In this document: positions 1 through 64,000 of the stretch, piece after piece | How the letters are laid out: the number at the start of each line of letters is the position of its first letter | Numbering within the stretch: the stretch's first letter is position 1 | NCBI GenBank assembly: GCA_977018835.1 | Contig: OZ361256.1 | Location: forward strand, 124,001 to 188,000 | Source: Minutocellus sp. GHC0000111 | Lineage: Eukaryota | Length of the DNA stretch: 64,000 bases | Reading direction: 5' to 3' | The notes under the pieces: generated by a model | The model's input: the letters and a program-made list of their open reading frames with translations, nothing else | Databases searched by the model: none | Told to the model about the DNA's origin: nothing | Translations under genes and position numbers: made by a program

Positions 1-1
1 C

Positions 2-913
2 CGTCCCATTCGCAACGAATCCTTTGGCGATCCCTCGGACCTGGATCCGATTGAAGGGTTGGTCAAGATTACTCATATTCCGTCGGATTTGCTGCAAGAT
101 CTGACAACAATTCACGATCACATCAAGGCAGTCACCAGGGACAGGATGGTGTCCTGGTCAGGAGTCGGAGGTGAATGGGACGGACGGTTGCGAGCGTTTG
201 GATTCCCAACGCAACATACCTTGCGTAAGTTGGATGCAAGCCATGTTCGTCTTCATGCCTTCGAAAAGACTGGAACCGAAGCCGTGGAAGATGAAGAGGC
301 AAATAGGGCGTCGATCTGTATTCTAGATGACAAGCAAGAGAGAGCAAACGAAAAGGGCGGGGATGAGAATGGTGACATCGGTGCTGGCATATTTCTTTCC
401 GTTGATCCGTTCAATGTCGCCAACCGAGTGTGCAACGTTATCAACCCAATTCAAGCCGGTATCCCTCTCAGTATTGCCAATGCCTCCCAGATTATTGCGT
501 ACCAGCCGAATCTGCATAATGGCGCTCACTTCCTCAAGCCGCATATGGATCAGCCACTCCACGAGGGATTTGGGAAGATGATTGTCACAGTTGCAATTCG
601 CGGTGGCGGAGCTACAATTGTATTGCTTGATAAAGATGAGAATGGGACTACAGAAGATGGAGACAAGTATCAGCTGAGCTGGCGGTTTCATTTGTGTCAG
701 GGAGAGGCGTATGTATTGACCGGCCGAGCGAGGAATCTGTGCTTGCATGGAGTGATTGCGGATGACCCTTCGGGTGTGAGGGAGAGTTTGAATCTACGAT
801 TTGGCATTCACAGTGTGGCAGAGGCAAAGGCAGCGATCTTTGATCACTGGGTCGAAGGCGAAGTTCCCATTGTAGAGGACTGTGTGCCGTATTCCTCAAT
901 TGACATTATTTGA
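2..913 (+). CDS. AlkB-like 2OG-Fe(II) dioxygenase, 5'-partial
   Basis: Frame is open from the window edge. It contains HxD (PHMD), a distal His (LHGV) and RESLNLR, the AlkB-type Fe/2OG signature. Confidence 0.7.
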   Translation, partial: RPIRNESFGDPSDLDPIEGLVKITHIPSDLLQDLTTIHDHIKAVTRDRMVSWSGVGGEWDGRLRAFGFPTQHTLRKLDASHVRLHAFEKTGTEAVEDEEANRASICILDDKQERANEKGGDENGDIGAGIFLSVDPFNVANRVCNVINPIQAGIPLSIANASQIIAYQPNLHNGAHFLKPHMDQPLHEGFGKMIVTVAIRGGGATIVLLDKDENGTTEDGDKYQLSWRFHLCQGEAYVLTGRARNLCLHGVIADDPSGVRESLNLRFGIHSVAEAKAAIFDHWVEGEVPIVEDCVPYSSIDII

Positions 914-1681
914 TAAGGGTCATGCCCTTATGCACTTGTATTTTTAAAGCTAAGTTATGTATGTATAATATCGATTTCGGGATAAGATCAATTTTTTAAG
1001 TTGAGCAAGTTATTTCGTTATAGGAATAAGATCAAATGAATCAAGTTCTGGTATGATGCCGCTTGGTGAGTCTAGAGTTACACTTAGGTATGGTTCAACG
1101 AACGCGAAAGGTCAACAGATTTCAAGCTGAGGAAGCAACGCTGAATTTTCTTTCTGCGTGTCCTTCTCGCGAATCGATTAGCATTTGAAGGCACTTTGTG
1201 CGATCCGACAACTTTTGACTCATCGCGTTGAACTTGTGCTAGCTGATACTGACGAGTGCGATATGAGACCATTGTTTTCACGATGTCAAAGATGTGCGTG
1301 GGTGCGAACTGACTGAGAAGAGAAGAGGAATGAATTTGTTGCCGTGTTTGCCAATGTGATGGTTGCTGTGTTATGAGCGTCATTGTAAGGGTTGATGAAA
1401 CGATGTACCTTTGAGGATGCGAGATTGGACACAGCAGATCATGCACTCGGCACCCCACAATCGAATGAAGGATCCAAATTTTCCTCAGAAAGGTTCGCAG
1501 TCTTCATCAGGTTATGAGACCTCCTGGAAAAAGATTGACTCGATCGACTCGACTAAGAGACCTCGTTTTATCCACAAGCGAAGCGAAAATAAAAAATGAG
1601 CGCCGCACTCCAGCAAGCAACACGTCATCCGACCAAAGCAAACTCCGGCTCCAGCTCCAGCATATCTCATAAACAGCCAAG

Positions 1682-2275
1682 ATGAAGACCTCCGCCCTCC
1701 TCTGTGCTTTCGTTGCCTCCGCCTCGGCCTTCGCTCCTCAGCAGCAGGTCGCCGCTCGCGCCCCTGCTCTCAACGGCGTCCCTCTCGCCAATGGTAAGTT
1801 CAACATCTCAAGCTGATGATGCGAAAGATGTGCAACTGGATGATTCGATTCACTTCCTTGTAATTCCTGCTTATCAGCAAGTGCCCATAATCAACCTCTT
1901 TACTGACATTTCATCAATCGCCCATAATGTTTCCCTTCAACTCATTCAGGCGCCATGGAGTTCGACCGTGTCTGCCGTGAGTGGCGATGCAAGTACACCG
2001 GCGACAAGGCCACCTCGGAGTCCCTCGAGGAGATCTCCAAGGTCGTCGACGAGTACCTTCCCACCATCAAGGGCATCTCCGATGGAGTCAAGGTCAACCG
2101 TCTGGTTTGCGGATCTTGCCTCGACTTCAAGCTCATGATCACCGTGCCCCTTGAGGATTTCGGCGGCTGGGAAGAGAGTGGACATGCCCCCGAGGCTGAG
2201 TTCCTTGAGAAGCTCAAGGCCATCGATGGTGTTTCGCAGGTGGAGACTCAGACCATTACCAATGTTGAGATCTAA
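1682..2275 (+). CDS. Small plastid-targeted protein of unknown function, 2 exons (intron 1794..1949)
   Basis: ATG 1682 gives [19 protein letters not shown] (diatom bipartite signal, ASAFAP). The GTAAGT...TTCAG intron joins in frame to ORF 1955..2275. Confidence 0.85.
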
Positions 2276-2371
2276 GCGAAATGCCCGTACTCTCCTCTCG
2301 GCCTTCAATACATATAATAATTTTGAACAGTAGAAGTATATCAGACTGTAATGTATATGCATATACTGCGT

Positions 2372-3504
2372 TTAAATCAACAAAGGCGATGCCCCGTCTT
2401 CAATTTTCCAGCCGAGGAAATCTCCTCCGGAATTTTCTTTTACGAGTCGAATATAACGACATGCATCTGAGCTGGCAGCGCGAACGAGTTCGTGTGGACT
2501 GGAGGCAACACGGCCTTCCGAACAAACTTCATAATGCCCATAATTGAGTTCTGGCCAGTTCTTAAAGTAGAAATAGGAACAAACAAGCCCTGCTTTGAGT
2601 GTTTTGATCGCTGTGATTCTCTTGGATTTTGGCAACGCAATAAGAGTGACATCTAAGTCAAGACCATGAATATCAAGACTTGTCCACGATTTAGCAGCTT
2701 TCTCTCCCTTTAGAGATAATAAGTCATCCATTTGTAACCATCGACTGAAGTCCAGGCCGCGAAAGTCAATGGATAAAGTAGGATGACTATTATTCCCACC
2801 CTTTCTTTCGCTTTGGACATTCGCATGAGGCACAAATCCTTCGAAGAGTATCATTCTTTCAGAATATGCGTAGCTGCTCATGCACATGAAGAGCTCTTGA
2901 TTGCTTTCAATGACGAGATCCTCGAAATCGTCAGGAAAAGGACATCTCCCCCTCGGTTCCCAAAAAGGAGTATCTCTAAAAATCAGTGAGCAGTAGTCGT
3001 CATAAGTGCCTTGTGTCTGTTGTTTGGATGCACGTATGTATTCATCGTGACAATGCCAGTTGCTCATCTCTACTCTTTTTCCAACAAATCTTGAGACGAT
3101 GCAGAATCTATTCACCCTCGTTCGAACATCAGCACTAGTTTTTGAAGCGTTGGGTTGACCAATGTGTTCTTCCTCGTAGTACTTCCAGGCAACATCAGCA
3201 GCGGATCTAATGGTTTTGCAAGTCTGCTCCACCGGCCAAGCATCTTGATGTCCAAAAATTTGAGTACATGGGACAGCGAGTCCTTTCCAACATACAGGAG
3301 GGAATCGAATTCGGCCTCTCCGGCATCGCGCAGGCGTTTCCTTGCCTCCTTGGTTCGGGCACGAGCATTTGCCAGCTTGGACTCCAATCGAGCTTCCTCC
3401 TTCACTGCTGTGATGAGCTCTGCTTGGCGATCATCACACGAGGGATCTTTAGCTACCTTTTGGCGCTTATTGGGAACTGACTTCCTCTTGCCTGGGGACG
3501 ACAT
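2372..3504 (-). CDS. F-box-like hypothetical protein, 1-bp frameshift near 3233
   Basis: ORFs 3112..3504 and 2372..3232 join as ...LSHVLKFLDIKMLGR/xEQTCKT...W, an F-box-like motif after an NLS-like and coiled-coil segment. Confidence 0.5.
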
Positions 3505-3653
3505 TGTAGGAATTCCTAGCTAGTTGGCTTGCTTCTCCAACACTGCTTCACTGACTGACTGCAACCTGCAAACGAAACCGGCACTCAGCGACGGTCGGCG
3601 GACAGCCGAAACTTTGCAACTTTTTCATTCCAGCTCATTTTTCCAAGGCCTTC

Positions 3654-6604
3654 ATGACGGGAAAGAGACACACAGCTTTGACCATCTCGTATCGTTCTAT
3701 CTGCTGCCTACTCGTCGGCTACGCCCTCATCGCACCCAACGAACTATATTTCGCACGCATATCTGCATTCTCCGCCACAAAGACCAAAATCGACACATCT
3801 TGTGTCGACCTGCGCTTCCGACGGACGCTCATCCGCACGACCACCGATTTTCCCCTTGTGCCAAGCGGTACTATGAGCGACGCCCCGAACAATCAACAAA
3901 CATCGCAAGATGGGGAGCCCAACCTCCTCCATCGCCACGTGGTGCGGTCCCGGTCATCGCAGTCTTCGTCGAACGCCAACAACAATATCCAAAGTTCTGT
4001 GGATGACGGCGGCGACGATTTGAGCTCGATGGACATTTCGACCAACCCGAACCCGCCAAGCGCCGCCGTCGCCATGTCGGTCGAACAAAGTCGCAGTGGC
4101 GAGAAAGATACGGGCAACAATAACGACGCGCATTTGGAGACTATAGACGAGCAAAAGTCGGCGTCGAGCATGGAGAATGGCGGGCTGTCGAAGGAATTGC
4201 GACAACCGCAACCGCGTCTCGTACGAGATGCCTCGGTCAGCACGGAAGTCGTTACCGATGCCGATGTAACAGCAGCAGCAGCTGGCGAAGTTGATGATAG
4301 CAAATCAGCCGGGTTTTCACCCACTATGCCCATGACGACCTTTGGTGAGAGGCAGGTTTCGTCCAGAACGTTGGCACGCCGAGCCGCCGAAGAGATTGGC
4401 ACCAGCAACCACAATAATGCCGGCGCGACAGATGATCATAGCAGTGCTGCACCAGCAGCGTCAGCCTCAACTCCCTCGGTAACCATCCATCTGTCGTCAG
4501 AAGAGGAACACCTGTTCCAGACACTGCTGGAGGCAGCCGACATGTACGAGCGCGGCGAGCTCAACATTGAAGATGCCGCCGACAAGGCCAGCTTCCGCCC
4601 GTTGGGACATGGCGATCGAGCCGACTCGGACATGGCCGGGGTGGGTACCAGTACTGGTTCCAGCCATCACAGCAGTGATAGCAATCACAGCAGCAACAAC
4701 GGCAATGGTGGTCAGGTGGAGATTCGAGTCGCCGGCGGGTGGGTGCGCGACAAGATCCTCAACCTCAACAGCCACGACGTCGACGTGGCCCTGAACAACA
4801 TGTCGGGCGTCCAGTTCGCCACCATCGTTCAGGCCTACCTGACTCACTTGGAACGGACCGGGCAGATCCCGGCACCGCAGAAGAAGCACAAGATTGGTGT
4901 TATATCGGCCAACCCGTCGCAAAGCAAACATTTGGAAACGGCCACCATGAAGATTCATGGGATCGAGGTGGACTTTGTCAATTTAAGAGCCGAGGAGGTG
5001 TACGAGAGTCATTCGCGAATTCCGACGCATCAGACCAAGCAGTTTGGTACGCCGTTGGAGGATGCCCTGCGGAGAGACTTTACGTGCAATTCATTATTTT
5101 ACAATGTGCGAACAAGGCAGGTGGAGGACTGGACCGGGCGGGGCATCGACGACTTGCTCGTTAGGAGGGAGATTGTTACCCCGCTCGATCCGCATACGAC
5201 TTTTCATGACGACCCTCTCCGGGTGTTGCGGGCGATTCGATTTTCCGTGAGGTATGATATGGACCTCAGTGCCGACATCCAATCGGCCGCCAAGAGTACC
5301 GAGGTCCATCACAGCCTTCATCTCAAGGTCAGTCGAGAGCGTGTCGGCAAAGAGTTGGAGGGAATGCTTACAGGCAAAGGAGCAAGGCCGGGACGGGCCC
5401 TTGATCTGATCACTCAGCTGAAGCTGGCAGGATCGGTCTTTACTTTTCCCCCAGGCGCCGATGCAACTGTATCAGGAATGCTGGTTGGCACGGAATATAG
5501 TGCAAGTCCAGAAGACCTGGCGCATCACCGCGAGTATGGTTGGGAGGAGGCGGCTCAGACCATCCGTATCCTCCCGCGTGTTCTGGAAAGTCACAATGAC
5601 GAGCTCCAAATTGAGAAGGAGGCGGAAGAGGATCTAACATGTGATTCAACGGCTGAAACGGATCCTGCTGGAAATGTCACAGCTGATATTGCCCGAAATG
5701 GCATCGAGCGGATGCACACTTCATCGACGGTGGCATCATCTTCGGGCGCTCCACTGTTGCACTATCACCGCCAAAAGTCCTTTTCGATGGCATCCAGCGT
5801 AGATATGCGGCTGGTACATCTGTCCACCTTTCTTCTCCCTTTCCATGATCTTGTGTTTTCGGACAAGAAGAAGAGGCGAGTGACAGTGGTTAACCACATG
5901 ATCAAAGAAGGTATCAAATTCAAGAACAAGGACTGCCTTCGTTTGGATTGTATGATGTCCAGCGTCGATGCCATGCGATCTATCTTGACTAAAATTCGAC
6001 AAGAGAAGGTCCGTGCGAGACAGCACGGTCAGGAGGAAGAGTATCCTCACCTTCCAAAAATATGCCGTCTCGAGACTGGACTATTTCTGAGAGAGGTTCG
6101 TGAGCTTTGGGTAACATGCTGCTTCAAGCCACAGTTGTTGAGATGAGAGCCATTGAACTCAGTGACGGCAAGTCCTGTCCTGCCGGATCCACTACCGATG
6201 ACGCATTACAGACCGCACGCGATTTTTACCGGGCAGTGCGAGCGGAAGGTCTTGACGGGTGCTGGAGGGCCCGTCCTCTTATCAATGGTGCAGAAATCAT
6301 GACGCAACTCGGCGTTCCCAAGGGTCCCGAAGTGTCCACATATATCCAAGAACAGATCCAGTGGATGCTGTTGAATCCAAATGGATCCAAGGAAGAATGC
6401 GAAATGCATCTGCGCAATGTCAAACGCAAGCGCGAGATGGAAGCGGGGCAAACTTTGGATGAACAGAACGAGATGAACCTCGGTGTCAGTGATGGTGGCC
6501 AGTCGAGCCCCGTAGCCCCTGGCTCGGAAAGCAAGCACTTGTCGAAAAGAAGGCATGTTGAATCGATGGATTTGTCGGAGTGTGCTGCAATGCCTAAAAT
6601 ATAG
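3654..6604 (+). CDS. CCA1: Class II CCA-adding tRNA nucleotidyltransferase, 1-bp frameshift near 6120
   Basis: Motifs RVAGGWVRD, HDVDVA, SKHLETA, DFVNLR, EDALRRDFTCNSLFYN, DDPLRVLRAIRF, VSRERVG. The C-terminus (PLING...KGPEV) lies in ORF 6107..6604. A second in-frame ATG is at 3873. Confidence 0.9.
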
Positions 6605-6653
6605 CTATAACGCAATAAAGTCAAATCAATCCATAAATGACTAACGTCTCTCA

Positions 6654-9600
6654 TTATGGACTATGGTAGCTACGCAGAGCTGACTTCACGTGAATGGCCT
6701 TTCGATTTGCACCCCACCGAGCGTATGCCTCGACAGCCTTTTCCAGAAAATAGCGACCATCCGACATTTCTCCCCGTTCACAATAAAACTTGCCGGCAAG
6801 CTCGCAAGCTAGGGCCTCTTCGTGGATGAAGCCAGTCTGGTTCGCTTTAGCAATCGCTTCTTCGTATGCAGATTTCGCGATTTCAACATCATTTCCACAG
6901 TAGGCACGCTCCGCCAAAATCATTTGCCTTTTACTCATGAAATTCCAATCACTTCCGATATCTACCCATTCATCGAACTTTTCTGTGACAATGGATGCGA
7001 CAGATTTCCAATACTCTTTGTCAGCGGCATCATTTCGTAGCATAGCGAAAGCGACGAGCCCAATGTAGAAATAATCATTGTGCGTATCAAATGATGGAGC
7101 AAAGGGATTGCGAGCAGCAATAGCTTGAAGTTCGTCGATCATGTCTTTCATTCCATCGTACTTCCCGAATAGACACCCAAACCAGATACGAAACGTTAGA
7201 CTTTTGCGTTTTACGTGCATTTGAGCTTGAAGGGCATATTGTGAGAGGGCGTCTTCGTCATACGTAAGAGAGAGAAAAGGGTCGCTGGTTTCATCGTTGC
7301 TCGAAAGATTTTCAATTGCTTGGTGAAGAAATTTGTTGTACAAGACAAACAATTCATGTTTGAATGAAACCATTGTTTCGTTTGCCTTGACAACTCTCTT
7401 GAGATAATCGGCTAAGGTCGAGTTTGGACCAGGAGCAAACAGAGAGCCTTGAAGATTCCTGCTCAGGTTGACGAGGGCCCACTCAACAGCTCCAACAGAC
7501 ATCCCATCCTCGTAGCCGGTGTACAATTGCTGCGCACAGGCCTGTTGCGGTTGACTATAGGGGAGGATTGAGCAATTCAACAAAAGAAGCACGATGTGCG
7601 AATACTTTTGTTCAAACTTTTGGAGCAAGGCTGAAGCTATACGAGCACAAAACGACGACAGCTCATACTTTCCTAGGCCGCACAAGGCGAACGATAGAGC
7701 TGCGAATGCAAAAGATGCCTCTGATGTAAGTCCAGACGACATTGTTCTTGATACCATCCTGTAAACCAACAAGAGCATGAGTTTCGGGTCTTTATTGTAT
7801 GCGATCCGTGAGACAACCATCAAAACTTGCATTGCCAGTATTTTGGTGGGATCATTTTCAATAGTACTTTGACTAACGATATCATCAAATGGTTTCGATT
7901 TGAGGACCCCGCAGATTTCGATGAGATCGGCTTTCGATGCAGCCTGCCGAGCATCAGCACCCAGAGGAAAGTCTTCTCCAAGTTCCTTCAGCACCAAAAG
8001 CCCATGATCTATCGCTTCGGAGTGATCTCCTTTTATTGTATATGCAGTCAACAAAGCCTGATGAGCAGGAAGTTTATCGTCGAAGCTTCTTCCGTGCTCC
8101 AGTACCGTTGTGAGGGCCGTCACAGCGCCTTCCGCCATGCCCTGTGTAATTTGCGCTTCGCCGCTGAAGGTAAACAAGCGTAGGCAGGTGTTATAGTGAC
8201 TGTTCCAGTCGTCCTCACAAACCAAACTGCAACCTCGAAGAAGATAAATCGCTGCCTGGAGATATGATGCAGACGCCAAGGCTGCTTCACCAGCAAGAAG
8301 ATTTAGCTCGGCCAGCGCTAGCTCCTCTTCGTGGTCAGTGATCAAGGAGATTCCGGCGTTGTACTGATCAACAATTGTAGTTAAAAAGCCTGGAGAAAGG
8401 CTGTTGAGAGCACCGTCAATTGACTTGAGAAGGCGCCGACCAATATCAAGATGCGCACGTGGTTGCTCTTGGGATGGGGTAAGGGCACGAGCGGCCTGGA
8501 AAAGTTGGTCATGTGAGAAACGAAGTGAACCGCAACTGTCGATGATGATGATTCCACCTGAAATTGCCCGCTCGATGCTTGAGGGAAATTCTGATGTGGA
8601 TCCGTATTGGTATAAGACGAATAATCTTTCCAAGATCTCAAGTTTGAACTTTGTTCCGAGAAGTGCCGCTAAGCGGAGGGCGTCTTGGTCGCTCTGCTGA
8701 TGCGTTTTCATCATACCAACCATTAAGGAAACGGAGCTGTTTGCGATCGACTTGGCCGATATGGCCTCAATGTTCCACTGCCACCGTCGGTCAACAACAG
8801 AAAAATTGAGAAGACCATCACCGGTCAAAGAAAGAAGAAGATGGCGAACGAACATGGGATTTCCTTGCGTTTTCCGATGTAGAACCTGGGCAAGAGGGCG
8901 AGTGAATCTTTAATTAAGACGCAGTGCTGATGATACAAACTCGTTCACGCCCTCGGTGCTCAAATTTGTGAGCCTTATTGAGGACATTGGCAAAGATGCT
9001 TCCATATTCAGCTCACCAAATAGCTTGCCGAAGGGGTCGTCGTTGATGACATTTTCGTCGCGATAGCACCCAATAAACAGAGCAGATGTGATTTCAGTAT
9101 TTCGAAGAATAAGTCTCACCAAGTCAAGACAGCTCTCGTCGCACCATTGGATGTCATCGAACACAACTACAATGGGATGCTCTGGACTAGAAATTGCCTC
9201 CACGAACTTGATGAAGTAAAATAATACTCTGTTCATTTCTTCTTCCTTCGTCTCTGCTGTCATTGTCGGGGAATCAACCGATTCGCCCAGAAGAGAACGC
9301 AGATTGGGCAAACATCTTAAGAGAATGCCTGATTGCAGGCCGAGAGCCTCCTTGACATCGCGTCTGACTCCATCGAACAAATTCCTATCTCTGCCAGATA
9401 TAACCCTACAGTAGTCATCAAACGCTTGAAAAAGAACAGACATGGACTGGCCCTGCGCAGTAAAGTTACATCTGATCAGCGAGACATTATCTGCGAGAAA
9501 GCGGCTGCCAAGTTGTTTCACCAATGAGGTCTTTCCTGTGCCTGAATAACCTGATATGGCCAAAAAGGAATGAGATTCCCTTCTCTCGCGAACGACACGG

Positions 9601-11381
9601 TCGTACGCAGAAAACAGGATACTAACCTCGTCGTCGCGTCCAAAGATTTGATTTTCGTCGAAGCAAAGCTGGCCACCGCCGACTTCGGATGCCTCGTTCT
9701 CCCAGTTTCTATTCAACAGTACATCTCGCAAGTCGTTCTCCACTTCATTTGATGAGGAATAAAACACCTCCGATGGACTTTGGTTCATGAGACATCCAAT
9801 TAAATTCGAGAGAACTACTGGACAGCCAAGCATGGCCAGGGACTGGTAGCTGTCGGTATTCCGGCGCTCTCTCTTGGCTGGTTCAGCGACAATATCATTA
9901 TCTTGTCCGCCACCACTACTAATACCACCCCCACGATGAGAAGTATGTGCTGTTTGATCATACTTTTCGTCTCCAAAAACTTCGATGAATAAATCGTACA
10001 AAGTCCGACCGAGAAAGTTGGCATCAAATCCAGCCGTACATTCCACGGAAGATCGATACATTTGGACGGAAAGCAGTGCAGTCTCGACCGCCGAAGATAC
10101 TACGTCGTGGTGTAGTCTCTGACCTTGACCATGGCTGTGGATGTGACCGTGGGCGTGACTATGACTGCTAAGGCTCGTCTCTTGACTATCTTCCAGGCTC
10201 GCCGTGGTAGTTCGGGTGGATCCCAACGAATCCTCGGGAAGATACATCTGTTCCAGAGGGATGGGGTCCAAGTGTCCGACGGCATGTCCCTCCAACTTAT
10301 GATCCACCCCACGCAAGTCGTTGAAGTGTTCTGTGACGGCTCCTGCTGCACCTGCTCCTGTCGTTTCCTGTTGATTCGGAGGATGAGATATTTCTGTGCC
10401 GGCAGTCTCCGCCGCTTGTGCAGCCTCGAGCGCAGCCGCCACGAGCAGGTCGTTGATGACAGTCGGCTGCCCGCTGGGCTGTTGGGTCGGCCCGCCGTAC
10501 CCATCCTCACCGGACAGGATCAAATCGGAATCCAGCTGGAGCGAATCCAGGTGGATGGGCGGAGATGTAGCCGAGGTAGCAGCCGCCGCCACCGGAGCCG
10601 CCGCCGCACTAGCGACAGCCGCTGCCTCGTCGGCCATGGACGTGGACGGACCCGACAACGTCGGAGAAATATTCATCATGGGAAATGGCGAGGTAATACC
10701 ACCCATCATTGCCGAATCTGAAGCCGAGGGCATCAAGTCTGGCTGGAATCCACCGATGCTTGTTGCCGTGGAAGCGGAAACTGGAGCTGCAATTGCACCA
10801 GCTGGACCAGAACCCTCCGCCGATCCTGCACCGTGCGACATGGACAGACGCTTCCGTCGTCGTGCTTCTCTCTGCTCTGCTGGATTGCCCTTTTGTCGCA
10901 AAGCCATCTTGCACTTATCCACAGCCACCTTCCTCGGAACCTCGATGTAATATTTGCCACCGTACGTGGACACCGACCGACCAGCACGAATCTCCGCCCG
11001 AACGGCGTCCATGTCGTCCGCTTGCTTCAAGAATCGTCCCCCGGGCTCATCCAATGATTTGGGCGCCACGATGGCATCGTACACCTCGTTGGCCAGCTGC
11101 ATCTTGTCGCCGTACTCGTGATTTTCCGACCAGTAGTCGGCCTTGCGACTGTCGACGAGGGCCCGGAAAGCGACATTTCCGGGATGATATTGAGGTCCCT
11201 TGCCCCGACCGAATAGAACGTCGTTGTCCCGGAGAGGCGAGATGCTCTTGGACGATATGGGCGCCGTTGAGTCGGAGCTCATGATTTCACGAGTTGCCCA
11301 GTTGTCAGTTAAGTGCGCACAAGAAGCATGCAGGACGAGAAAGATTCCTTCGTCGGCACGGCAGAATAATTCCAAGCACAC
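6654..11381 (-). CDS. DUF6824-like domain + P-loop (STAND/AAA_16-like) ATPase + helical-repeat protein, copy A, with an in-frame TAA at 8910..8912
   Basis: DVLFGRG...HPGN..FRALV...GGRFL (DUF6824-type); FGR, Walker A GYSGTGKT, Walker B VVFDDIQW, GNP, FSHD and a C-terminal A..AY..WGA..KA. The two ORFs are in the same frame, separated by one stop. Likely start is ATG 11282. Confidence 0.8.
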
Positions 11382-12460
11382 AAGTGTGATGCTTCAGACT
11401 GTGCTATGCTCAAAATGAAAGGAACACGAGATGAGTTGGTCAAATACGTTTTCAAAGGATGACCAGTCAGTGTGCGCATGCGCCACGCAATTGCCCGTCT
11501 CAACTGCCGCCTTCCGTCTCTTTGCTCTGTGTGAGCCGTCAAGTCAAAGAGTAACTTTCTCCCAAGTTCGAGAATTTCGTGACCTGCGTTGTCCTTTGTG
11601 ACCCCGTTTTGCCGGAACAAAGGCCAAATGCCGAGTGAGTCAGAGCCACACGCCAAAACGAGGAACGCAAACAACTTGTTGGCAGGGCTGCCTCAGCTGG
11701 TCTGCGTACAAAGGAGGGGAAAATGCAGTGCACTGGTAGTCAGCAAAGAGGCGGGTACTACACGTTCATGAATCGTGTTGTTTGATACTAGAGTATCCTC
11801 GCGACAAGGTGGCAATGTGAGCTGGCAGGTGCGGCGAAGAAAGTTGTTGCGTTTAGCGTGTCGTTTACACGTGTGTTCAATCTTCCAAACGACGTGGCGA
11901 GAAAGAAGGCATTTCTGCGAAGAACTTGTTAGACTTTCTTGCTACTTCAAATCATAACGACCGCCGTAACATGAGAAGGCATAAAAGCGCTCTTGAGTGT
12001 AGAAATAGAGCCTTCGGGAATACATGTACGAGGTTTCTGGCTTATACCGACAAGCGCAATGACGACGCTCTTCTGGAAGAAGCAGTTTTGGAGCATCTTG
12101 GAAGCTTGGAAGCAAGAAGATACATACATAGGACCCTCCGGCACGAAAACCCGGGTTTTTTGGGGGTCGTCTCCGCAAAGCGTTTCCGTTGGTAGGACTA
12201 ACTTCCACGCGTTGAGGCAAAAAAAGATGTGCCGATAACTCAAGAAATATCAGGAATTGAGATTTCGCGATGCCATTCTAAGGTTTCTCGCATCATGTGC
12301 TATGCTGTGTCCAAATTTCAGCTTCAGAGGTCCATTTCTTTAAAAAGTCGTTTTGCCGGGATTTTCCCCGAGTTGTTCGTGCGTCCGGGTCATAGGGACC
12401 CTAGGGCCACCATTGAACTCTTCGGCAGCAGCAGCAGCAAAATAACTTCCAGGCAGGAAC

Positions 12461-15400
12461 ATGCAAATATGTCACGACGAACCATTTGAAGGCACATCAG
12501 TTAATGCTCCCATGCAGTCTGTATCGCCTCTTCGCGACAACGACGTTCTGTTCGGTCGGGGCAAGGGACCCCAAAATCACCCCGGAAATGTCGCCTTCCG
12601 GGCCCTCGTCGACAGCCGCAAGGCCGACTACTGGTCGGAAAATCAGGAAGTTGGCCGCAAGACGCAGCTTGCCAACGAGGTGTACGATGCCATCGTTACA
12701 CCGAAATCTTCCGTTCAGCCCGGGGGTCGATTTTTGAAGCAGGAGGACGACATGGATATTGTCGGGGCAGAATTACAGGCCGGTCGGTCCGTGTCCACGT
12801 ACGGCGGTAAATATTACATCGAGGTTCCGAGGAAGGTGGCTGTTGAAAAGTGCAAGATGGCCCTGAGGCAGAAGGTCAATGCAGCTGATCAGCGAGAGGC
12901 ACGGCGACGGAGGAATCGTCTGTCCACATCGCACGGCACAGAAAAGGCAGCGGCAGGCTCTGGTTCCTCTGCTCTAGTAGCCGCTGTGTCATCTGGAACC
13001 GATATTAACTCGGAGGACGTGCGACCGGACCAGATATCGTCGGCAGCCTCCGCAATGATGGGCGATGCAACGTCATCATCGCTTGATCGGATAGATCTAC
13101 CGGCAGATCTCGATTCCTTGCAATTCTTGGATGCTGATCTGGACATGTTGCCATTGGATGAATCAACCTCCCGACCACTTCCAAGTCATCATTTGGATGA
13201 TGTGAATGAGAGACATGTTTCGAATGCGGGGAAAGCTGCAGGAACAACCCACCCGACAACAACCGCGAATGTAGGCGCTGGTGGTCTACAGGATGTAAAT
13301 GGAGGCACTACCGATCCGGACCAAATTCCTGACCAGTCTTCAACGGAGCCAACGAGGACGACCCCGCTGTGTGATGGAATTCAAGATTTAAGCCTTGGTG
13401 GCGGAGGCGATCCAGGCGACCCTGTGGGCAACGGTTTATCGTCGGTGATTGAGACTTCTCTCATTTCCGTTCGAATGTACCAGTCAGCCCTGGAGGCTGC
13501 GGGTGGTTTTGATGCCAATTCACTTGGGCGTATTTTGTACGATGTCTTTGCCGATGCTAGCGAGGGATCCGACTCTACTAACCGTCTGACCAAACCATCC
13601 TCGCGCGCAGATGGTGGTGCCGGGCCAGCAAAAGAGATCGCCGAAATACTGCAAGCTACCAGCCTCTTGTGGCTTTTGGATATCCAGCTTCTCTATCGCA
13701 CCTCGTAGATTTTCTCCTGGGTCAGACTCCGTCAGAGATATTTTATTCGTCCTCTGCAGAAGTTGAAAGCGACTTGCGTGGAATATTGAGAACCAAAATT
13801 GGAGATGTCGAGGTGAACAACGAAAGATCACAAGTCGGTGGCCGGCTCTGTTTAGACAACAGTCGACTCTTTGGACGGGAGGAAGAGCTTCGCACTATCT
13901 TCTCAGCATATGATTGCGTCGTTCGCGACAGAAAAGAAACTCGCACCTTCGTAAGTATATCTGGCTATTCAGGCACGAGAAAGACCTCTCTGGTGAATCA
14001 ACTTGGCCGTCGTTTGCTTGAAGATAACGCGTCGCTCATCAGATGTAATTTTACTGAGCAAGGACAGCCGACGGCAGCGTTATTCAAAGCCTTCGATGAC
14101 TATTGCCGGCACATGTCTGATTCCGATGACCAAGAATGGGTTGGTCAAATCAGACGAAATGTCAGAAACACTCTTGGCTCGAATTCACATGTATTGTCTG
14201 GTTGCCTCCCGAGTCTACGTTCCTTTCTTGGTGAGGAACCTAGCTCACCTCCCGCCGCTGCAGAGACAAAGGAAGAAGCAATGAATCAAATTTTATTTTA
14301 CTTCTTCAAGTTTGTTCGGGCAATTTCTGGGCCTGAGCATCCCCTTGTATTTGTTCTCGATGATATCCAATGGTGCAATAAAAACACATTGGAACTGGTA
14401 AAATCGATGCTAAGGGACACCGGGATTGCTTCTGCGCTATTCATCGGTTGCTACCGCGACGAAGAGGTTGGAGACGACCATTGCTTTGCTGATCTGTTTG
14501 GAGAACTCGCGATGGAAGAATCGCTACCGCTTGTTTCTATAACTCTTCAAAATGTGGACGCTGGTGGCGTAAACGCATTTGTGTCCTCTGTTTTTCACTT
14601 GGACCCTCGATATACTCGCCCCCTTGCTCAAGTTCTACATCGGAAAACGCAAGGAAATCCCATGTTTGTTCGCCAGCTTCTGCTTTCTTTGGTTGATGAT
14701 GGCTCACTTGCATTCTCAGCGATCGGTCGAAGATGGACATGGCAGCTTGGGTTGATAGCCGCCAAGCCAATTGCCAGTAATTCTGTTTCGTTTATGGTTG
14801 GTATGATGAAGACTTATCCGGAAGGCATACAGGACATTCTTCGTTTAGTGGCTCTGCTTGGTACAAGCTGCAGACAAGATCTCCTCGAAAAGCTACTTGA
14901 GTCATACGGACATGGACAACAACTTCGCTCACTCGAAAGCATTAGGGAAGTTGCCACCGGAGGGATTTTAATTCCAGATGGTTCGGGTGTTTTGTGCTTT
15001 TCACATGACCAACTTTTCCATGCCGCTCGTGCCCTTACCCCATCCGAGGAGCAGCCCCTTGCCCACCTTGATATTGGACGCCGTCTTCTCAAGTCGACGG
15101 ACGGTGATCTGAATGGGCTTTCCCCAGACGTTGTAGCTACAATTGTTGATCAGTACAATGAGGGAATCTCTCTTCTAGTTGACCACGAAGAGGAATTGGC
15201 TCTGGCCGAGCTAAATCTTCTTGCTGGTGAAATAGCCTTGAATTCTGCATCATACCTTCAGGCGGCAATTTATTTTCTCCGGGGGTGCGGTTTAGTAAGG
15301 GAAGAAGATTGGAACACTCGATACAATACCTGCCTGCGCTTATTTACCTTCAGCGGCGAAGCGCAAATTACTCAGGGAATGGCCGGTGGCTCTATCATCG

Positions 15401-18400
15401 CCGCAAAAGAAGTTTTGAAGCATGGAAGAAGCTTCAATGATAAACTTCCTGCTCATCAGGCTTTGCAGCAGGGGGCTGCGGGTGACCCATTTCTTCTAGT
15501 GCTGCCCGGATTGGCACTGCATCTTTCATGTTGAAAAACAGTCCTCCCAATTCGGCTTCAGCGGCTGAGGACGTTACATGCTTGATGACATTGGCATTGA
15601 CGAGGATGGCTCCATTCATTGGTGGCATGGGATCACTTGAGTCAGGCTGGCGGTGCGGGTGCTTAGGTCGGGAGCTTAGGTAGAAGTGCCCTCCGAGCTT
15701 GCTTCTTGATTTCGGGGCTGACAAGCAGGAGGCGTCGCTGTGCACATGTAGGATCATGTCTGACTTGACGCATCGAATGACTGCGTCGGGATGGGTTGCA
15801 AGGTAATCTAGAAGCTTCTTGGCATCTTGTCGAGTGCGCTCGGTAGCTTTGGATTGTTCCGCTGAGATGCTGTTGAGCGCCGGCAAAATTGTTGAATCAA
15901 TTGCTCGACCACAGTGCAAGGAGCTGCCCACCACCTGTTGAATTTCGTTGATGCCTTTGGCGTCGAGTGGTGGTGAGTCGTCTTCCGGTTCTGGCAGCTG
16001 GGGTCCCGGGCCATGCGTCGGACGATTCCATCGATATGGCGCATGCTCGGGCCGTGAGGGGCGGTCGTGTTGGAACTTGTGGCGCATCTCCTTGACGCAG
16101 TCAGGCATAGACAGATCCACCCATTTGGCCTCGTAGTTCCACTCGAGTTGAACACCACAACAAAGTTGGCCTTCCCAATCGGCAGTGATCTTGTACTTGG
16201 AGTTGAGGGCCTGAATGAGATGGTCTGCATGCTCTTTCCCGACATGCTTTACTCCAAAATCGTCAACGGTTAGGCAAAAGGTAATTGGGCGGGTTTTGTG
16301 CCTCCAAAGGCCGGCAGTGCGCTTGCAAGGGAAATAGCCATGGGGTTTGAGATGCTTGACAAGTTGATCGTAGGCTAGGCGCCCTGCCTGGGGTAATCCA
16401 CACATTCCGCCATCGATTCTGACCAACACTCGACCATTCTTTACTTTGTCGTGGAGGTCGTAGGCTTCCATGACTTCGTCGGGGATGAGAGCTACTGGCG
16501 CCCACATCCATTCTGGCTCTGGCATGGTGCTGTTGAGATAGAAGTCACTGACATCAATTCCCATGAAACGAGCGTTGTCTGCAGAGATGACGCTGTTGAA
16601 AAGTAACTTTGCAGTCAACATTTCAGCGGTCGGGGTCGAGACTGTACCAGGGTAATGAATTTTGTCGCCTCCTGCAGTCCATCGAACTCGATTGGGATTT
16701 GGTTTATGGGAGCGACAGTCGGCGACAATGCGGAGGCATGTGGCTTTTTCCCCCCGAGGCAGTTCGGACCAGTGGACGAAAGCCATTGCATTGGAGGGAA
16801 TGCTAGCACTGTTTCCAACTCGGCCGTCCGTTAGCCGTCCAATTTCATCGATGTTTGCTTGAATGAATTGGTCCCTCATGTTCGTTTTGAGGAGGTCGCG
16901 GTGTTCAAGCATTGCACCAGTGTCGGGATGGACGACGGCGTTAGCAAAGTGTTGGAGGTTTGGTAAAGGCGAGAACGCTGCCATGTTGGCCACGTGGTGG
17001 GCACCACGACGAGATGATGGCCGTGGGGGAGGGTTCTGATGTGGAATGTACCCTCGCTGACGGCATGATCGTCGTCGAGGTGGTTTGGCGGTCGATGGTT
17101 TGGACTTGCTTGTCGATTTTGCTGGAGCTGGCAATGTTGGAGTGGTGTCGATCGTTGGAGACTTGCGTTTACGTTGCCGACGGGAGGTGGGGGCATTGGA
17201 ACTTTGATTGGATGTTACGACGGTTGCATCGTCGTCATGATTATCATCATCGTCGCCGTTGGGCTCGTCTACTGCAGCCAAAGGATTGTAGTAGTTGGAA
17301 GAAACTGACGTTATGCTGGTGTTGGTTTTCCGGATGGTATCAAAGTCTATGACGTCTGGGCTAACAGCAGAGGCTTCGTTTGGCTTTGCAGCTCTTTCGT
17401 TTGCCTTGTGCGGTCTCGGAAAGTATGAGCTTTCGTCGTTTTGCGCCCGTATAGCTTCAGCCTTGCTCCAGAAATTTGAGCAAAAGTACTCGCACATTGT
17501 CCACTTGCTGCTGAATTGCTCTATTCTGCCCTACAGGCAGCCGCAGCAGGCATGTGTAGAGCAATTATATGCCGCTTACGAGGATGCCATGTCCGTTGGA
17601 GCTGTTGAGTGGGGCTTGGTCAACTTAGCCAGGTCTTTGCAAGCTTCATTATTCGCTCCGGATCGGAATTCTTCTTTACAGGATTATTTGGACAGAATTG
17701 CCAAAGCAAATGCAATTTTTGTTTCTTTCAAGCATCACATTTTTGTCTTGTACAACCTGTACCTTCTTCACGCTATTCCCAGTCTGATGAGCGGCGATGG
17801 AACCAGCAACCCTCTCAGTTCGCTCACGCTTAGTGAAGAGATTTTAGAGCCCTTCGACCAAAAGGCGCGTGACCATGTAATGCGTACTAGTAGAAGCATC
17901 ACACTGCATGTCTGGTTCAGCTGTCTCTTTGGCGTTTATGAGAATGCAAAAAAGCGAGTTGACGATGTTCTGAGAATTATGAAAATGAACCCCTTTGCCC
18001 CCTCCTTTGATACATACAACGAATGCTTTTATGCCGCTCTAATTGCTTTTGCGTTGCTTCGAAAGGGAGATACTGATAAAGATTACTGGGAATGCATTGC
18101 GGCAGATGTTATGGAAAAGTTCAATACGTGGGCAGCAATCGGGAGCGGATGGAACTTTAAGAGCAAGATGAGTATGCTTATTGCCGAACAAGCTTTTTAT
18201 CGTGGTGATTTTGATGCCGCCAGGGCGTCTTATTTTCAAGCTGCCCATAACGCGAGAGAGATAGGATTTATCCAAGAGGAGGCTCTTGCTTGCGAGCTTG
18301 CGGGGGACTTTCATTGCATGCGGGAAGAATTTCTGGAGGGACGTGTTTATTTGCAAAGATCCATCGAGCTATACACACGGTGGGGAGCGCGCAGAAAAGC

Positions 18401-18449
18401 GATTCACGTGCGCCAAAGGCTTTTGAGCTTTGAACAAGATGCTAAGTAG
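12461..18449 (+). pseudogene. Paralogous DUF6824-like + STAND-like ATPase gene, copy B, disrupted
   Basis: Colinear with copy A. It has a frameshift in the A-run at ~13630, an altered Walker A (GYSGTRKT), and a retrotransposon fragment at 15466..17310 replacing coding sequence. Confidence 0.8.
15466..17310 (-). mobile_element. LTR-less internal fragment of the copia element (linker + RT + partial RNase H)
   Basis: Near-identical to 21841..23492 apart from an extra 193 bp. No LTR and no TSD at the junctions. Confidence 0.92.
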
Positions 18450-18495
18450 TTACACTGAGAGATTAAATTGTAAACGATTTGCCCTGAGAGAATGT

Positions 18496-20883
18496 CTACA
18501 AAGAATTCCGTCGAACTCGTCGGGTGGAATTGGTCCTAGTAGTTGTGTCAACCGAGGACTGATCCGCCCACTCGCTTTCCCTTTCACTGTCACGCTCGCT
18601 ATATCCTCCTCTGCCATCCGATTCCTCTGGGATCGCACTTGATGGCTGCGTCGACGATCTCGTCATGAACGACGATGTTAGATTGCTCGAAGCCGATTCA
18701 TTGTATGGATTATTTTCAGAGAACATGACTTTGGAAGCAGACGAAGGCAATCCCGTCATTCGGCGGGGATACGACCTGGACTGTTTCGAGGATAGTTGAT
18801 GATCTTCGTACATATGGGCAGGGGGGTCGGTGATCATATCTGGAGGGAAGTAGCTGCGCCCAGAAGTAGAGATGACTTCAATATCTTCATCATCGTCGCT
18901 ATCATCATCAAACACATACTGAACAGGGGCGGAACGGGCTGTGTACGCCACTGAATTGCCGCCCAAGGAACCTCTTCTCCTTTGTTGAAATGAGATTGGG
19001 TATCTGCCGCCACCCATCGATTCAATATCCATGTCAGCATTGGCGACAGAAGGAGCGATGGAAACAGCTCCTGGAGGTACGATTGTAGCGCCGCCATTGA
19101 GGTTGGTGGGGTCATCGGTAATAATGACTCTCTTCCGCCGTTTCCTAGCCCTACGGAGTCCATAATTGACCAAGAAACCAATAAAGAATGATGCCAACAT
19201 CAACAAGACGAAGGTAAGGATGGTCCATGCCGAGGGCCCGCCGGATGCACCACCCTCATCATCATCCCCATCTTCAACTAGTACATGAATACTGTTTCCG
19301 TCACTGCCACCGTTCGTGCCGCTTCCCCCGGCACCAGCAATGGGAAAACTCATTCCCTTTCCATTGCCGATGGAGGTAGACGAGTAGTATCTGCCGGTCA
19401 TGGGATCAAAGTAGCCACCGGGAACGTGGTGGCTGTTACTAGTACCGGCGTTGTATCCTCTCGATGGCTGTTGGTATTGATTTCCGGGCATCACGCCATT
19501 TGACGAAGCTTGTGGCATGCCGGAATAAGACGGGAAGACATTGGTAGGCCTTGGCTGCTGTTGGAATTGATTTGGAGCCATTGGCGACGAGGAAGAAGCT
19601 TGAGGACTTGTGCTAGTACTGCTAAAGTCCGGACCATTGAAGTTGCTGCCGAAGACGGTCGAACTAGCCATGGCTCCGTTTGAGGAGGAGGAGTCGTAGT
19701 GAAACTCGTTGTAGGTATCGACATTGAGAGTGTCCGGCTGGGTAATGACACGATCTTTCCCCTGAACGTAGCCGGGCTGGACATGGCAGCTCATGCAGTT
19801 GCCAAGATCATCGGGGCAGGGGACGGAGTTCACAATTTTATCGCAGCATTCTTTTACCGATAGGACCTCGCCGGCTGGCTGACAATCCCATGGACCTACG
19901 CTCATCTGCTTCCCCTGATACCGCCATGGAAAGGGATAAGTAACCTCACCAAATCCCTCTGGCCCAACAACCTTGGTCTTCTCACGATCGGTTACCAGAA
20001 CGACCTTGTAGTAGTGCTCGTCGGTAATTTGACGCTCCTTGGCCTTTTGGACGATGGGATCCTTGAACTTGATGTAGGCCTTGTTCTCGGTGTTAGTAGT
20101 TGTTCCGTGCTCGATATCTCGATAATACTCTGATTCGCCGGTACTGGAAGTGCTGCTTGTTGTGGACGCCATGCCATTGGCGTCGGAAGATGAGAACACA
20201 TTTGTTGTGCCAGCTGCGGTTCCAGAAGAGGAAGTTCCACTGAACGCCCCTTGCATGGACTGGTAACGCGAATCGGCCATTTGGCCAGCAGTCATTCCAG
20301 CAGTGGGCCGAGACTGCAACGCTTCTTGAAGTATTTCAGGGTGGGTTGCACAGTGAATGTCGAATTATTAAACGGTGAGGATAAGAATGTAAGCACTTTG
20401 TTTGGGATGCATATACGGAATCATTGTAGGAGTATAGGTCCAGATAGAGTGTACCCCTTCTTTTACTCACCACTGAGCAAATCTTCGCACTGGCTGGCAG
20501 TAAGACCAGCACACTGAGGCACCTCGTCGAGATACACAGGAGCTGCATTGGCGGCTAGATCTGATGGCGAAGGTACCACAGCTGCTGACGAATCTGCACC
20601 TTCTGAACCTGATCCCTCGCTTCCTCCTCCGCCAGCGGAGACGTCCTGAGATATGCGTATTAGATTTGCACATTGATAAAGGTGTAAGAAGCATGCCACG
20701 AATTAGACACACATATATAATATATGCAAGACAACAAATCAAGCACGTAGCAATGATATGAGATATTCTGCGATTTGAACATTCATACAAACATACACTC
20801 ATATGCACTTACAATTTTGAGCATCTGACGTTCACCGACGCTGCTGTGTTCTGTTTCCGACGAGGACATTACCGACGTTGCAT
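18496..20883 (-). CDS. Multi-exon single-pass membrane protein with Ser/Gln-rich and Cys-containing regions, apparently 5'-truncated by the transposon junction
   Basis: 607-aa ORF with TM segment WTILTFVLLMLASFFIGFLV followed by RRARKRRKR. Upstream intron 20646..20812 (GTAAGT...CTCAG). The upstream exon is open up to 20883. Exon boundaries near 20320-20470 are uncertain. Confidence 0.6.
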
Positions 20884-23800
20884 TCTCAGCTTTACAAGTG
20901 GAGAGACCAGCTCTACAAAAGCCTTGCTGATGGCATCAGCAATCCCATCGGCAGAAAGGAGGTTCGTGGAAGGAAGAAGGCACACACGGACATGATCGAG
21001 GAGAAGGAGCCAGGATGTCTCCGCGAGCTGTGTCGGCATGCTACTCGGATGAAGGGTGCGATGGCAACCTTTAAGGAGCTAGCTGACTGCATGAGCGCAA
21101 AATCAGCTGCTCCAGATGAAGACAGGCTGACAATTAGTCTCCATCGTCTTCAGCTTTTTCGCTGGTGGAAAAAGCAAGGCGGCAAGGAGAAGTCGTCGAT
21201 CGAGAAGCCGAGGCTCACCCCCGAACATTGTAGGAAGCGACTTGATTGGATCGAAAAGTGGGAGGACATCACGACCGATCCCAACATTCCTGCAGCGTGT
21301 CTTGATGAAAAGTGGTTTCACACTGCTACTCGGCGACGAAAGATCAAGATGTTGCCACTTGCTAAGAGGTCCTAAAGCTAAGCTAGATAGATATAGCTAG
21401 TAGAGGTTAACAGGACCTACGTAGATGAAAATGGGCCATCGGAGATGTCGTTGGCCCATGGATCAACGGTCAGGAGAGGGCACTGAGTCAGTGGTCTGAT
21501 CACCGTACGTACCGTACGTATGTATACGTACGTACGTATCCCACGGTGTCAACACACCCTCGCAGATCAATGACTAGTGCCATTGAATCTACATGTAGAG
21601 TCCTAATTGGAATCTACATGTAAGTAGACTGGTCGCATGTCGACATGGTAGGGGGCGGGATGGTGCTTTGTAAAATAATCGGCCAAATTTTGCGCGCTCC
21701 TTTCCGCCAGCACACCTGGAATTGTCGTTGCTCTGTGCGATCTTGGACGCAGTGGAATCTCATGTCCATAGCCTTAGACCGTCTTTGCTTGACGGTTTTA
21801 TTGGCGATTCCAGATGCTGTAGAGTTGTCAACGACGATAGCAGCAGGGGGCTGCGGGTGACCCATTTCTTCTAGTGCTGCCCGGATTGGCACTGCATCTT
21901 TCATGTTGAAAAACAGTCCTCCCAATTCGGCTTCAGCGGCTGAGGACGTTACATGCTTGATGACATTGGCATTGACGAGGATGGCTCCATTCATTGGTGG
22001 CATGGGATCACTTGAGTCAGGCTGGCGGTGCGGGTGCTTAGGTCGGGAGCTTAGGTAGAAGTGCCCTCCGAGCTTGCTTCTTGATTTCGGGGCTGACAAG
22101 CAGGAGGCGTCGCTGTGCACATGTAGGATCATGTCTGACTTGACGCATCGAATGACTGCGTCGGGATGGGTTGCAAGGTAATCTAGAAGCTTCTTGGCAT
22201 CTTGTCGAGTGCGCTCGGTAGCTTTGGATTGTTCCGCTGAGATGCTGTTGAGTGCCGGCAAAATTGTTGAATCAATTGCTCGACCACAGTGCAAGGAGCT
22301 GCCCACCACCTGTTGAATTTCGTTGATGCCTTTGGCGTCGAGTGGTGGTGAGTCGTCTTCCGGTTCTGGCAGCTGGGGTCCCGGGCCATGCGTCGGACGA
22401 TTCCATCGATATGGCGCATGCTCGGGCCGTGAGGGGCGGTCGTGTTGGAACTTGTGGCGCATCTCCTTGACGCAGTCAGGCATAGACAGATCCACCCATT
22501 TGGCCTCGTAGTTCCACTCGAGTTGAACACCACAACAAAGTTGGCCTTCCCAATCGGCAGTGATCTTGTACTTGGAGTTGAGGGCCTGAATGAGATGGTC
22601 TGCATGCTCTTTCCCGACATGCTTTACTCCAAAATCGTCAACGGTTAGGCAAAAGGTAATTGGGCGGGTTTTGTGCCTCCAAAGGCCGGCAGTGCGCTTG
22701 CAAGGGAAATAGCCATGGGGTTTGAGATGCTTGACAAGTTGATCGTAGGCTAGGCGCCCTGCCTGGGGTAATCCACACATTCCGCCATCGATTCTGACCA
22801 ACACTCGACCATTCTTTACTTTGTCGTGGAGGTCGTAGGCTTCCATGACTTCGTCGGGGATGAGAGCTACTGGCGCCCACATCCATTCTGGCTCTGGCAT
22901 GGTGCTGTTGAGATAGAAGTCACTGACATCAATTCCCATGAAACGAGCGTTGTCTGCAGAGATGACGCTGTTGAAAAGTAACTTTGCAGTCAACATTTCA
23001 GCGGTCGGGGTCGAGACTGTACCAGGGTAATGAATTTTGTCGCCTCCTGCAGTCCATCGAACTCGATTGGGATTTGGTTTATGGGAGCGACAGTCGGCGA
23101 CAATGCTGAGGCATGTGGCTTTTTCCCCCCGAGGCAGTTCGGACCAGTGGACGAAAGCCATTGCATTGGAGGGAATGCTAGCACTGTTTCCAACTCGGCC
23201 GTCCGTTAGCCGTCCAATTTCATCGATGTTTGCTTGAATGAATTGGTCCCTCATGTTCGTTTTGAGGAGGTCGCGGATGGTTTGGACTTGCTTGTCGATT
23301 TTGCTGGAGCTGGCAATGTTGGAGTGGTGTCGATCGTTGGAGACTTGCGTTTACGTTGCCGACGGGAGGTGGGGGCATTGGAACTTTGATTGGATGTTAC
23401 GACGGTTGCATCGTCGTCATGATTATCATCATCGTCGCCGTTGGGCTCGTCTACTGCAGCCAAAGGATTGTAGTAGTTGGAAGAAACTGACGAGCGAGGT
23501 GGCGCGTTGGATCGACGTGATCGACGGCTTTTAGTGGTGGCTGCATCACATGTGGAGGATTTTGCCACCCTCGGAGGTTGCTGGGGCTGAGGAAACGGAG
23601 CGTTGGGGTTGGAGACAAGGTGACAGCCTACTTCAGTATCGTTCATCTCTTCTACGTCGTCGTCCTCGTATTTGATTTTGTAGTGCTTATACTTCTTGTC
23701 AAATGCAACGACTCCACCCTTGTAATTGCGATCTCCAAACACTTTGGCGACGATGGTACCGAGGCGGAATCGTTGGGAGTCGTCATCGTTCTCCAGCACC

Positions 23801-26800
23801 CTCGGAGCTGCGGTTGTCTGCATCGTCTCATCAGAGGCGGAGGTGGCAGATTCTGCTGGGGTCACGCTGTTGAAAATCTCGGAGAGCTTTTCTAAAGCTT
23901 GACGATGCTCGTCTCGAAGGGGAGCAAGGGGTGCCGCTGGATGTGGATTCTGTAGAGCGTGCAGGAGTTCATGAGCTGCGACTATTGCTGCATCGGCCGA
24001 CGACGTTTTGGGTACCGGAATCATTTTGGGGAGCCAGACGAGTGTGTTACCAGTGCGATCCGCCCGAGTTTCCTCAATCCAAACCTTGTAACACCGGTAG
24101 TGTTCCATGGCTGGACCGACACAGTACCCATCAACGCCATGCGGGGACCAAGAGCCGCGTGCCGAGGGCATCTCGTGAAAGATGACCTTGCATCCGAGGG
24201 GGCCGAGAGGCGTGCGATTGAAATCAAAGCCGCCATTGAGTTGCTCGTGCGCTGATAGTCGAGGGTTGACTCGGGATGCTCTCAGGAAATTGAGGGTCAT
24301 TACCGCCTGCTCCAGCAATTTATCCCACAAGATGAGGGGAAAGTCGGGATCGGCACCACAGAGAATCGCAATGAAATGATTCTTAAAGGTTCGAATGGCT
24401 CGTTCGGCCGCATTTCGGCGGTGGGAGTGCGTTGGGGGGTCAATTGAAAATCTACATCCTTTTCTTCCATGAACTCCTTCAGCTCTCGACTCACTTCATT
24501 ATCCAATCGTTGCAATTTTGGGCGAAATCCTCGCTTGGAGAGGTATTCGAAAATAGTTTGGTACGCTCGGCGCATTTCCGTTCCCGATCGGCTTTTCATT
24601 GGTTCGGCCAAGATGCTGTTGGAGTCATAGTCATAGACGACCATTATGTACTGGTGGCCAGAAATAGACGACACCAAGAAACGGCCGGGCTGATCTGAGA
24701 AGATCTGGCCCGTTATGTCATGACAATCAGCAAAGACATAGTTGGTGCGCTGTTGGTGTTGTGCCGGGTGGAGATCCTGCTCGGTTTCGTCCACCCCAGG
24801 GAGAGATTTTGGCGTAGCCATCGACCGTTTGGGCTTGGTCGACCTGATGTTCTTGCGCTGCTGGTCTAAGTGACCTTTAATCATCGGTATCGACTGTGGC
24901 ATGTGCTTACGTACAAGCTTTGATGTGAGGCCTGGCCAAGATCTATAAAATCCGCATCGATTGCTTTGCACCAGGTAGATAGCTGAGGACTGCCAGCGCA
25001 CCAATGTAAAAAGGCTACACGTTCCGGAACCGTCTCCTGGGCAATTGCGGCGTTGGCAGCATGTTGGATGACGTTGGGGCCGGGGAGCGGCGACATGGTG
25101 GGCGAGCAATTAAGATCTACCATCCACAATTTCGTTGAGGGGTCTCGTTTACCTTGCAAAATGACGGCATTGTCCTTGGCGATGACTACCGAATCCTTAT
25201 CGAAAGTGGCAATACATCCATCGTCACACAGCTGCCCAATCGATAGGAGCGATGATGCCATATTATTGAAAACATAGGCCTTGCTAGCCGATGGGGAAAC
25301 CCCAGGGAGGCGAAGCGTGGCCTCATGGGTGTTCGTCATTGTGCTATTGTCCGGAAGGGTGACGCTGACAGGAATTGCTGTCTGTTGGACGTTGAAAATA
25401 GGGCCATCGTACGATAGGTGTTGGGGCTTCTGGACAAAATGTCGTTCCAGCATCTGCTGCGAGGACAATTGGCTCTTGAGTTGGAGGTTTGCTTTTTGAC
25501 GTAAGAAAAGCTAACGAAGGCGGGGAGGAGGTGGATTCAGACATGCTGTCCTCTATTTTATACTGATTAACATCCACCGTCCCTCCCGCTCAGTTACGAC
25601 GCGAGCTACCACCGCAAGGATTGCACTTGGTGGCGTTATCAACGTGGTTGGGCCCTTTGCAAGTGCATTCAAAGCTGGGGTGGTTGGACGAATAGCCGCA
25701 CGTGTGGCAACAGTGGCCTCTGGGGAGGATCGACTGCAGTTCCCGCTTCTCCTGGCGGTTGAGGTTAGGACCTTGGCCTGGGAAGTGGCCGGTGCCGTTC
25801 TGCTGGCCACCGCCGCGGTAGCCTCCACTGCCACCAGCATGGTTGCGTCCCTCACGCAGAACGCGGTTCTCGGCCTTGAGTGAAGCTGTTTCTTGGCGAA
25901 GTTTGGCAATGGTGTCATCCTTCTCGTTGCTCTTTTTGGCGAGGTTCGCCATCATGGCTTGGTTGGTCTTGAGGGCCTCGGTGGCATCAGCCAAAAGGAG
26001 ATCGGCTCGAGAAAGAAATGGATCGTCCGAGGCCGATGAGGCCAAATTCGCGCCATGACATCCTGCCGCTTCGGTGGTGGTGTTGGCCATCTTCTCATCA
26101 CACCAATCGCGGAAGTCCGACTGCATGTTGGCCCACGTGCGTTCGGCCTCCGGTCTGTCGTCCCAGTCCTCGCATGCCTTCTTTGCCAATGAGAACCTGC
26201 GCACGGAGCGGTAGAACTTGGAGACCTTTTGCTTGTTGGTGAAGGGTTCGCCGGCCGTTTCAAACGCCTTGAAGACTTTGTTGAATGTGGCGATGTGGGT
26301 GTCGATGGGTCCCCCGTCGTGCTGCTTCTCGAGCTGCTTCTCTAATTCCTCCTTCTGAGTCTCGATGAATTTCAAGTAGCGATCGGCAGTGCTGTCGATG
26401 ATTTGGCGGATGGTGACTGGCTGGAAACCGAGCATGTAATCTTCGAGATGATTGATGCAGACGGCGTCGATCGAGTCGAGGAGGAGATTCTTGAGCACCG
26501 TGTTGACTTGCTCGCACAAGTTGCAGTGGCCCTTTTCGATGTGACATCCCCGGATTGCACGATCGCGTTGGTCTAGATTGGCCACGGCGGGAATGGTGGG
26601 GCTGGGGCCAGGATTTGCCGGAGGCACATGTGGTCGGCCGTTACTTTTGGTGGTGTGTTCGGCATCGCTGACGACGAGGCCCAAATGGCCGAGGTCACAT
26701 GGTCATTGCACCCTGCTGGAGTGCTGGCCGCCGCTTGTTGAAGTTCCTTGAGCGCTTTGGCAACACGCTCGCGTTGGGGAGGTTGTCCTGGGTCATTCAT

Positions 26801-27836
26801 ACGTGTGATTAACTTGGTGGGGAGAATCGGCGCTGCGCCGAGAGGTTGGCCAAAAACTGCGTCGGGACTCATGCTGGTGTTTCAGTCAGCGAAGACAGGC
26901 AGCACGGCGGTGTTGCTGCGAGACGTGTGATCGACAGAAGGTTCGATCCAGAGAAGTGTGATCGATTGGATGGGTCGATCTGGTCAGGACTTTCGGGGAA
27001 GGGATTGGATCGTCGTTCCAATATTGTCGAAAGAAACGGTCGTTTTGGCCGATTGAAGATGTGTCGGTTTTTCTTGCGTGACGAGTGAGAACCCAAGACA
27101 AACCGGTGAGGTGCGAACCGAAATGGGGGGCGAGCACGGGTGGAAAAGATGTATCACGTAGGTCTGCTAAGAGGTCCTAAAGCTAAGCTAGATAGATATA
27201 GCTAGTAGAGGTTAATAGGACCTAGTAGATGAAAAATGGGCCATCGGAGATGTCGTTGGCCCATGGATCAAGGGTCAGGAGAGGGCACTGAGTCAGTGGT
27301 CTGATCACCGTACGTACCGTACGTACCGTACGTATGTATATGTACGTACGTATCCCACGGCATCAACACCACTTTCTGACGAAGAACTAAGTAGTCCGAA
27401 CCTCGCGTCTGTCCATGCTTCCGAGGCAAGCCCGAAAATTCGATCCAGAAGACACCCTGTCAAAGTTATGCATCTTGGAGTTGTTGGCCGACCAATGAAG
27501 GATGAAACCAAAGACGTTGATTTCAATGGGCGCATCATGATGATCAACATGAGAGTCAGTCGCCAGGGAGCAGAAGGTGGAAAAGCTTGCGCGTAATCAG
27601 AATTTCTCTCCAGATGCTAAGGTCAACGATGCGCTAAAAAATGACAAAGATTGGCGCGACATTTACGACGAGAATGCTGACATGACCGCCGGCCATCTTT
27701 GCGACCACATTGCCGAAATCTACGGCCTTTCTGAGTTTGTTGCAGAGAGCGATTGGAACTTCAATGCGAGGACTACAAATCCGACGGTCAGGCAAAAAGT
27801 CGCAAGCATGCCGCTGTTGGCTACAACAAAAAGATC
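20884..27836. repeat. Left arm of a large inverted duplication (mirror of 29179..37856, lacking the 1737-bp tandem unit)
   Basis: Every ORF in this stretch has a mirror ORF on the other strand. Breakpoints read directly at TCTCAGCTTT (20884) and AAAGATC (27836). Confidence 0.93.
21360..27368 (-). mobile_element. Ty1/copia LTR retrotransposon (CoDi-like), inverted copy, degenerate
   Basis: LTRs 27165..27368 and 21360..21554 with TG...CA ends; TSD CCACT at 21355..21359 and 27369..27373; gag-PR-IN-RT-RH order. Confidence 0.95.
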
Positions 27837-28455
27837 CCGTGCACTTGCCCCGTTTCGTTTGATGCTGCCGTGACTTTTGAGAGGCTGGCATTTCTGAAAA
27901 TAGAAAAGACGGGAAAGCAATTTGTCTCGAACCTCGGAAACCTCGGGCAATTCGTCATTTTGTGTATGCTTTGAGAAGGGCCATTGGATACCCACATTTT
28001 GCACGACGGTCGCCGGCCGATGACTCTGCGGCATCGCAGCGCGAGCAAGGCAGCATGGCATCAGCAGGAAGCAATCCGAATGAAACTTCATCGTGAGAGA
28101 AGGTCCTATCGTCGTGCTAATATACACTGATCTAAGTTGACTCTGGCCGAAACGTACAGTTCACACAGCAGCACAAGCGCTACCTCATACCACGACCACA
28201 CCAGACCAAAAATCCAAGCTCACTTTTTCTAACTCCGAGGAATAAATGACGGCCAAGATGGAAGTCGGGGCAAGAACCAAGTTATGGTCACCAACTTCTA
28301 CATATAGTCGAGAGATATTGTGCACCAGAACCAATAAATGTACATTATGTGATGATTTTTTTCGACATTTGCATTCCTCACCCCGGGAAAAAACACACAT
28401 TTTTGGAAGCACCAAATCAAAATGTAATGAATAGAAATGGACATGCTATGATAAG

Positions 28456-29646
28456 TTATAGCAAATCAATGACTCCATCGTCTTCATCATTTTCATCTAT
28501 GTCGTCCTCAATGTCATCATCTTCGCCGGGAGCATCAATTGGCCAGAGTGGTTCACCATCCTCTTCAGCTTCTTCCTCGGCAATTTTTGCGAGACCAGCC
28601 TTTCCCCGTCTGGTCTCCACAAGATTGTTGCCGCCACGACTTCTCTTGATGTTGTTATGCATCACTGGAAGTTTTCCAAATACATTGAGAAAGGCCTCTT
28701 TTGATGCGACATTGGCCCATACTTTCATCACAGTCTTGTCAAGAGCATTCGCATCATTCTTCTGACCGCGATGCTCCTTTTCGACGGCCGACTGCAAAGA
28801 CATCCAGATGCCGAGATCAAGAACATTTGTCTCGGGCGACCGAGGAACCTGCTGGATTATCTCAATCTTACATTTGTTTTTGAGGTCCTCGGTGTACTTC
28901 TCAACTGCTTCATTGGACCCATGACCGCCGGCATTGTCCATCACAAGACATGTAACATCAGACTCCTGAATATTTTGTGGATCCCACTTCACCCAATGAT
29001 GTGCGTCTCGAATCGCCTTCCCGACCTCATTCACAGTCTCCAACATCCATTTGGAGTCGCAGCTGCAGTCCTTGGCAACCTTGTCGCCCCGTTGATGCCG
29101 CACCCCGAGCTCAAGGTCGTCGATCTCAACCTTCACCTTCTCTCCATTGCTATCAGGAGTGTGTCGCTTGAGACTCGAGATCTTTTTGTTGTAGCCAACA
29201 GCGGCATGCTTGCGACTTTTTGCCTGACCGTCGGATTTGTAGTCCTCGCATTGAAGTTCCAATCGCTCTCTGCAACAAACTCAGAAAGGCCGTAGATTTC
29301 GGCAATGTGGTCGCAAAGATGGCCGGCGGTCATGTCAGCATTCTCGTCGTAAATGTCGCGCCAATCTTTGTCATTTTTTAGCGCATCGTTGACCTTAGCA
29401 TCTGGAGAGAAATTCTGATTACGCGCAAGCTTTTCCACCTTCTGCTCCCTGGCGACTGACTCTCATGTTGATCATCATGATGCGCCCATTGAAATCAACG
29501 TCTTTGGTTTCATCCTTCATTGGTCGGCCAACAACTCCAAGATGCATAACTTTGACAGGGTGTCTTCTGGATCGAATTTTCGGGCTTGCCTCGGAAGCAT
29601 GGACAGACGCGAGGTTCGGACTACTTAGTTCTTCGTCAGAAAGTGG
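28456..29646 (-). pseudogene. DD39D transposase, C-terminal half (frameshifted)
   Basis: Carries the second and third catalytic Asp and an acidic tail; split over several frames. Confidence 0.85.
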
Positions 29647-29850
29647 TGTTGATGCCGTGGGATACGTACGTACATATACATACGTACGGTACGTACGGTA
29701 CGTACGGTGATCAGACCACTGACTCAGTGCCCTCTCCTGACCCTTGATCCATGGGCCAACGACATCTCCGATGGCCCATTTTTCATCTACTAGGTCCTAT
29801 TAACCTCTACTAGCTATATCTATCTAGCTTAGCTTTAGGACCTCTTAGCA
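29647..29850 (+). repeat. 5' LTR with a GTAC-rich palindromic microsatellite
   Basis: TGTTGA...TTAGCA. It has one more 9-bp GTACGTACG unit than the 3' LTR. Confidence 0.95.
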
Positions 29851-30142
29851 GACCTACGTGATACATCTTTTCCACCCGTGCTCGCCCCCCATTTCGGTTC
29901 GCACCTCACCGGTTTGTCTTGGGTTCTCACTCGTCACGCAAGAAAAACCGACACATCTTCAATCGGCCAAAACGACCGTTTCTTTCGACAATATTGGAAC
30001 GACGATCCAATCCCTTCCCCGAAAGTCCTGACCAGATCGACCCATCCAATCGATCACACTTCTCTGGATCGAACCTTCTGTCGATCACACGTCTCGCAGC
30101 AACACCGCCGTGCTGCCTGTCTTCGCTGACTGAAACACCAGC

Positions 30143-31413
30143 ATGAGTCCCGACGCAGTTTTTGGCCAACCTCTCGGCGCAGCGCCGATTCTCCCCACCA
30201 AGTTAATCACACGTATGAATGACCCAGGACAACCTCCCCAACGCGAGCGTGTTGCCAAAGCGCTCAAGGAACTTCAACAAGCGGCGGCCAGCACTCCAGC
30301 AGGGTGCAATGACCATGTGACCTCGGCCATTTGGGCCTCGTCGTCAGCGATGCCGAACACACCACCAAAAGTAACGGCCGACCACATGTGCCTCCGGCAA
30401 ATCCTGGCCCCAGCCCCACCATTCCCGCCGTGGCCAATCTAGACCAACGCGATCGTGCAATCCGGGGATGTCACATCGAAAAGGGCCACTGCAACTTGTG
30501 CGAGCAAGTCAACACGGTGCTCAAGAATCTCCTCCTCGACTCGATCGACGCCGTCTGCATCAATCATCTCGAAGATTACATGCTCGGTTTCCAGCCAGTC
30601 ACCATCCGCCAAATCATCGACAGCACTGCCGATCGCTACTTGAAATTCATCGAGACTCAGAAGGAGGAATTAGAGAAGCAGCTCGAGAAGCAGCACGACG
30701 GGGGACCCATCGCCACATTCAACAAAGTCTTCAAGGCGTTTGAAACGGCCGGCGAACCCTTCACCAACAAGCAAAAGGTCTCCAAGTTCTACCGCTCCGT
30801 GCGCAGGTTCTCATTGGCAAAGAAGGCATGCGAGGACTGGGACGACAGACCGGAGGCCGAACGCACGTGGGCCAACATGCAGTCGGACTTCCGCGATTGG
30901 TGTGATGAGAAGATGGCCAACACCACCACCGAAGCGGCAGGATGTCATGGCGCGAATTTGGCCTCATCGGCCTCGGACGATCCATTTCTTTCTCGAGCCG
31001 ATCTCCTTTTGGCTGATGCCACCGAGGCCCTCAAGACCAACCAAGCCATGATGGCGAACCTCGCCAAAAAGAGCAACGAGAAGGATGACACCATTGCCAA
31101 ACTTCGCCAAGAAACAGCTTCACTCAAGGCCGAGAACCGCGTTCTGCGTGAGGGACGCAACCATGCTGGTGGCAGTGGAGGCTACCGCGGCGGTGGCCAG
31201 CAGAACGGCACCGGCCACTTCCCAGGCCAAGGTCCTAACCTCAACCGCCAGGAGAAGCGGGAACTGCAGTCGCTCCTCCCCAGAGGCCACTGTTGCCACA
31301 CGTGCGGCTATTCGTCCAACCACCCCAGCTTTGAATGCACTTGCAAAGGGCCCAACCACGTTGATAACGCCACCAAGTGCAATCCTTGCGGTGGTAGCTC
31401 GCGTCGTAACTGA
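30143..31413 (+). pseudogene. gag: gag (frameshift near 30320), with coiled coil and C-terminal Cys/His knuckle
   Basis: Lies after the 5' LTR; motifs RTWANMQSDF, AAGCHGAN and CHTCGY...H.S.EC....H...AT..N..GGS are typical of diatom copia gag. Confidence 0.8.
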
Positions 31414-34400
31414 GCGGGAGGGACGGTGGATGTTAATCAGTATAAAATAGAGGACAGCATGTCTGAATCCACCTCCTCCCCGCCTTCGTTAGCTTTTCTT
31501 ACGTCAAAAAGCAAACCTCCAACTCAAGAGCCAATTGTCCTCGCAGCAGATGCTGGAACGACATTTTGTCCAGAAGCCCCAACACCTATCGTACGATGGC
31601 CCTATTTTCAACGTCCAACAGACAGCAATTCCTGTCAGCGTCACCCTTCCGGACAATAGCACAATGACGAACACCCACGAGGCCACGCTTCGCCTCCCTG
31701 GGGTTTCCCCATCGGCTAGCAAGGCCTATGTTTTCAATAATATGGCATCATCGCTCCTATCGATTGGGCAGCTGTGTGACGATGGATGTATTGCCACTTT
31801 CGATAAGGATTCGGTAGTCATCGCCAAGGACAATGCCGTCATTTTGCAAGGTAAACGAGACCCCTCAACGAAATTGTGGATGGTAGATCTTAATTGCTCG
31901 CCCACCATGTCGCCGCTCCCCGGCCCCAACGTCATCCAACATGCTGCCAACGCCGCAATTGCCCAGGAGACGGTTCCGGAACGTGTAGCCTTTTTACATT
32001 GGTGCGCTGGCAGTCCTCAGCTATCTACCTGGTGCAAAGCAATCGATGCGGATTTTATAGATCTTGGCCAGGCCTCACATCAAAGCTTGTACGTAAGCAC
32101 ATGCCACAGTCGATACCGATGATTAAAGGTCACTTAGACCAGCAGCGCAAGAACATCAGGTCGACCAAGCCCAAACGGTCGATGGCTACGCCAAAATCTC
32201 TCCCTGGGGTGGACGAAACCGAGCAGGATCTCCACCCGGCACAACACCAACAGCGCACCAACTATGTCTTTGCTGATTGTCATGACATAACGGGCCAGAT
32301 CTTCTCAGATCAGCCCGGCCGTTTCTTGGTGTCGTCTATTTCTGGCCACCAGTACATAATGGTCGTCTATGACTATGACTCCAACAGCATCTTGGCCGAA
32401 CCAATGAAAAGCCGATCGGGAACGGAAATGCGCCGAGCGTACCAAACTATTTTCGAATACCTCTCCAAGCGAGGATTTCGCCCAAAATTGCAACGATTGG
32501 ATAATGAAGTGAGTCGAGAGCTGAAGGAGTTCATGGAAGAAAAGGATGTAGATTTTCAATTGACCCCCCAACGCACTCCCACCGCCGAAATGCGGCCGAA
32601 CGAGCCATTCGAACCTTTAAGAATCATTTCATTGCGATTCTCTGTGGTGCCGATCCCGACTTTCCCCTCATCTTGTGGGATAAATTGCTGGAGCAGGCGG
32701 TAATGACCCTCAATTTCCTGAGAGCATCCCGAGTCAACCCTCGACTATCAGCGCACGAGCAACTCAATGGCGGCTTTGATTTCAATCGCACGCCTCTCGG
32801 CCCCCTCGGATGCAAGGTCATCTTTCACGAGATGCCCTCGGCACGCGGCTCTTGGTCCCCGCATGGCGTTGATGGGTACTGTGTCGGTCCAGCCATGGAA
32901 CACTACCGGTGTTACAAGGTTTGGATTGAGGAAACTCGGGCGGATCGCACTGGTAACACACTCGTCTGGCTCCCCAAAATGATTCCGGTACCCAAAACGT
33001 CGTCGGCCGATGCAGCAATAGTCGCAGCTCATGAACTCCTGCACGCTCTACAGAATCCACATCCAGCGGCACCCCTTGCTCCCCTTCGAGACGAGCATCG
33101 TCAAGCTTTAGAAAAGCTCTCCGAGATTTTCAACAGCGTGACCCCAGCAGAATCTGCCACCTCCGCCTCTGATGAGACGATGCAGACAACCGCAGCTCCG
33201 AGGGTGCTGGAGAACGATGACGACTCCCAACGATTCCGCCTCGGTACCATCGTCGCCAAAGTGTTTGGAGATCGCAATTACAAGGGTGGAGTCGTTGCAT
33301 TTGACAAGAAGTATAAGCACTACAAAATCAAATACGAGGACGACGACGTAGAAGAGATGAACGATACTGAAGTAGGCTGTCACCTTGTCTCCAACCCCAA
33401 CGCTCCGTTTCCTCAGCCCCAGCAACCTCCGAGGGTGGCAAAATCCTCCACATGTGATGCAGCCACCACTAAAAGCCGTCGATCACGTCGATCCAACGCG
33501 CCACCTCGCTCGTCAGTTTCTTCCAACTACTACAATCCTTTGGCTGCAGTAGACGAGCCCAACGGCGACGATGATGATAATCATGACGACGATGCAACCG
33601 TCGTAACATCCAATCAAAGTTCCAATGCCCCCACCTCCCGTCGGCAACGTAAACGCAAGTCTCCAACGATCGACACCACTCCAACATTGCCAGCTCCAGC
33701 AAAATCGACAAGCAAGTCCAAACCATCCGCGACCTCCTCAAAACGAACATGAGGGACCAATTCATTCAAGCAAACATCGATGAAATTGGACGGCTAACGG
33801 ACGGCCGAGTTGGAAACAGTGCTAGCATTCCCTCCAATGCAATGGCTTTCGTCCACTGGTCCGAACTGCCTCGGGGGGAAAAAGCCACATGCCTCAGCAT
33901 TGTCGCCGACTGTCGCTCCCATAAACCAAATCCCAATCGAGTTCGATGGACTGCAGGAGGCGACAAAATTCATTACCCTGGTACAGTCTCGACCCCGACC
34001 GCTGAAATGTTGACTGCAAAGTTACTTTTCAACAGCGTCATCTCTGCAGACAACGCTCGTTTCATGGGAATTGATGTCAGTGACTTCTATCTCAACAGCA
34101 CCATGCCAGAGCCAGAATGGATGTGGGCGCCAGTAGCTCTCATCCCCGACGAAGTCATGGAAGCCTACGACCTCCACGACAAAGTAAAGAATGGTCGAGT
34201 GTTGGTCAGAATCGATGGCGGAATGTGTGGATTACCCCAGGCAGGGCGCCTAGCCTACGATCAACTTGTCAAGCATCTCAAACCCCATGGCTATTTCCCT
34301 TGCAAGCGCACTGCCGGCCTTTGGAGGCACAAAACCCGCCCAATTACCTTTTGCCTAACCGTTGACGATTTTGGAGTAAAGCATGTCGGGAAAGAGCATG

Positions 34401-35400
34401 CAGACCATCTCATTCAGGCCCTCAACTCCAAGTACAAGATCACTGCCGATTGGGAAGGCCAACTTTGTTGTGGTGTTCAACTCGAGTGGAACTACGAGGC
34501 CAAATGGGTGGATCTGTCTATGCCTGACTGCGTCAAGGAGATGCGCCACAAGTTCCAACACGACCGCCCCTCACGGCCCGAGCATGCGCCATATCGATGG
34601 AATCGTCCGACGCATGGCCCGGGACCCCAGCTGCCAGAACCGGAAGACGACTCACCACCACTCGACGCCAAAGGCATCAACGAAATTCAACAGGTGGTGG
34701 GCAGCTCCTTGCACTGTGGTCGAGCAATTGATTCAACAATTTTGCCGGCACTCAACAGCATCTCAGCGGAACAATCCAAAGCTACCGAGCGCACTCGACA
34801 AGATGCCAAGAAGCTTCTAGATTACCTTGCAACCCATCCCGACGCAGTCATTCGATGCGTCAAGTCAGACATGATCCTACATGTGCACAGCGACGCCTCC
34901 TGCTTGTCAGCCCCGAAATCAAGAAGCAAGCTCGGAGGGCACTTCTACCTAAGCTCCCGACCTAAGCACCCGCACCGCCAGCCTGACTCAAGTGATCCCA
35001 TGCCACCAATGAATGGAGCCATCCTCGTCAATGCCAATGTCATCAAGCATGTAACGTCCTCAGCCGCTGAAGCCGAATTGGGAGGACTGTTTTTCAACAT
35101 GAAAGATGCAGTGCCAATCCGGGCAGCACTAGAAGAAATGGGTCACCCGCAGCCCCCTGCTGCTATCGTCGTTGACAACTCTACAGCATCTGGAATCGCC
35201 AATAAAACCGTCAAGCAAAGACGGTCTAAGGCTATGGACATGAGATTCCACTGCGTCCAAGATCGCACAGAGCAACGACAATTCCAGGTGTGCTGGCGGA
35301 AAGGAGCGCGCAAAATTTGGCCGATTATTTTACAAAGCACCATCCCGCCCCCTACCATGTCGACATGCGACCAGTCTACTTACATGTAGATTCCAATTAG
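31414..35400 (+). pseudogene. pol: pol (protease, integrase, Tudor-like module, RT, RNase H), multiple frameshifts
   Basis: AADAG and SLLSIGQLCDDGC (protease); DQPGRF, YDYDSN, LDNE (integrase); GLPQAG, VDDFG (RT); SDAS, SAAEAE, DN, NLADYFTK (RNase H, the last motif in a shifted frame after ~35306). Confidence 0.92.
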
Positions 35401-37291
35401 GACTCTACATGTAGATTCAATGGCACTAGTCATTGATCTGCGAGGGTGTGTTGACACCGTGGGATACGTACGTACGTATACATACGTACGGTACGTACGG
35501 TGATCAGACCACTGACTCAGTGCCCTCTCCTGACCATTGATCCATGGGCCAACGAGTGCTAGCATTCCCTCCAATGCAATGGCTTTCGTCCACTGGTCCG
35601 AACTGCCTCGGGGGGAAAAAGCCACATGCCTCAGCATTGTCGCCGACTGTCGCTCCCATAAACCAAATCCCAATCGAGTTCGATGGACTGCAGGAGGCGA
35701 CAAAATTCATTACCCTGGTACAGTCTCGACCCCGACCGCTGAAATGTTGACTGCAAAGTTACTTTTCAACAGCGTCATCTCTGCAGACAACGCTCGTTTC
35801 ATGGGAATTGATGTCAGTGACTTCTATCTCAACAGCACCATGCCAGAGCCAGAATGGATGTGGGCGCCAGTAGCTCTCATCCCCGACGAAGTCATGGAAG
35901 CCTACGACCTCCACGACAAAGTAAAGAATGGTCGAGTGTTGGTCAGAATCGATGGCGGAATGTGTGGATTACCCCAGGCAGGGCGCCTAGCCTACGATCA
36001 ACTTGTCAAGCATCTCAAACCCCATGGCTATTTCCCTTGCAAGCGCACTGCCGGCCTTTGGAGGCACAAAACCCGCCCAATTACCTTTTGCCTAACCGTT
36101 GACGATTTTGGAGTAAAGCATGTCGGGAAAGAGCATGCAGACCATCTCATTCAGGCCCTCAACTCCAAGTACAAGATCACTGCCGATTGGGAAGGCCAAC
36201 TTTGTTGTGGTGTTCAACTCGAGTGGAACTACGAGGCCAAATGGGTGGATCTGTCTATGCCTGACTGCGTCAAGGAGATGCGCCACAAGTTCCAACACGA
36301 CCGCCCCTCACGGCCCGAGCATGCGCCATATCGATGGAATCGTCCGACGCATGGCCCGGGACCCCAGCTGCCAGAACCGGAAGACGACTCACCACCACTC
36401 GACGCCAAAGGCATCAACGAAATTCAACAGGTGGTGGGCAGCTCCTTGCACTGTGGTCGAGCAATTGATTCAACAATTTTGCCGGCACTCAACAGCATCT
36501 CAGCGGAACAATCCAAAGCTACCGAGCGCACTCGACAAGATGCCAAGAAGCTTCTAGATTACCTTGCAACCCATCCCGACGCAGTCATTCGATGCGTCAA
36601 GTCAGACATGATCCTACATGTGCACAGCGACGCCTCCTGCTTGTCAGCCCCGAAATCAAGAAGCAAGCTCGGAGGGCACTTCTACCTAAGCTCCCGACCT
36701 AAGCACCCGCACCGCCAGCCTGACTCAAGTGATCCCATGCCACCAATGAATGGAGCCATCCTCGTCAATGCCAATGTCATCAAGCATGTAACGTCCTCAG
36801 CCGCTGAAGCCGAATTGGGAGGACTGTTTTTCAACATGAAAGATGCAGTGCCAATCCGGGCAGCACTAGAAGAAATGGGTCACCCGCAGCCCCCTGCTGC
36901 TATCGTCGTTGACAACTCTACAGCATCTGGAATCGCCAATAAAACCGTCAAGCAAAGACGGTCTAAGGCTATGGACATGAGATTCCACTGCGTCCAAGAT
37001 CGCACAGAGCAACGACAATTCCAGGTGTGCTGGCGGAAAGGAGCGCGCAAAATTTGGCCGATTATTTTACAAAGCACCATCCCGCCCCCTACCATGTCGA
37101 CATGCGACCAGTCTACTTACATGTAGATTCCAATTAGGACTCTACATGTAGATTCAATGGCACTAGTCATTGATCTGCGAGGGTGTGTTGACACCGTGGG
37201 ATACGTACGTACGTATACATACGTACGGTACGTACGGTGATCAGACCACTGACTCAGTGCCCTCTCCTGACCATTGATCCATGGGCCAACG
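33818..37291 (+). repeat. Tandem duplication, 1737-bp unit (RT-RNase H plus partial LTR 35449..35555)
   Basis: ORF ends at 35389 and 37126 differ by 1737; junction GGGCCAACG|AGTGCTAGC at 35555. Confidence 0.93.
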
Positions 37292-37305
37292 ACATCTCCG
37301 ATGGC

Positions 37306-38961
37306 CCGTTTTCATCTACGTAGGTCCTGTTAACCTCTACTAGCTATATCTATCTAGCTTAGCTTTAGGACCTCTTAGCAAGTGGCAACATCTTGATCTT
37401 TCGTCGCCGAGTAGCAGTGTGAAACCACTTTTCATCAAGACACGCTGCAGGAATGTTGGGATCGGTCGTGATGTCCTCCCACTTTTCGATCCAATCAAGT
37501 CGCTTCCTACAATGTTCGGGGGTGAGCCTCGGCTTCTCGATCGACGACTTCTCCTTGCCGCCTTGCTTTTTCCACCAGCGAAAAAGCTGAAGACGATGGA
37601 GACTAATTGTCAGCCTGTCTTCATCTGGAGCAGCTGATTTTGCGCTCATGCAGTCAGCTAGCTCCTTAAAGGTTGCCATCGCACCCTTCATCCGAGTAGC
37701 ATGCCGACACAGCTCGCGGAGACATCCTGGCTCCTTCTCCTCGATCATGTCCGTGTGTGCCTTCTTCCTTCCACGAACCTCCTTTCTGCCGATGGGATTG
37801 CTGATGCCATCAGCAAGGCTTTTGTAGAGCTGGTCTCTCCACTTGTAAAGCTGAGAGCCACCGGTTGACTTGGCATGACCGTGATCGTGCGCAACTTGCC
37901 GACACGCGGCAGTTGCAATTTGTTGCCGGTCTTCATGCGTGCGAGTTGGGTCGCCGTGTCCCCACCAATCCGCGAGAGCCACGGCGCTGAACCGCATTCT
38001 TTCATTCGCCTGCTTTTCTTTTCTGATTGGCATTGGTTCGGTGACGGTTGCATTGGGACGAGGAGGACGGAGCATGTCATCGTTGGCCATCCGAACAACA
38101 AAGTCGAGGCCGAGAGCGACCTTTACCTGTTCACCATTTTCATCTACGTAGGTCCTGTTAACCTCTACTAGCTATATCTATCTAGCTTAGCTTTAGGACC
38201 TCTTAGCAAGTGGCAACATCTTGATCTTTCGTCGCCGAGTAGCAGTGTGAAACCACTTTTCATCAAGACACGCTGCAGGAATGTTGGGATCGGTCGTGAT
38301 GTCCTCCCACTTTTCGATCCAATCAAGTCGCTTCCTACAATGTTCGGGGGTGAGCCTCGGCTTCTCGATCGACGACTTCTCCTTGCCGCCTTGCTTTTTC
38401 CACCAGCGAAAAAGCTGAAGACGATGGAGACTAATTGTCAGCCTGTCTTCATCTGGAGCAGCTGATTTTGCGCTCATGCAGTCAGCTAGCTCCTTAAAGG
38501 TTGCCATCGCACCCTTCATCCGAGTAGCATGCCGACACAGCTCGCGGAGACATCCTGGCTCCTTCTCCTCGATCATGTCCGTGTGTGCCTTCTTCCTTCC
38601 ACGAACCTCCTTTCTGCCGATGGGATTGCTGATGCCATCAGCAAGGCTTTTGTAGAGCTGGTCTCTCCACTTGTAAAGCTGAGAGCCACCGGTTGACTTG
38701 GCATGACCGTGATCGTGCGCAACTTGCCGACACGCGGCAGTTGCAATTTGTTGCCGGTCTTCATGCGTGCGAGTTGGGTCGCCGTGTCCCCACCAATCCG
38801 CGAGAGCCACGGCGCTGAACCGCATTCTTTCATTCGCCTGCTTTTCTTTTCTGATTGGCATTGGTTCGGTGACGGTTGCATTGGGACGAGGAGGACGGAG
38901 CATGTCATCGTTGGCCATCCGAACAACAAAGTCGAGGCCGAGAGCGACCTTTACCTGTTCA
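37306..38961. repeat. Tandem duplication, 828-bp unit (LTR end + transposase fragment)
   Basis: ORF ends at 37365 and 38193 differ by 828; junction CTGTTCA|CCATTTTCATC at 38133/38134; second LTR end at 38208. Confidence 0.93.
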
Positions 38962-39881
38962 TCAATGTCACTGGAGGTGGCACAGACAACGGAAGTATCG
39001 GCTCCTCCTAAACCTTCATCATTGGGGGAGGCTGCAGCTGCTTCAGTGGCGGAAGTGTCACCAGTTCCCTTCAGCATGCTGAGGAGACTTGCTGGCATCC
39101 AACCCAGTTTCTTGGCCTCGTCGACTAGTGATTTTGCTCTTGCTTCGCAATGCGCTGACTGCACCTCCTTTCTGTGAGCTGACAACCTCTCACCTAGCTT
39201 AGTAGCTAAGACAGTCGAGCGCCCAGAGAACAGAACTTCATCGGGATTTCTTTTCTCGTGCACCTTCTGTCCCTCCGGTCCAGAGAATTTCGGGTGGTTG
39301 TCCTCCTTCTTTTTACGCAACCTGTGAGCACAAACACAAAGCGCCCTGCGTCTTGTCTTCCCTCTCGGCCGACACGTCGACAAGTAAGTGCAACTTCAAA
39401 CTACAATGCTCCTTGAGATGTTGCTGCACATCCTTCCATTTTTCCTCGTTGCACTGTAGCTCATGCTTTCCTCCACCGACGGACTTGGAACGCAACAAGT
39501 CGGCCTCGATGAAAGCAGGGAGGACGTCTTCCCATTTCTGCCGAGAACCAACACAAATGTCACCTTTGCCGCAGGAATCGGGGGTTACTCTCCACCACAG
39601 ATCCTTACGAGCCCTTCGAATGACATCTGCTGCAAGGAGAAAGGCCATGGGGATAGGAGGAGGGGCCGTCCTCTTCTTCGCCGACGACGGTGACGGTTTG
39701 GCGGGGGCGAATTTGACCGTGGCCGCTTCTTCGACGTGTTTGCGCTCGGCGATGGTGTTTTCGGCTCAGCTGCCGCCTTTGCCGCCTTCCTGGATGCCTT
39801 GGTGTTGCCTCTCTTGCTCCCTGAGAACGAAGTTCTGCTGCGTTTGTATTTTTTGGGCGTGGTCTGGTTGGTCGTCGTCAT
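38209..39881 (-). pseudogene. DD39D transposase, N-terminal half (frameshifted)
   Basis: Overlapping ORFs 39585..39935, 39313..39648 and 38193..39383 lead to KPRLT..H...RL.W and LDEKWF. Confidence 0.75.
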
Positions 39882-40168
39882 CGTCACAAAACTTGCGGGT
39901 TGCGGTGAGGGTGTGCGGGGGACCAAAAAATACATGTGTTCCTGCCAGAATCTACTGGACCTGCGAATTCAGTGGATACTACTGGTCGGTGGCAACCTAC
40001 TGAATGAGCAGGTCCAGTAGATATCCACGAGTTGAGGAGTGTTTGCGTTCCTCCCGAAGAGAACATCGACTAACAAAACACGTGGTGGGAAATGAGAAAT
40101 GGGTGCAAGAATGACCTTTTTTAGGGGTTATTGGTATACCCTCTACAAATCCTCTGAAACCGAAAGGT

Positions 40169-41490
40169 ATGATGGACAGGCGCGTTCTCAGCGATGCCGT
40201 GGCTACAATCCAGCGCCTCGTCCGCCGTCGAGACAACCACGCCATATTTGTGCCGACACTCGCCATCATCTTCTTTCTCACCATTGTCCTTTCCAAGCTC
40301 GATCATTCCCCGTACGACTACGGCCTCGCCGCCTTCCGTTCCTTGGTTTCGTCCACCCTCATTTTGTCGAATGATCAGTATCTGACACCTCCCCCTCCTC
40401 CCAAGATGTTGTCGTTGGCCGAAACCATATCAATGTGCTACCCGCTGACCGACGAGGAGCAGTACGAGCAGCAGATCAAGATGCTGGCATCGTACGAGAC
40501 CAGCGAGAAGCAATATCCGCAGATGGCATCCGACGTGCGAGATCTGGCCTCGTTGAATCCTCGCCATACTGGTATTTTGCATTATTTGTCCACCCGCGTC
40601 TTGCGCCCTCAGTGGTCCATTCTGGACTTGGGTTGTGGCACTGGGGATGTCCTGCAAGAAATTCAGGACTACTACCTTCGCCTTCAGCAGCAGCACGATG
40701 AAGGAATGGTTGCAAAGCCCAGTGAAGAGATTGAATTGATGACATCGTCGGTATCTCTTCGTGGACAAGTATTTGTAGGCGTTGAGATTGTGGAAAATTA
40801 CATCCAAGAAGCAGAGTTGGTATTGAAGCCTAGAGGCATCGACATGTTTCAAGGTGAGTTGAGAGATTGTTGCATATTATTGCCATAATTGCATGCCATT
40901 CCTCTGACTTCTTATACATTTACTCTTTCTATCCCTCATCTTTTTCAGGCGACATAACCGACTTCGACCTTCCTGAACCCTATGAAGGCGCTACGTTTGA
41001 TTTCATCATGCTAAATGATGTTGTCGAGCACATCCAGCGCGGCCGATTTGGCTGCCTGTTCCTCAAGTTACAAGCGCTAACCCATGCAGGGTCTCTCGTT
41101 TACATGCACACACCCACCCCCGAGGCTCAGCTGTATAGACATTCTTTTCCAAGCACCATTACTCCGATAGCTGTCGATGCTGATTCCGATTCCCACGCCG
41201 ATGCCGGTGACAAGAATGACAACGAAGAAGGGAAGGACCGTAGCAGACTTCTCACCGAGAGGTCAAATGTTCTGCCCCACCACTTCATCTTTACAGGCAT
41301 GGCCATGGCAGGGTTTGAGCTGGTGGAGATGGAGATGGACACGCAAACCAATTGTGGTGGCCGAGTTTACAACTTAAACAGAATGCCTCAATCGTTTGAT
41401 ATGTCGGCATGCAATGTCGGCGGATATACCAAATACGCCCACATGGTATTTCGAAGAGCGTTAGATGAAAAGGTATTTGAAATGGACTGA
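40169..41490 (+). CDS. Membrane-anchored class I SAM-dependent methyltransferase, intron 40854..40948
   Basis: N-terminal TM; ILDLGCGTG, GVEI, FDFIMLNDVVEHI. The GTGAGT...TTTCAG intron gives FQGDITDF. Confidence 0.85.
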
Positions 41491-41620
41491 ATTTCTATCG
41501 CATTGGCTAATAACGGGTGTACATTCTTAATAGAGCATCAATCAAAATACTGAAACTAAAAATAATAAAACCATTGTTTCTTTGGCTGCAACAACTCGCG
41601 CGCTCTCTCTCTCTCTCTCT

Positions 41621-43150
41621 CTACCGACTGCAAATTGTTCCATCGAACACTGGCCTGACAAACCTTACCATATGTTCCACTTCCATGCTGCCAACGAAAT
41701 CAGGGTCAAGTACACTGACGCTGAGGGACATGGCGTGTTGAAACTTTAGCTCGGTCAGCTCCTCGGGTGGAACTCTGCGAAGAAGATTGGTGAAGCCATC
41801 GTCACCCATGGCTCTTCGTGCCGGATTATGCTCGTTGAAAAGATCCAGAATAGTATTCCGTCGGTGGCAGGCGCGAAGGTTGTTCACCATGCGCGCCCAA
41901 ACATTTCGGTAGGGGATGGCCTCAAGGAACGAGTCATCCCATGGGACTTGGTAAGACGCAACGATTGATTGGACTTCGTCTAAGTTCAGCATTTCTCCTC
42001 CGCGAAAGGCGTCGATGAAGAGTCTGCGATCATCACCATTGTCGCCCGAACAAGGCGTGCCAAGTATAAAATGACCAGGTAGGCCCACCGGATCAAGTAC
42101 TACGCCCAGAGCTCGTCGAACAACCGCGGCGTAGATGATGGACAGGGTGATGGGTATGCCCAACTTCTGATTGAGGACCTGATCAAGCAGACTGTTTTTG
42201 TAAGAGTAGTAATCCTCTGCATTGCCGCCCAATCCGTTTGTGTCCTCACCGCCGGTACCACGAAAGATGTGCTGCATCTCTTCCAATATGGCCCGATGAG
42301 AGAATTGGTGGTCCTCCTCGGAATGGACGAGGGAGATGAATTCCTGACCATCCTCGTCGGTCACGGCATGTCGAGTCAGGGCATCGGGTTCCGACATGTT
42401 TTCAAAGCGAGCCAACAGACGTACACACAATCTATGGGCCAACCCATTGAGAGACGAATCGATTGTCTTCTCCAAATGATCGATTCTACCACCTGAAAAG
42501 GCGTCGACGACCCGTTCCGTGCCGACGTAGAATCGCGCCAGTAGCTTGGCCCCATCCTCGATGTGGATGGTGGCTGCCGACGATGACCTTCCTCCTTGCT
42601 CCTCGGAAACTACAAGCCCCTTCCATCTCGAGATCACATCTATCCGATTAATAGCCACGATTGCCGATCGGGCCACATCTCGTTCAAAGTCGTCCACCGG
42701 TCCCAAATCGAGAGCAAACTCCTCCTCCTCACTTGGGTTGTTGTCCGAGGAACGACTGCCATACGACGCAAAGGTGTACAGCCGATTGAATATGTCGAGT
42801 CTGCCCTCAACTATGAGGTACTGCCAGACCGGATCCTTGGAGGCCGACACTCCATGACGAGGCGATCGGAGCTTCTTCCGGACGGTGGCATCGAGGAGAT
42901 GCCGGCGCTTGTAGGCATCGTACCACTTTTCGTCGTCTGCTGCTGCTGGGGGCGCCGACTTGGAGGTCTTCCAGCGGCTGAGATACCGCGCCTTCCAGAA
43001 CAGTACGTCGAGGGATTTGTTTGTGCTCGAAAAGGCTACTCGACAGGACTTGGAGCACGCGGACAATCGCAGCAACGATCGGACGGGGAGGAACGGCACG
43101 AACTGCCGTTCGAGCAAGTCGGTTGGAAGGGCATGAGTGCCGAACTGCAT
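41621..43150 (-). CDS. F-box + transglutaminase-like (SirB1/FBXO21-type) protein, copy 1
   Basis: LPTDLL....PFL....LLRLSACSK F-box; GNAEDYY...NSLL..VL..KLGIPITLS..Y and GLPGHF...FIDAF.GG. Confidence 0.85.
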   Translation of the reverse strand: MQFGTHALPTDLLERQFVPFLPVRSLLRLSACSKSCRVAFSSTNKSLDVLFWKARYLSRWKTSKSAPPAAADDEKWYDAYKRRHLLDATVRKKLRSPRHGVSASKDPVWQYLIVEGRLDIFNRLYTFASYGSRSSDNNPSEEEEFALDLGPVDDFERDVARSAIVAINRIDVISRWKGLVVSEEQGGRSSSAATIHIEDGAKLLARFYVGTERVVDAFSGGRIDHLEKTIDSSLNGLAHRLCVRLLARFENMSEPDALTRHAVTDEDGQEFISLVHSEEDHQFSHRAILEEMQHIFRGTGGEDTNGLGGNAEDYYSYKNSLLDQVLNQKLGIPITLSIIYAAVVRRALGVVLDPVGLPGHFILGTPCSGDNGDDRRLFIDAFRGGEMLNLDEVQSIVASYQVPWDDSFLEAIPYRNVWARMVNNLRACHRRNTILDLFNEHNPARRAMGDDGFTNLLRRVPPEELTELKFQHAMSLSVSVLDPDFVGSMEVEHMVRFVRPVFDGTICSR

Positions 43151-43613
43151 GTTTGCGCTGTTTGCGTTAGTCAGATATGCTTCTTTGTCCGTCGAAATGG
43201 AAATTGAATCAGATCCAGCTGCTTTTCAAGGCAGAGAACAGTGCGCAAGCTAACTAGAGCTGGGCCTTGGCTCTGATAAGGATACTACGCTACATGTAGC
43301 TCGAGTCTAACACGAGGCAGAGCGAGCATGGATCGGCCATGGCCTGCTGATTCACCCTGCCGCCACTCGAAACTCTAAACTGAGGTGGTTAGCGGGACCA
43401 GTTATTGCGGGACCATAGTTATTACAGCTGTAGGAGGGAAAAGCTCTCCTACTTGGTAGACGCGCAGCCAAAAGACGCGCAGCCAAACGCACAAACGCAC
43501 TGTCCACGGACGAGATTCGTCCTCGGCAGTCAGAGGGTGCGCCACCACAAACCAAGATGCACAAATGCGCGGCGCAAAGAGGCTCGGCACAAACTTGACA
43601 CGACATAAAAATC

Positions 43614-44019
43614 TGCAGGGTCTCTCGTTTACATGCACACACCCACCCCCGAGGCTCAGCTGTATAGACATTCTTTTCCAAGCACCATTACTCCGATAGC
43701 TGTCGATGCTGATTCCGATTCCCACGCCGATGCCGGTGACAAGAATGACAACGAAGAAGGGAAGGACCGTAGCAGACTTCTCACCGAGAGGTCAAATGTT
43801 CTGCCCCACCACTTCATCTTTACAGGCATGGCCATGGCAGGGTTTGAGCTGGTGGAGATGGAGATGGACACGCAAACCAATTGTGGTGGCCGAGTTTACA
43901 ACTTAAACAGAATGCCTCAATCGTTTGATATGTCGGCATGCAATGTCGGCGGATATACCAAATACGCCCACATGGTATTTCGAAGAGCGTTAGATGAAAA
44001 GGTATTTGAAATGGACTGA
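43614..44019 (+). pseudogene. Duplicated 3' fragment of the methyltransferase gene
   Basis: Same sequence as 41085..41490; lacks the SAM-binding motif. Confidence 0.85.
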
Positions 44020-44149
44020 ATTTCTATCGCATTGGCTAATAACGGGTGTACATTCTTAATAGAGCATCAATCAAAATACTGAAACTAAAAATAATAAAAC
44101 CATTGTTTCTTTGGCTGCAACAACTCGCGCGCTCTCTCTCTCTCTCTCT

Positions 44150-45679
44150 CTACCGACTGCAAATTGTTCCATCGAACACTGGCCTGACAAACCTTACCAT
44201 ATGTTCCACTTCCATGCTGCCAACGAAATCAGGGTCAAGTACACTGACGCTGAGGGACATGGCGTGTTGAAACTTTAGCTCGGTCAGCTCCTCGGGTGGA
44301 ACTCTGCGAAGAAGATTGGTGAAGCCATCGTCACCCATGGCTCTTCGTGCCGGATTATGCTCGTTGAAAAGATCCAGAATAGTATTCCGTCGGTGGCAGG
44401 CGCGAAGGTTGTTCACCATGCGCGCCCAAACATTTCGGTAGGGGATGGCCTCAAGGAACGAGTCATCCCATGGGACTTGGTAAGACGCAACGATTGATTG
44501 GACTTCGTCTAAGTTCAGCATTTCTCCTCCGCGAAAGGCGTCGATGAAGAGTCTGCGATCATCACCATTGTCGCCCGAACAAGGCGTGCCAAGTATAAAA
44601 TGACCAGGTAGGCCCACCGGATCAAGTACTACGCCCAGAGCTCGTCGAACAACCGCGGCGTAGATGATGGACAGGGTGATGGGTATGCCCAACTTCTGAT
44701 TGAGGACCTGATCAAGCAGACTGTTTTTGTAAGAGTAGTAATCCTCTGCATTGCCGCCCAATCCGTTTGTGTCCTCACCGCCGGTACCACGAAAGATGTG
44801 CTGCATCTCTTCCAATATGGCCCGATGAGAGAATTGGTGGTCCTCCTCGGAATGGACGAGGGAGATGAATTCCTGACCATCCTCGTCGGTCACGGCATGT
44901 CGAGTCAGGGCATCGGGTTCCGACATGTTTTCAAAGCGAGCCAACAGACGTACACACAATCTATGGGCCAACCCATTGAGAGACGAATCGATTGTCTTCT
45001 CCAAATGATCGATTCTACCACCTGAAAAGGCGTCGACGACCCGTTCCGTGCCGACGTAGAATCGCGCCAGTAGCTTGGCCCCATCCTCGATGTGGATGGT
45101 GGCTGCCGACGATGACCTTCCTCCTTGCTCCTCGGAAACTACAAGCCCCTTCCATCTCGAGATCACATCTATCCGATTAATAGCCACGATTGCCGATCGG
45201 GCCACATCTCGTTCAAAGTCGTCCACCGGTCCCAAATCGAGAGCAAACTCCTCCTCCTCACTTGGGTTGTTGTCCGAGGAACGACTGCCATACGACGCAA
45301 AGGTGTACAGCCGATTGAATATGTCGAGTCTGCCCTCAACTATGAGGTACTGCCAGACCGGATCCTTGGAGGCCGACACTCCATGACGAGGCGATCGGAG
45401 CTTCTTCCGGACGGTGGCATCGAGGAGATGCCGGCGCTTGTAGGCATCGTACCACTTTTCGTCGTCTGCTGCTGCTGGGGGCGCCGACTTGGAGGTCTTC
45501 CAGCGGCTGAGATACCGCGCCTTCCAGAACAGTACGTCGAGGGATTTGTTTGTGCTCGAAAAGGCTACTCGACAGGACTTGGAGCACGCGGACAATCGCA
45601 GCAACGATCGGACGGGGAGGAACGGCACGAACTGCCGTTCGAGCAAGTCGGTTGGAAGGGCATGAGTGCCGAACTGCAT
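44150..45679 (-). CDS. F-box + transglutaminase-like (SirB1/FBXO21-type) protein, copy 2
   Basis: Translation identical to 41621..43150. Confidence 0.85.
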   Translation of the reverse strand: MQFGTHALPTDLLERQFVPFLPVRSLLRLSACSKSCRVAFSSTNKSLDVLFWKARYLSRWKTSKSAPPAAADDEKWYDAYKRRHLLDATVRKKLRSPRHGVSASKDPVWQYLIVEGRLDIFNRLYTFASYGSRSSDNNPSEEEEFALDLGPVDDFERDVARSAIVAINRIDVISRWKGLVVSEEQGGRSSSAATIHIEDGAKLLARFYVGTERVVDAFSGGRIDHLEKTIDSSLNGLAHRLCVRLLARFENMSEPDALTRHAVTDEDGQEFISLVHSEEDHQFSHRAILEEMQHIFRGTGGEDTNGLGGNAEDYYSYKNSLLDQVLNQKLGIPITLSIIYAAVVRRALGVVLDPVGLPGHFILGTPCSGDNGDDRRLFIDAFRGGEMLNLDEVQSIVASYQVPWDDSFLEAIPYRNVWARMVNNLRACHRRNTILDLFNEHNPARRAMGDDGFTNLLRRVPPEELTELKFQHAMSLSVSVLDPDFVGSMEVEHMVRFVRPVFDGTICSR

Positions 45680-46218
45680 GTTTGCGCTGTTTGCGTTAGT
45701 CAGATATGCTTCTTTGTCCGTCGAAATGGAAATTGAATCAGATCCAGCTGCTTTTCAAGGCAGAGAACAGTGCGCAAGCTAACTAGAGCTGGGCCTTGGC
45801 TCTGATAAGGATACTACGCTACATGTAGCTCGAGTCTAACACGAGGCAGAGCGAGCATGGATCGGCCATGGCCTGCTGATTCACCCTGCCGCCACTCGAA
45901 ACTCTAAACTGAGGTGGTTAGCGGGACCAGTTATTGCGGGACCATAGTTATTACAGCTGTAGGAGGGAAAAGCTCTCCTACTTGGTAGACGCGCAGCCAA
46001 AAGACGCGCAGCCAAACGCACAAACGCACTGTCCACGGACGAGATTCGTCCTCGGCAGTCAGAGGGTGCGCCACCACAAACCAAGATGCACAAATGCGCG
46101 GCGCAAAGAGGCTCGGCACAAACTTGACACGACATAAAAATCTGCCTCTCGGCCAAACTATTAGTGTATTATTTCCTTGCGCCTCAAGAGCCACCCAATC
46201 AGCAAAACAAACTTCGTC

Positions 46219-47081
46219 ATGAAACTTTCGACCAGCACCACCGCCGCCATCCTTGCCGTTCTCGCCTCCATTCAGGGCGCCGCCGCCGTCGACTTTGACT
46301 TCCGCGAGTTCGAGGTAAGTTTTTTTCAATTTTCTGTTGTGAAATCCCCATCGATATTCGGCATACACTGTGCGTTGTTCTGGTGCTTATCAGCTCGAAA
46401 CTGACGAGCGATTCTTTCCTCGTCATGCACGTATGTGCCTTGACTGACATCTGCTTCTGATCTTCGATGTAGGGTTGGTGGGAAAGTCCCGATGCTATTA
46501 CGTCCGTGACAACGGGAGGTACGGATACCTATGGGACAACTGCTGCCAACCTCAATGCTCTCTTCTCTTGCAAGGCCACCGGAGACTTTCGCAAGGCCAT
46601 CTGCGAGAGTACCTCCGTCATTCCGGACGAGGAGGTGTGCACCGTAGCAAACGATGTCAACGCCGGCCTGGTGTCGAGAAGCGGACATGTTACGGGTGTG
46701 CAGAAGTTCAAGTTCATGCTCGATCAGCTTGATGCCGATACCGGCGAAGTTGACGAGCTCATGTGCGATGTTCAGTGTTGTGGTTCAACTGGATGTTCCG
46801 ACTACCCCTGGGCTGTGCTGACTAATGCGTATAACCTTATTGCTGTAGCGGAAGGATATCCTCCACTTCTTGGCCCCGAAGCCGCCACTGCCTTTGGACC
46901 TCAGGTCAATACAAAGCTCGCGTTGCTTCCCGGCAAGAGCAACAACCACGTCAGAGCGATCCAGGTGACGCAAGCTCCTATGTACAGTGACTTTGCCCGA
47001 GGCATATTTCCGAGTGGACTCCAGCCGTTCGCTTACACTTTCCAGCTTCGCCGGGTCGCTGGTGGCTTCAAGGAGGAGTAG
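46219..47081 (+). CDS. Secreted hypothetical protein, intron 46315..46472
   Basis: Signal peptide MKLSTSTTAAILAVLASIQGAAA; GTAAGT...TGTAG intron joins in frame to GWWESPD and ORF 46506..47081. Confidence 0.8.
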
Positions 47082-47433
47082 GAGGAGATCTGCTGCAGTA
47101 TATTCCTTCGCTTTCTATAACACTGGGGCCTCTTTTTCGAAACCGAAGCATTTTTAATCTTTTTTTTTTTTTTTTCTCTTTGTTGGGGTATTTATCCTCC
47201 TGTCAATTTCAGCAACTCCCAAGTCAGTTGCTACATGCATTCACTTGATAACTCGTCGATGGGCAATGAGTTCGACACCGTAGTGAATACGGCACGTGTA
47301 GCGTAATACTGAAAGCGATATTTCTTTGAGTTCAAATATGTTATTTGTACGAATGTATGCTCATGCTTAGTGAATATATCGACTCTCGGCGGTCGATCAC
47401 TCGCTCGAGAGTCCAATCCACTACTATAATCTA

Positions 47434-48306
47434 CTACCTACTTTCATCCCCGAAAGTAATTCTCGCCTGTGCGATTTGTAGTTCTGATACTAGCGGCCTC
47501 TTCTTGAAACGACCTTGATCTTTGTTGCGGCTGGAGCTGCCATTGAACTTGGTCTTGGCGGTGTACTCGTGGTAGGTCTCGTTACATAATTCTTCTTCCT
47601 CTTTGGGAACCGGAGAGCGGCCGTCTTCTGCTTGGTGCTGGCTCGCTGCATTGCGTGCAGACTTGGAAAGCTTGCTGACCTTGTGCCTGATTTGTGGCAG
47701 GCCGGCCGCCTTGTCAGTTTCGGAGACATTTCGGCCTGGATTCCTTCTGCCGTCGTCCAAGGAAATTTCGCCGTATCTCCGTTGAAGTTCGTCGAACGAT
47801 TTGGAAGGCGATGTGCTTGTGCGTGGGTCTGCGTCCTGCTGGTCGTCGGAAGCATCATCGGACGATGTTCGATCAGCGATCGGCGGTGATGACGAAGCCG
47901 AGGCGTGGATATCATCGCCGTGAGCATGGTCGGTCGGCACAACTTCGTCGTGCAGGCCTGACAGGATGTTTCGAAGAGACGACGACCTGCCCTCACCGAT
48001 TGTGCGAAGAGAAGGGGCTTCTCCGACCGAGGCACGCCGTCGTTGCACATCTCGATCGGAATGCGATCGGATGTGATGCTGATACATGTACTGCGAGCGA
48101 CGGAGGCGTCGTACCTCCGCCCGCGCCTCGTCGCGCTCACGGGCCAGCCGCTGATTGGCCAGCGTAAGATCGTCGACCTTGGCCAGTGCCTCGGCGAGGT
48201 CCATCTTGAGGTCGACGGCGAGCTTTCGCAGAGCTGTGACGAGACGATTGCTACTTTCGTTGTTGATGCTGCTTGACGATGTTGCGGTGCTGGAGGTCGA
48301 GTCCAT
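47434..48306 (-). CDS. Hypothetical protein with N-terminal coiled coil and disordered tail
   Basis: 290-aa ATG-started ORF, intact in the second copy. Confidence 0.65.
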   Translation of the reverse strand: MDSTSSTATSSSSINNESSNRLVTALRKLAVDLKMDLAEALAKVDDLTLANQRLARERDEARAEVRRLRRSQYMYQHHIRSHSDRDVQRRRASVGEAPSLRTIGEGRSSSLRNILSGLHDEVVPTDHAHGDDIHASASSSPPIADRTSSDDASDDQQDADPRTSTSPSKSFDELQRRYGEISLDDGRRNPGRNVSETDKAAGLPQIRHKVSKLSKSARNAASQHQAEDGRSPVPKEEEELCNETYHEYTAKTKFNGSSSRNKDQGRFKKRPLVSELQIAQARITFGDESR

Positions 48307-48882
48307 TATAATGCACCCAAGTTTGCTATGTCAAATTGTCAGTTGATCCGGTGGACAAATCTACTTGCGTTTTACTCCAGCGGTGGCTGGACCAGCTGGT
48401 TGTCTTGCTTTGTGCGATGACTTTTGCTCAGTTTTCACCTTTGCCTGTATGAGCCGAAACGGGTCACTCGAGAAGAATGAATCAATCGATGGATCGATGA
48501 TATTATAACTTCTCGGTGCAACAAGTTTGCTTTCTCATGGGTCCGCCCAGTAGTAGTCTAGAGCAAGAGTGTCATTCTGTGTGGCTTTACCTCGCCGTGC
48601 GTGCCTCCTCGAAATCCTCGAAATGCAAACTGGGCCTTTGGCTGGCTGCTGGCGGGATGCACGCGCCCGACGCCTGTTTGTCGCTTGTTTTGGCCTTCTC
48701 GATCGAATGACCTGTCTGAGAATGCCCGCATGTCACCTTTGGGGGGAGGCAAATCAGTTCCCAGGTTTTTGTAAGTTCAGACTGCCCCTCTAATCTTCCA
48801 AATCCTCCCGTCACACTCGCCTTCTGCCATGCGATGCGTGCCCGTGCCATAGCGAGCTGCGTCTGCGTGCTATTGAGATGAA

Positions 48883-50586
48883 ATGAGATCTCAACTGCTC
48901 TCCCTCCTGATCTTCGAGGCGCTTCTTCTGCCCCATAATCGCTCGAGTCTTGTCGGTGCGCAGGAAAGCGGCGAGGCGGATTCAGATACATCATGCACAA
49001 CATGTGCCAGAAAAGCAGAAACAAATGCGTCGTCCAACGATGAGGAGCAAGGCGAGACGATCGTGTCAGGTGATGATGAGATGGAAAGCAATGAAATGAT
49101 GAACGAATCTGAAGCTTCCCCCAGTGATAATGCATCAGACGAGCCATACGTGTATCCTCCGCCGGTATCGCATGCGAACTACCAGCCCAGGAATCGAGAC
49201 GACTCCGCACCGTCCACGGCGAGCTTATTTTTCCGACCAATCATGAGACTGGAAGATTTATCAGTGGAGGAATTTTATGAAGAGTACTCACCCGCCGAGA
49301 AGGCCATACCAATTGTATTTGAGAATTTGATGCCCTCAACGTTCGATCCAGACGATTGGACGCGTGAGGCCATCATTAAGGAATGTGGTCACATACCTTT
49401 GATCGATCCGGACGAAAAGGATTGTGCGAACCTCACGAAGGCGGCAGCTGATGAGGACTGTCATCAGCTCAGGTATGTAAATGCTTCGTTATTCGGAAAG
49501 GAGTGGGCGGGAATGGTGACGGCCAACCTGACCGAACTGAATGTAACGACTCTGAAAGATGTGCTGGAACTTCAGGACAGGCCGGAGGGACATCATTATT
49601 ATCTGCACGATGGCAGCCTCTCGTACATCTGTCCTCCAGCGGTGGAACGCATACGTGTGCCCAAGTACTTTCCATTTGACTATCGAATGTTGGACAACGA
49701 TCCCGACACGGTCGAGGATATGGAGCTGGAACATTGGCCAGATATCTTCATCTCCAAGAAGGGGACGGGCTCGCCCTTGCATTGCGATGCCGACATGTCG
49801 AGATTTTATTTCCAACTCTTATCTGGCAAAAAGTTGTGGCGGATCATGCCGCCGTCGGAGTATTGGAGGGCATCGCCAACCGACGTGGATGACTACTACC
49901 CATCCAAATTTGAGGTGGATCTGATGAATGTGGACTTTGACAAGTTCCCGGAAATGGACGGAGCTCTGGTGTACGAGGCAGTCCTCGATCCGGGAGATGT
50001 CATCTTTGTACCAGAAAGTTGGGCCCACCAAGTCATTAACTTGGAAGATTCGATTGCCACCTCAATGAATTTCGTTGATTATCACGGTGCCCCTGCGCAT
50101 ATTCGGGCCATGTTGCACGACAAAGGTCACAAGTTTGAGCGTTCGTACTTTTATCGAATGATGCATTCCTACATGACTCCCTTGGATGAGCCCGATCGAG
50201 ACATTGAGGAAGGGGAAGACGGCAATTATGCCATCGATGATTGGTTACAGCAGCATCACTTTTATTTGCTTGATGTTCCCGAAGCGGTTGAAGACTTTGT
50301 GGAGTATCGATCAAAGTTTCGAAACGGTTTGAATACCTATCGAACATCCGATGGCTTTCCGGCCCTTCACGTGGCCGTAATGTCCAACTTCGAGGCGGTT
50401 GTGGAGCACCTGCTGGAGAATGGAGCATCGCTACTAGAAAGAGACTATATGGGTAGGACCGCAAAAGATGTTGCAGTCAAATTGGAACATTATGAAATCG
50501 AGGACATGCTGGACTGGCACCGGCGAGATCGAGGCAGTCGGTCCTTCCGAAGATACATCAATTGGTACGCAAATGCCCTGTTTTAG
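48883..50586 (+). CDS. JmjC-domain dioxygenase with signal peptide and C-terminal ankyrin repeat
   Basis: GTGSPLHCD, SGKKLW, PGDVIFVPESWAHQVINLE (JmjC); GFPALHVAV....AVVEHLLENGA...D..GRTA (ankyrin); hydrophobic N-terminus. Confidence 0.9.
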   Translation: MRSQLLSLLIFEALLLPHNRSSLVGAQESGEADSDTSCTTCARKAETNASSNDEEQGETIVSGDDEMESNEMMNESEASPSDNASDEPYVYPPPVSHANYQPRNRDDSAPSTASLFFRPIMRLEDLSVEEFYEEYSPAEKAIPIVFENLMPSTFDPDDWTREAIIKECGHIPLIDPDEKDCANLTKAAADEDCHQLRYVNASLFGKEWAGMVTANLTELNVTTLKDVLELQDRPEGHHYYLHDGSLSYICPPAVERIRVPKYFPFDYRMLDNDPDTVEDMELEHWPDIFISKKGTGSPLHCDADMSRFYFQLLSGKKLWRIMPPSEYWRASPTDVDDYYPSKFEVDLMNVDFDKFPEMDGALVYEAVLDPGDVIFVPESWAHQVINLEDSIATSMNFVDYHGAPAHIRAMLHDKGHKFERSYFYRMMHSYMTPLDEPDRDIEEGEDGNYAIDDWLQQHHFYLLDVPEAVEDFVEYRSKFRNGLNTYRTSDGFPALHVAVMSNFEAVVEHLLENGASLLERDYMGRTAKDVAVKLEHYEIEDMLDWHRRDRGSRSFRRYINWYANALF

Positions 50587-53500
50587 TAGGGGGCGTCGCG
50601 AAGTGGCTATCACGATCCGAACACCCAATCAAGACCATCTACATGTACTACATAGCTATATATTATCGATGACATAGATCCACATTTTTTCATAAGTCAA
50701 TGCTTTCGCTATCGATTTGTTCGCCTTGTCTTCTTCTTTTCTTGCGCCCAAGAAGGGGGGGTCGACGCCCGCCGAGAATTCAGATTATTGGGGACGAACT
50801 TTTCTGACCGAGAACGATGATAGATCGGCATGTCGACGCAACCAAGAGTTTTCTGTTTGCTTTAGTTCTATTATGTGTGTATGTAAGAAGTTATTTTTGC
50901 ATGGATGGTGTACACTTGTCCACTCTATGGCGCTTAGTAGCTGTAATCATCTACAGTGGTTGGAACGGGCTGCCGCTGACCCCCACCTTCCTCTCACATA
51001 TTTAGTAACGATGATAAATAGCCAAGCAAGTCATTCTACTAAAGCTACTACCCATAGAATCCCACTATATACGTGTCCCGATGCCATGCTATGAGAGTGT
51101 TATTGAGTTCGTGATTATTTGTTGATCTGCAAGCCATGGCCCTTCGTGGAGGTCGACGACCACAGAAATTTACCGGGTTTTCATATCGATTTGCCTCCAT
51201 TACTTTCCATACAGGTACAAAGGACCTTCCATAAGTGTAGAGGTCGCTCAGGTATATGAAGGGCTGCCGAATGATGCCCTTCTCATTCAGTAGTTGTGAT
51301 TCATTGTCATTCAGTATCAACATTGGTATTTCGAATCAGCACCCTGCGAAATCTGGCGTCGACCTCCACGAAACGTTGCGATGCTCATAAAACCATCAAC
51401 CTTTGAAGCAAACCTGCGAAACTTTCCATCAATGAGCTGCCTCTTATCATAGTAAAGCAACAATGTTGCTCAGATACAGTGGTGTGTAGGTTTTGGCCTC
51501 CTTTGATTACCAAAAGGTCAATTTTTGACCTTCCGATGAGCAATTTTTGTCGTGTGACATTCATCTTGTGACAATAACGACTACCCCCAGCCCTTTCAGT
51601 CACTTTTCCGCTGTCACTTAAAATAAATCTAAAGCATATACATGGCGTGGCGATTTTCTGTGGGCATGGTGTTGATTTTGCGTTTACTTCTTTGATTGTG
51701 GACTCCCGTCCTTCAAGGAGGTCGAGAGCCCTGGCGACCGAGAAATTTTGAGCCGGAATTTCTCACCAAATGGCTCCTTCACTTTTCACAATGGCACCGA
51801 CACCATACCGCGAGTTAGTCCATCGCTCACATACGCCAATAGAGGCGCGACTATATCCTTCTGATGTAGTAGTTGTAAATCCTTGTGATTCTGTGTGAGA
51901 ATCAATATTTTGACCCAACACCCAACAATTTGTGCGGCGACCCCGACGAAAGGTCGAGTAGCCACTGAATCACCAAACTTGTAGAAAACCCCCGCGAAAC
52001 ATTCCATCCTTCGACACTCTTATATCATAGCGAAGTGAGGATGATAAGTTGCTGCTGTTCTTCCTAACCAATTCGGTAGACATTACCTCAAAATACTCCA
52101 TTTGCCTCCCAAACCAAGGGAAACCACGAAATTGGGACCGACTTGCCTCTAATACATATCACAATAACACCAAAGACCTTTCACACTCAAATAAATCCAA
52201 TAGGGTGGATAAGAAGCGCAGATCAATATCCTCTGGGTCGAGCATTTTTATTTCCAGATTGTTCAAACTCGCCGTCTTTGCTTCAGAAGACAGCGCTGAA
52301 AAGCGTGCCTCGTGCCCTTCACGAACATTCGAGTAAAAGCCGGGGCACCAATCTAGGCAGACCCACGAAACTTTACATCAAACTCAAGCCTTGTATCATA
52401 TCCACGTGTTCATGACTTGCTACATCAGTAACTATCTCTCTTTGCACCAATTCTATCCACATATTCGTAATTTGTACCTGAAAACTAGGGAAAAATGATT
52501 TCCCGAAATACATAAGACCAGATATTTTGACGCAACCATCGAGCCTAGATGCATCGAGCCTAGATGCATCGGAGTGATATCAATATTCAATGTGAGTATA
52601 TATTAATGATTGGAAAGGCTCGCAATAATTTGTTTAGGATGATTTCGGTTCCAAACGAGGAGAATGGTACCATGGAGGCGGCCGCGAAAGGAATTCGCCT
52701 CAAGTATTTTAAGGACACGAGATTCCAATCAGTTCTCACCCACGGAAATGCCTGCAATGGCAATCCCTTCGCTCTTTGATGTACTTATTGGTAGAAACGA
52801 ACAAGTTTCACTAGCCTTTGGTTCAATTTGGTGACCTTCGACGCCTAAACTGGGCGTAGCGGTCATCGCCAAGCACGAAAAATCACGTCGAAACCAAAGA
52901 AATGCCACAAAAGAAGCGCCTTCATGATACCAAAACCGCCAGAGAAGCTCACCAAATGAACCAGTTGGCTCATAGCAACAAAATCTAAGAGAATTTTCGT
53001 GATCCCATACCAGCTTCGCTCCCATTGTTAGGTAGCTCGGCCTTGAGAACAATTGTAGAGGATCTTTTTCGTATGATGTTTCGATGGATTTCTCACATAA
53101 ATTGTTTGTTGTGCAACTGATCACGTGAGCACAGCTGCATCACCGCTCGGCGATAGCACCATAATAATCTCCCATGCGGACATTAGTGGGCTAGTCCTCG
53201 TCGACTCGACACCATCGCTACTTTTCTGCGTTGATTGTATCATCTGACAGATGGAGACTCCGTCTTCAAAATGGCGAATTTCCATTGTCTGATTCAAGTT
53301 GCAAAGTAAGGGTCATAATGACAATTCGGCCGCTAATGTGCGCACAGTGCAAGAAGGATCACGTCTTAGATTGAAACAATGATTGCTCATCGTCTTGTGG
53401 ACTGCGGCAAGGTCGGCGGGCGCCCATGGCGTCGCCTTGATGTGGTGGCGTTTTGGCGAGGGCCGAGGTTTCCAAAAAGTACAAGCGCCAGAACCTGAGA

Positions 53501-53636
53501 GTCGTTGTATGTGCCAATTTCTCAGGAACTTTCCCATCGCCAGACAAAGGACAAAGTAGGGACCGACTTTACTTATTCTCCTTTACCTTTGGTGCTTTGG
53601 AGCATTTGCATTTCTCCTCACATCGCAAGAGAAACA

Positions 53637-54614
53637 ATGGTATTTCGAACAGCTACGGCTTCGCTGGCCCTTGTCGGATCGTTGCTGCTCTCGGAGCACA
53701 GCGATGCCGCTACCACTACATCCAGAAAAGGACGACGACGCGGTGTCGCCGCCAAAAACGACAATCGCCAACTTCGCACGAGAAAGTTGTCCAAGGGAGC
53801 GAAGAAGCAATATGAGCCACAAAGTGATGGCATGATTGCTCGTAATGACAACGGCGGTGGTGCGTTCCAAACTCCTGTGTTGGCAGGTTGCTTTCGTGAC
53901 TTCAAGGTTTGCGAATCGACCGGTACTCTCGTCAGCAGAAATCCAGCTCTTGGATGTGATTTCGATCCCTGCCCTCCCGGCGAAGGCGACAACGAGAACG
54001 ACGAGAACAACGAGAGCAACGCAAATCAAAGCACCTCGATGGAAAACTCCGATACTGGTGGTAGTGCGCCTCAGGACCTGCAACCAGGAAATGACGGTAC
54101 ATCTTCACAGCAGCCTCAACAATATCATCCAATCCAAATCATAGAGGAGAACATGCCAGTAACTCCTGGTGAATCCAACAACGAATATGCCGAGGGTGAC
54201 TTCCTCCTGCCTGATGGTGCCTGGGTGGGCTGTAATTGGGTTGCCAAGATGAAAACCGCGGAGAGATGCAAAGATACGACGGCCAACAATGAGTTGGTCA
54301 GTGATCTGTGTCCAGACGTATGCAACGCTGCTACCATTGAAGCCATTTTGGAGGAGAATACCCCAGCAGCAGTGACGACAGCACCAAACAATCTTGCCAA
54401 TTCGATGGAAACAATTAGCACAACAGGAAACTTCACCTTGACCAGCGGCATGACCGTGGATTGCGATTGGGTGGAGAAGAGGGTTGAAAGCCGTTGCTTC
54501 AAGAAGACTGAAGATATGAGGCAGGTGCGATATCTCTGTCCCGTGTGCACCCATGTCGTTGAAATTGTCAACCCTATCAGCTCCGTTGACAACACAACTT
54601 CTGATGGCTTATAA
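53637..54614 (+). CDS. Secreted Cys-repeat protein
   Basis: Signal peptide MVFRTATASLALVGSLLL; basic pro-region with RQL; C..D.KVC..G..VSR.P...C.F.PCP motif; two CxWV..RC..LCP.C repeats. Confidence 0.75.
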   Translation: MVFRTATASLALVGSLLLSEHSDAATTTSRKGRRRGVAAKNDNRQLRTRKLSKGAKKQYEPQSDGMIARNDNGGGAFQTPVLAGCFRDFKVCESTGTLVSRNPALGCDFDPCPPGEGDNENDENNESNANQSTSMENSDTGGSAPQDLQPGNDGTSSQQPQQYHPIQIIEENMPVTPGESNNEYAEGDFLLPDGAWVGCNWVAKMKTAERCKDTTANNELVSDLCPDVCNAATIEAILEENTPAAVTTAPNNLANSMETISTTGNFTLTSGMTVDCDWVEKRVESRCFKKTEDMRQVRYLCPVCTHVVEIVNPISSVDNTTSDGL

Positions 54615-54708
54615 GTAAAGGACAACACGCACTTCGACACTTCTCTCTGAAATAGAGTATTAGATTTGCCATTTAGAGCAATTTTATGAATTCCAAATCC
54701 TCACAACT

Positions 54709-55787
54709 TTATCTATCCTCGGCAATCTGCGTGCCATAGCGCAACCACACATCCTTGGCACCAAAGTCCTTCTGATTTACCCAGGGATGTACCCCTCCCT
54801 TGTAGTGAATAAGACAAACCGGCTCTGCACTCTCCCCCTCTGGTATCGTTCATAGTCCGATGCTCCCGAATTCCATGCTTTGGGCAAATCCTCAAAGTTG
54901 TCACCAATGATACAAATAAAAGGTGGCTGACTCCCACCTCTGTACAAAGATTCCTCTCGATTTCTCAAGGCTAATTCTCGTATCCGCTCGGATATGTTTT
55001 GATTCCGCCAACGCTGTAGGTGCATAAGGTACACGCCTGCATTGAAGCTCTTGGTTATCTGGCAAAATTCCTTCCGCAATTTCGCTTCGCTGTGCTTGTG
55101 TAAGCCACGGATTGGATTCTTATGACTTCTGGTTGCATATCGAGGAACTGCCGCTATGGTATAATTGTTTGCACTTTCGTCGGATAATGACTGCCGCACC
55201 AACGCATGAACATCACAAAGCACAATGACGTCGTTGTCCAAATATAAAATTTTGGTGGCGTGGATGCCATGCCGTTCGAACAATTCCGCCACAGCAAAGC
55301 GCGCATAGTTGGCGTACATGCCGTTGATCTGATCGTCTCGTCCTGCGTAGCCCGCGTTCATGTAGTCCAGTAAGTTGTACTCTGCCGCCACCTGCGTCAG
55401 ATTGAAGAAATGAATTGATGCATTTCGGAGGGCGGTTGATGACGATGGTCGCAACGGCTCCTTGCCGATGAAATAGAATTCCACTGGTCCAGAGGTGTGC
55501 CTTTGTATGGAATGGATTGCAGCTTCAACACCAGCAACGCTTTTCATGGTCGAAGAAAAGACAACGTGAACAGGCTCTACTCCTTCTCTATAGTCTGCAT
55601 TGTAATCTGCTTGGAGACTTTTGTCAACTGTCCAATTGCCACCAGTCGTCGAGTTGCTCTTCAACCTCGAACCTCGAGAGAGCAGCAACGGTATTCTTGC
55701 TCGCCACGATTCACGAAGTATGTGCTCGGAGAAAAGCGACACCAAAGCGACGGCCAGTAGAAGGACCGAGTAGAAGAGCGGGTTCAT
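54709..55787 (-). CDS. Glycosyltransferase family 8 (Golgi type II), frameshift near 54835
   Basis: N-terminal TM; NYARF, ILYLDND, FNAGV, GSQPP, WN. The conserved IHYKGGVHPW continues in a shifted frame to TAA at 54709. Confidence 0.85.
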
Positions 55788-56031
55788 AATGTCATTCCAT
55801 TTTTGCTTCGTGCCTTCATTGTGGTATTAGCAGTCTTTGATGGGTTGTGACTTGGCCAGGTCAAGCAAGGTTTTGTTCTGACTGGCGATTGTTGGGCGCT
55901 ACTTTCAGCTGACTTGTGCTGCTTCGCCGCCTCGCCGAAAGTCAGGGGCGACGAGCGAACGAACGAGAGCAGGAACCCCCGCGCCGAGCAGTCAGCCAAG
56001 CAAGAACGTTAGACCCGGCAGCAAAGCCAAC

Positions 56032-56466
56032 ATGACGACCACGGCGATCGCCGCTGTGCACCTTCTTCTCTTAGGTATATTCGGCGTATCTCGATATGCC
56101 TCTACACTCTCCACTGTTACCTCGGCGTTCCAACTCATGACGGATCGAGAGGCCGAATCGATCCTCGCCGAAAGTCCCGAACATAATAAAAATGCAGCAA
56201 TAGGTGTACGGCAGCAACCGGGGAAGGCTGAAAGTCACGGCGTCGTTGGCGAAGATGGGCCTGTGTTCTATCCCAATTGCCGATACAAGTGCTCGTCGCA
56301 GACATGCAAGAAGCGATTGAAATATCTGCAAAAGAAGAATCGGAAGCACTGAGGCAAATCTTTCGAGAACATCCCACGCATTGTCGCCAACGGAACATCG
56401 AGTTAGCATCGGCCGACCTATGCTTTGTGACTGCCGAATTTTCTGATAGGTCAGATGATATGGATC
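56032..56466 (+). CDS. Putative secreted or membrane protein, partial (runs into gap, probable frameshift)
   Basis: ATG followed by a hydrophobic stretch, divergent from the GT8 gene; overlapping ORFs are open to the gap. Confidence 0.4.
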
Positions 56467-56666
56467 NNNNNNNNNNNNNNNNNNNNNNNNNNNNNNNNNN
56501 NNNNNNNNNNNNNNNNNNNNNNNNNNNNNNNNNNNNNNNNNNNNNNNNNNNNNNNNNNNNNNNNNNNNNNNNNNNNNNNNNNNNNNNNNNNNNNNNNNNN
56601 NNNNNNNNNNNNNNNNNNNNNNNNNNNNNNNNNNNNNNNNNNNNNNNNNNNNNNNNNNNNNNNNNN
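56467..56666. other. Assembly gap (200 N)
   Basis: Run of N. Confidence 1.
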
Positions 56667-56859
56667 TCACTTGATAACTCGTCGATGGGCAATGAGTTCG
56701 ACACCGTAGTGAATACGGCACGTGTAGCGTAATACTGAAAGCGATATTTCTTTGAGTTCAAATATGTTATTTGTACGAATGTATGCTCATGCTTAGTGAA
56801 TATATCGACTCTCGGCGGTCGATCACTCGCTCGAGAGTCCAATCCACTACTATAATCTA

Positions 56860-57732
56860 CTACCTACTTTCATCCCCGAAAGTAATTCTGGCCTGTGCGA
56901 TTTGTAGTTCTGATACTAGCGGCCTCTTCTTGAAACGACCTTGATCTTTGTTGCGGCTGGAGCTGCCATTGAACTTGGTCTTGGCGGTGTCCTCGTGGTA
57001 GGTCTCGTTACATAATTCTTCTTCCTCTTTGGGAACCGGAGAGCGGCCGTCTTCTACTTGGTGCTGGCTCGCTGCATTGCGTGCAGACTTGGAAAGCTTG
57101 CTGACCTTGTGCCTGATTTGTGGCAGGCCGGCCGCCTTGTCAGTTTCGGAGACATTTCGGCCTGGATTCCTTCTGCCGTCGTCCAAGGAAATTTCGCCGT
57201 ATCTCCGTTGAAGTTCGTCGAACGATTTGGAAGGCGATGTGCTTGTGCGTGGGTCTGCGTCCTGCTGGTCGTCGGAAGCATCATCGGACGATGTTCGATC
57301 AGCGATCGGCGGTGATGACGAAGCCGAGGCGTGGATATCATCGCCGTGAGCATGGTCGGTCGGCACAACTTCGTCGTGCAGGCCTGACAGGATGTTTCGA
57401 AGAGACGACGACCTGCCCTCACCGATTGTGCGAAGAGAAGGGGCTTCTCCGACCGAGGCACGCCGTCGTTGCACATCTCGATCGGAATGCGATCGGATGT
57501 GATGCTGATACATGTACTGCGAGCGACGGAGGCGTCGTACCTCCGCCCGCGCCTCGTCGCGCTCACGGGCCAGCCGCTGATTGGCCAGCGTAAGATCGTC
57601 GACCTTGGCCAGTGCCTCGGCGAGGTCCATCTTGAGGTCGACGGCGAGCTTTCGCAGAGCTGTGACGAGACGATTGCTACTTTCGTTGTTGATGCTGCTT
57701 GACGATGTTGCGGTGCTGGAGGTCGAGTCCAT
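56860..57732 (-). CDS. Coiled-coil hypothetical protein, second copy
   Basis: Two amino-acid differences from 47434..48306. Confidence 0.65.
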   Translation of the reverse strand: MDSTSSTATSSSSINNESSNRLVTALRKLAVDLKMDLAEALAKVDDLTLANQRLARERDEARAEVRRLRRSQYMYQHHIRSHSDRDVQRRRASVGEAPSLRTIGEGRSSSLRNILSGLHDEVVPTDHAHGDDIHASASSSPPIADRTSSDDASDDQQDADPRTSTSPSKSFDELQRRYGEISLDDGRRNPGRNVSETDKAAGLPQIRHKVSKLSKSARNAASQHQVEDGRSPVPKEEEELCNETYHEDTAKTKFNGSSSRNKDQGRFKKRPLVSELQIAQARITFGDESR

Positions 57733-58323
57733 TATAATGCACCCAAGTTTGCTATGTCAAATTGTCAGTTGATCCGGTGGACAAATCTACTTGCGTTTTA
57801 CTCCAGCGGTGGCTGGACCAGCTGGTTGTCTTGCTTTGTGCGATGACTTTTGCTCAGTTTTCACCTTTGCCTGTATGAGCCGAAACGGGTCACTCGAGAA
57901 GAATGAATCAATCGATGGATCGATTATATTATAACTTCTCGGTGCTCAGACTATTAGTGCAACAAGTTTGCTTTCTCATGGGTCCGCCCAGTAGTAGTCT
58001 AGAGCAAGAGTGTCATTCTGTGTGGCTTTACCTCGCCGTGCGTGCCTCCTCGAAATCCTCGAAATGCAAACTGGGCCTTTGGCTGGCTGCTGGCGGGATG
58101 CACGCGCCCGACGCCTGTTTGTCGCTTGTTTTGGCCTTCTCGATCGAATGACCTGTCTGAGAATGCCCGCATGTCACCTTTGGGGGGAGGCAAATCAGTT
58201 CCCAGGTTTTTGTAAGTTCAGACTGCCCCTCTAATCTTCCAAATCCTCCCGTCACACTCGCCTTCTGCCATGCGAGGCGTGCCCATGCCATAGCGAGCTG
58301 CGTCTGCGTGCTATTGAGATGAA

Positions 58324-60022
58324 ATGAGATCTCAACTGCTCTCCCTCCTGATCTTCGAGGCGCTTCTTCTGCCCCATAATCGCTCGAGTCTTGTCGGTGC
58401 GCAGGAAAGCGGCGAGGCGGATTCAGATACATCATGCACAACATGTGCCAGAAAAGCAGAAACAAATGCGTCGTCCAACGATGAGGAGCAAGGCGAGACG
58501 ATCGTGTCAGGTGATGATGAGATGGAAAGCAATGAAATGATGAACGAATCTGAAGCTTCCCCCAGTGATAATGCATCAGACGAGCCATACGTGTATCCTC
58601 CGCCGGTATCGCATGCGAACTACCAGCCCAGGAATCGAGACGACTCCGCACCGTCCACGGCGAGCTTATTTATCCGACCAATCATGAGACTGGAAGATTT
58701 ATCAGTGGAGGAATTTTATGAAGAGTACTCACCCGCCGAGAAGGCCATACCAATTGTATTTGAGAATTTGATGCCCTCAACGTTCGATCCAGACGATTGG
58801 ACGCGTGAGGCCATCATTAAGGAATGTGGTCACATACCTTTGATCGATCCGGACGAAAAGGATTGTGCGAACCTCACGAAGGCGGCAGCTGATGAGGACT
58901 GTCATCAGCTCAGGTATGTAAATGCTTCGTTATTCGGAAAGGAGTGGGCGGGAATGGTGACGGCCAACCGAACTGAATGTAACGACTCTGAAAGATGCGC
59001 TGGAACTTCAGGACAGGCCGGAGGGACATCATTATTATCTGCACGATGGCAGCCTCTCGTACATCTGTCCTCCAGCGGTGGAACGCATACGTGTGCCCAA
59101 GTACTTTCCATTTGACTATCGAATGTTGGACAACGATCCCGACACGGTCGAGGATATGGAGCTGGAACATTGGCCAGATATCTTCATCTCCAAGAAGGGG
59201 ACGGGCTCGCCCTTGCATTGCGGTGCCGACATGTCGAGATTTTATTTCCAACTCTTATCTGGCAAAAAGTTGTGGCGGATCATGCCGCCGTCGGAGTATT
59301 GGAGGGCATCGCCAACCGACGTGGATGACTACTACCCATCCAAATTTGAGGTGGATCTGATGAATGTGGACTTTGACAAGTTCCCGGAAATGGACGGAGC
59401 TCTGGTGTACGAGGCAGTCCTCGATCCGGGAGATGTCATCTTTGTACCAGAAAGTTGGGCCCACCAAGTCATTAACTTGGAAGATTCGATTGCCACCTCA
59501 ATGAATTTCGTTGATTATCACGGTGCCCCTGTGCATATTCGGGCCATGTTGCACGGCAAAGGTCACAAGTTTGAGCGTTCGTACTTTTATCGAATGATGC
59601 ATTCCTACATGACTCCCTTGGATGAGCCCGATCGAGACATTGAGGAAGGGGAAGACGGCAATTATGCCATCGATGATTGGTTACAGCAGCATCACTTTTA
59701 TTTGCTTGATGTTCCCGAAGCGGTTGAAGACGTTGTGGAGTATCGATCAAAGTTTCGAAACGGTTTGAATACCTATCGAACATCCGATGGCTTTCCGGCC
59801 CTTCACGTGGCCGTAATGTCCAACTTCGAGGCGGTTGTGGAGCACCCGCTGGAGAATGGAGCATCGCTACTAGAAAGAGACTATATGGGTAGGACCGCAA
59901 AAGATGTTGCAGTCAAATTGGAACATTATGAAATCGAGGACATGCTGGACTGGCACCGGCGAGATCGAGGCAGTCGGTCCTTCCGAAGATACATCAATTG
60001 GTACGCAAATGCCCTGTTTTAG
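58324..60022 (+). pseudogene. JmjC-ankyrin gene, second copy, frameshifted and catalytically dead
   Basis: 5-bp deletion at ~58968 (AACCTGACCGAA -> AACCGAA); HCD->HCG; ankyrin HLL->HPL. Confidence 0.85.
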
Positions 60023-63000
60023 TAGGGGGCGTCGCGAAGTGGCTATCACGATCCGAACACCCAATCAAGACCATCTACATGTACTACATAGCTCTATATT
60101 ATCGATGACATAGATCCACATTTTTTCATAAGTCAATGCTTTCGCTATCGATTTGTTCGCCTTGTCTTCTTCTTTTCTTGCGCCCAAGAAGGGGGGGTCG
60201 ACGCCCGCCGAGAATTCAGATTATTGGGGACGAACTTTTCTGACCGAGAACGATGATAGATCGGCATGTCGACGCAACCAAGAGTTTTCTGTTTGCTTTA
60301 GTTCTATTATGTGTGTATGTAAGAAGTTATTTTTGCATGGATGGTGTACACTTGTCCACTCTATGGCGCTTAGTAGCTGTAATCATCTACAGTGGTTGGA
60401 ACGGGGCTGCCGCTGACCCCCACCTTCCTCTCACATATTTAGTAACGATGATAAATAGCCAAGCAAGTCATTCTACTAAAGCTACTACCCATAGAATCCC
60501 ACTATATACGTGTCCCGATGCCATGCTATGAGAGTGTTATTGAGTTCGTGATTATTTGTTGATCTGCAAGCCATGGCCCTTCGTGGAGGTCGACGACCAC
60601 AGAAATTTACCGGGTTTTCATATCGATTTGCCTCCATTACTTTCCATACAGGTACAAAGGACCTTCCATAAGTGTAGAGGTCGCTCAGGTATATGAAGGG
60701 CTGCCGAATGATGCCCTTCTCATTCAGTAGTTGTGATTCATTGTCATTCAGTATCAACATTGGTATTTCGAATCAGCACCCTGCGAAATCTGGCGTCGAC
60801 CTCCACGAAACGTTGCGATGCTCATAAAACCATCAACCTTTGAAGCAAACCTGCGAAACTTTCCATCAATGAGCTGCCTCTTATCATAGTAAAGCAACAA
60901 TGTTGCTCAGATACAGTGGTGTGTAGGTTTTGGCCTCCTTTGATTACCAAAAGGTCAATTTTTGACCTTCCGATGAGCAATTTTTGTCGTGTGACATTCA
61001 TCTTGTGACAATAACGACTACCCCCAGCCCTATCAGTCACTTTTCCGCTGTCACTTAAAATAAATCTAAAGTATATACATGGCGTGGCGATTTTCTGTGG
61101 GCATGGTGTTGATTTTGCGTTTACTTCTTTGATTGTGGACTCCCGTCCTTCAAGGAGGTCGAGAGCCCTGGAGACCGAGAAATTTTGAGCCGGAATTTCT
61201 CACCAAATGGCTCCTTCACTTTTCACAATGGCACCGACACCATACCGCGAGTTAGTCCATCGCTCACATACGCCAATAGAGGCGCGACTATATCCTTCTG
61301 ATGTAGTAGTTGTAAATCCTTGTGATTCTGTGTGAGAATCAATATTTTGACCCAACACCCAACAAGACCCCGACGAAAGGTCGAGTAGCCACTGAATCAC
61401 CAAACTTGTAGAAAACCCCCGCGAAACATTCCATCTTTCGACACTCTTATATCATAGCGAAGTGAGGATGATAAGTTGCTGCTGTTCTTCCTAACCAATT
61501 CGGTAGACATTACCTCAAAATACTCCATTTGCCTCCCAAACTACGGGAAACCACGAAATTGGGACCGACTTGCCTCTAATACATATCACAATAACACCAA
61601 AGACCTTTCACACTCAAATAAATCCAATAGGGTGGATAAGAAGCGCAGATCAATATCCTCTGGGTCGAGCATTTTTATTTCCAGATTGTTCAAACTCGCC
61701 GTCTTTGCTTCAGAAGACAGCGCTGAAAAGCGTGCCTCGTGCCCTTCACGAACATTCGAGTAAAAGCTGGGGCACCAATCTAGGCAGACCCACGAAACTT
61801 TACATCAAACTCAAGCCTTGTATCATATCCACGTGTTCATGACTTGCTACATCAGTAACTATCTCTCTTTGCACCAATTCTATCCACATATTCGTAATTT
61901 GTACCTGAAAACTTGGGAAAAATGATTTCCCGAAATACATAAGACCAGATATTTTGACGCAACCATCGAGCCTAGATGCATCGGAGTGATATCAATATTC
62001 AATGTGAGTATATATTAATGATTGGAAAGGCTCGCAATAATTTGTTTAGGATGATTTCGGTTCCAAACGAGGAGAATGGTACCATGGAGGCGGCCGCGAA
62101 AGGAATTCGCCTCAAGTATTTTTCTATGAAGGACACGAGATTCCAATCAGTTCTCACCCACGGAAATGCCTGCAATGGCAATCCCTTCGCTCTTTGATGT
62201 ACTTATTGGTAGAAACGAACAAGTTTCACTAGCCTTTGGTTCAATTTGGTGACCTTCGACGCCTAAACTGGGCGTAACGGTCATCGCCAAGCACGAAAAA
62301 TCACGTCGAAACCAAAGAAATGCCACAAAAGAAGCGCCTTCATGATACCAAAACCGCCAGAGAAGCTCACCAAATGAACCAGTTGGCTCATAGCAACAAA
62401 ATCTAAGAGAATTTTCGTGATCCCATACCAGCTTCGCTCCCATTGTTAGGTAGCTCGGCCTTGAGAACAATTGTAGAGGATCTTTTTCGTATGATGTTTC
62501 GATGGATTTCTCACATAAATTGTTTGTTGTGCAACTGATCACGTGAGCACAGCTGCATCACCGCTCGGCGATAGCACCATAATAATCTCCCATGCGGACA
62601 TTAGTGGGCTAGTCCTCGTCGACTCGACACCATCGCTACTTTTCTGCGTTGATTGTATCATCTGACAGATGGAGACTCCGTCTTCAAAATGGCGAATTTC
62701 CATTGTCTGATTCAAGTTGCAAAGTAAGGGTCATAATGACAATTCGGCCGCTAATGTGCGCACAGTGCAAGAAGGATCACGTCTTAGATTGAAACAATGA
62801 TTGCTCATCGTCTTGTGGACTGCGGCAAGGTCGGCGGGCGCCCATGGCGTCTCCTTGATGTGGTGGCGTTTTGGCGAGGGCCGAGGTTTCCAGAAAGTAC
62901 AAGCGCCAGAACCTGAGAGTCGTTGTATGTGCCAATTTCTCAGGAACTTTCCCATCGCCAGACAAAGGACAAAGCAGGGACCGACTTCACTTATTCTCCT

Positions 63001-63054
63001 TTACCTTTGGTGCTTTGGAGCATTTGCATTTCTCCTCACATCGCAAGAGAAACA

Positions 63055-64000
63055 ATGGTATTTCGAACAGCTACGGCTTCGCTGGCCCTTGTCGGAACGT
63101 TGCTGCTCTCGGAGCACAGCGATGCCGCTACCACTACATCCAGAAAAGGACGACGACGCGGTGTCGCCGCCAAAAACGACAATCGCCAACTTCGCACGAG
63201 AAAGTTGTCCAAGGGAGCGAAGAAGCAATATGAGCCACAAAGTGATGGCATGATTGCTCGTAATGACAACGGCGGTGGTGCGTTCCAAACTCCTGTGTTG
63301 GCAGGTTGCTTTCGTGACTTCAAGGTTTGCGAATCGACCGGTACTCTCGTCAGCAGAAATCCAGCTCTTGGATGTGATTTCGATCCCTGCCCTCCCGGCG
63401 AAGGCGACAACGAGAACGACGAGAACAACGAGAGCAACGCAAATCAAAGCACCTCGATGGAAAACTCCGATACTGGTGGTAGTGCGCCTCAGGACCTGCA
63501 ACCAGGAAATGACGGTACATCTTCACAGCAGCCTCAACAATATCATCCAATCCAAATCATAGAGGAGAACATGCCAGTAACTCCTGGTGAATCCAACAAC
63601 GAATATGCCGAGGGTGACTTCCTCCTGCCTGATGGTGCCTGGGTGGGCTGTAATTGGGTTGCCAAGAAGAAAACTGCGGAGAGATGCAAAGATACGACGG
63701 CCAACAATGAGTTGGTCAGTGATCTGTGTCCAGACGTATGCAACGCTGCTACCATTGAAGCCATTTTGGAGGAGAATACCCCAGCAGCAGTGACGACAGC
63801 ACCAAACAATCTTGCCAATTCGATGGAAACAATTAGCACAACAGGAAACTTCACCTTGACCAGCGGCATGACCGTGGATTGCGATTGGGTGGAGAAGAGG
63901 GTTGAAAGCCGTTGCTTCAAGAAGACTGAAGATATGAGGCAGGTGCGATATCTCTGTCCCGTGTGCACCCATGTCGTTGAAATTGTCAACCCTATCAGCT
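63055..64000 (+). CDS. Secreted Cys-repeat protein, second copy, 3'-partial
   Basis: Near-identical to 53637 onward; cut by the window end. Confidence 0.7.
   Translation, partial: MVFRTATASLALVGTLLLSEHSDAATTTSRKGRRRGVAAKNDNRQLRTRKLSKGAKKQYEPQSDGMIARNDNGGGAFQTPVLAGCFRDFKVCESTGTLVSRNPALGCDFDPCPPGEGDNENDENNESNANQSTSMENSDTGGSAPQDLQPGNDGTSSQQPQQYHPIQIIEENMPVTPGESNNEYAEGDFLLPDGAWVGCNWVAKKKTAERCKDTTANNELVSDLCPDVCNAATIEAILEENTPAAVTTAPNNLANSMETISTTGNFTLTSGMTVDCDWVEKRVESRCFKKTEDMRQVRYLCPVCTHVVEIVNPIS

Follow-up and report, generated by a model that had tools for sequence, protein, structure and literature searches.

For the window analysed, a stretch of 64,000 nucleotides from the diatom Minutocellus sp., we found that a copia retrotransposon and a DD39D Tc1/mariner DNA transposon both carry copy-specific changes of TpA to TpG or CpA, with RTAY the best target and YTAR spared, and we consider a host enzyme that deaminates adenine after insertion a moderately probable cause. 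The comparisons below establish the direction of the changes, their context, their strand symmetry, their independence from copy to copy and their restriction to the elements. The core observation of the sequence-only reading, tyrosines replaced by Cys or His together with a loss of TA, is confirmed, and its interpretation is partly supported: all the copia and transposase motifs it quoted with Cys or His for Tyr are present in the translations, GAT GCT GGA was found at 31549, and the gag stretch it described as free of TA (30841-31140) has 0 TA. None of the three observations it listed as refuting turned up when checked.

A single dead copia element lies nested within a DD39D Tc1/mariner element in the window, with local duplication at 99.7-100% identity. 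The left TSD copy, AGTGG (5 bp, 29642..29646, + strand), lies within the transposase gene and is followed by the 5' LTR (29647..29850, +), which ends TG...CA. Next come a gag-like ORF (30143..31413, +) with a frameshift near its start, labelled from its position and a Cys/His knuckle-like motif and without a gag match in a Pfam search; a protease/integrase region split over three overlapping frames (31493..33752, +), with indels relative to reads at 31559, 32049 and 32564 and a Tudor-like domain, PF21743 (~33243-33374, +), its integrase being named through the alignment context of relatives as the window copy has no Pfam match; and the reverse transcriptase/RNase H (33749..35400, +), with RVT_2 under the curated cut-off here and a frameshift at 35306. 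A tandem repeat of 33818-35555 (RT/RNase H plus the LTR start, 100% identical) occupies 35555..37292 (+), and the 3' LTR (37186..37380, +) and the right TSD copy, AGTGG (37381..37385, +), close the element. The TG...CA LTRs, the 5-bp TSD, RVT_2 and an integrase placed before RT/RNase H identify it as Ty1/copia; the same LTR ends and TSD, and the order LTR-gag-PR-IN-RT-RH, are common to diatom copia elements of the CoDi type.

The Tc1/mariner-type transposase is split by this insertion. Its 5' part, up to the first catalytic Asp in the DEKW motif, spans 37386..39900 (- strand), with an internal duplication (37306-38142 / 38134-38970), and its 3' part, with the second and third catalytic Asp, spans 28191..29641 (-). 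These two Asp are 39 residues apart, counted on P0142, giving the DEKW...D39D triad common to DD39D Tc1/mariner transposases; Pfam matches were seen in relatives only, to the Tc-type HTH (HTH_Tnp_Tc3_2) in 11/31 and to DDE_3 in 6/31. Pfam gave no transposase match for the window pieces or for P0142/P0143, a SETMAR match was weak (E 0.59), and a search for terminal inverted repeats found no inverted match >9 bp between the two end regions, whose ends may be lost. An inverted duplicate (20884..27839, -; 99.75-100% identical), which takes in both the transposase pieces and the complete copia, carries the same mutations, and an extra piece of the mutated RT region, 99.9% identical, sits within a host AAA-ATPase gene (15465..17310, -), with the RTAY depletion ending at its edges. 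Since the copies within 20884-39900 are 99.75-100% identical, with 2-4 mismatches per pair, they represent one mutated copy that was duplicated, and we rejected them as independent evidence.

For RT/RNase H, we examined 17 columns with Tyr in at least 80% of 119 relatives. The window copy has 7 Tyr, 6 Cys, 3 His and 1 Trp there, unlike most diatom copia relatives, which retain Tyr; 108 of 121 rows are without any Cys or His at these columns, so intact relatives do not explain the substitutions. The protease change from DTG to DAG, also proposed from the sequence alone, is likely, although relatives vary there, with T 10, S 9 and A 2 (79 loci, from the best 80 of 565 matches). As for direction, TA and not CG was the majority letter at 28 of the 29 C>T/G>A rows among the 40 of 181 rows listed (contigs from four public runs of four studies; background 27-31%). 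The derived state is TG or CA, as had been argued, and the direction is opposite to that of RIP and of 5mC deamination. CpG deamination does not fit, as other copies have TA at these sites, one LTR site being ambiguous. The DNA rows divide evenly between TpA>TpG and TpA>CpA (14 : 14), and single columns show Tyr, Cys or His among six sister RT proteins and likewise among 15 sister transposases, which speaks for independent events.

In 16 transposase copies, 108/235 Tyr sites were altered, 46 to Cys and 62 to His (13 of the 62 in one column fixed for His), counts that overstate independent events as the copies share ancestry. Nine other tests of A/T dinucleotides in the same copies found 4/2,568 sites altered (His>Arg 0/93, Gln>Arg 0/192, Asn>Ser 1/212, Lys>Arg 1/540, Asp>Gly 1/456, Glu>Gly 0/441, Phe>Leu 1/102, Ser>Pro 0/316, Cys/Trp>Arg 0/216), so A>G at TpA is far commoner than other transitions. 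The Tyr columns contain transitions only and no transversions, as predicted by hypoxanthine, which pairs with C. A single A:T>G:C change at TpA, acting on either strand at the DNA level in a retrotransposon and a DNA transposon alike, as first suggested, is supported.

The target context is graded, RTAY > YTAY > RTAR > YTAR. A purine stood 5' of the mutated T in 32/33 DNA events; Tyr was altered at 108/169 sites after a purine and 12/96 after a pyrimidine (five columns lacking any Tyr or Cys dropped); and at non-Tyr sites, A-centred, the counts were RTAY 9/36, YTAY 9/66, RTAR 6/83 and YTAR 0/86. The last two classes make both an 'any TpA' and a 'strict RTA only' rule too simple, so the earlier claim holds for TpA as the target but not for every TpA, both flanks being important. 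RTAY Tyr columns contain 54 Cys : 54 His, and we found no strand-coordinated bursts (same-type neighbours 51/103 vs 50.3 expected). Processive single-strand deaminases leave changes clustered by strand, unlike the diatom pattern. RNA editing and RT error do not fit, since both strands are equal, same-type runs are absent and the DNA transposon is also affected. Mutation load is overdispersed among copies (0 of 5000 shuffles reach the observed value), ranging from 3/21 to 18/21 per copy, and the transposase is hit unevenly, at 88/108 in its 5' half and 21/71 in its 3' half. Mutation frequency did not correlate with local CpG density (rho 0.17, p 0.36, 31 columns), which gives no support for a link to CG methylation.

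The erasure of TA in the elements is partial. TA o/e is 0.25-0.31 in gag and transposase (gag 0.25, transposase 5' part 0.28, 3' part 0.31), 0.48-0.57 in pol, where the protease/integrase region is the least depleted part (0.57), and 0.55-0.61 in host DNA; CG o/e is ~0.8-1.1 across the elements. The gag-like ORF contains a 393-bp run without TA (30790-31183). A sharper signal than overall TA o/e is the deficit of the RTAY class, which makes up 25/179 of TA in the elements outside the LTR vs 198/545 in host coding DNA (p=5e-9). The LTR keeps its TA (24 TA, 12 of them RTAY, in 205 bp), and the 3' and 5' LTRs differ by 6 mismatches, including one TG-vs-CA dinucleotide and one TAT/TGT.

TpA bias is slight or absent in host genes, host SNPs and LTRs. 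The host CCA enzyme kept its conserved Tyr at 6/6 positions, 4 of these in RTAY, in line with the earlier statement that host motif tyrosines are retained. Among host SNPs, 3/13 transitions fall in RYA context against a background of 10.8%, a slight upward lean (3 vs 1.4 expected) in a small sample. A 7.3-kb host duplicate, 98.9% identical, has 5/16 transitions at TA, and neither it nor older host paralogues show a TA bias, a weak test of the trigger since host duplicates may be haplotypes, assembly duplicates or very recent. Run X18 covered 7/30 host bins and was left out of the evidence. Within these small host samples, all from this window, host DNA stands at background without the bias of the elements, and the signature is confined to mobile DNA.

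Assembled contigs from Illumina RNA runs of two studies carry the mutated alleles at 29543, 31441 and 31448, two other runs have them as a minority, and A>G/T>C differences of the RNA-run contigs' own occur at 51 places in X7 and 45 in X10. Transcribed copies therefore seem not to be pristine, and the idea that expressed copies are pristine is unsupported, contigs in any case being unable to show transcription. The transposase family has 275 cluster members, so the process failed to halt its spread.

We hypothesise that a host enzyme would act on silenced mobile DNA after insertion, where adenine would likely be deaminated, directly or after methylation, and copied as G. Since strand-coordinated runs are absent and loads differ so widely, events probably strike double-stranded DNA site by site, accumulating with copy age or exposure. 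Targeting may operate via chromatin state or foreignness rather than repeat pairing, and the effect may be defence, given that roughly half the Tyr codons, along with many Thr, Ile and Met codons, are recoded without making stops. Transposon hypermutation in this diatom is likely a genome-defence mutation process. Adenine deamination is the likeliest chemistry; the window contains no candidate enzyme, so the chemistry is one that we infer. One natural DNA-editing ADAT2 favours GAA and, in addition, edits the C of TCG (PMC10354150), and ADAR prefers UAG (PMC10661471); neither preference matches RTAY, which counts against the deaminase reading.

At the same time, A>G with a 5' T and T>C with a 3' A are indistinguishable in sequence, and the rule is equally readable as RTA>RCA (32/33). 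The modified base could then be thymine, with a TET/JBP-type dioxygenase oxidising T in RTA to a 5hmU/5-formyluracil mark and mispairing with G yielding T>C as a by-product. We hold this to be unlikely but credible. Strand-symmetric, site-by-site accumulation fits a mark on double-stranded DNA; on the other hand, formyluracil gives some transversions, of which the Tyr columns have none, and TC sites are spared (Ser>Pro 0/316, Asp/Glu>Gly 1/897). According to the accessible part of PMC11572971, dinoflagellate 5hmU is made by TET/JBP, is enriched in repeats and replaces T preferentially in TA/TC, but diatoms have 0 occurrences in that text.

A RIP-like process would detect duplicated sequence of any kind through pairing and mutate it at TpA; bearing on the trigger alone, this reading goes with either chemistry. 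Both targets are high-copy, and the protein pattern recurs in cluster P0037 and, among 150 representatives, in four further copia families with 42-65% identity to that of the query; it is absent from clusters P0003, P0004 and P0145. Yet the host duplicate and older paralogues described above lack the bias (with the same reservation about haplotypes or assembly duplicates), the LTRs are spared despite being the most repeated part, and the Bigelowiella natans target is, in the accessible text of bioRxiv 10.64898/2026.01.13.699255, single-copy. We find such a trigger, and with it the repeat-directed targeting first proposed, doubtful.

That no dedicated mutator exists, and that a repair or translesion pathway fails or errs at a common TpA lesion in silenced chromatin as a passive by-product and not a defence, we judge rather improbable. 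Restriction of the signature to elements, its unevenness within them (88/108 vs 21/71; LTRs spared) and its lack of clustering would suit such a process, but TpA specificity exceeds 100-fold with a graded palindromic flank rule, and related elements of other hosts have CpG-type spectra only. Pol eta produces a WA pattern, with A>G at TA and AA, and is excluded because AA/TT sites are left alone (3/854: Asn>Ser 1/212, Lys>Arg 1/540, Phe>Leu 1/102). An artefact, with base calling or polishing going systematically wrong at modified TpA in the long-read assembly, is largely refuted and highly improbable: exact duplications and small indels in the window are unshared by most reads, and sister proteins lie on Mb-size contigs, perhaps of the same assembly, but the mutated alleles recur in the Illumina RNA runs and as minority alleles in the two others, the Logan-derived protein P0223 carries mutated residues as well, at single sites some copies gained Cys where others gained His, and RTAY in LTRs and host genes is still called TA.

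Among metagenome copia relatives, 0/79 loci (best 80 of 565 matches) had >2 Cys/His at 20 Tyr columns, in a scan biased against mutated copies by this cut-off, by a search pattern that leaves out one motif's Cys form and by the merging of copies in short-read contigs; sibling pairs among these loci have CpG-type spectra. Universality in diatom copia elements is thus unsupported. What makes the Minutocellus genome useful is that it shows the process midway, in hundreds of copies at varied loads. The graded context is a measurable fingerprint, comparable with the B. natans mutation list, and could help to pick the enzyme by contrasting species that bear the signature with others that lack it. 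Should it prove to deaminate adenine, that enzyme would count as a natural DNA A-to-G editor. Moreover, TG/CA products mimic CpG decay and frames stay open, so methylation inference, the dating of transposons and annotation will be led astray in these genomes.

Ascomycete RIP converts CpA to TpA, making stops and AT-rich DNA, with a homology trigger, premeiotic timing in the sexual cycle and a methyltransferase of RID/DNMT4 type. The diatom process resembles it as a DNA-level, dinucleotide-specific transition hypermutation that recodes transposon genes, but runs in the opposite direction: C>T at CpA fails here, the majority and conserved state being TA, and TpA>CpA/TpG makes no stops and gains GC. 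ADAR and APOBEC have RNA or retro-cDNA as their substrates and produce runs confined to one strand; they share with the diatom pattern deaminase-type transitions in a short context, with ADAR favouring a 5' U. However, ADAR's UAG (PMC10661471, accessible part) differs from diatom sites, which have a pyrimidine after A, affect both strands equally and include a DNA transposon. Dinoflagellate 5hmU silencing is likewise a repeat-enriched thymine chemistry with a TA preference, but in the accessible part of PMC11572971 it is a mark, not described as a mutator, and it also uses TC, spared in the diatom.

The closest system is B. natans, a chlorarachniophyte whose integrated viral DNA undergoes TpA>TpG/CpA hypermutation (Mettrop et al., bioRxiv 10.64898/2026.01.13.699255, cited here from its accessible text). 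Hypermutation itself therefore stands but its novelty of kind does not, that preprint being the only description of the process in our literature search (other papers judged by title or the start of the abstract). In mutation-accumulation lines the signature reached ~1000-fold above the background rate in a subset of lines, where a single-copy NCLDV insertion and a virophage region acquired de novo mutations; transposons were implicated by composition only, TpA-depleted genes were enriched in DDE-endonuclease and reverse-transcriptase domains, and an A-deaminase was proposed as candidate enzyme. Both systems, as far as that text goes, have nearly only TpA transitions, on both strands, in foreign DNA alone with the remaining genome normal; here too A:T>G:C falls nearly only at TpA and yields both TpG and CpA. 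Uneven load among diatom copies is compatible with B. natans-like ongoing activity. What differs is the target, viral there and, in the diatom, multicopy transposons of class I and of class II examined copy against copy, which extends the process from one alga in one preprint to diatoms and both transposon classes. The flank hierarchy comes from the diatom copies; the words 'diatom', 'trinucleotide', 'flank', 'context', 'purine' and 'pyrimidine' have 0 occurrences in the preprint's main text, and its Table S2 may show flanks. It is a tentative possibility that diatoms and chlorarachniophytes share an ancient genome defence, a natural dsDNA adenine editor with a palindromic RTAY preference that is guided to silenced transposons and viruses and irreversibly recodes them; if true, it would mirror RIP in reverse and be the natural counterpart of DNA A-to-G editors so far obtained by engineering alone.

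Seventeen RT/RNase H columns are Tyr in 80% or more of 119 relatives; in the copia element of the window seven of them still read Tyr, whereas six read Cys, three His and one Trp. This bears out the sequence-only reading, which had claimed that Tyr codons (TAY; Y, pyrimidine; R, purine) became Cys (TGY) or His (CAY) codons through TpA to TpG/CpA changes. Among 121 rows, 108 carry no Cys or His at these columns and nine carry one, the remainder being the relatives P0037 (4), P0108 (4) and P0001 (6) and the window itself (9). Depletion of TA, which had been noted for stretches of gag, is strong in gag and the transposase (observed/expected 0.25-0.31) but modest in pol (0.48-0.57), with host DNA at 0.55-0.61.

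To follow the direction of change, contigs from four public sequencing runs (four studies) were aligned to 27840-35440. Of the 134 places at which run X1 departs from the window, 122 are transitions. Among the 40 best-supported of 181 rows, the window has C and the reads T before A in 14, and G and the reads A after T in another 14, against a background of 27-31% for these contexts; the rest comprise one C/T before T, five T/C at sites that are or once were TA, and six transversions. The common state is thus TA and not CG, as the proposed direction requires, and this excludes CpG decay. Errors of one assembly are ruled out as well, since some mutated alleles occur at full share in the Illumina RNA libraries, two of the four runs (29543, 31441 and 31448). 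At 29543-29544, 31441 and 31448, the mutated alleles have full share in the RNA-run contigs (two studies) and minority or half share in the DNA runs; one copy, already mutated, may be the main transcribed copy. Over host DNA, the contigs of three runs differ from the window by a few letters per kilobase or fewer, so these runs contain the window organism or a very close strain.

The copia element, on the plus strand, consists of LTR, gag, protease-integrase, RT/RNase H and LTR (LTRs 29647-29850 and 37186-37380) and is flanked by the duplication AGTGG. The minus-strand transposase gene that carries it has a DD39D triad, and its relatives match Tc-type Pfam families. An inverted duplicate of the composite (20884-27839), a tandem duplicate (35555-37292) and an RT piece within a host gene (15465-17310) are 99.75-100% identical, so the window represents one mutated copy per element; copia entered the transposase gene and the composite was locally duplicated afterwards. 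The RT piece, in an AAA-ATPase gene, retains a 193-bp segment (16901-17094) absent from the other copies, shares the mutations common to all, and arrived by rearrangement later than the mutations. Small indels relative to the reads interrupt both elements, and five 2-bp insertions at short repeats of the window copy (28393, 29266, 29885, 32564, 35306) disrupt reading frames independently of the TpA process. Behind the copia integrase lies a PTM/DIR17-like Tudor domain (PF21743, E 7e-11; about 33243-33374). At the equivalent place P0037 and P0108 have what we take to be a chromodomain-like stretch, and both are possibly chromatin-reading domains.

The host genes, among them DUF6824 + AAA_16, JmjC-ankyrin and GT8, form a diatom-like set. 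For the CCA-adding enzyme, identity is 90% across 281 residues with a cluster containing an Extubocellulus spinifer protein and 55-65% with named Thalassiosirales, making a cymatosiroid diatom the likely host. DUF6824/AAA_16 paralogues form an inverted pair, 64-84% identical (6654-11393 and 12446-18449), and three runs diverge from the window sequence at 8903. A GT-AG intron (1793-1948) is seen in an RNA contig of run X10. In 41085-46145 and 47241-64000, a 2.5-kb tandem repeat (100% identity) and a 7.3-kb repeat (98.9%) around a 200-N gap are likely haplotype or assembly duplications.

The specificity of the change was examined in the transposases, with the window copy and 15 of 275 cluster members compared over the 503 columns that are the same in two intact relatives. 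Of 235 Tyr sites, 46 are Cys and 62 His (13 of the latter in one fixed column), these being copy-sites with common ancestry and not independent events. In the same proteins, A>G at the second codon position following C, A or G was found at 0/93, 0/192, 1/212, 1/540, 1/456 and 0/441, and T>C at the first codon position preceding T, C or G at 1/102, 0/316, 0/72 and 0/144. Such near-zero rates rule out general GC drift, and also the WA pattern in which Pol eta mutates. Tyr codons after a purine are now 54 Cys, 54 His and 61 Tyr copy-sites, leaving out five columns that hold neither Tyr nor Cys and consist of 55 His and 1 Arg. This equality of the strands in a DNA transposon excludes RNA editing and RT error and upholds the claim of a DNA-level change. 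In six sister RT proteins (90-95% identical), a given column may hold Tyr, Cys or His, and the combinations differ from protein to protein. The LTR pair of the insertion differs at one dinucleotide, TG versus CA, and at a single TAT/TGT site. Both differences are consistent with mutation after insertion, although CG is another possible origin of the TG/CA dinucleotide.

The process also follows a flank rule. A purine precedes the mutated T in 32 of 33 DNA events, a set biased toward rarely hit sites. Tyr has changed at 108/169 transposase copy-sites after a purine and 12/96 after a pyrimidine, and in RT copies at 39/51 versus 15/70. Thr>Ala is found at 23/73 copy-sites following a T-ending codon and 2/169 otherwise, and Asn>Asp plus Lys>Glu following T at 1/47. 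At non-Tyr sites with TA still present in the window, A-centred rates are 9/36 for RTAY, 9/66 for YTAY, 6/83 for RTAR and 0/86 for YTAR. Composition agrees with this rule: RTAY makes up 25/179 TA in the elements, 198/545 in host coding and 89/277 in other host DNA, and in the RT region its share is 0.09 in the window element versus 0.18-0.50 across 79 related loci.

Along the window, 500-bp stretches of the elements contain 0-5 RTAY, and the numbers recover at the element borders and within the LTRs. The host CCA enzyme keeps its conserved Tyr (6/6, four in RTAY), as had been noticed. In 1-12400, 40 of 44 rows left 25 host differences once 15 were excluded as paralogue cross-mapping: 12 transversions and 13 transitions, three of the latter in RYA context (background 10.8%). 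The copies of the 7.3-kb host duplicate differ by 30 mismatches; 16 of these are transitions, five of them at TA and six at CG. All these host controls are small and from this window. Repeat pairing is at most a candidate trigger: the LTRs are spared, and the host duplicates are unaffected but may be haplotypes. A GTAC-rich tandem array, the best target class, lies in the LTRs (29647-29850, 37186-37380), with 12 RTAY retained, and LTR differences are of CG>CA rather than TpA type; some factor seems to shield the LTRs.

Among mutated Tyr sites we found no one-strand bursts (same-type neighbours 51/103 versus 50.3 +/- 4.4 shuffled). Load per copy ranges from 3/21 to 18/21, equally uneven in 0/5000 shuffles, and together these suggest that changes accumulate slowly after insertion, one site at a time. 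The transposase 5' half is mutated at 88/108 and the 3' half at 21/71; no correlation of mutation with CpG density was found. The pattern is present in P0037 (expected types in 21/22 variable columns) and P0108 and absent from clusters P0003, P0004 and P0145; at 50% identity, 5/150 representatives have at least three Cys/His at Tyr columns. Four other copia families (P0477, P0508, P0434, P0474) have 5-9 conserved Tyr now Cys/His, P0477 having a Tyr content of 0.3%. None of 79 metagenome loci (best 80 of 565 matches) is affected, in a scan biased against mutated copies by a search pattern omitting the Cys form of one motif and by short-read contigs that collapse copies.

Sequence alone gives no distinction between A>G and T>C. 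We lean, with slightly better than even confidence, towards deamination of adenine in silenced mobile DNA, directly or via 6mA, because the changes are transitions only and the same has been proposed for Bigelowiella natans. Its main rival is thymine oxidation (PMC11572971). A plain ADAT2 is disfavoured, the amphioxus enzyme preferring GAA and editing C too (PMC10354150), as is a plain ADAR, with its UAG preference (PMC10661471). A plausible candidate address for the process is the DNMT5-dependent CG methylation that marks diatom transposons as islands (PMC9998398).

Taken together, the hypermutation of transposon DNA in these data is real and has sharp limits; it is alike in purpose to RIP but is not RIP. 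A literature search, with subscription journals mostly outside its coverage, returned no description beyond the B. natans preprint of Mettrop et al. (bioRxiv 10.64898/2026.01.13.699255), whose main text, as accessible, does not mention diatoms or flanks. The preprint, which tabulates 231 mutations, puts the rate of TpA>TpG/CpA hypermutation in two viral regions integrated into that genome at ~6e-7 per site per generation, and its TpA-depleted genes are enriched in DDE and RT domains. Every testable feature of that process is found in the diatom elements, which add a new lineage, new targets and the flank rule, and so extend a kind of process barely described so far.
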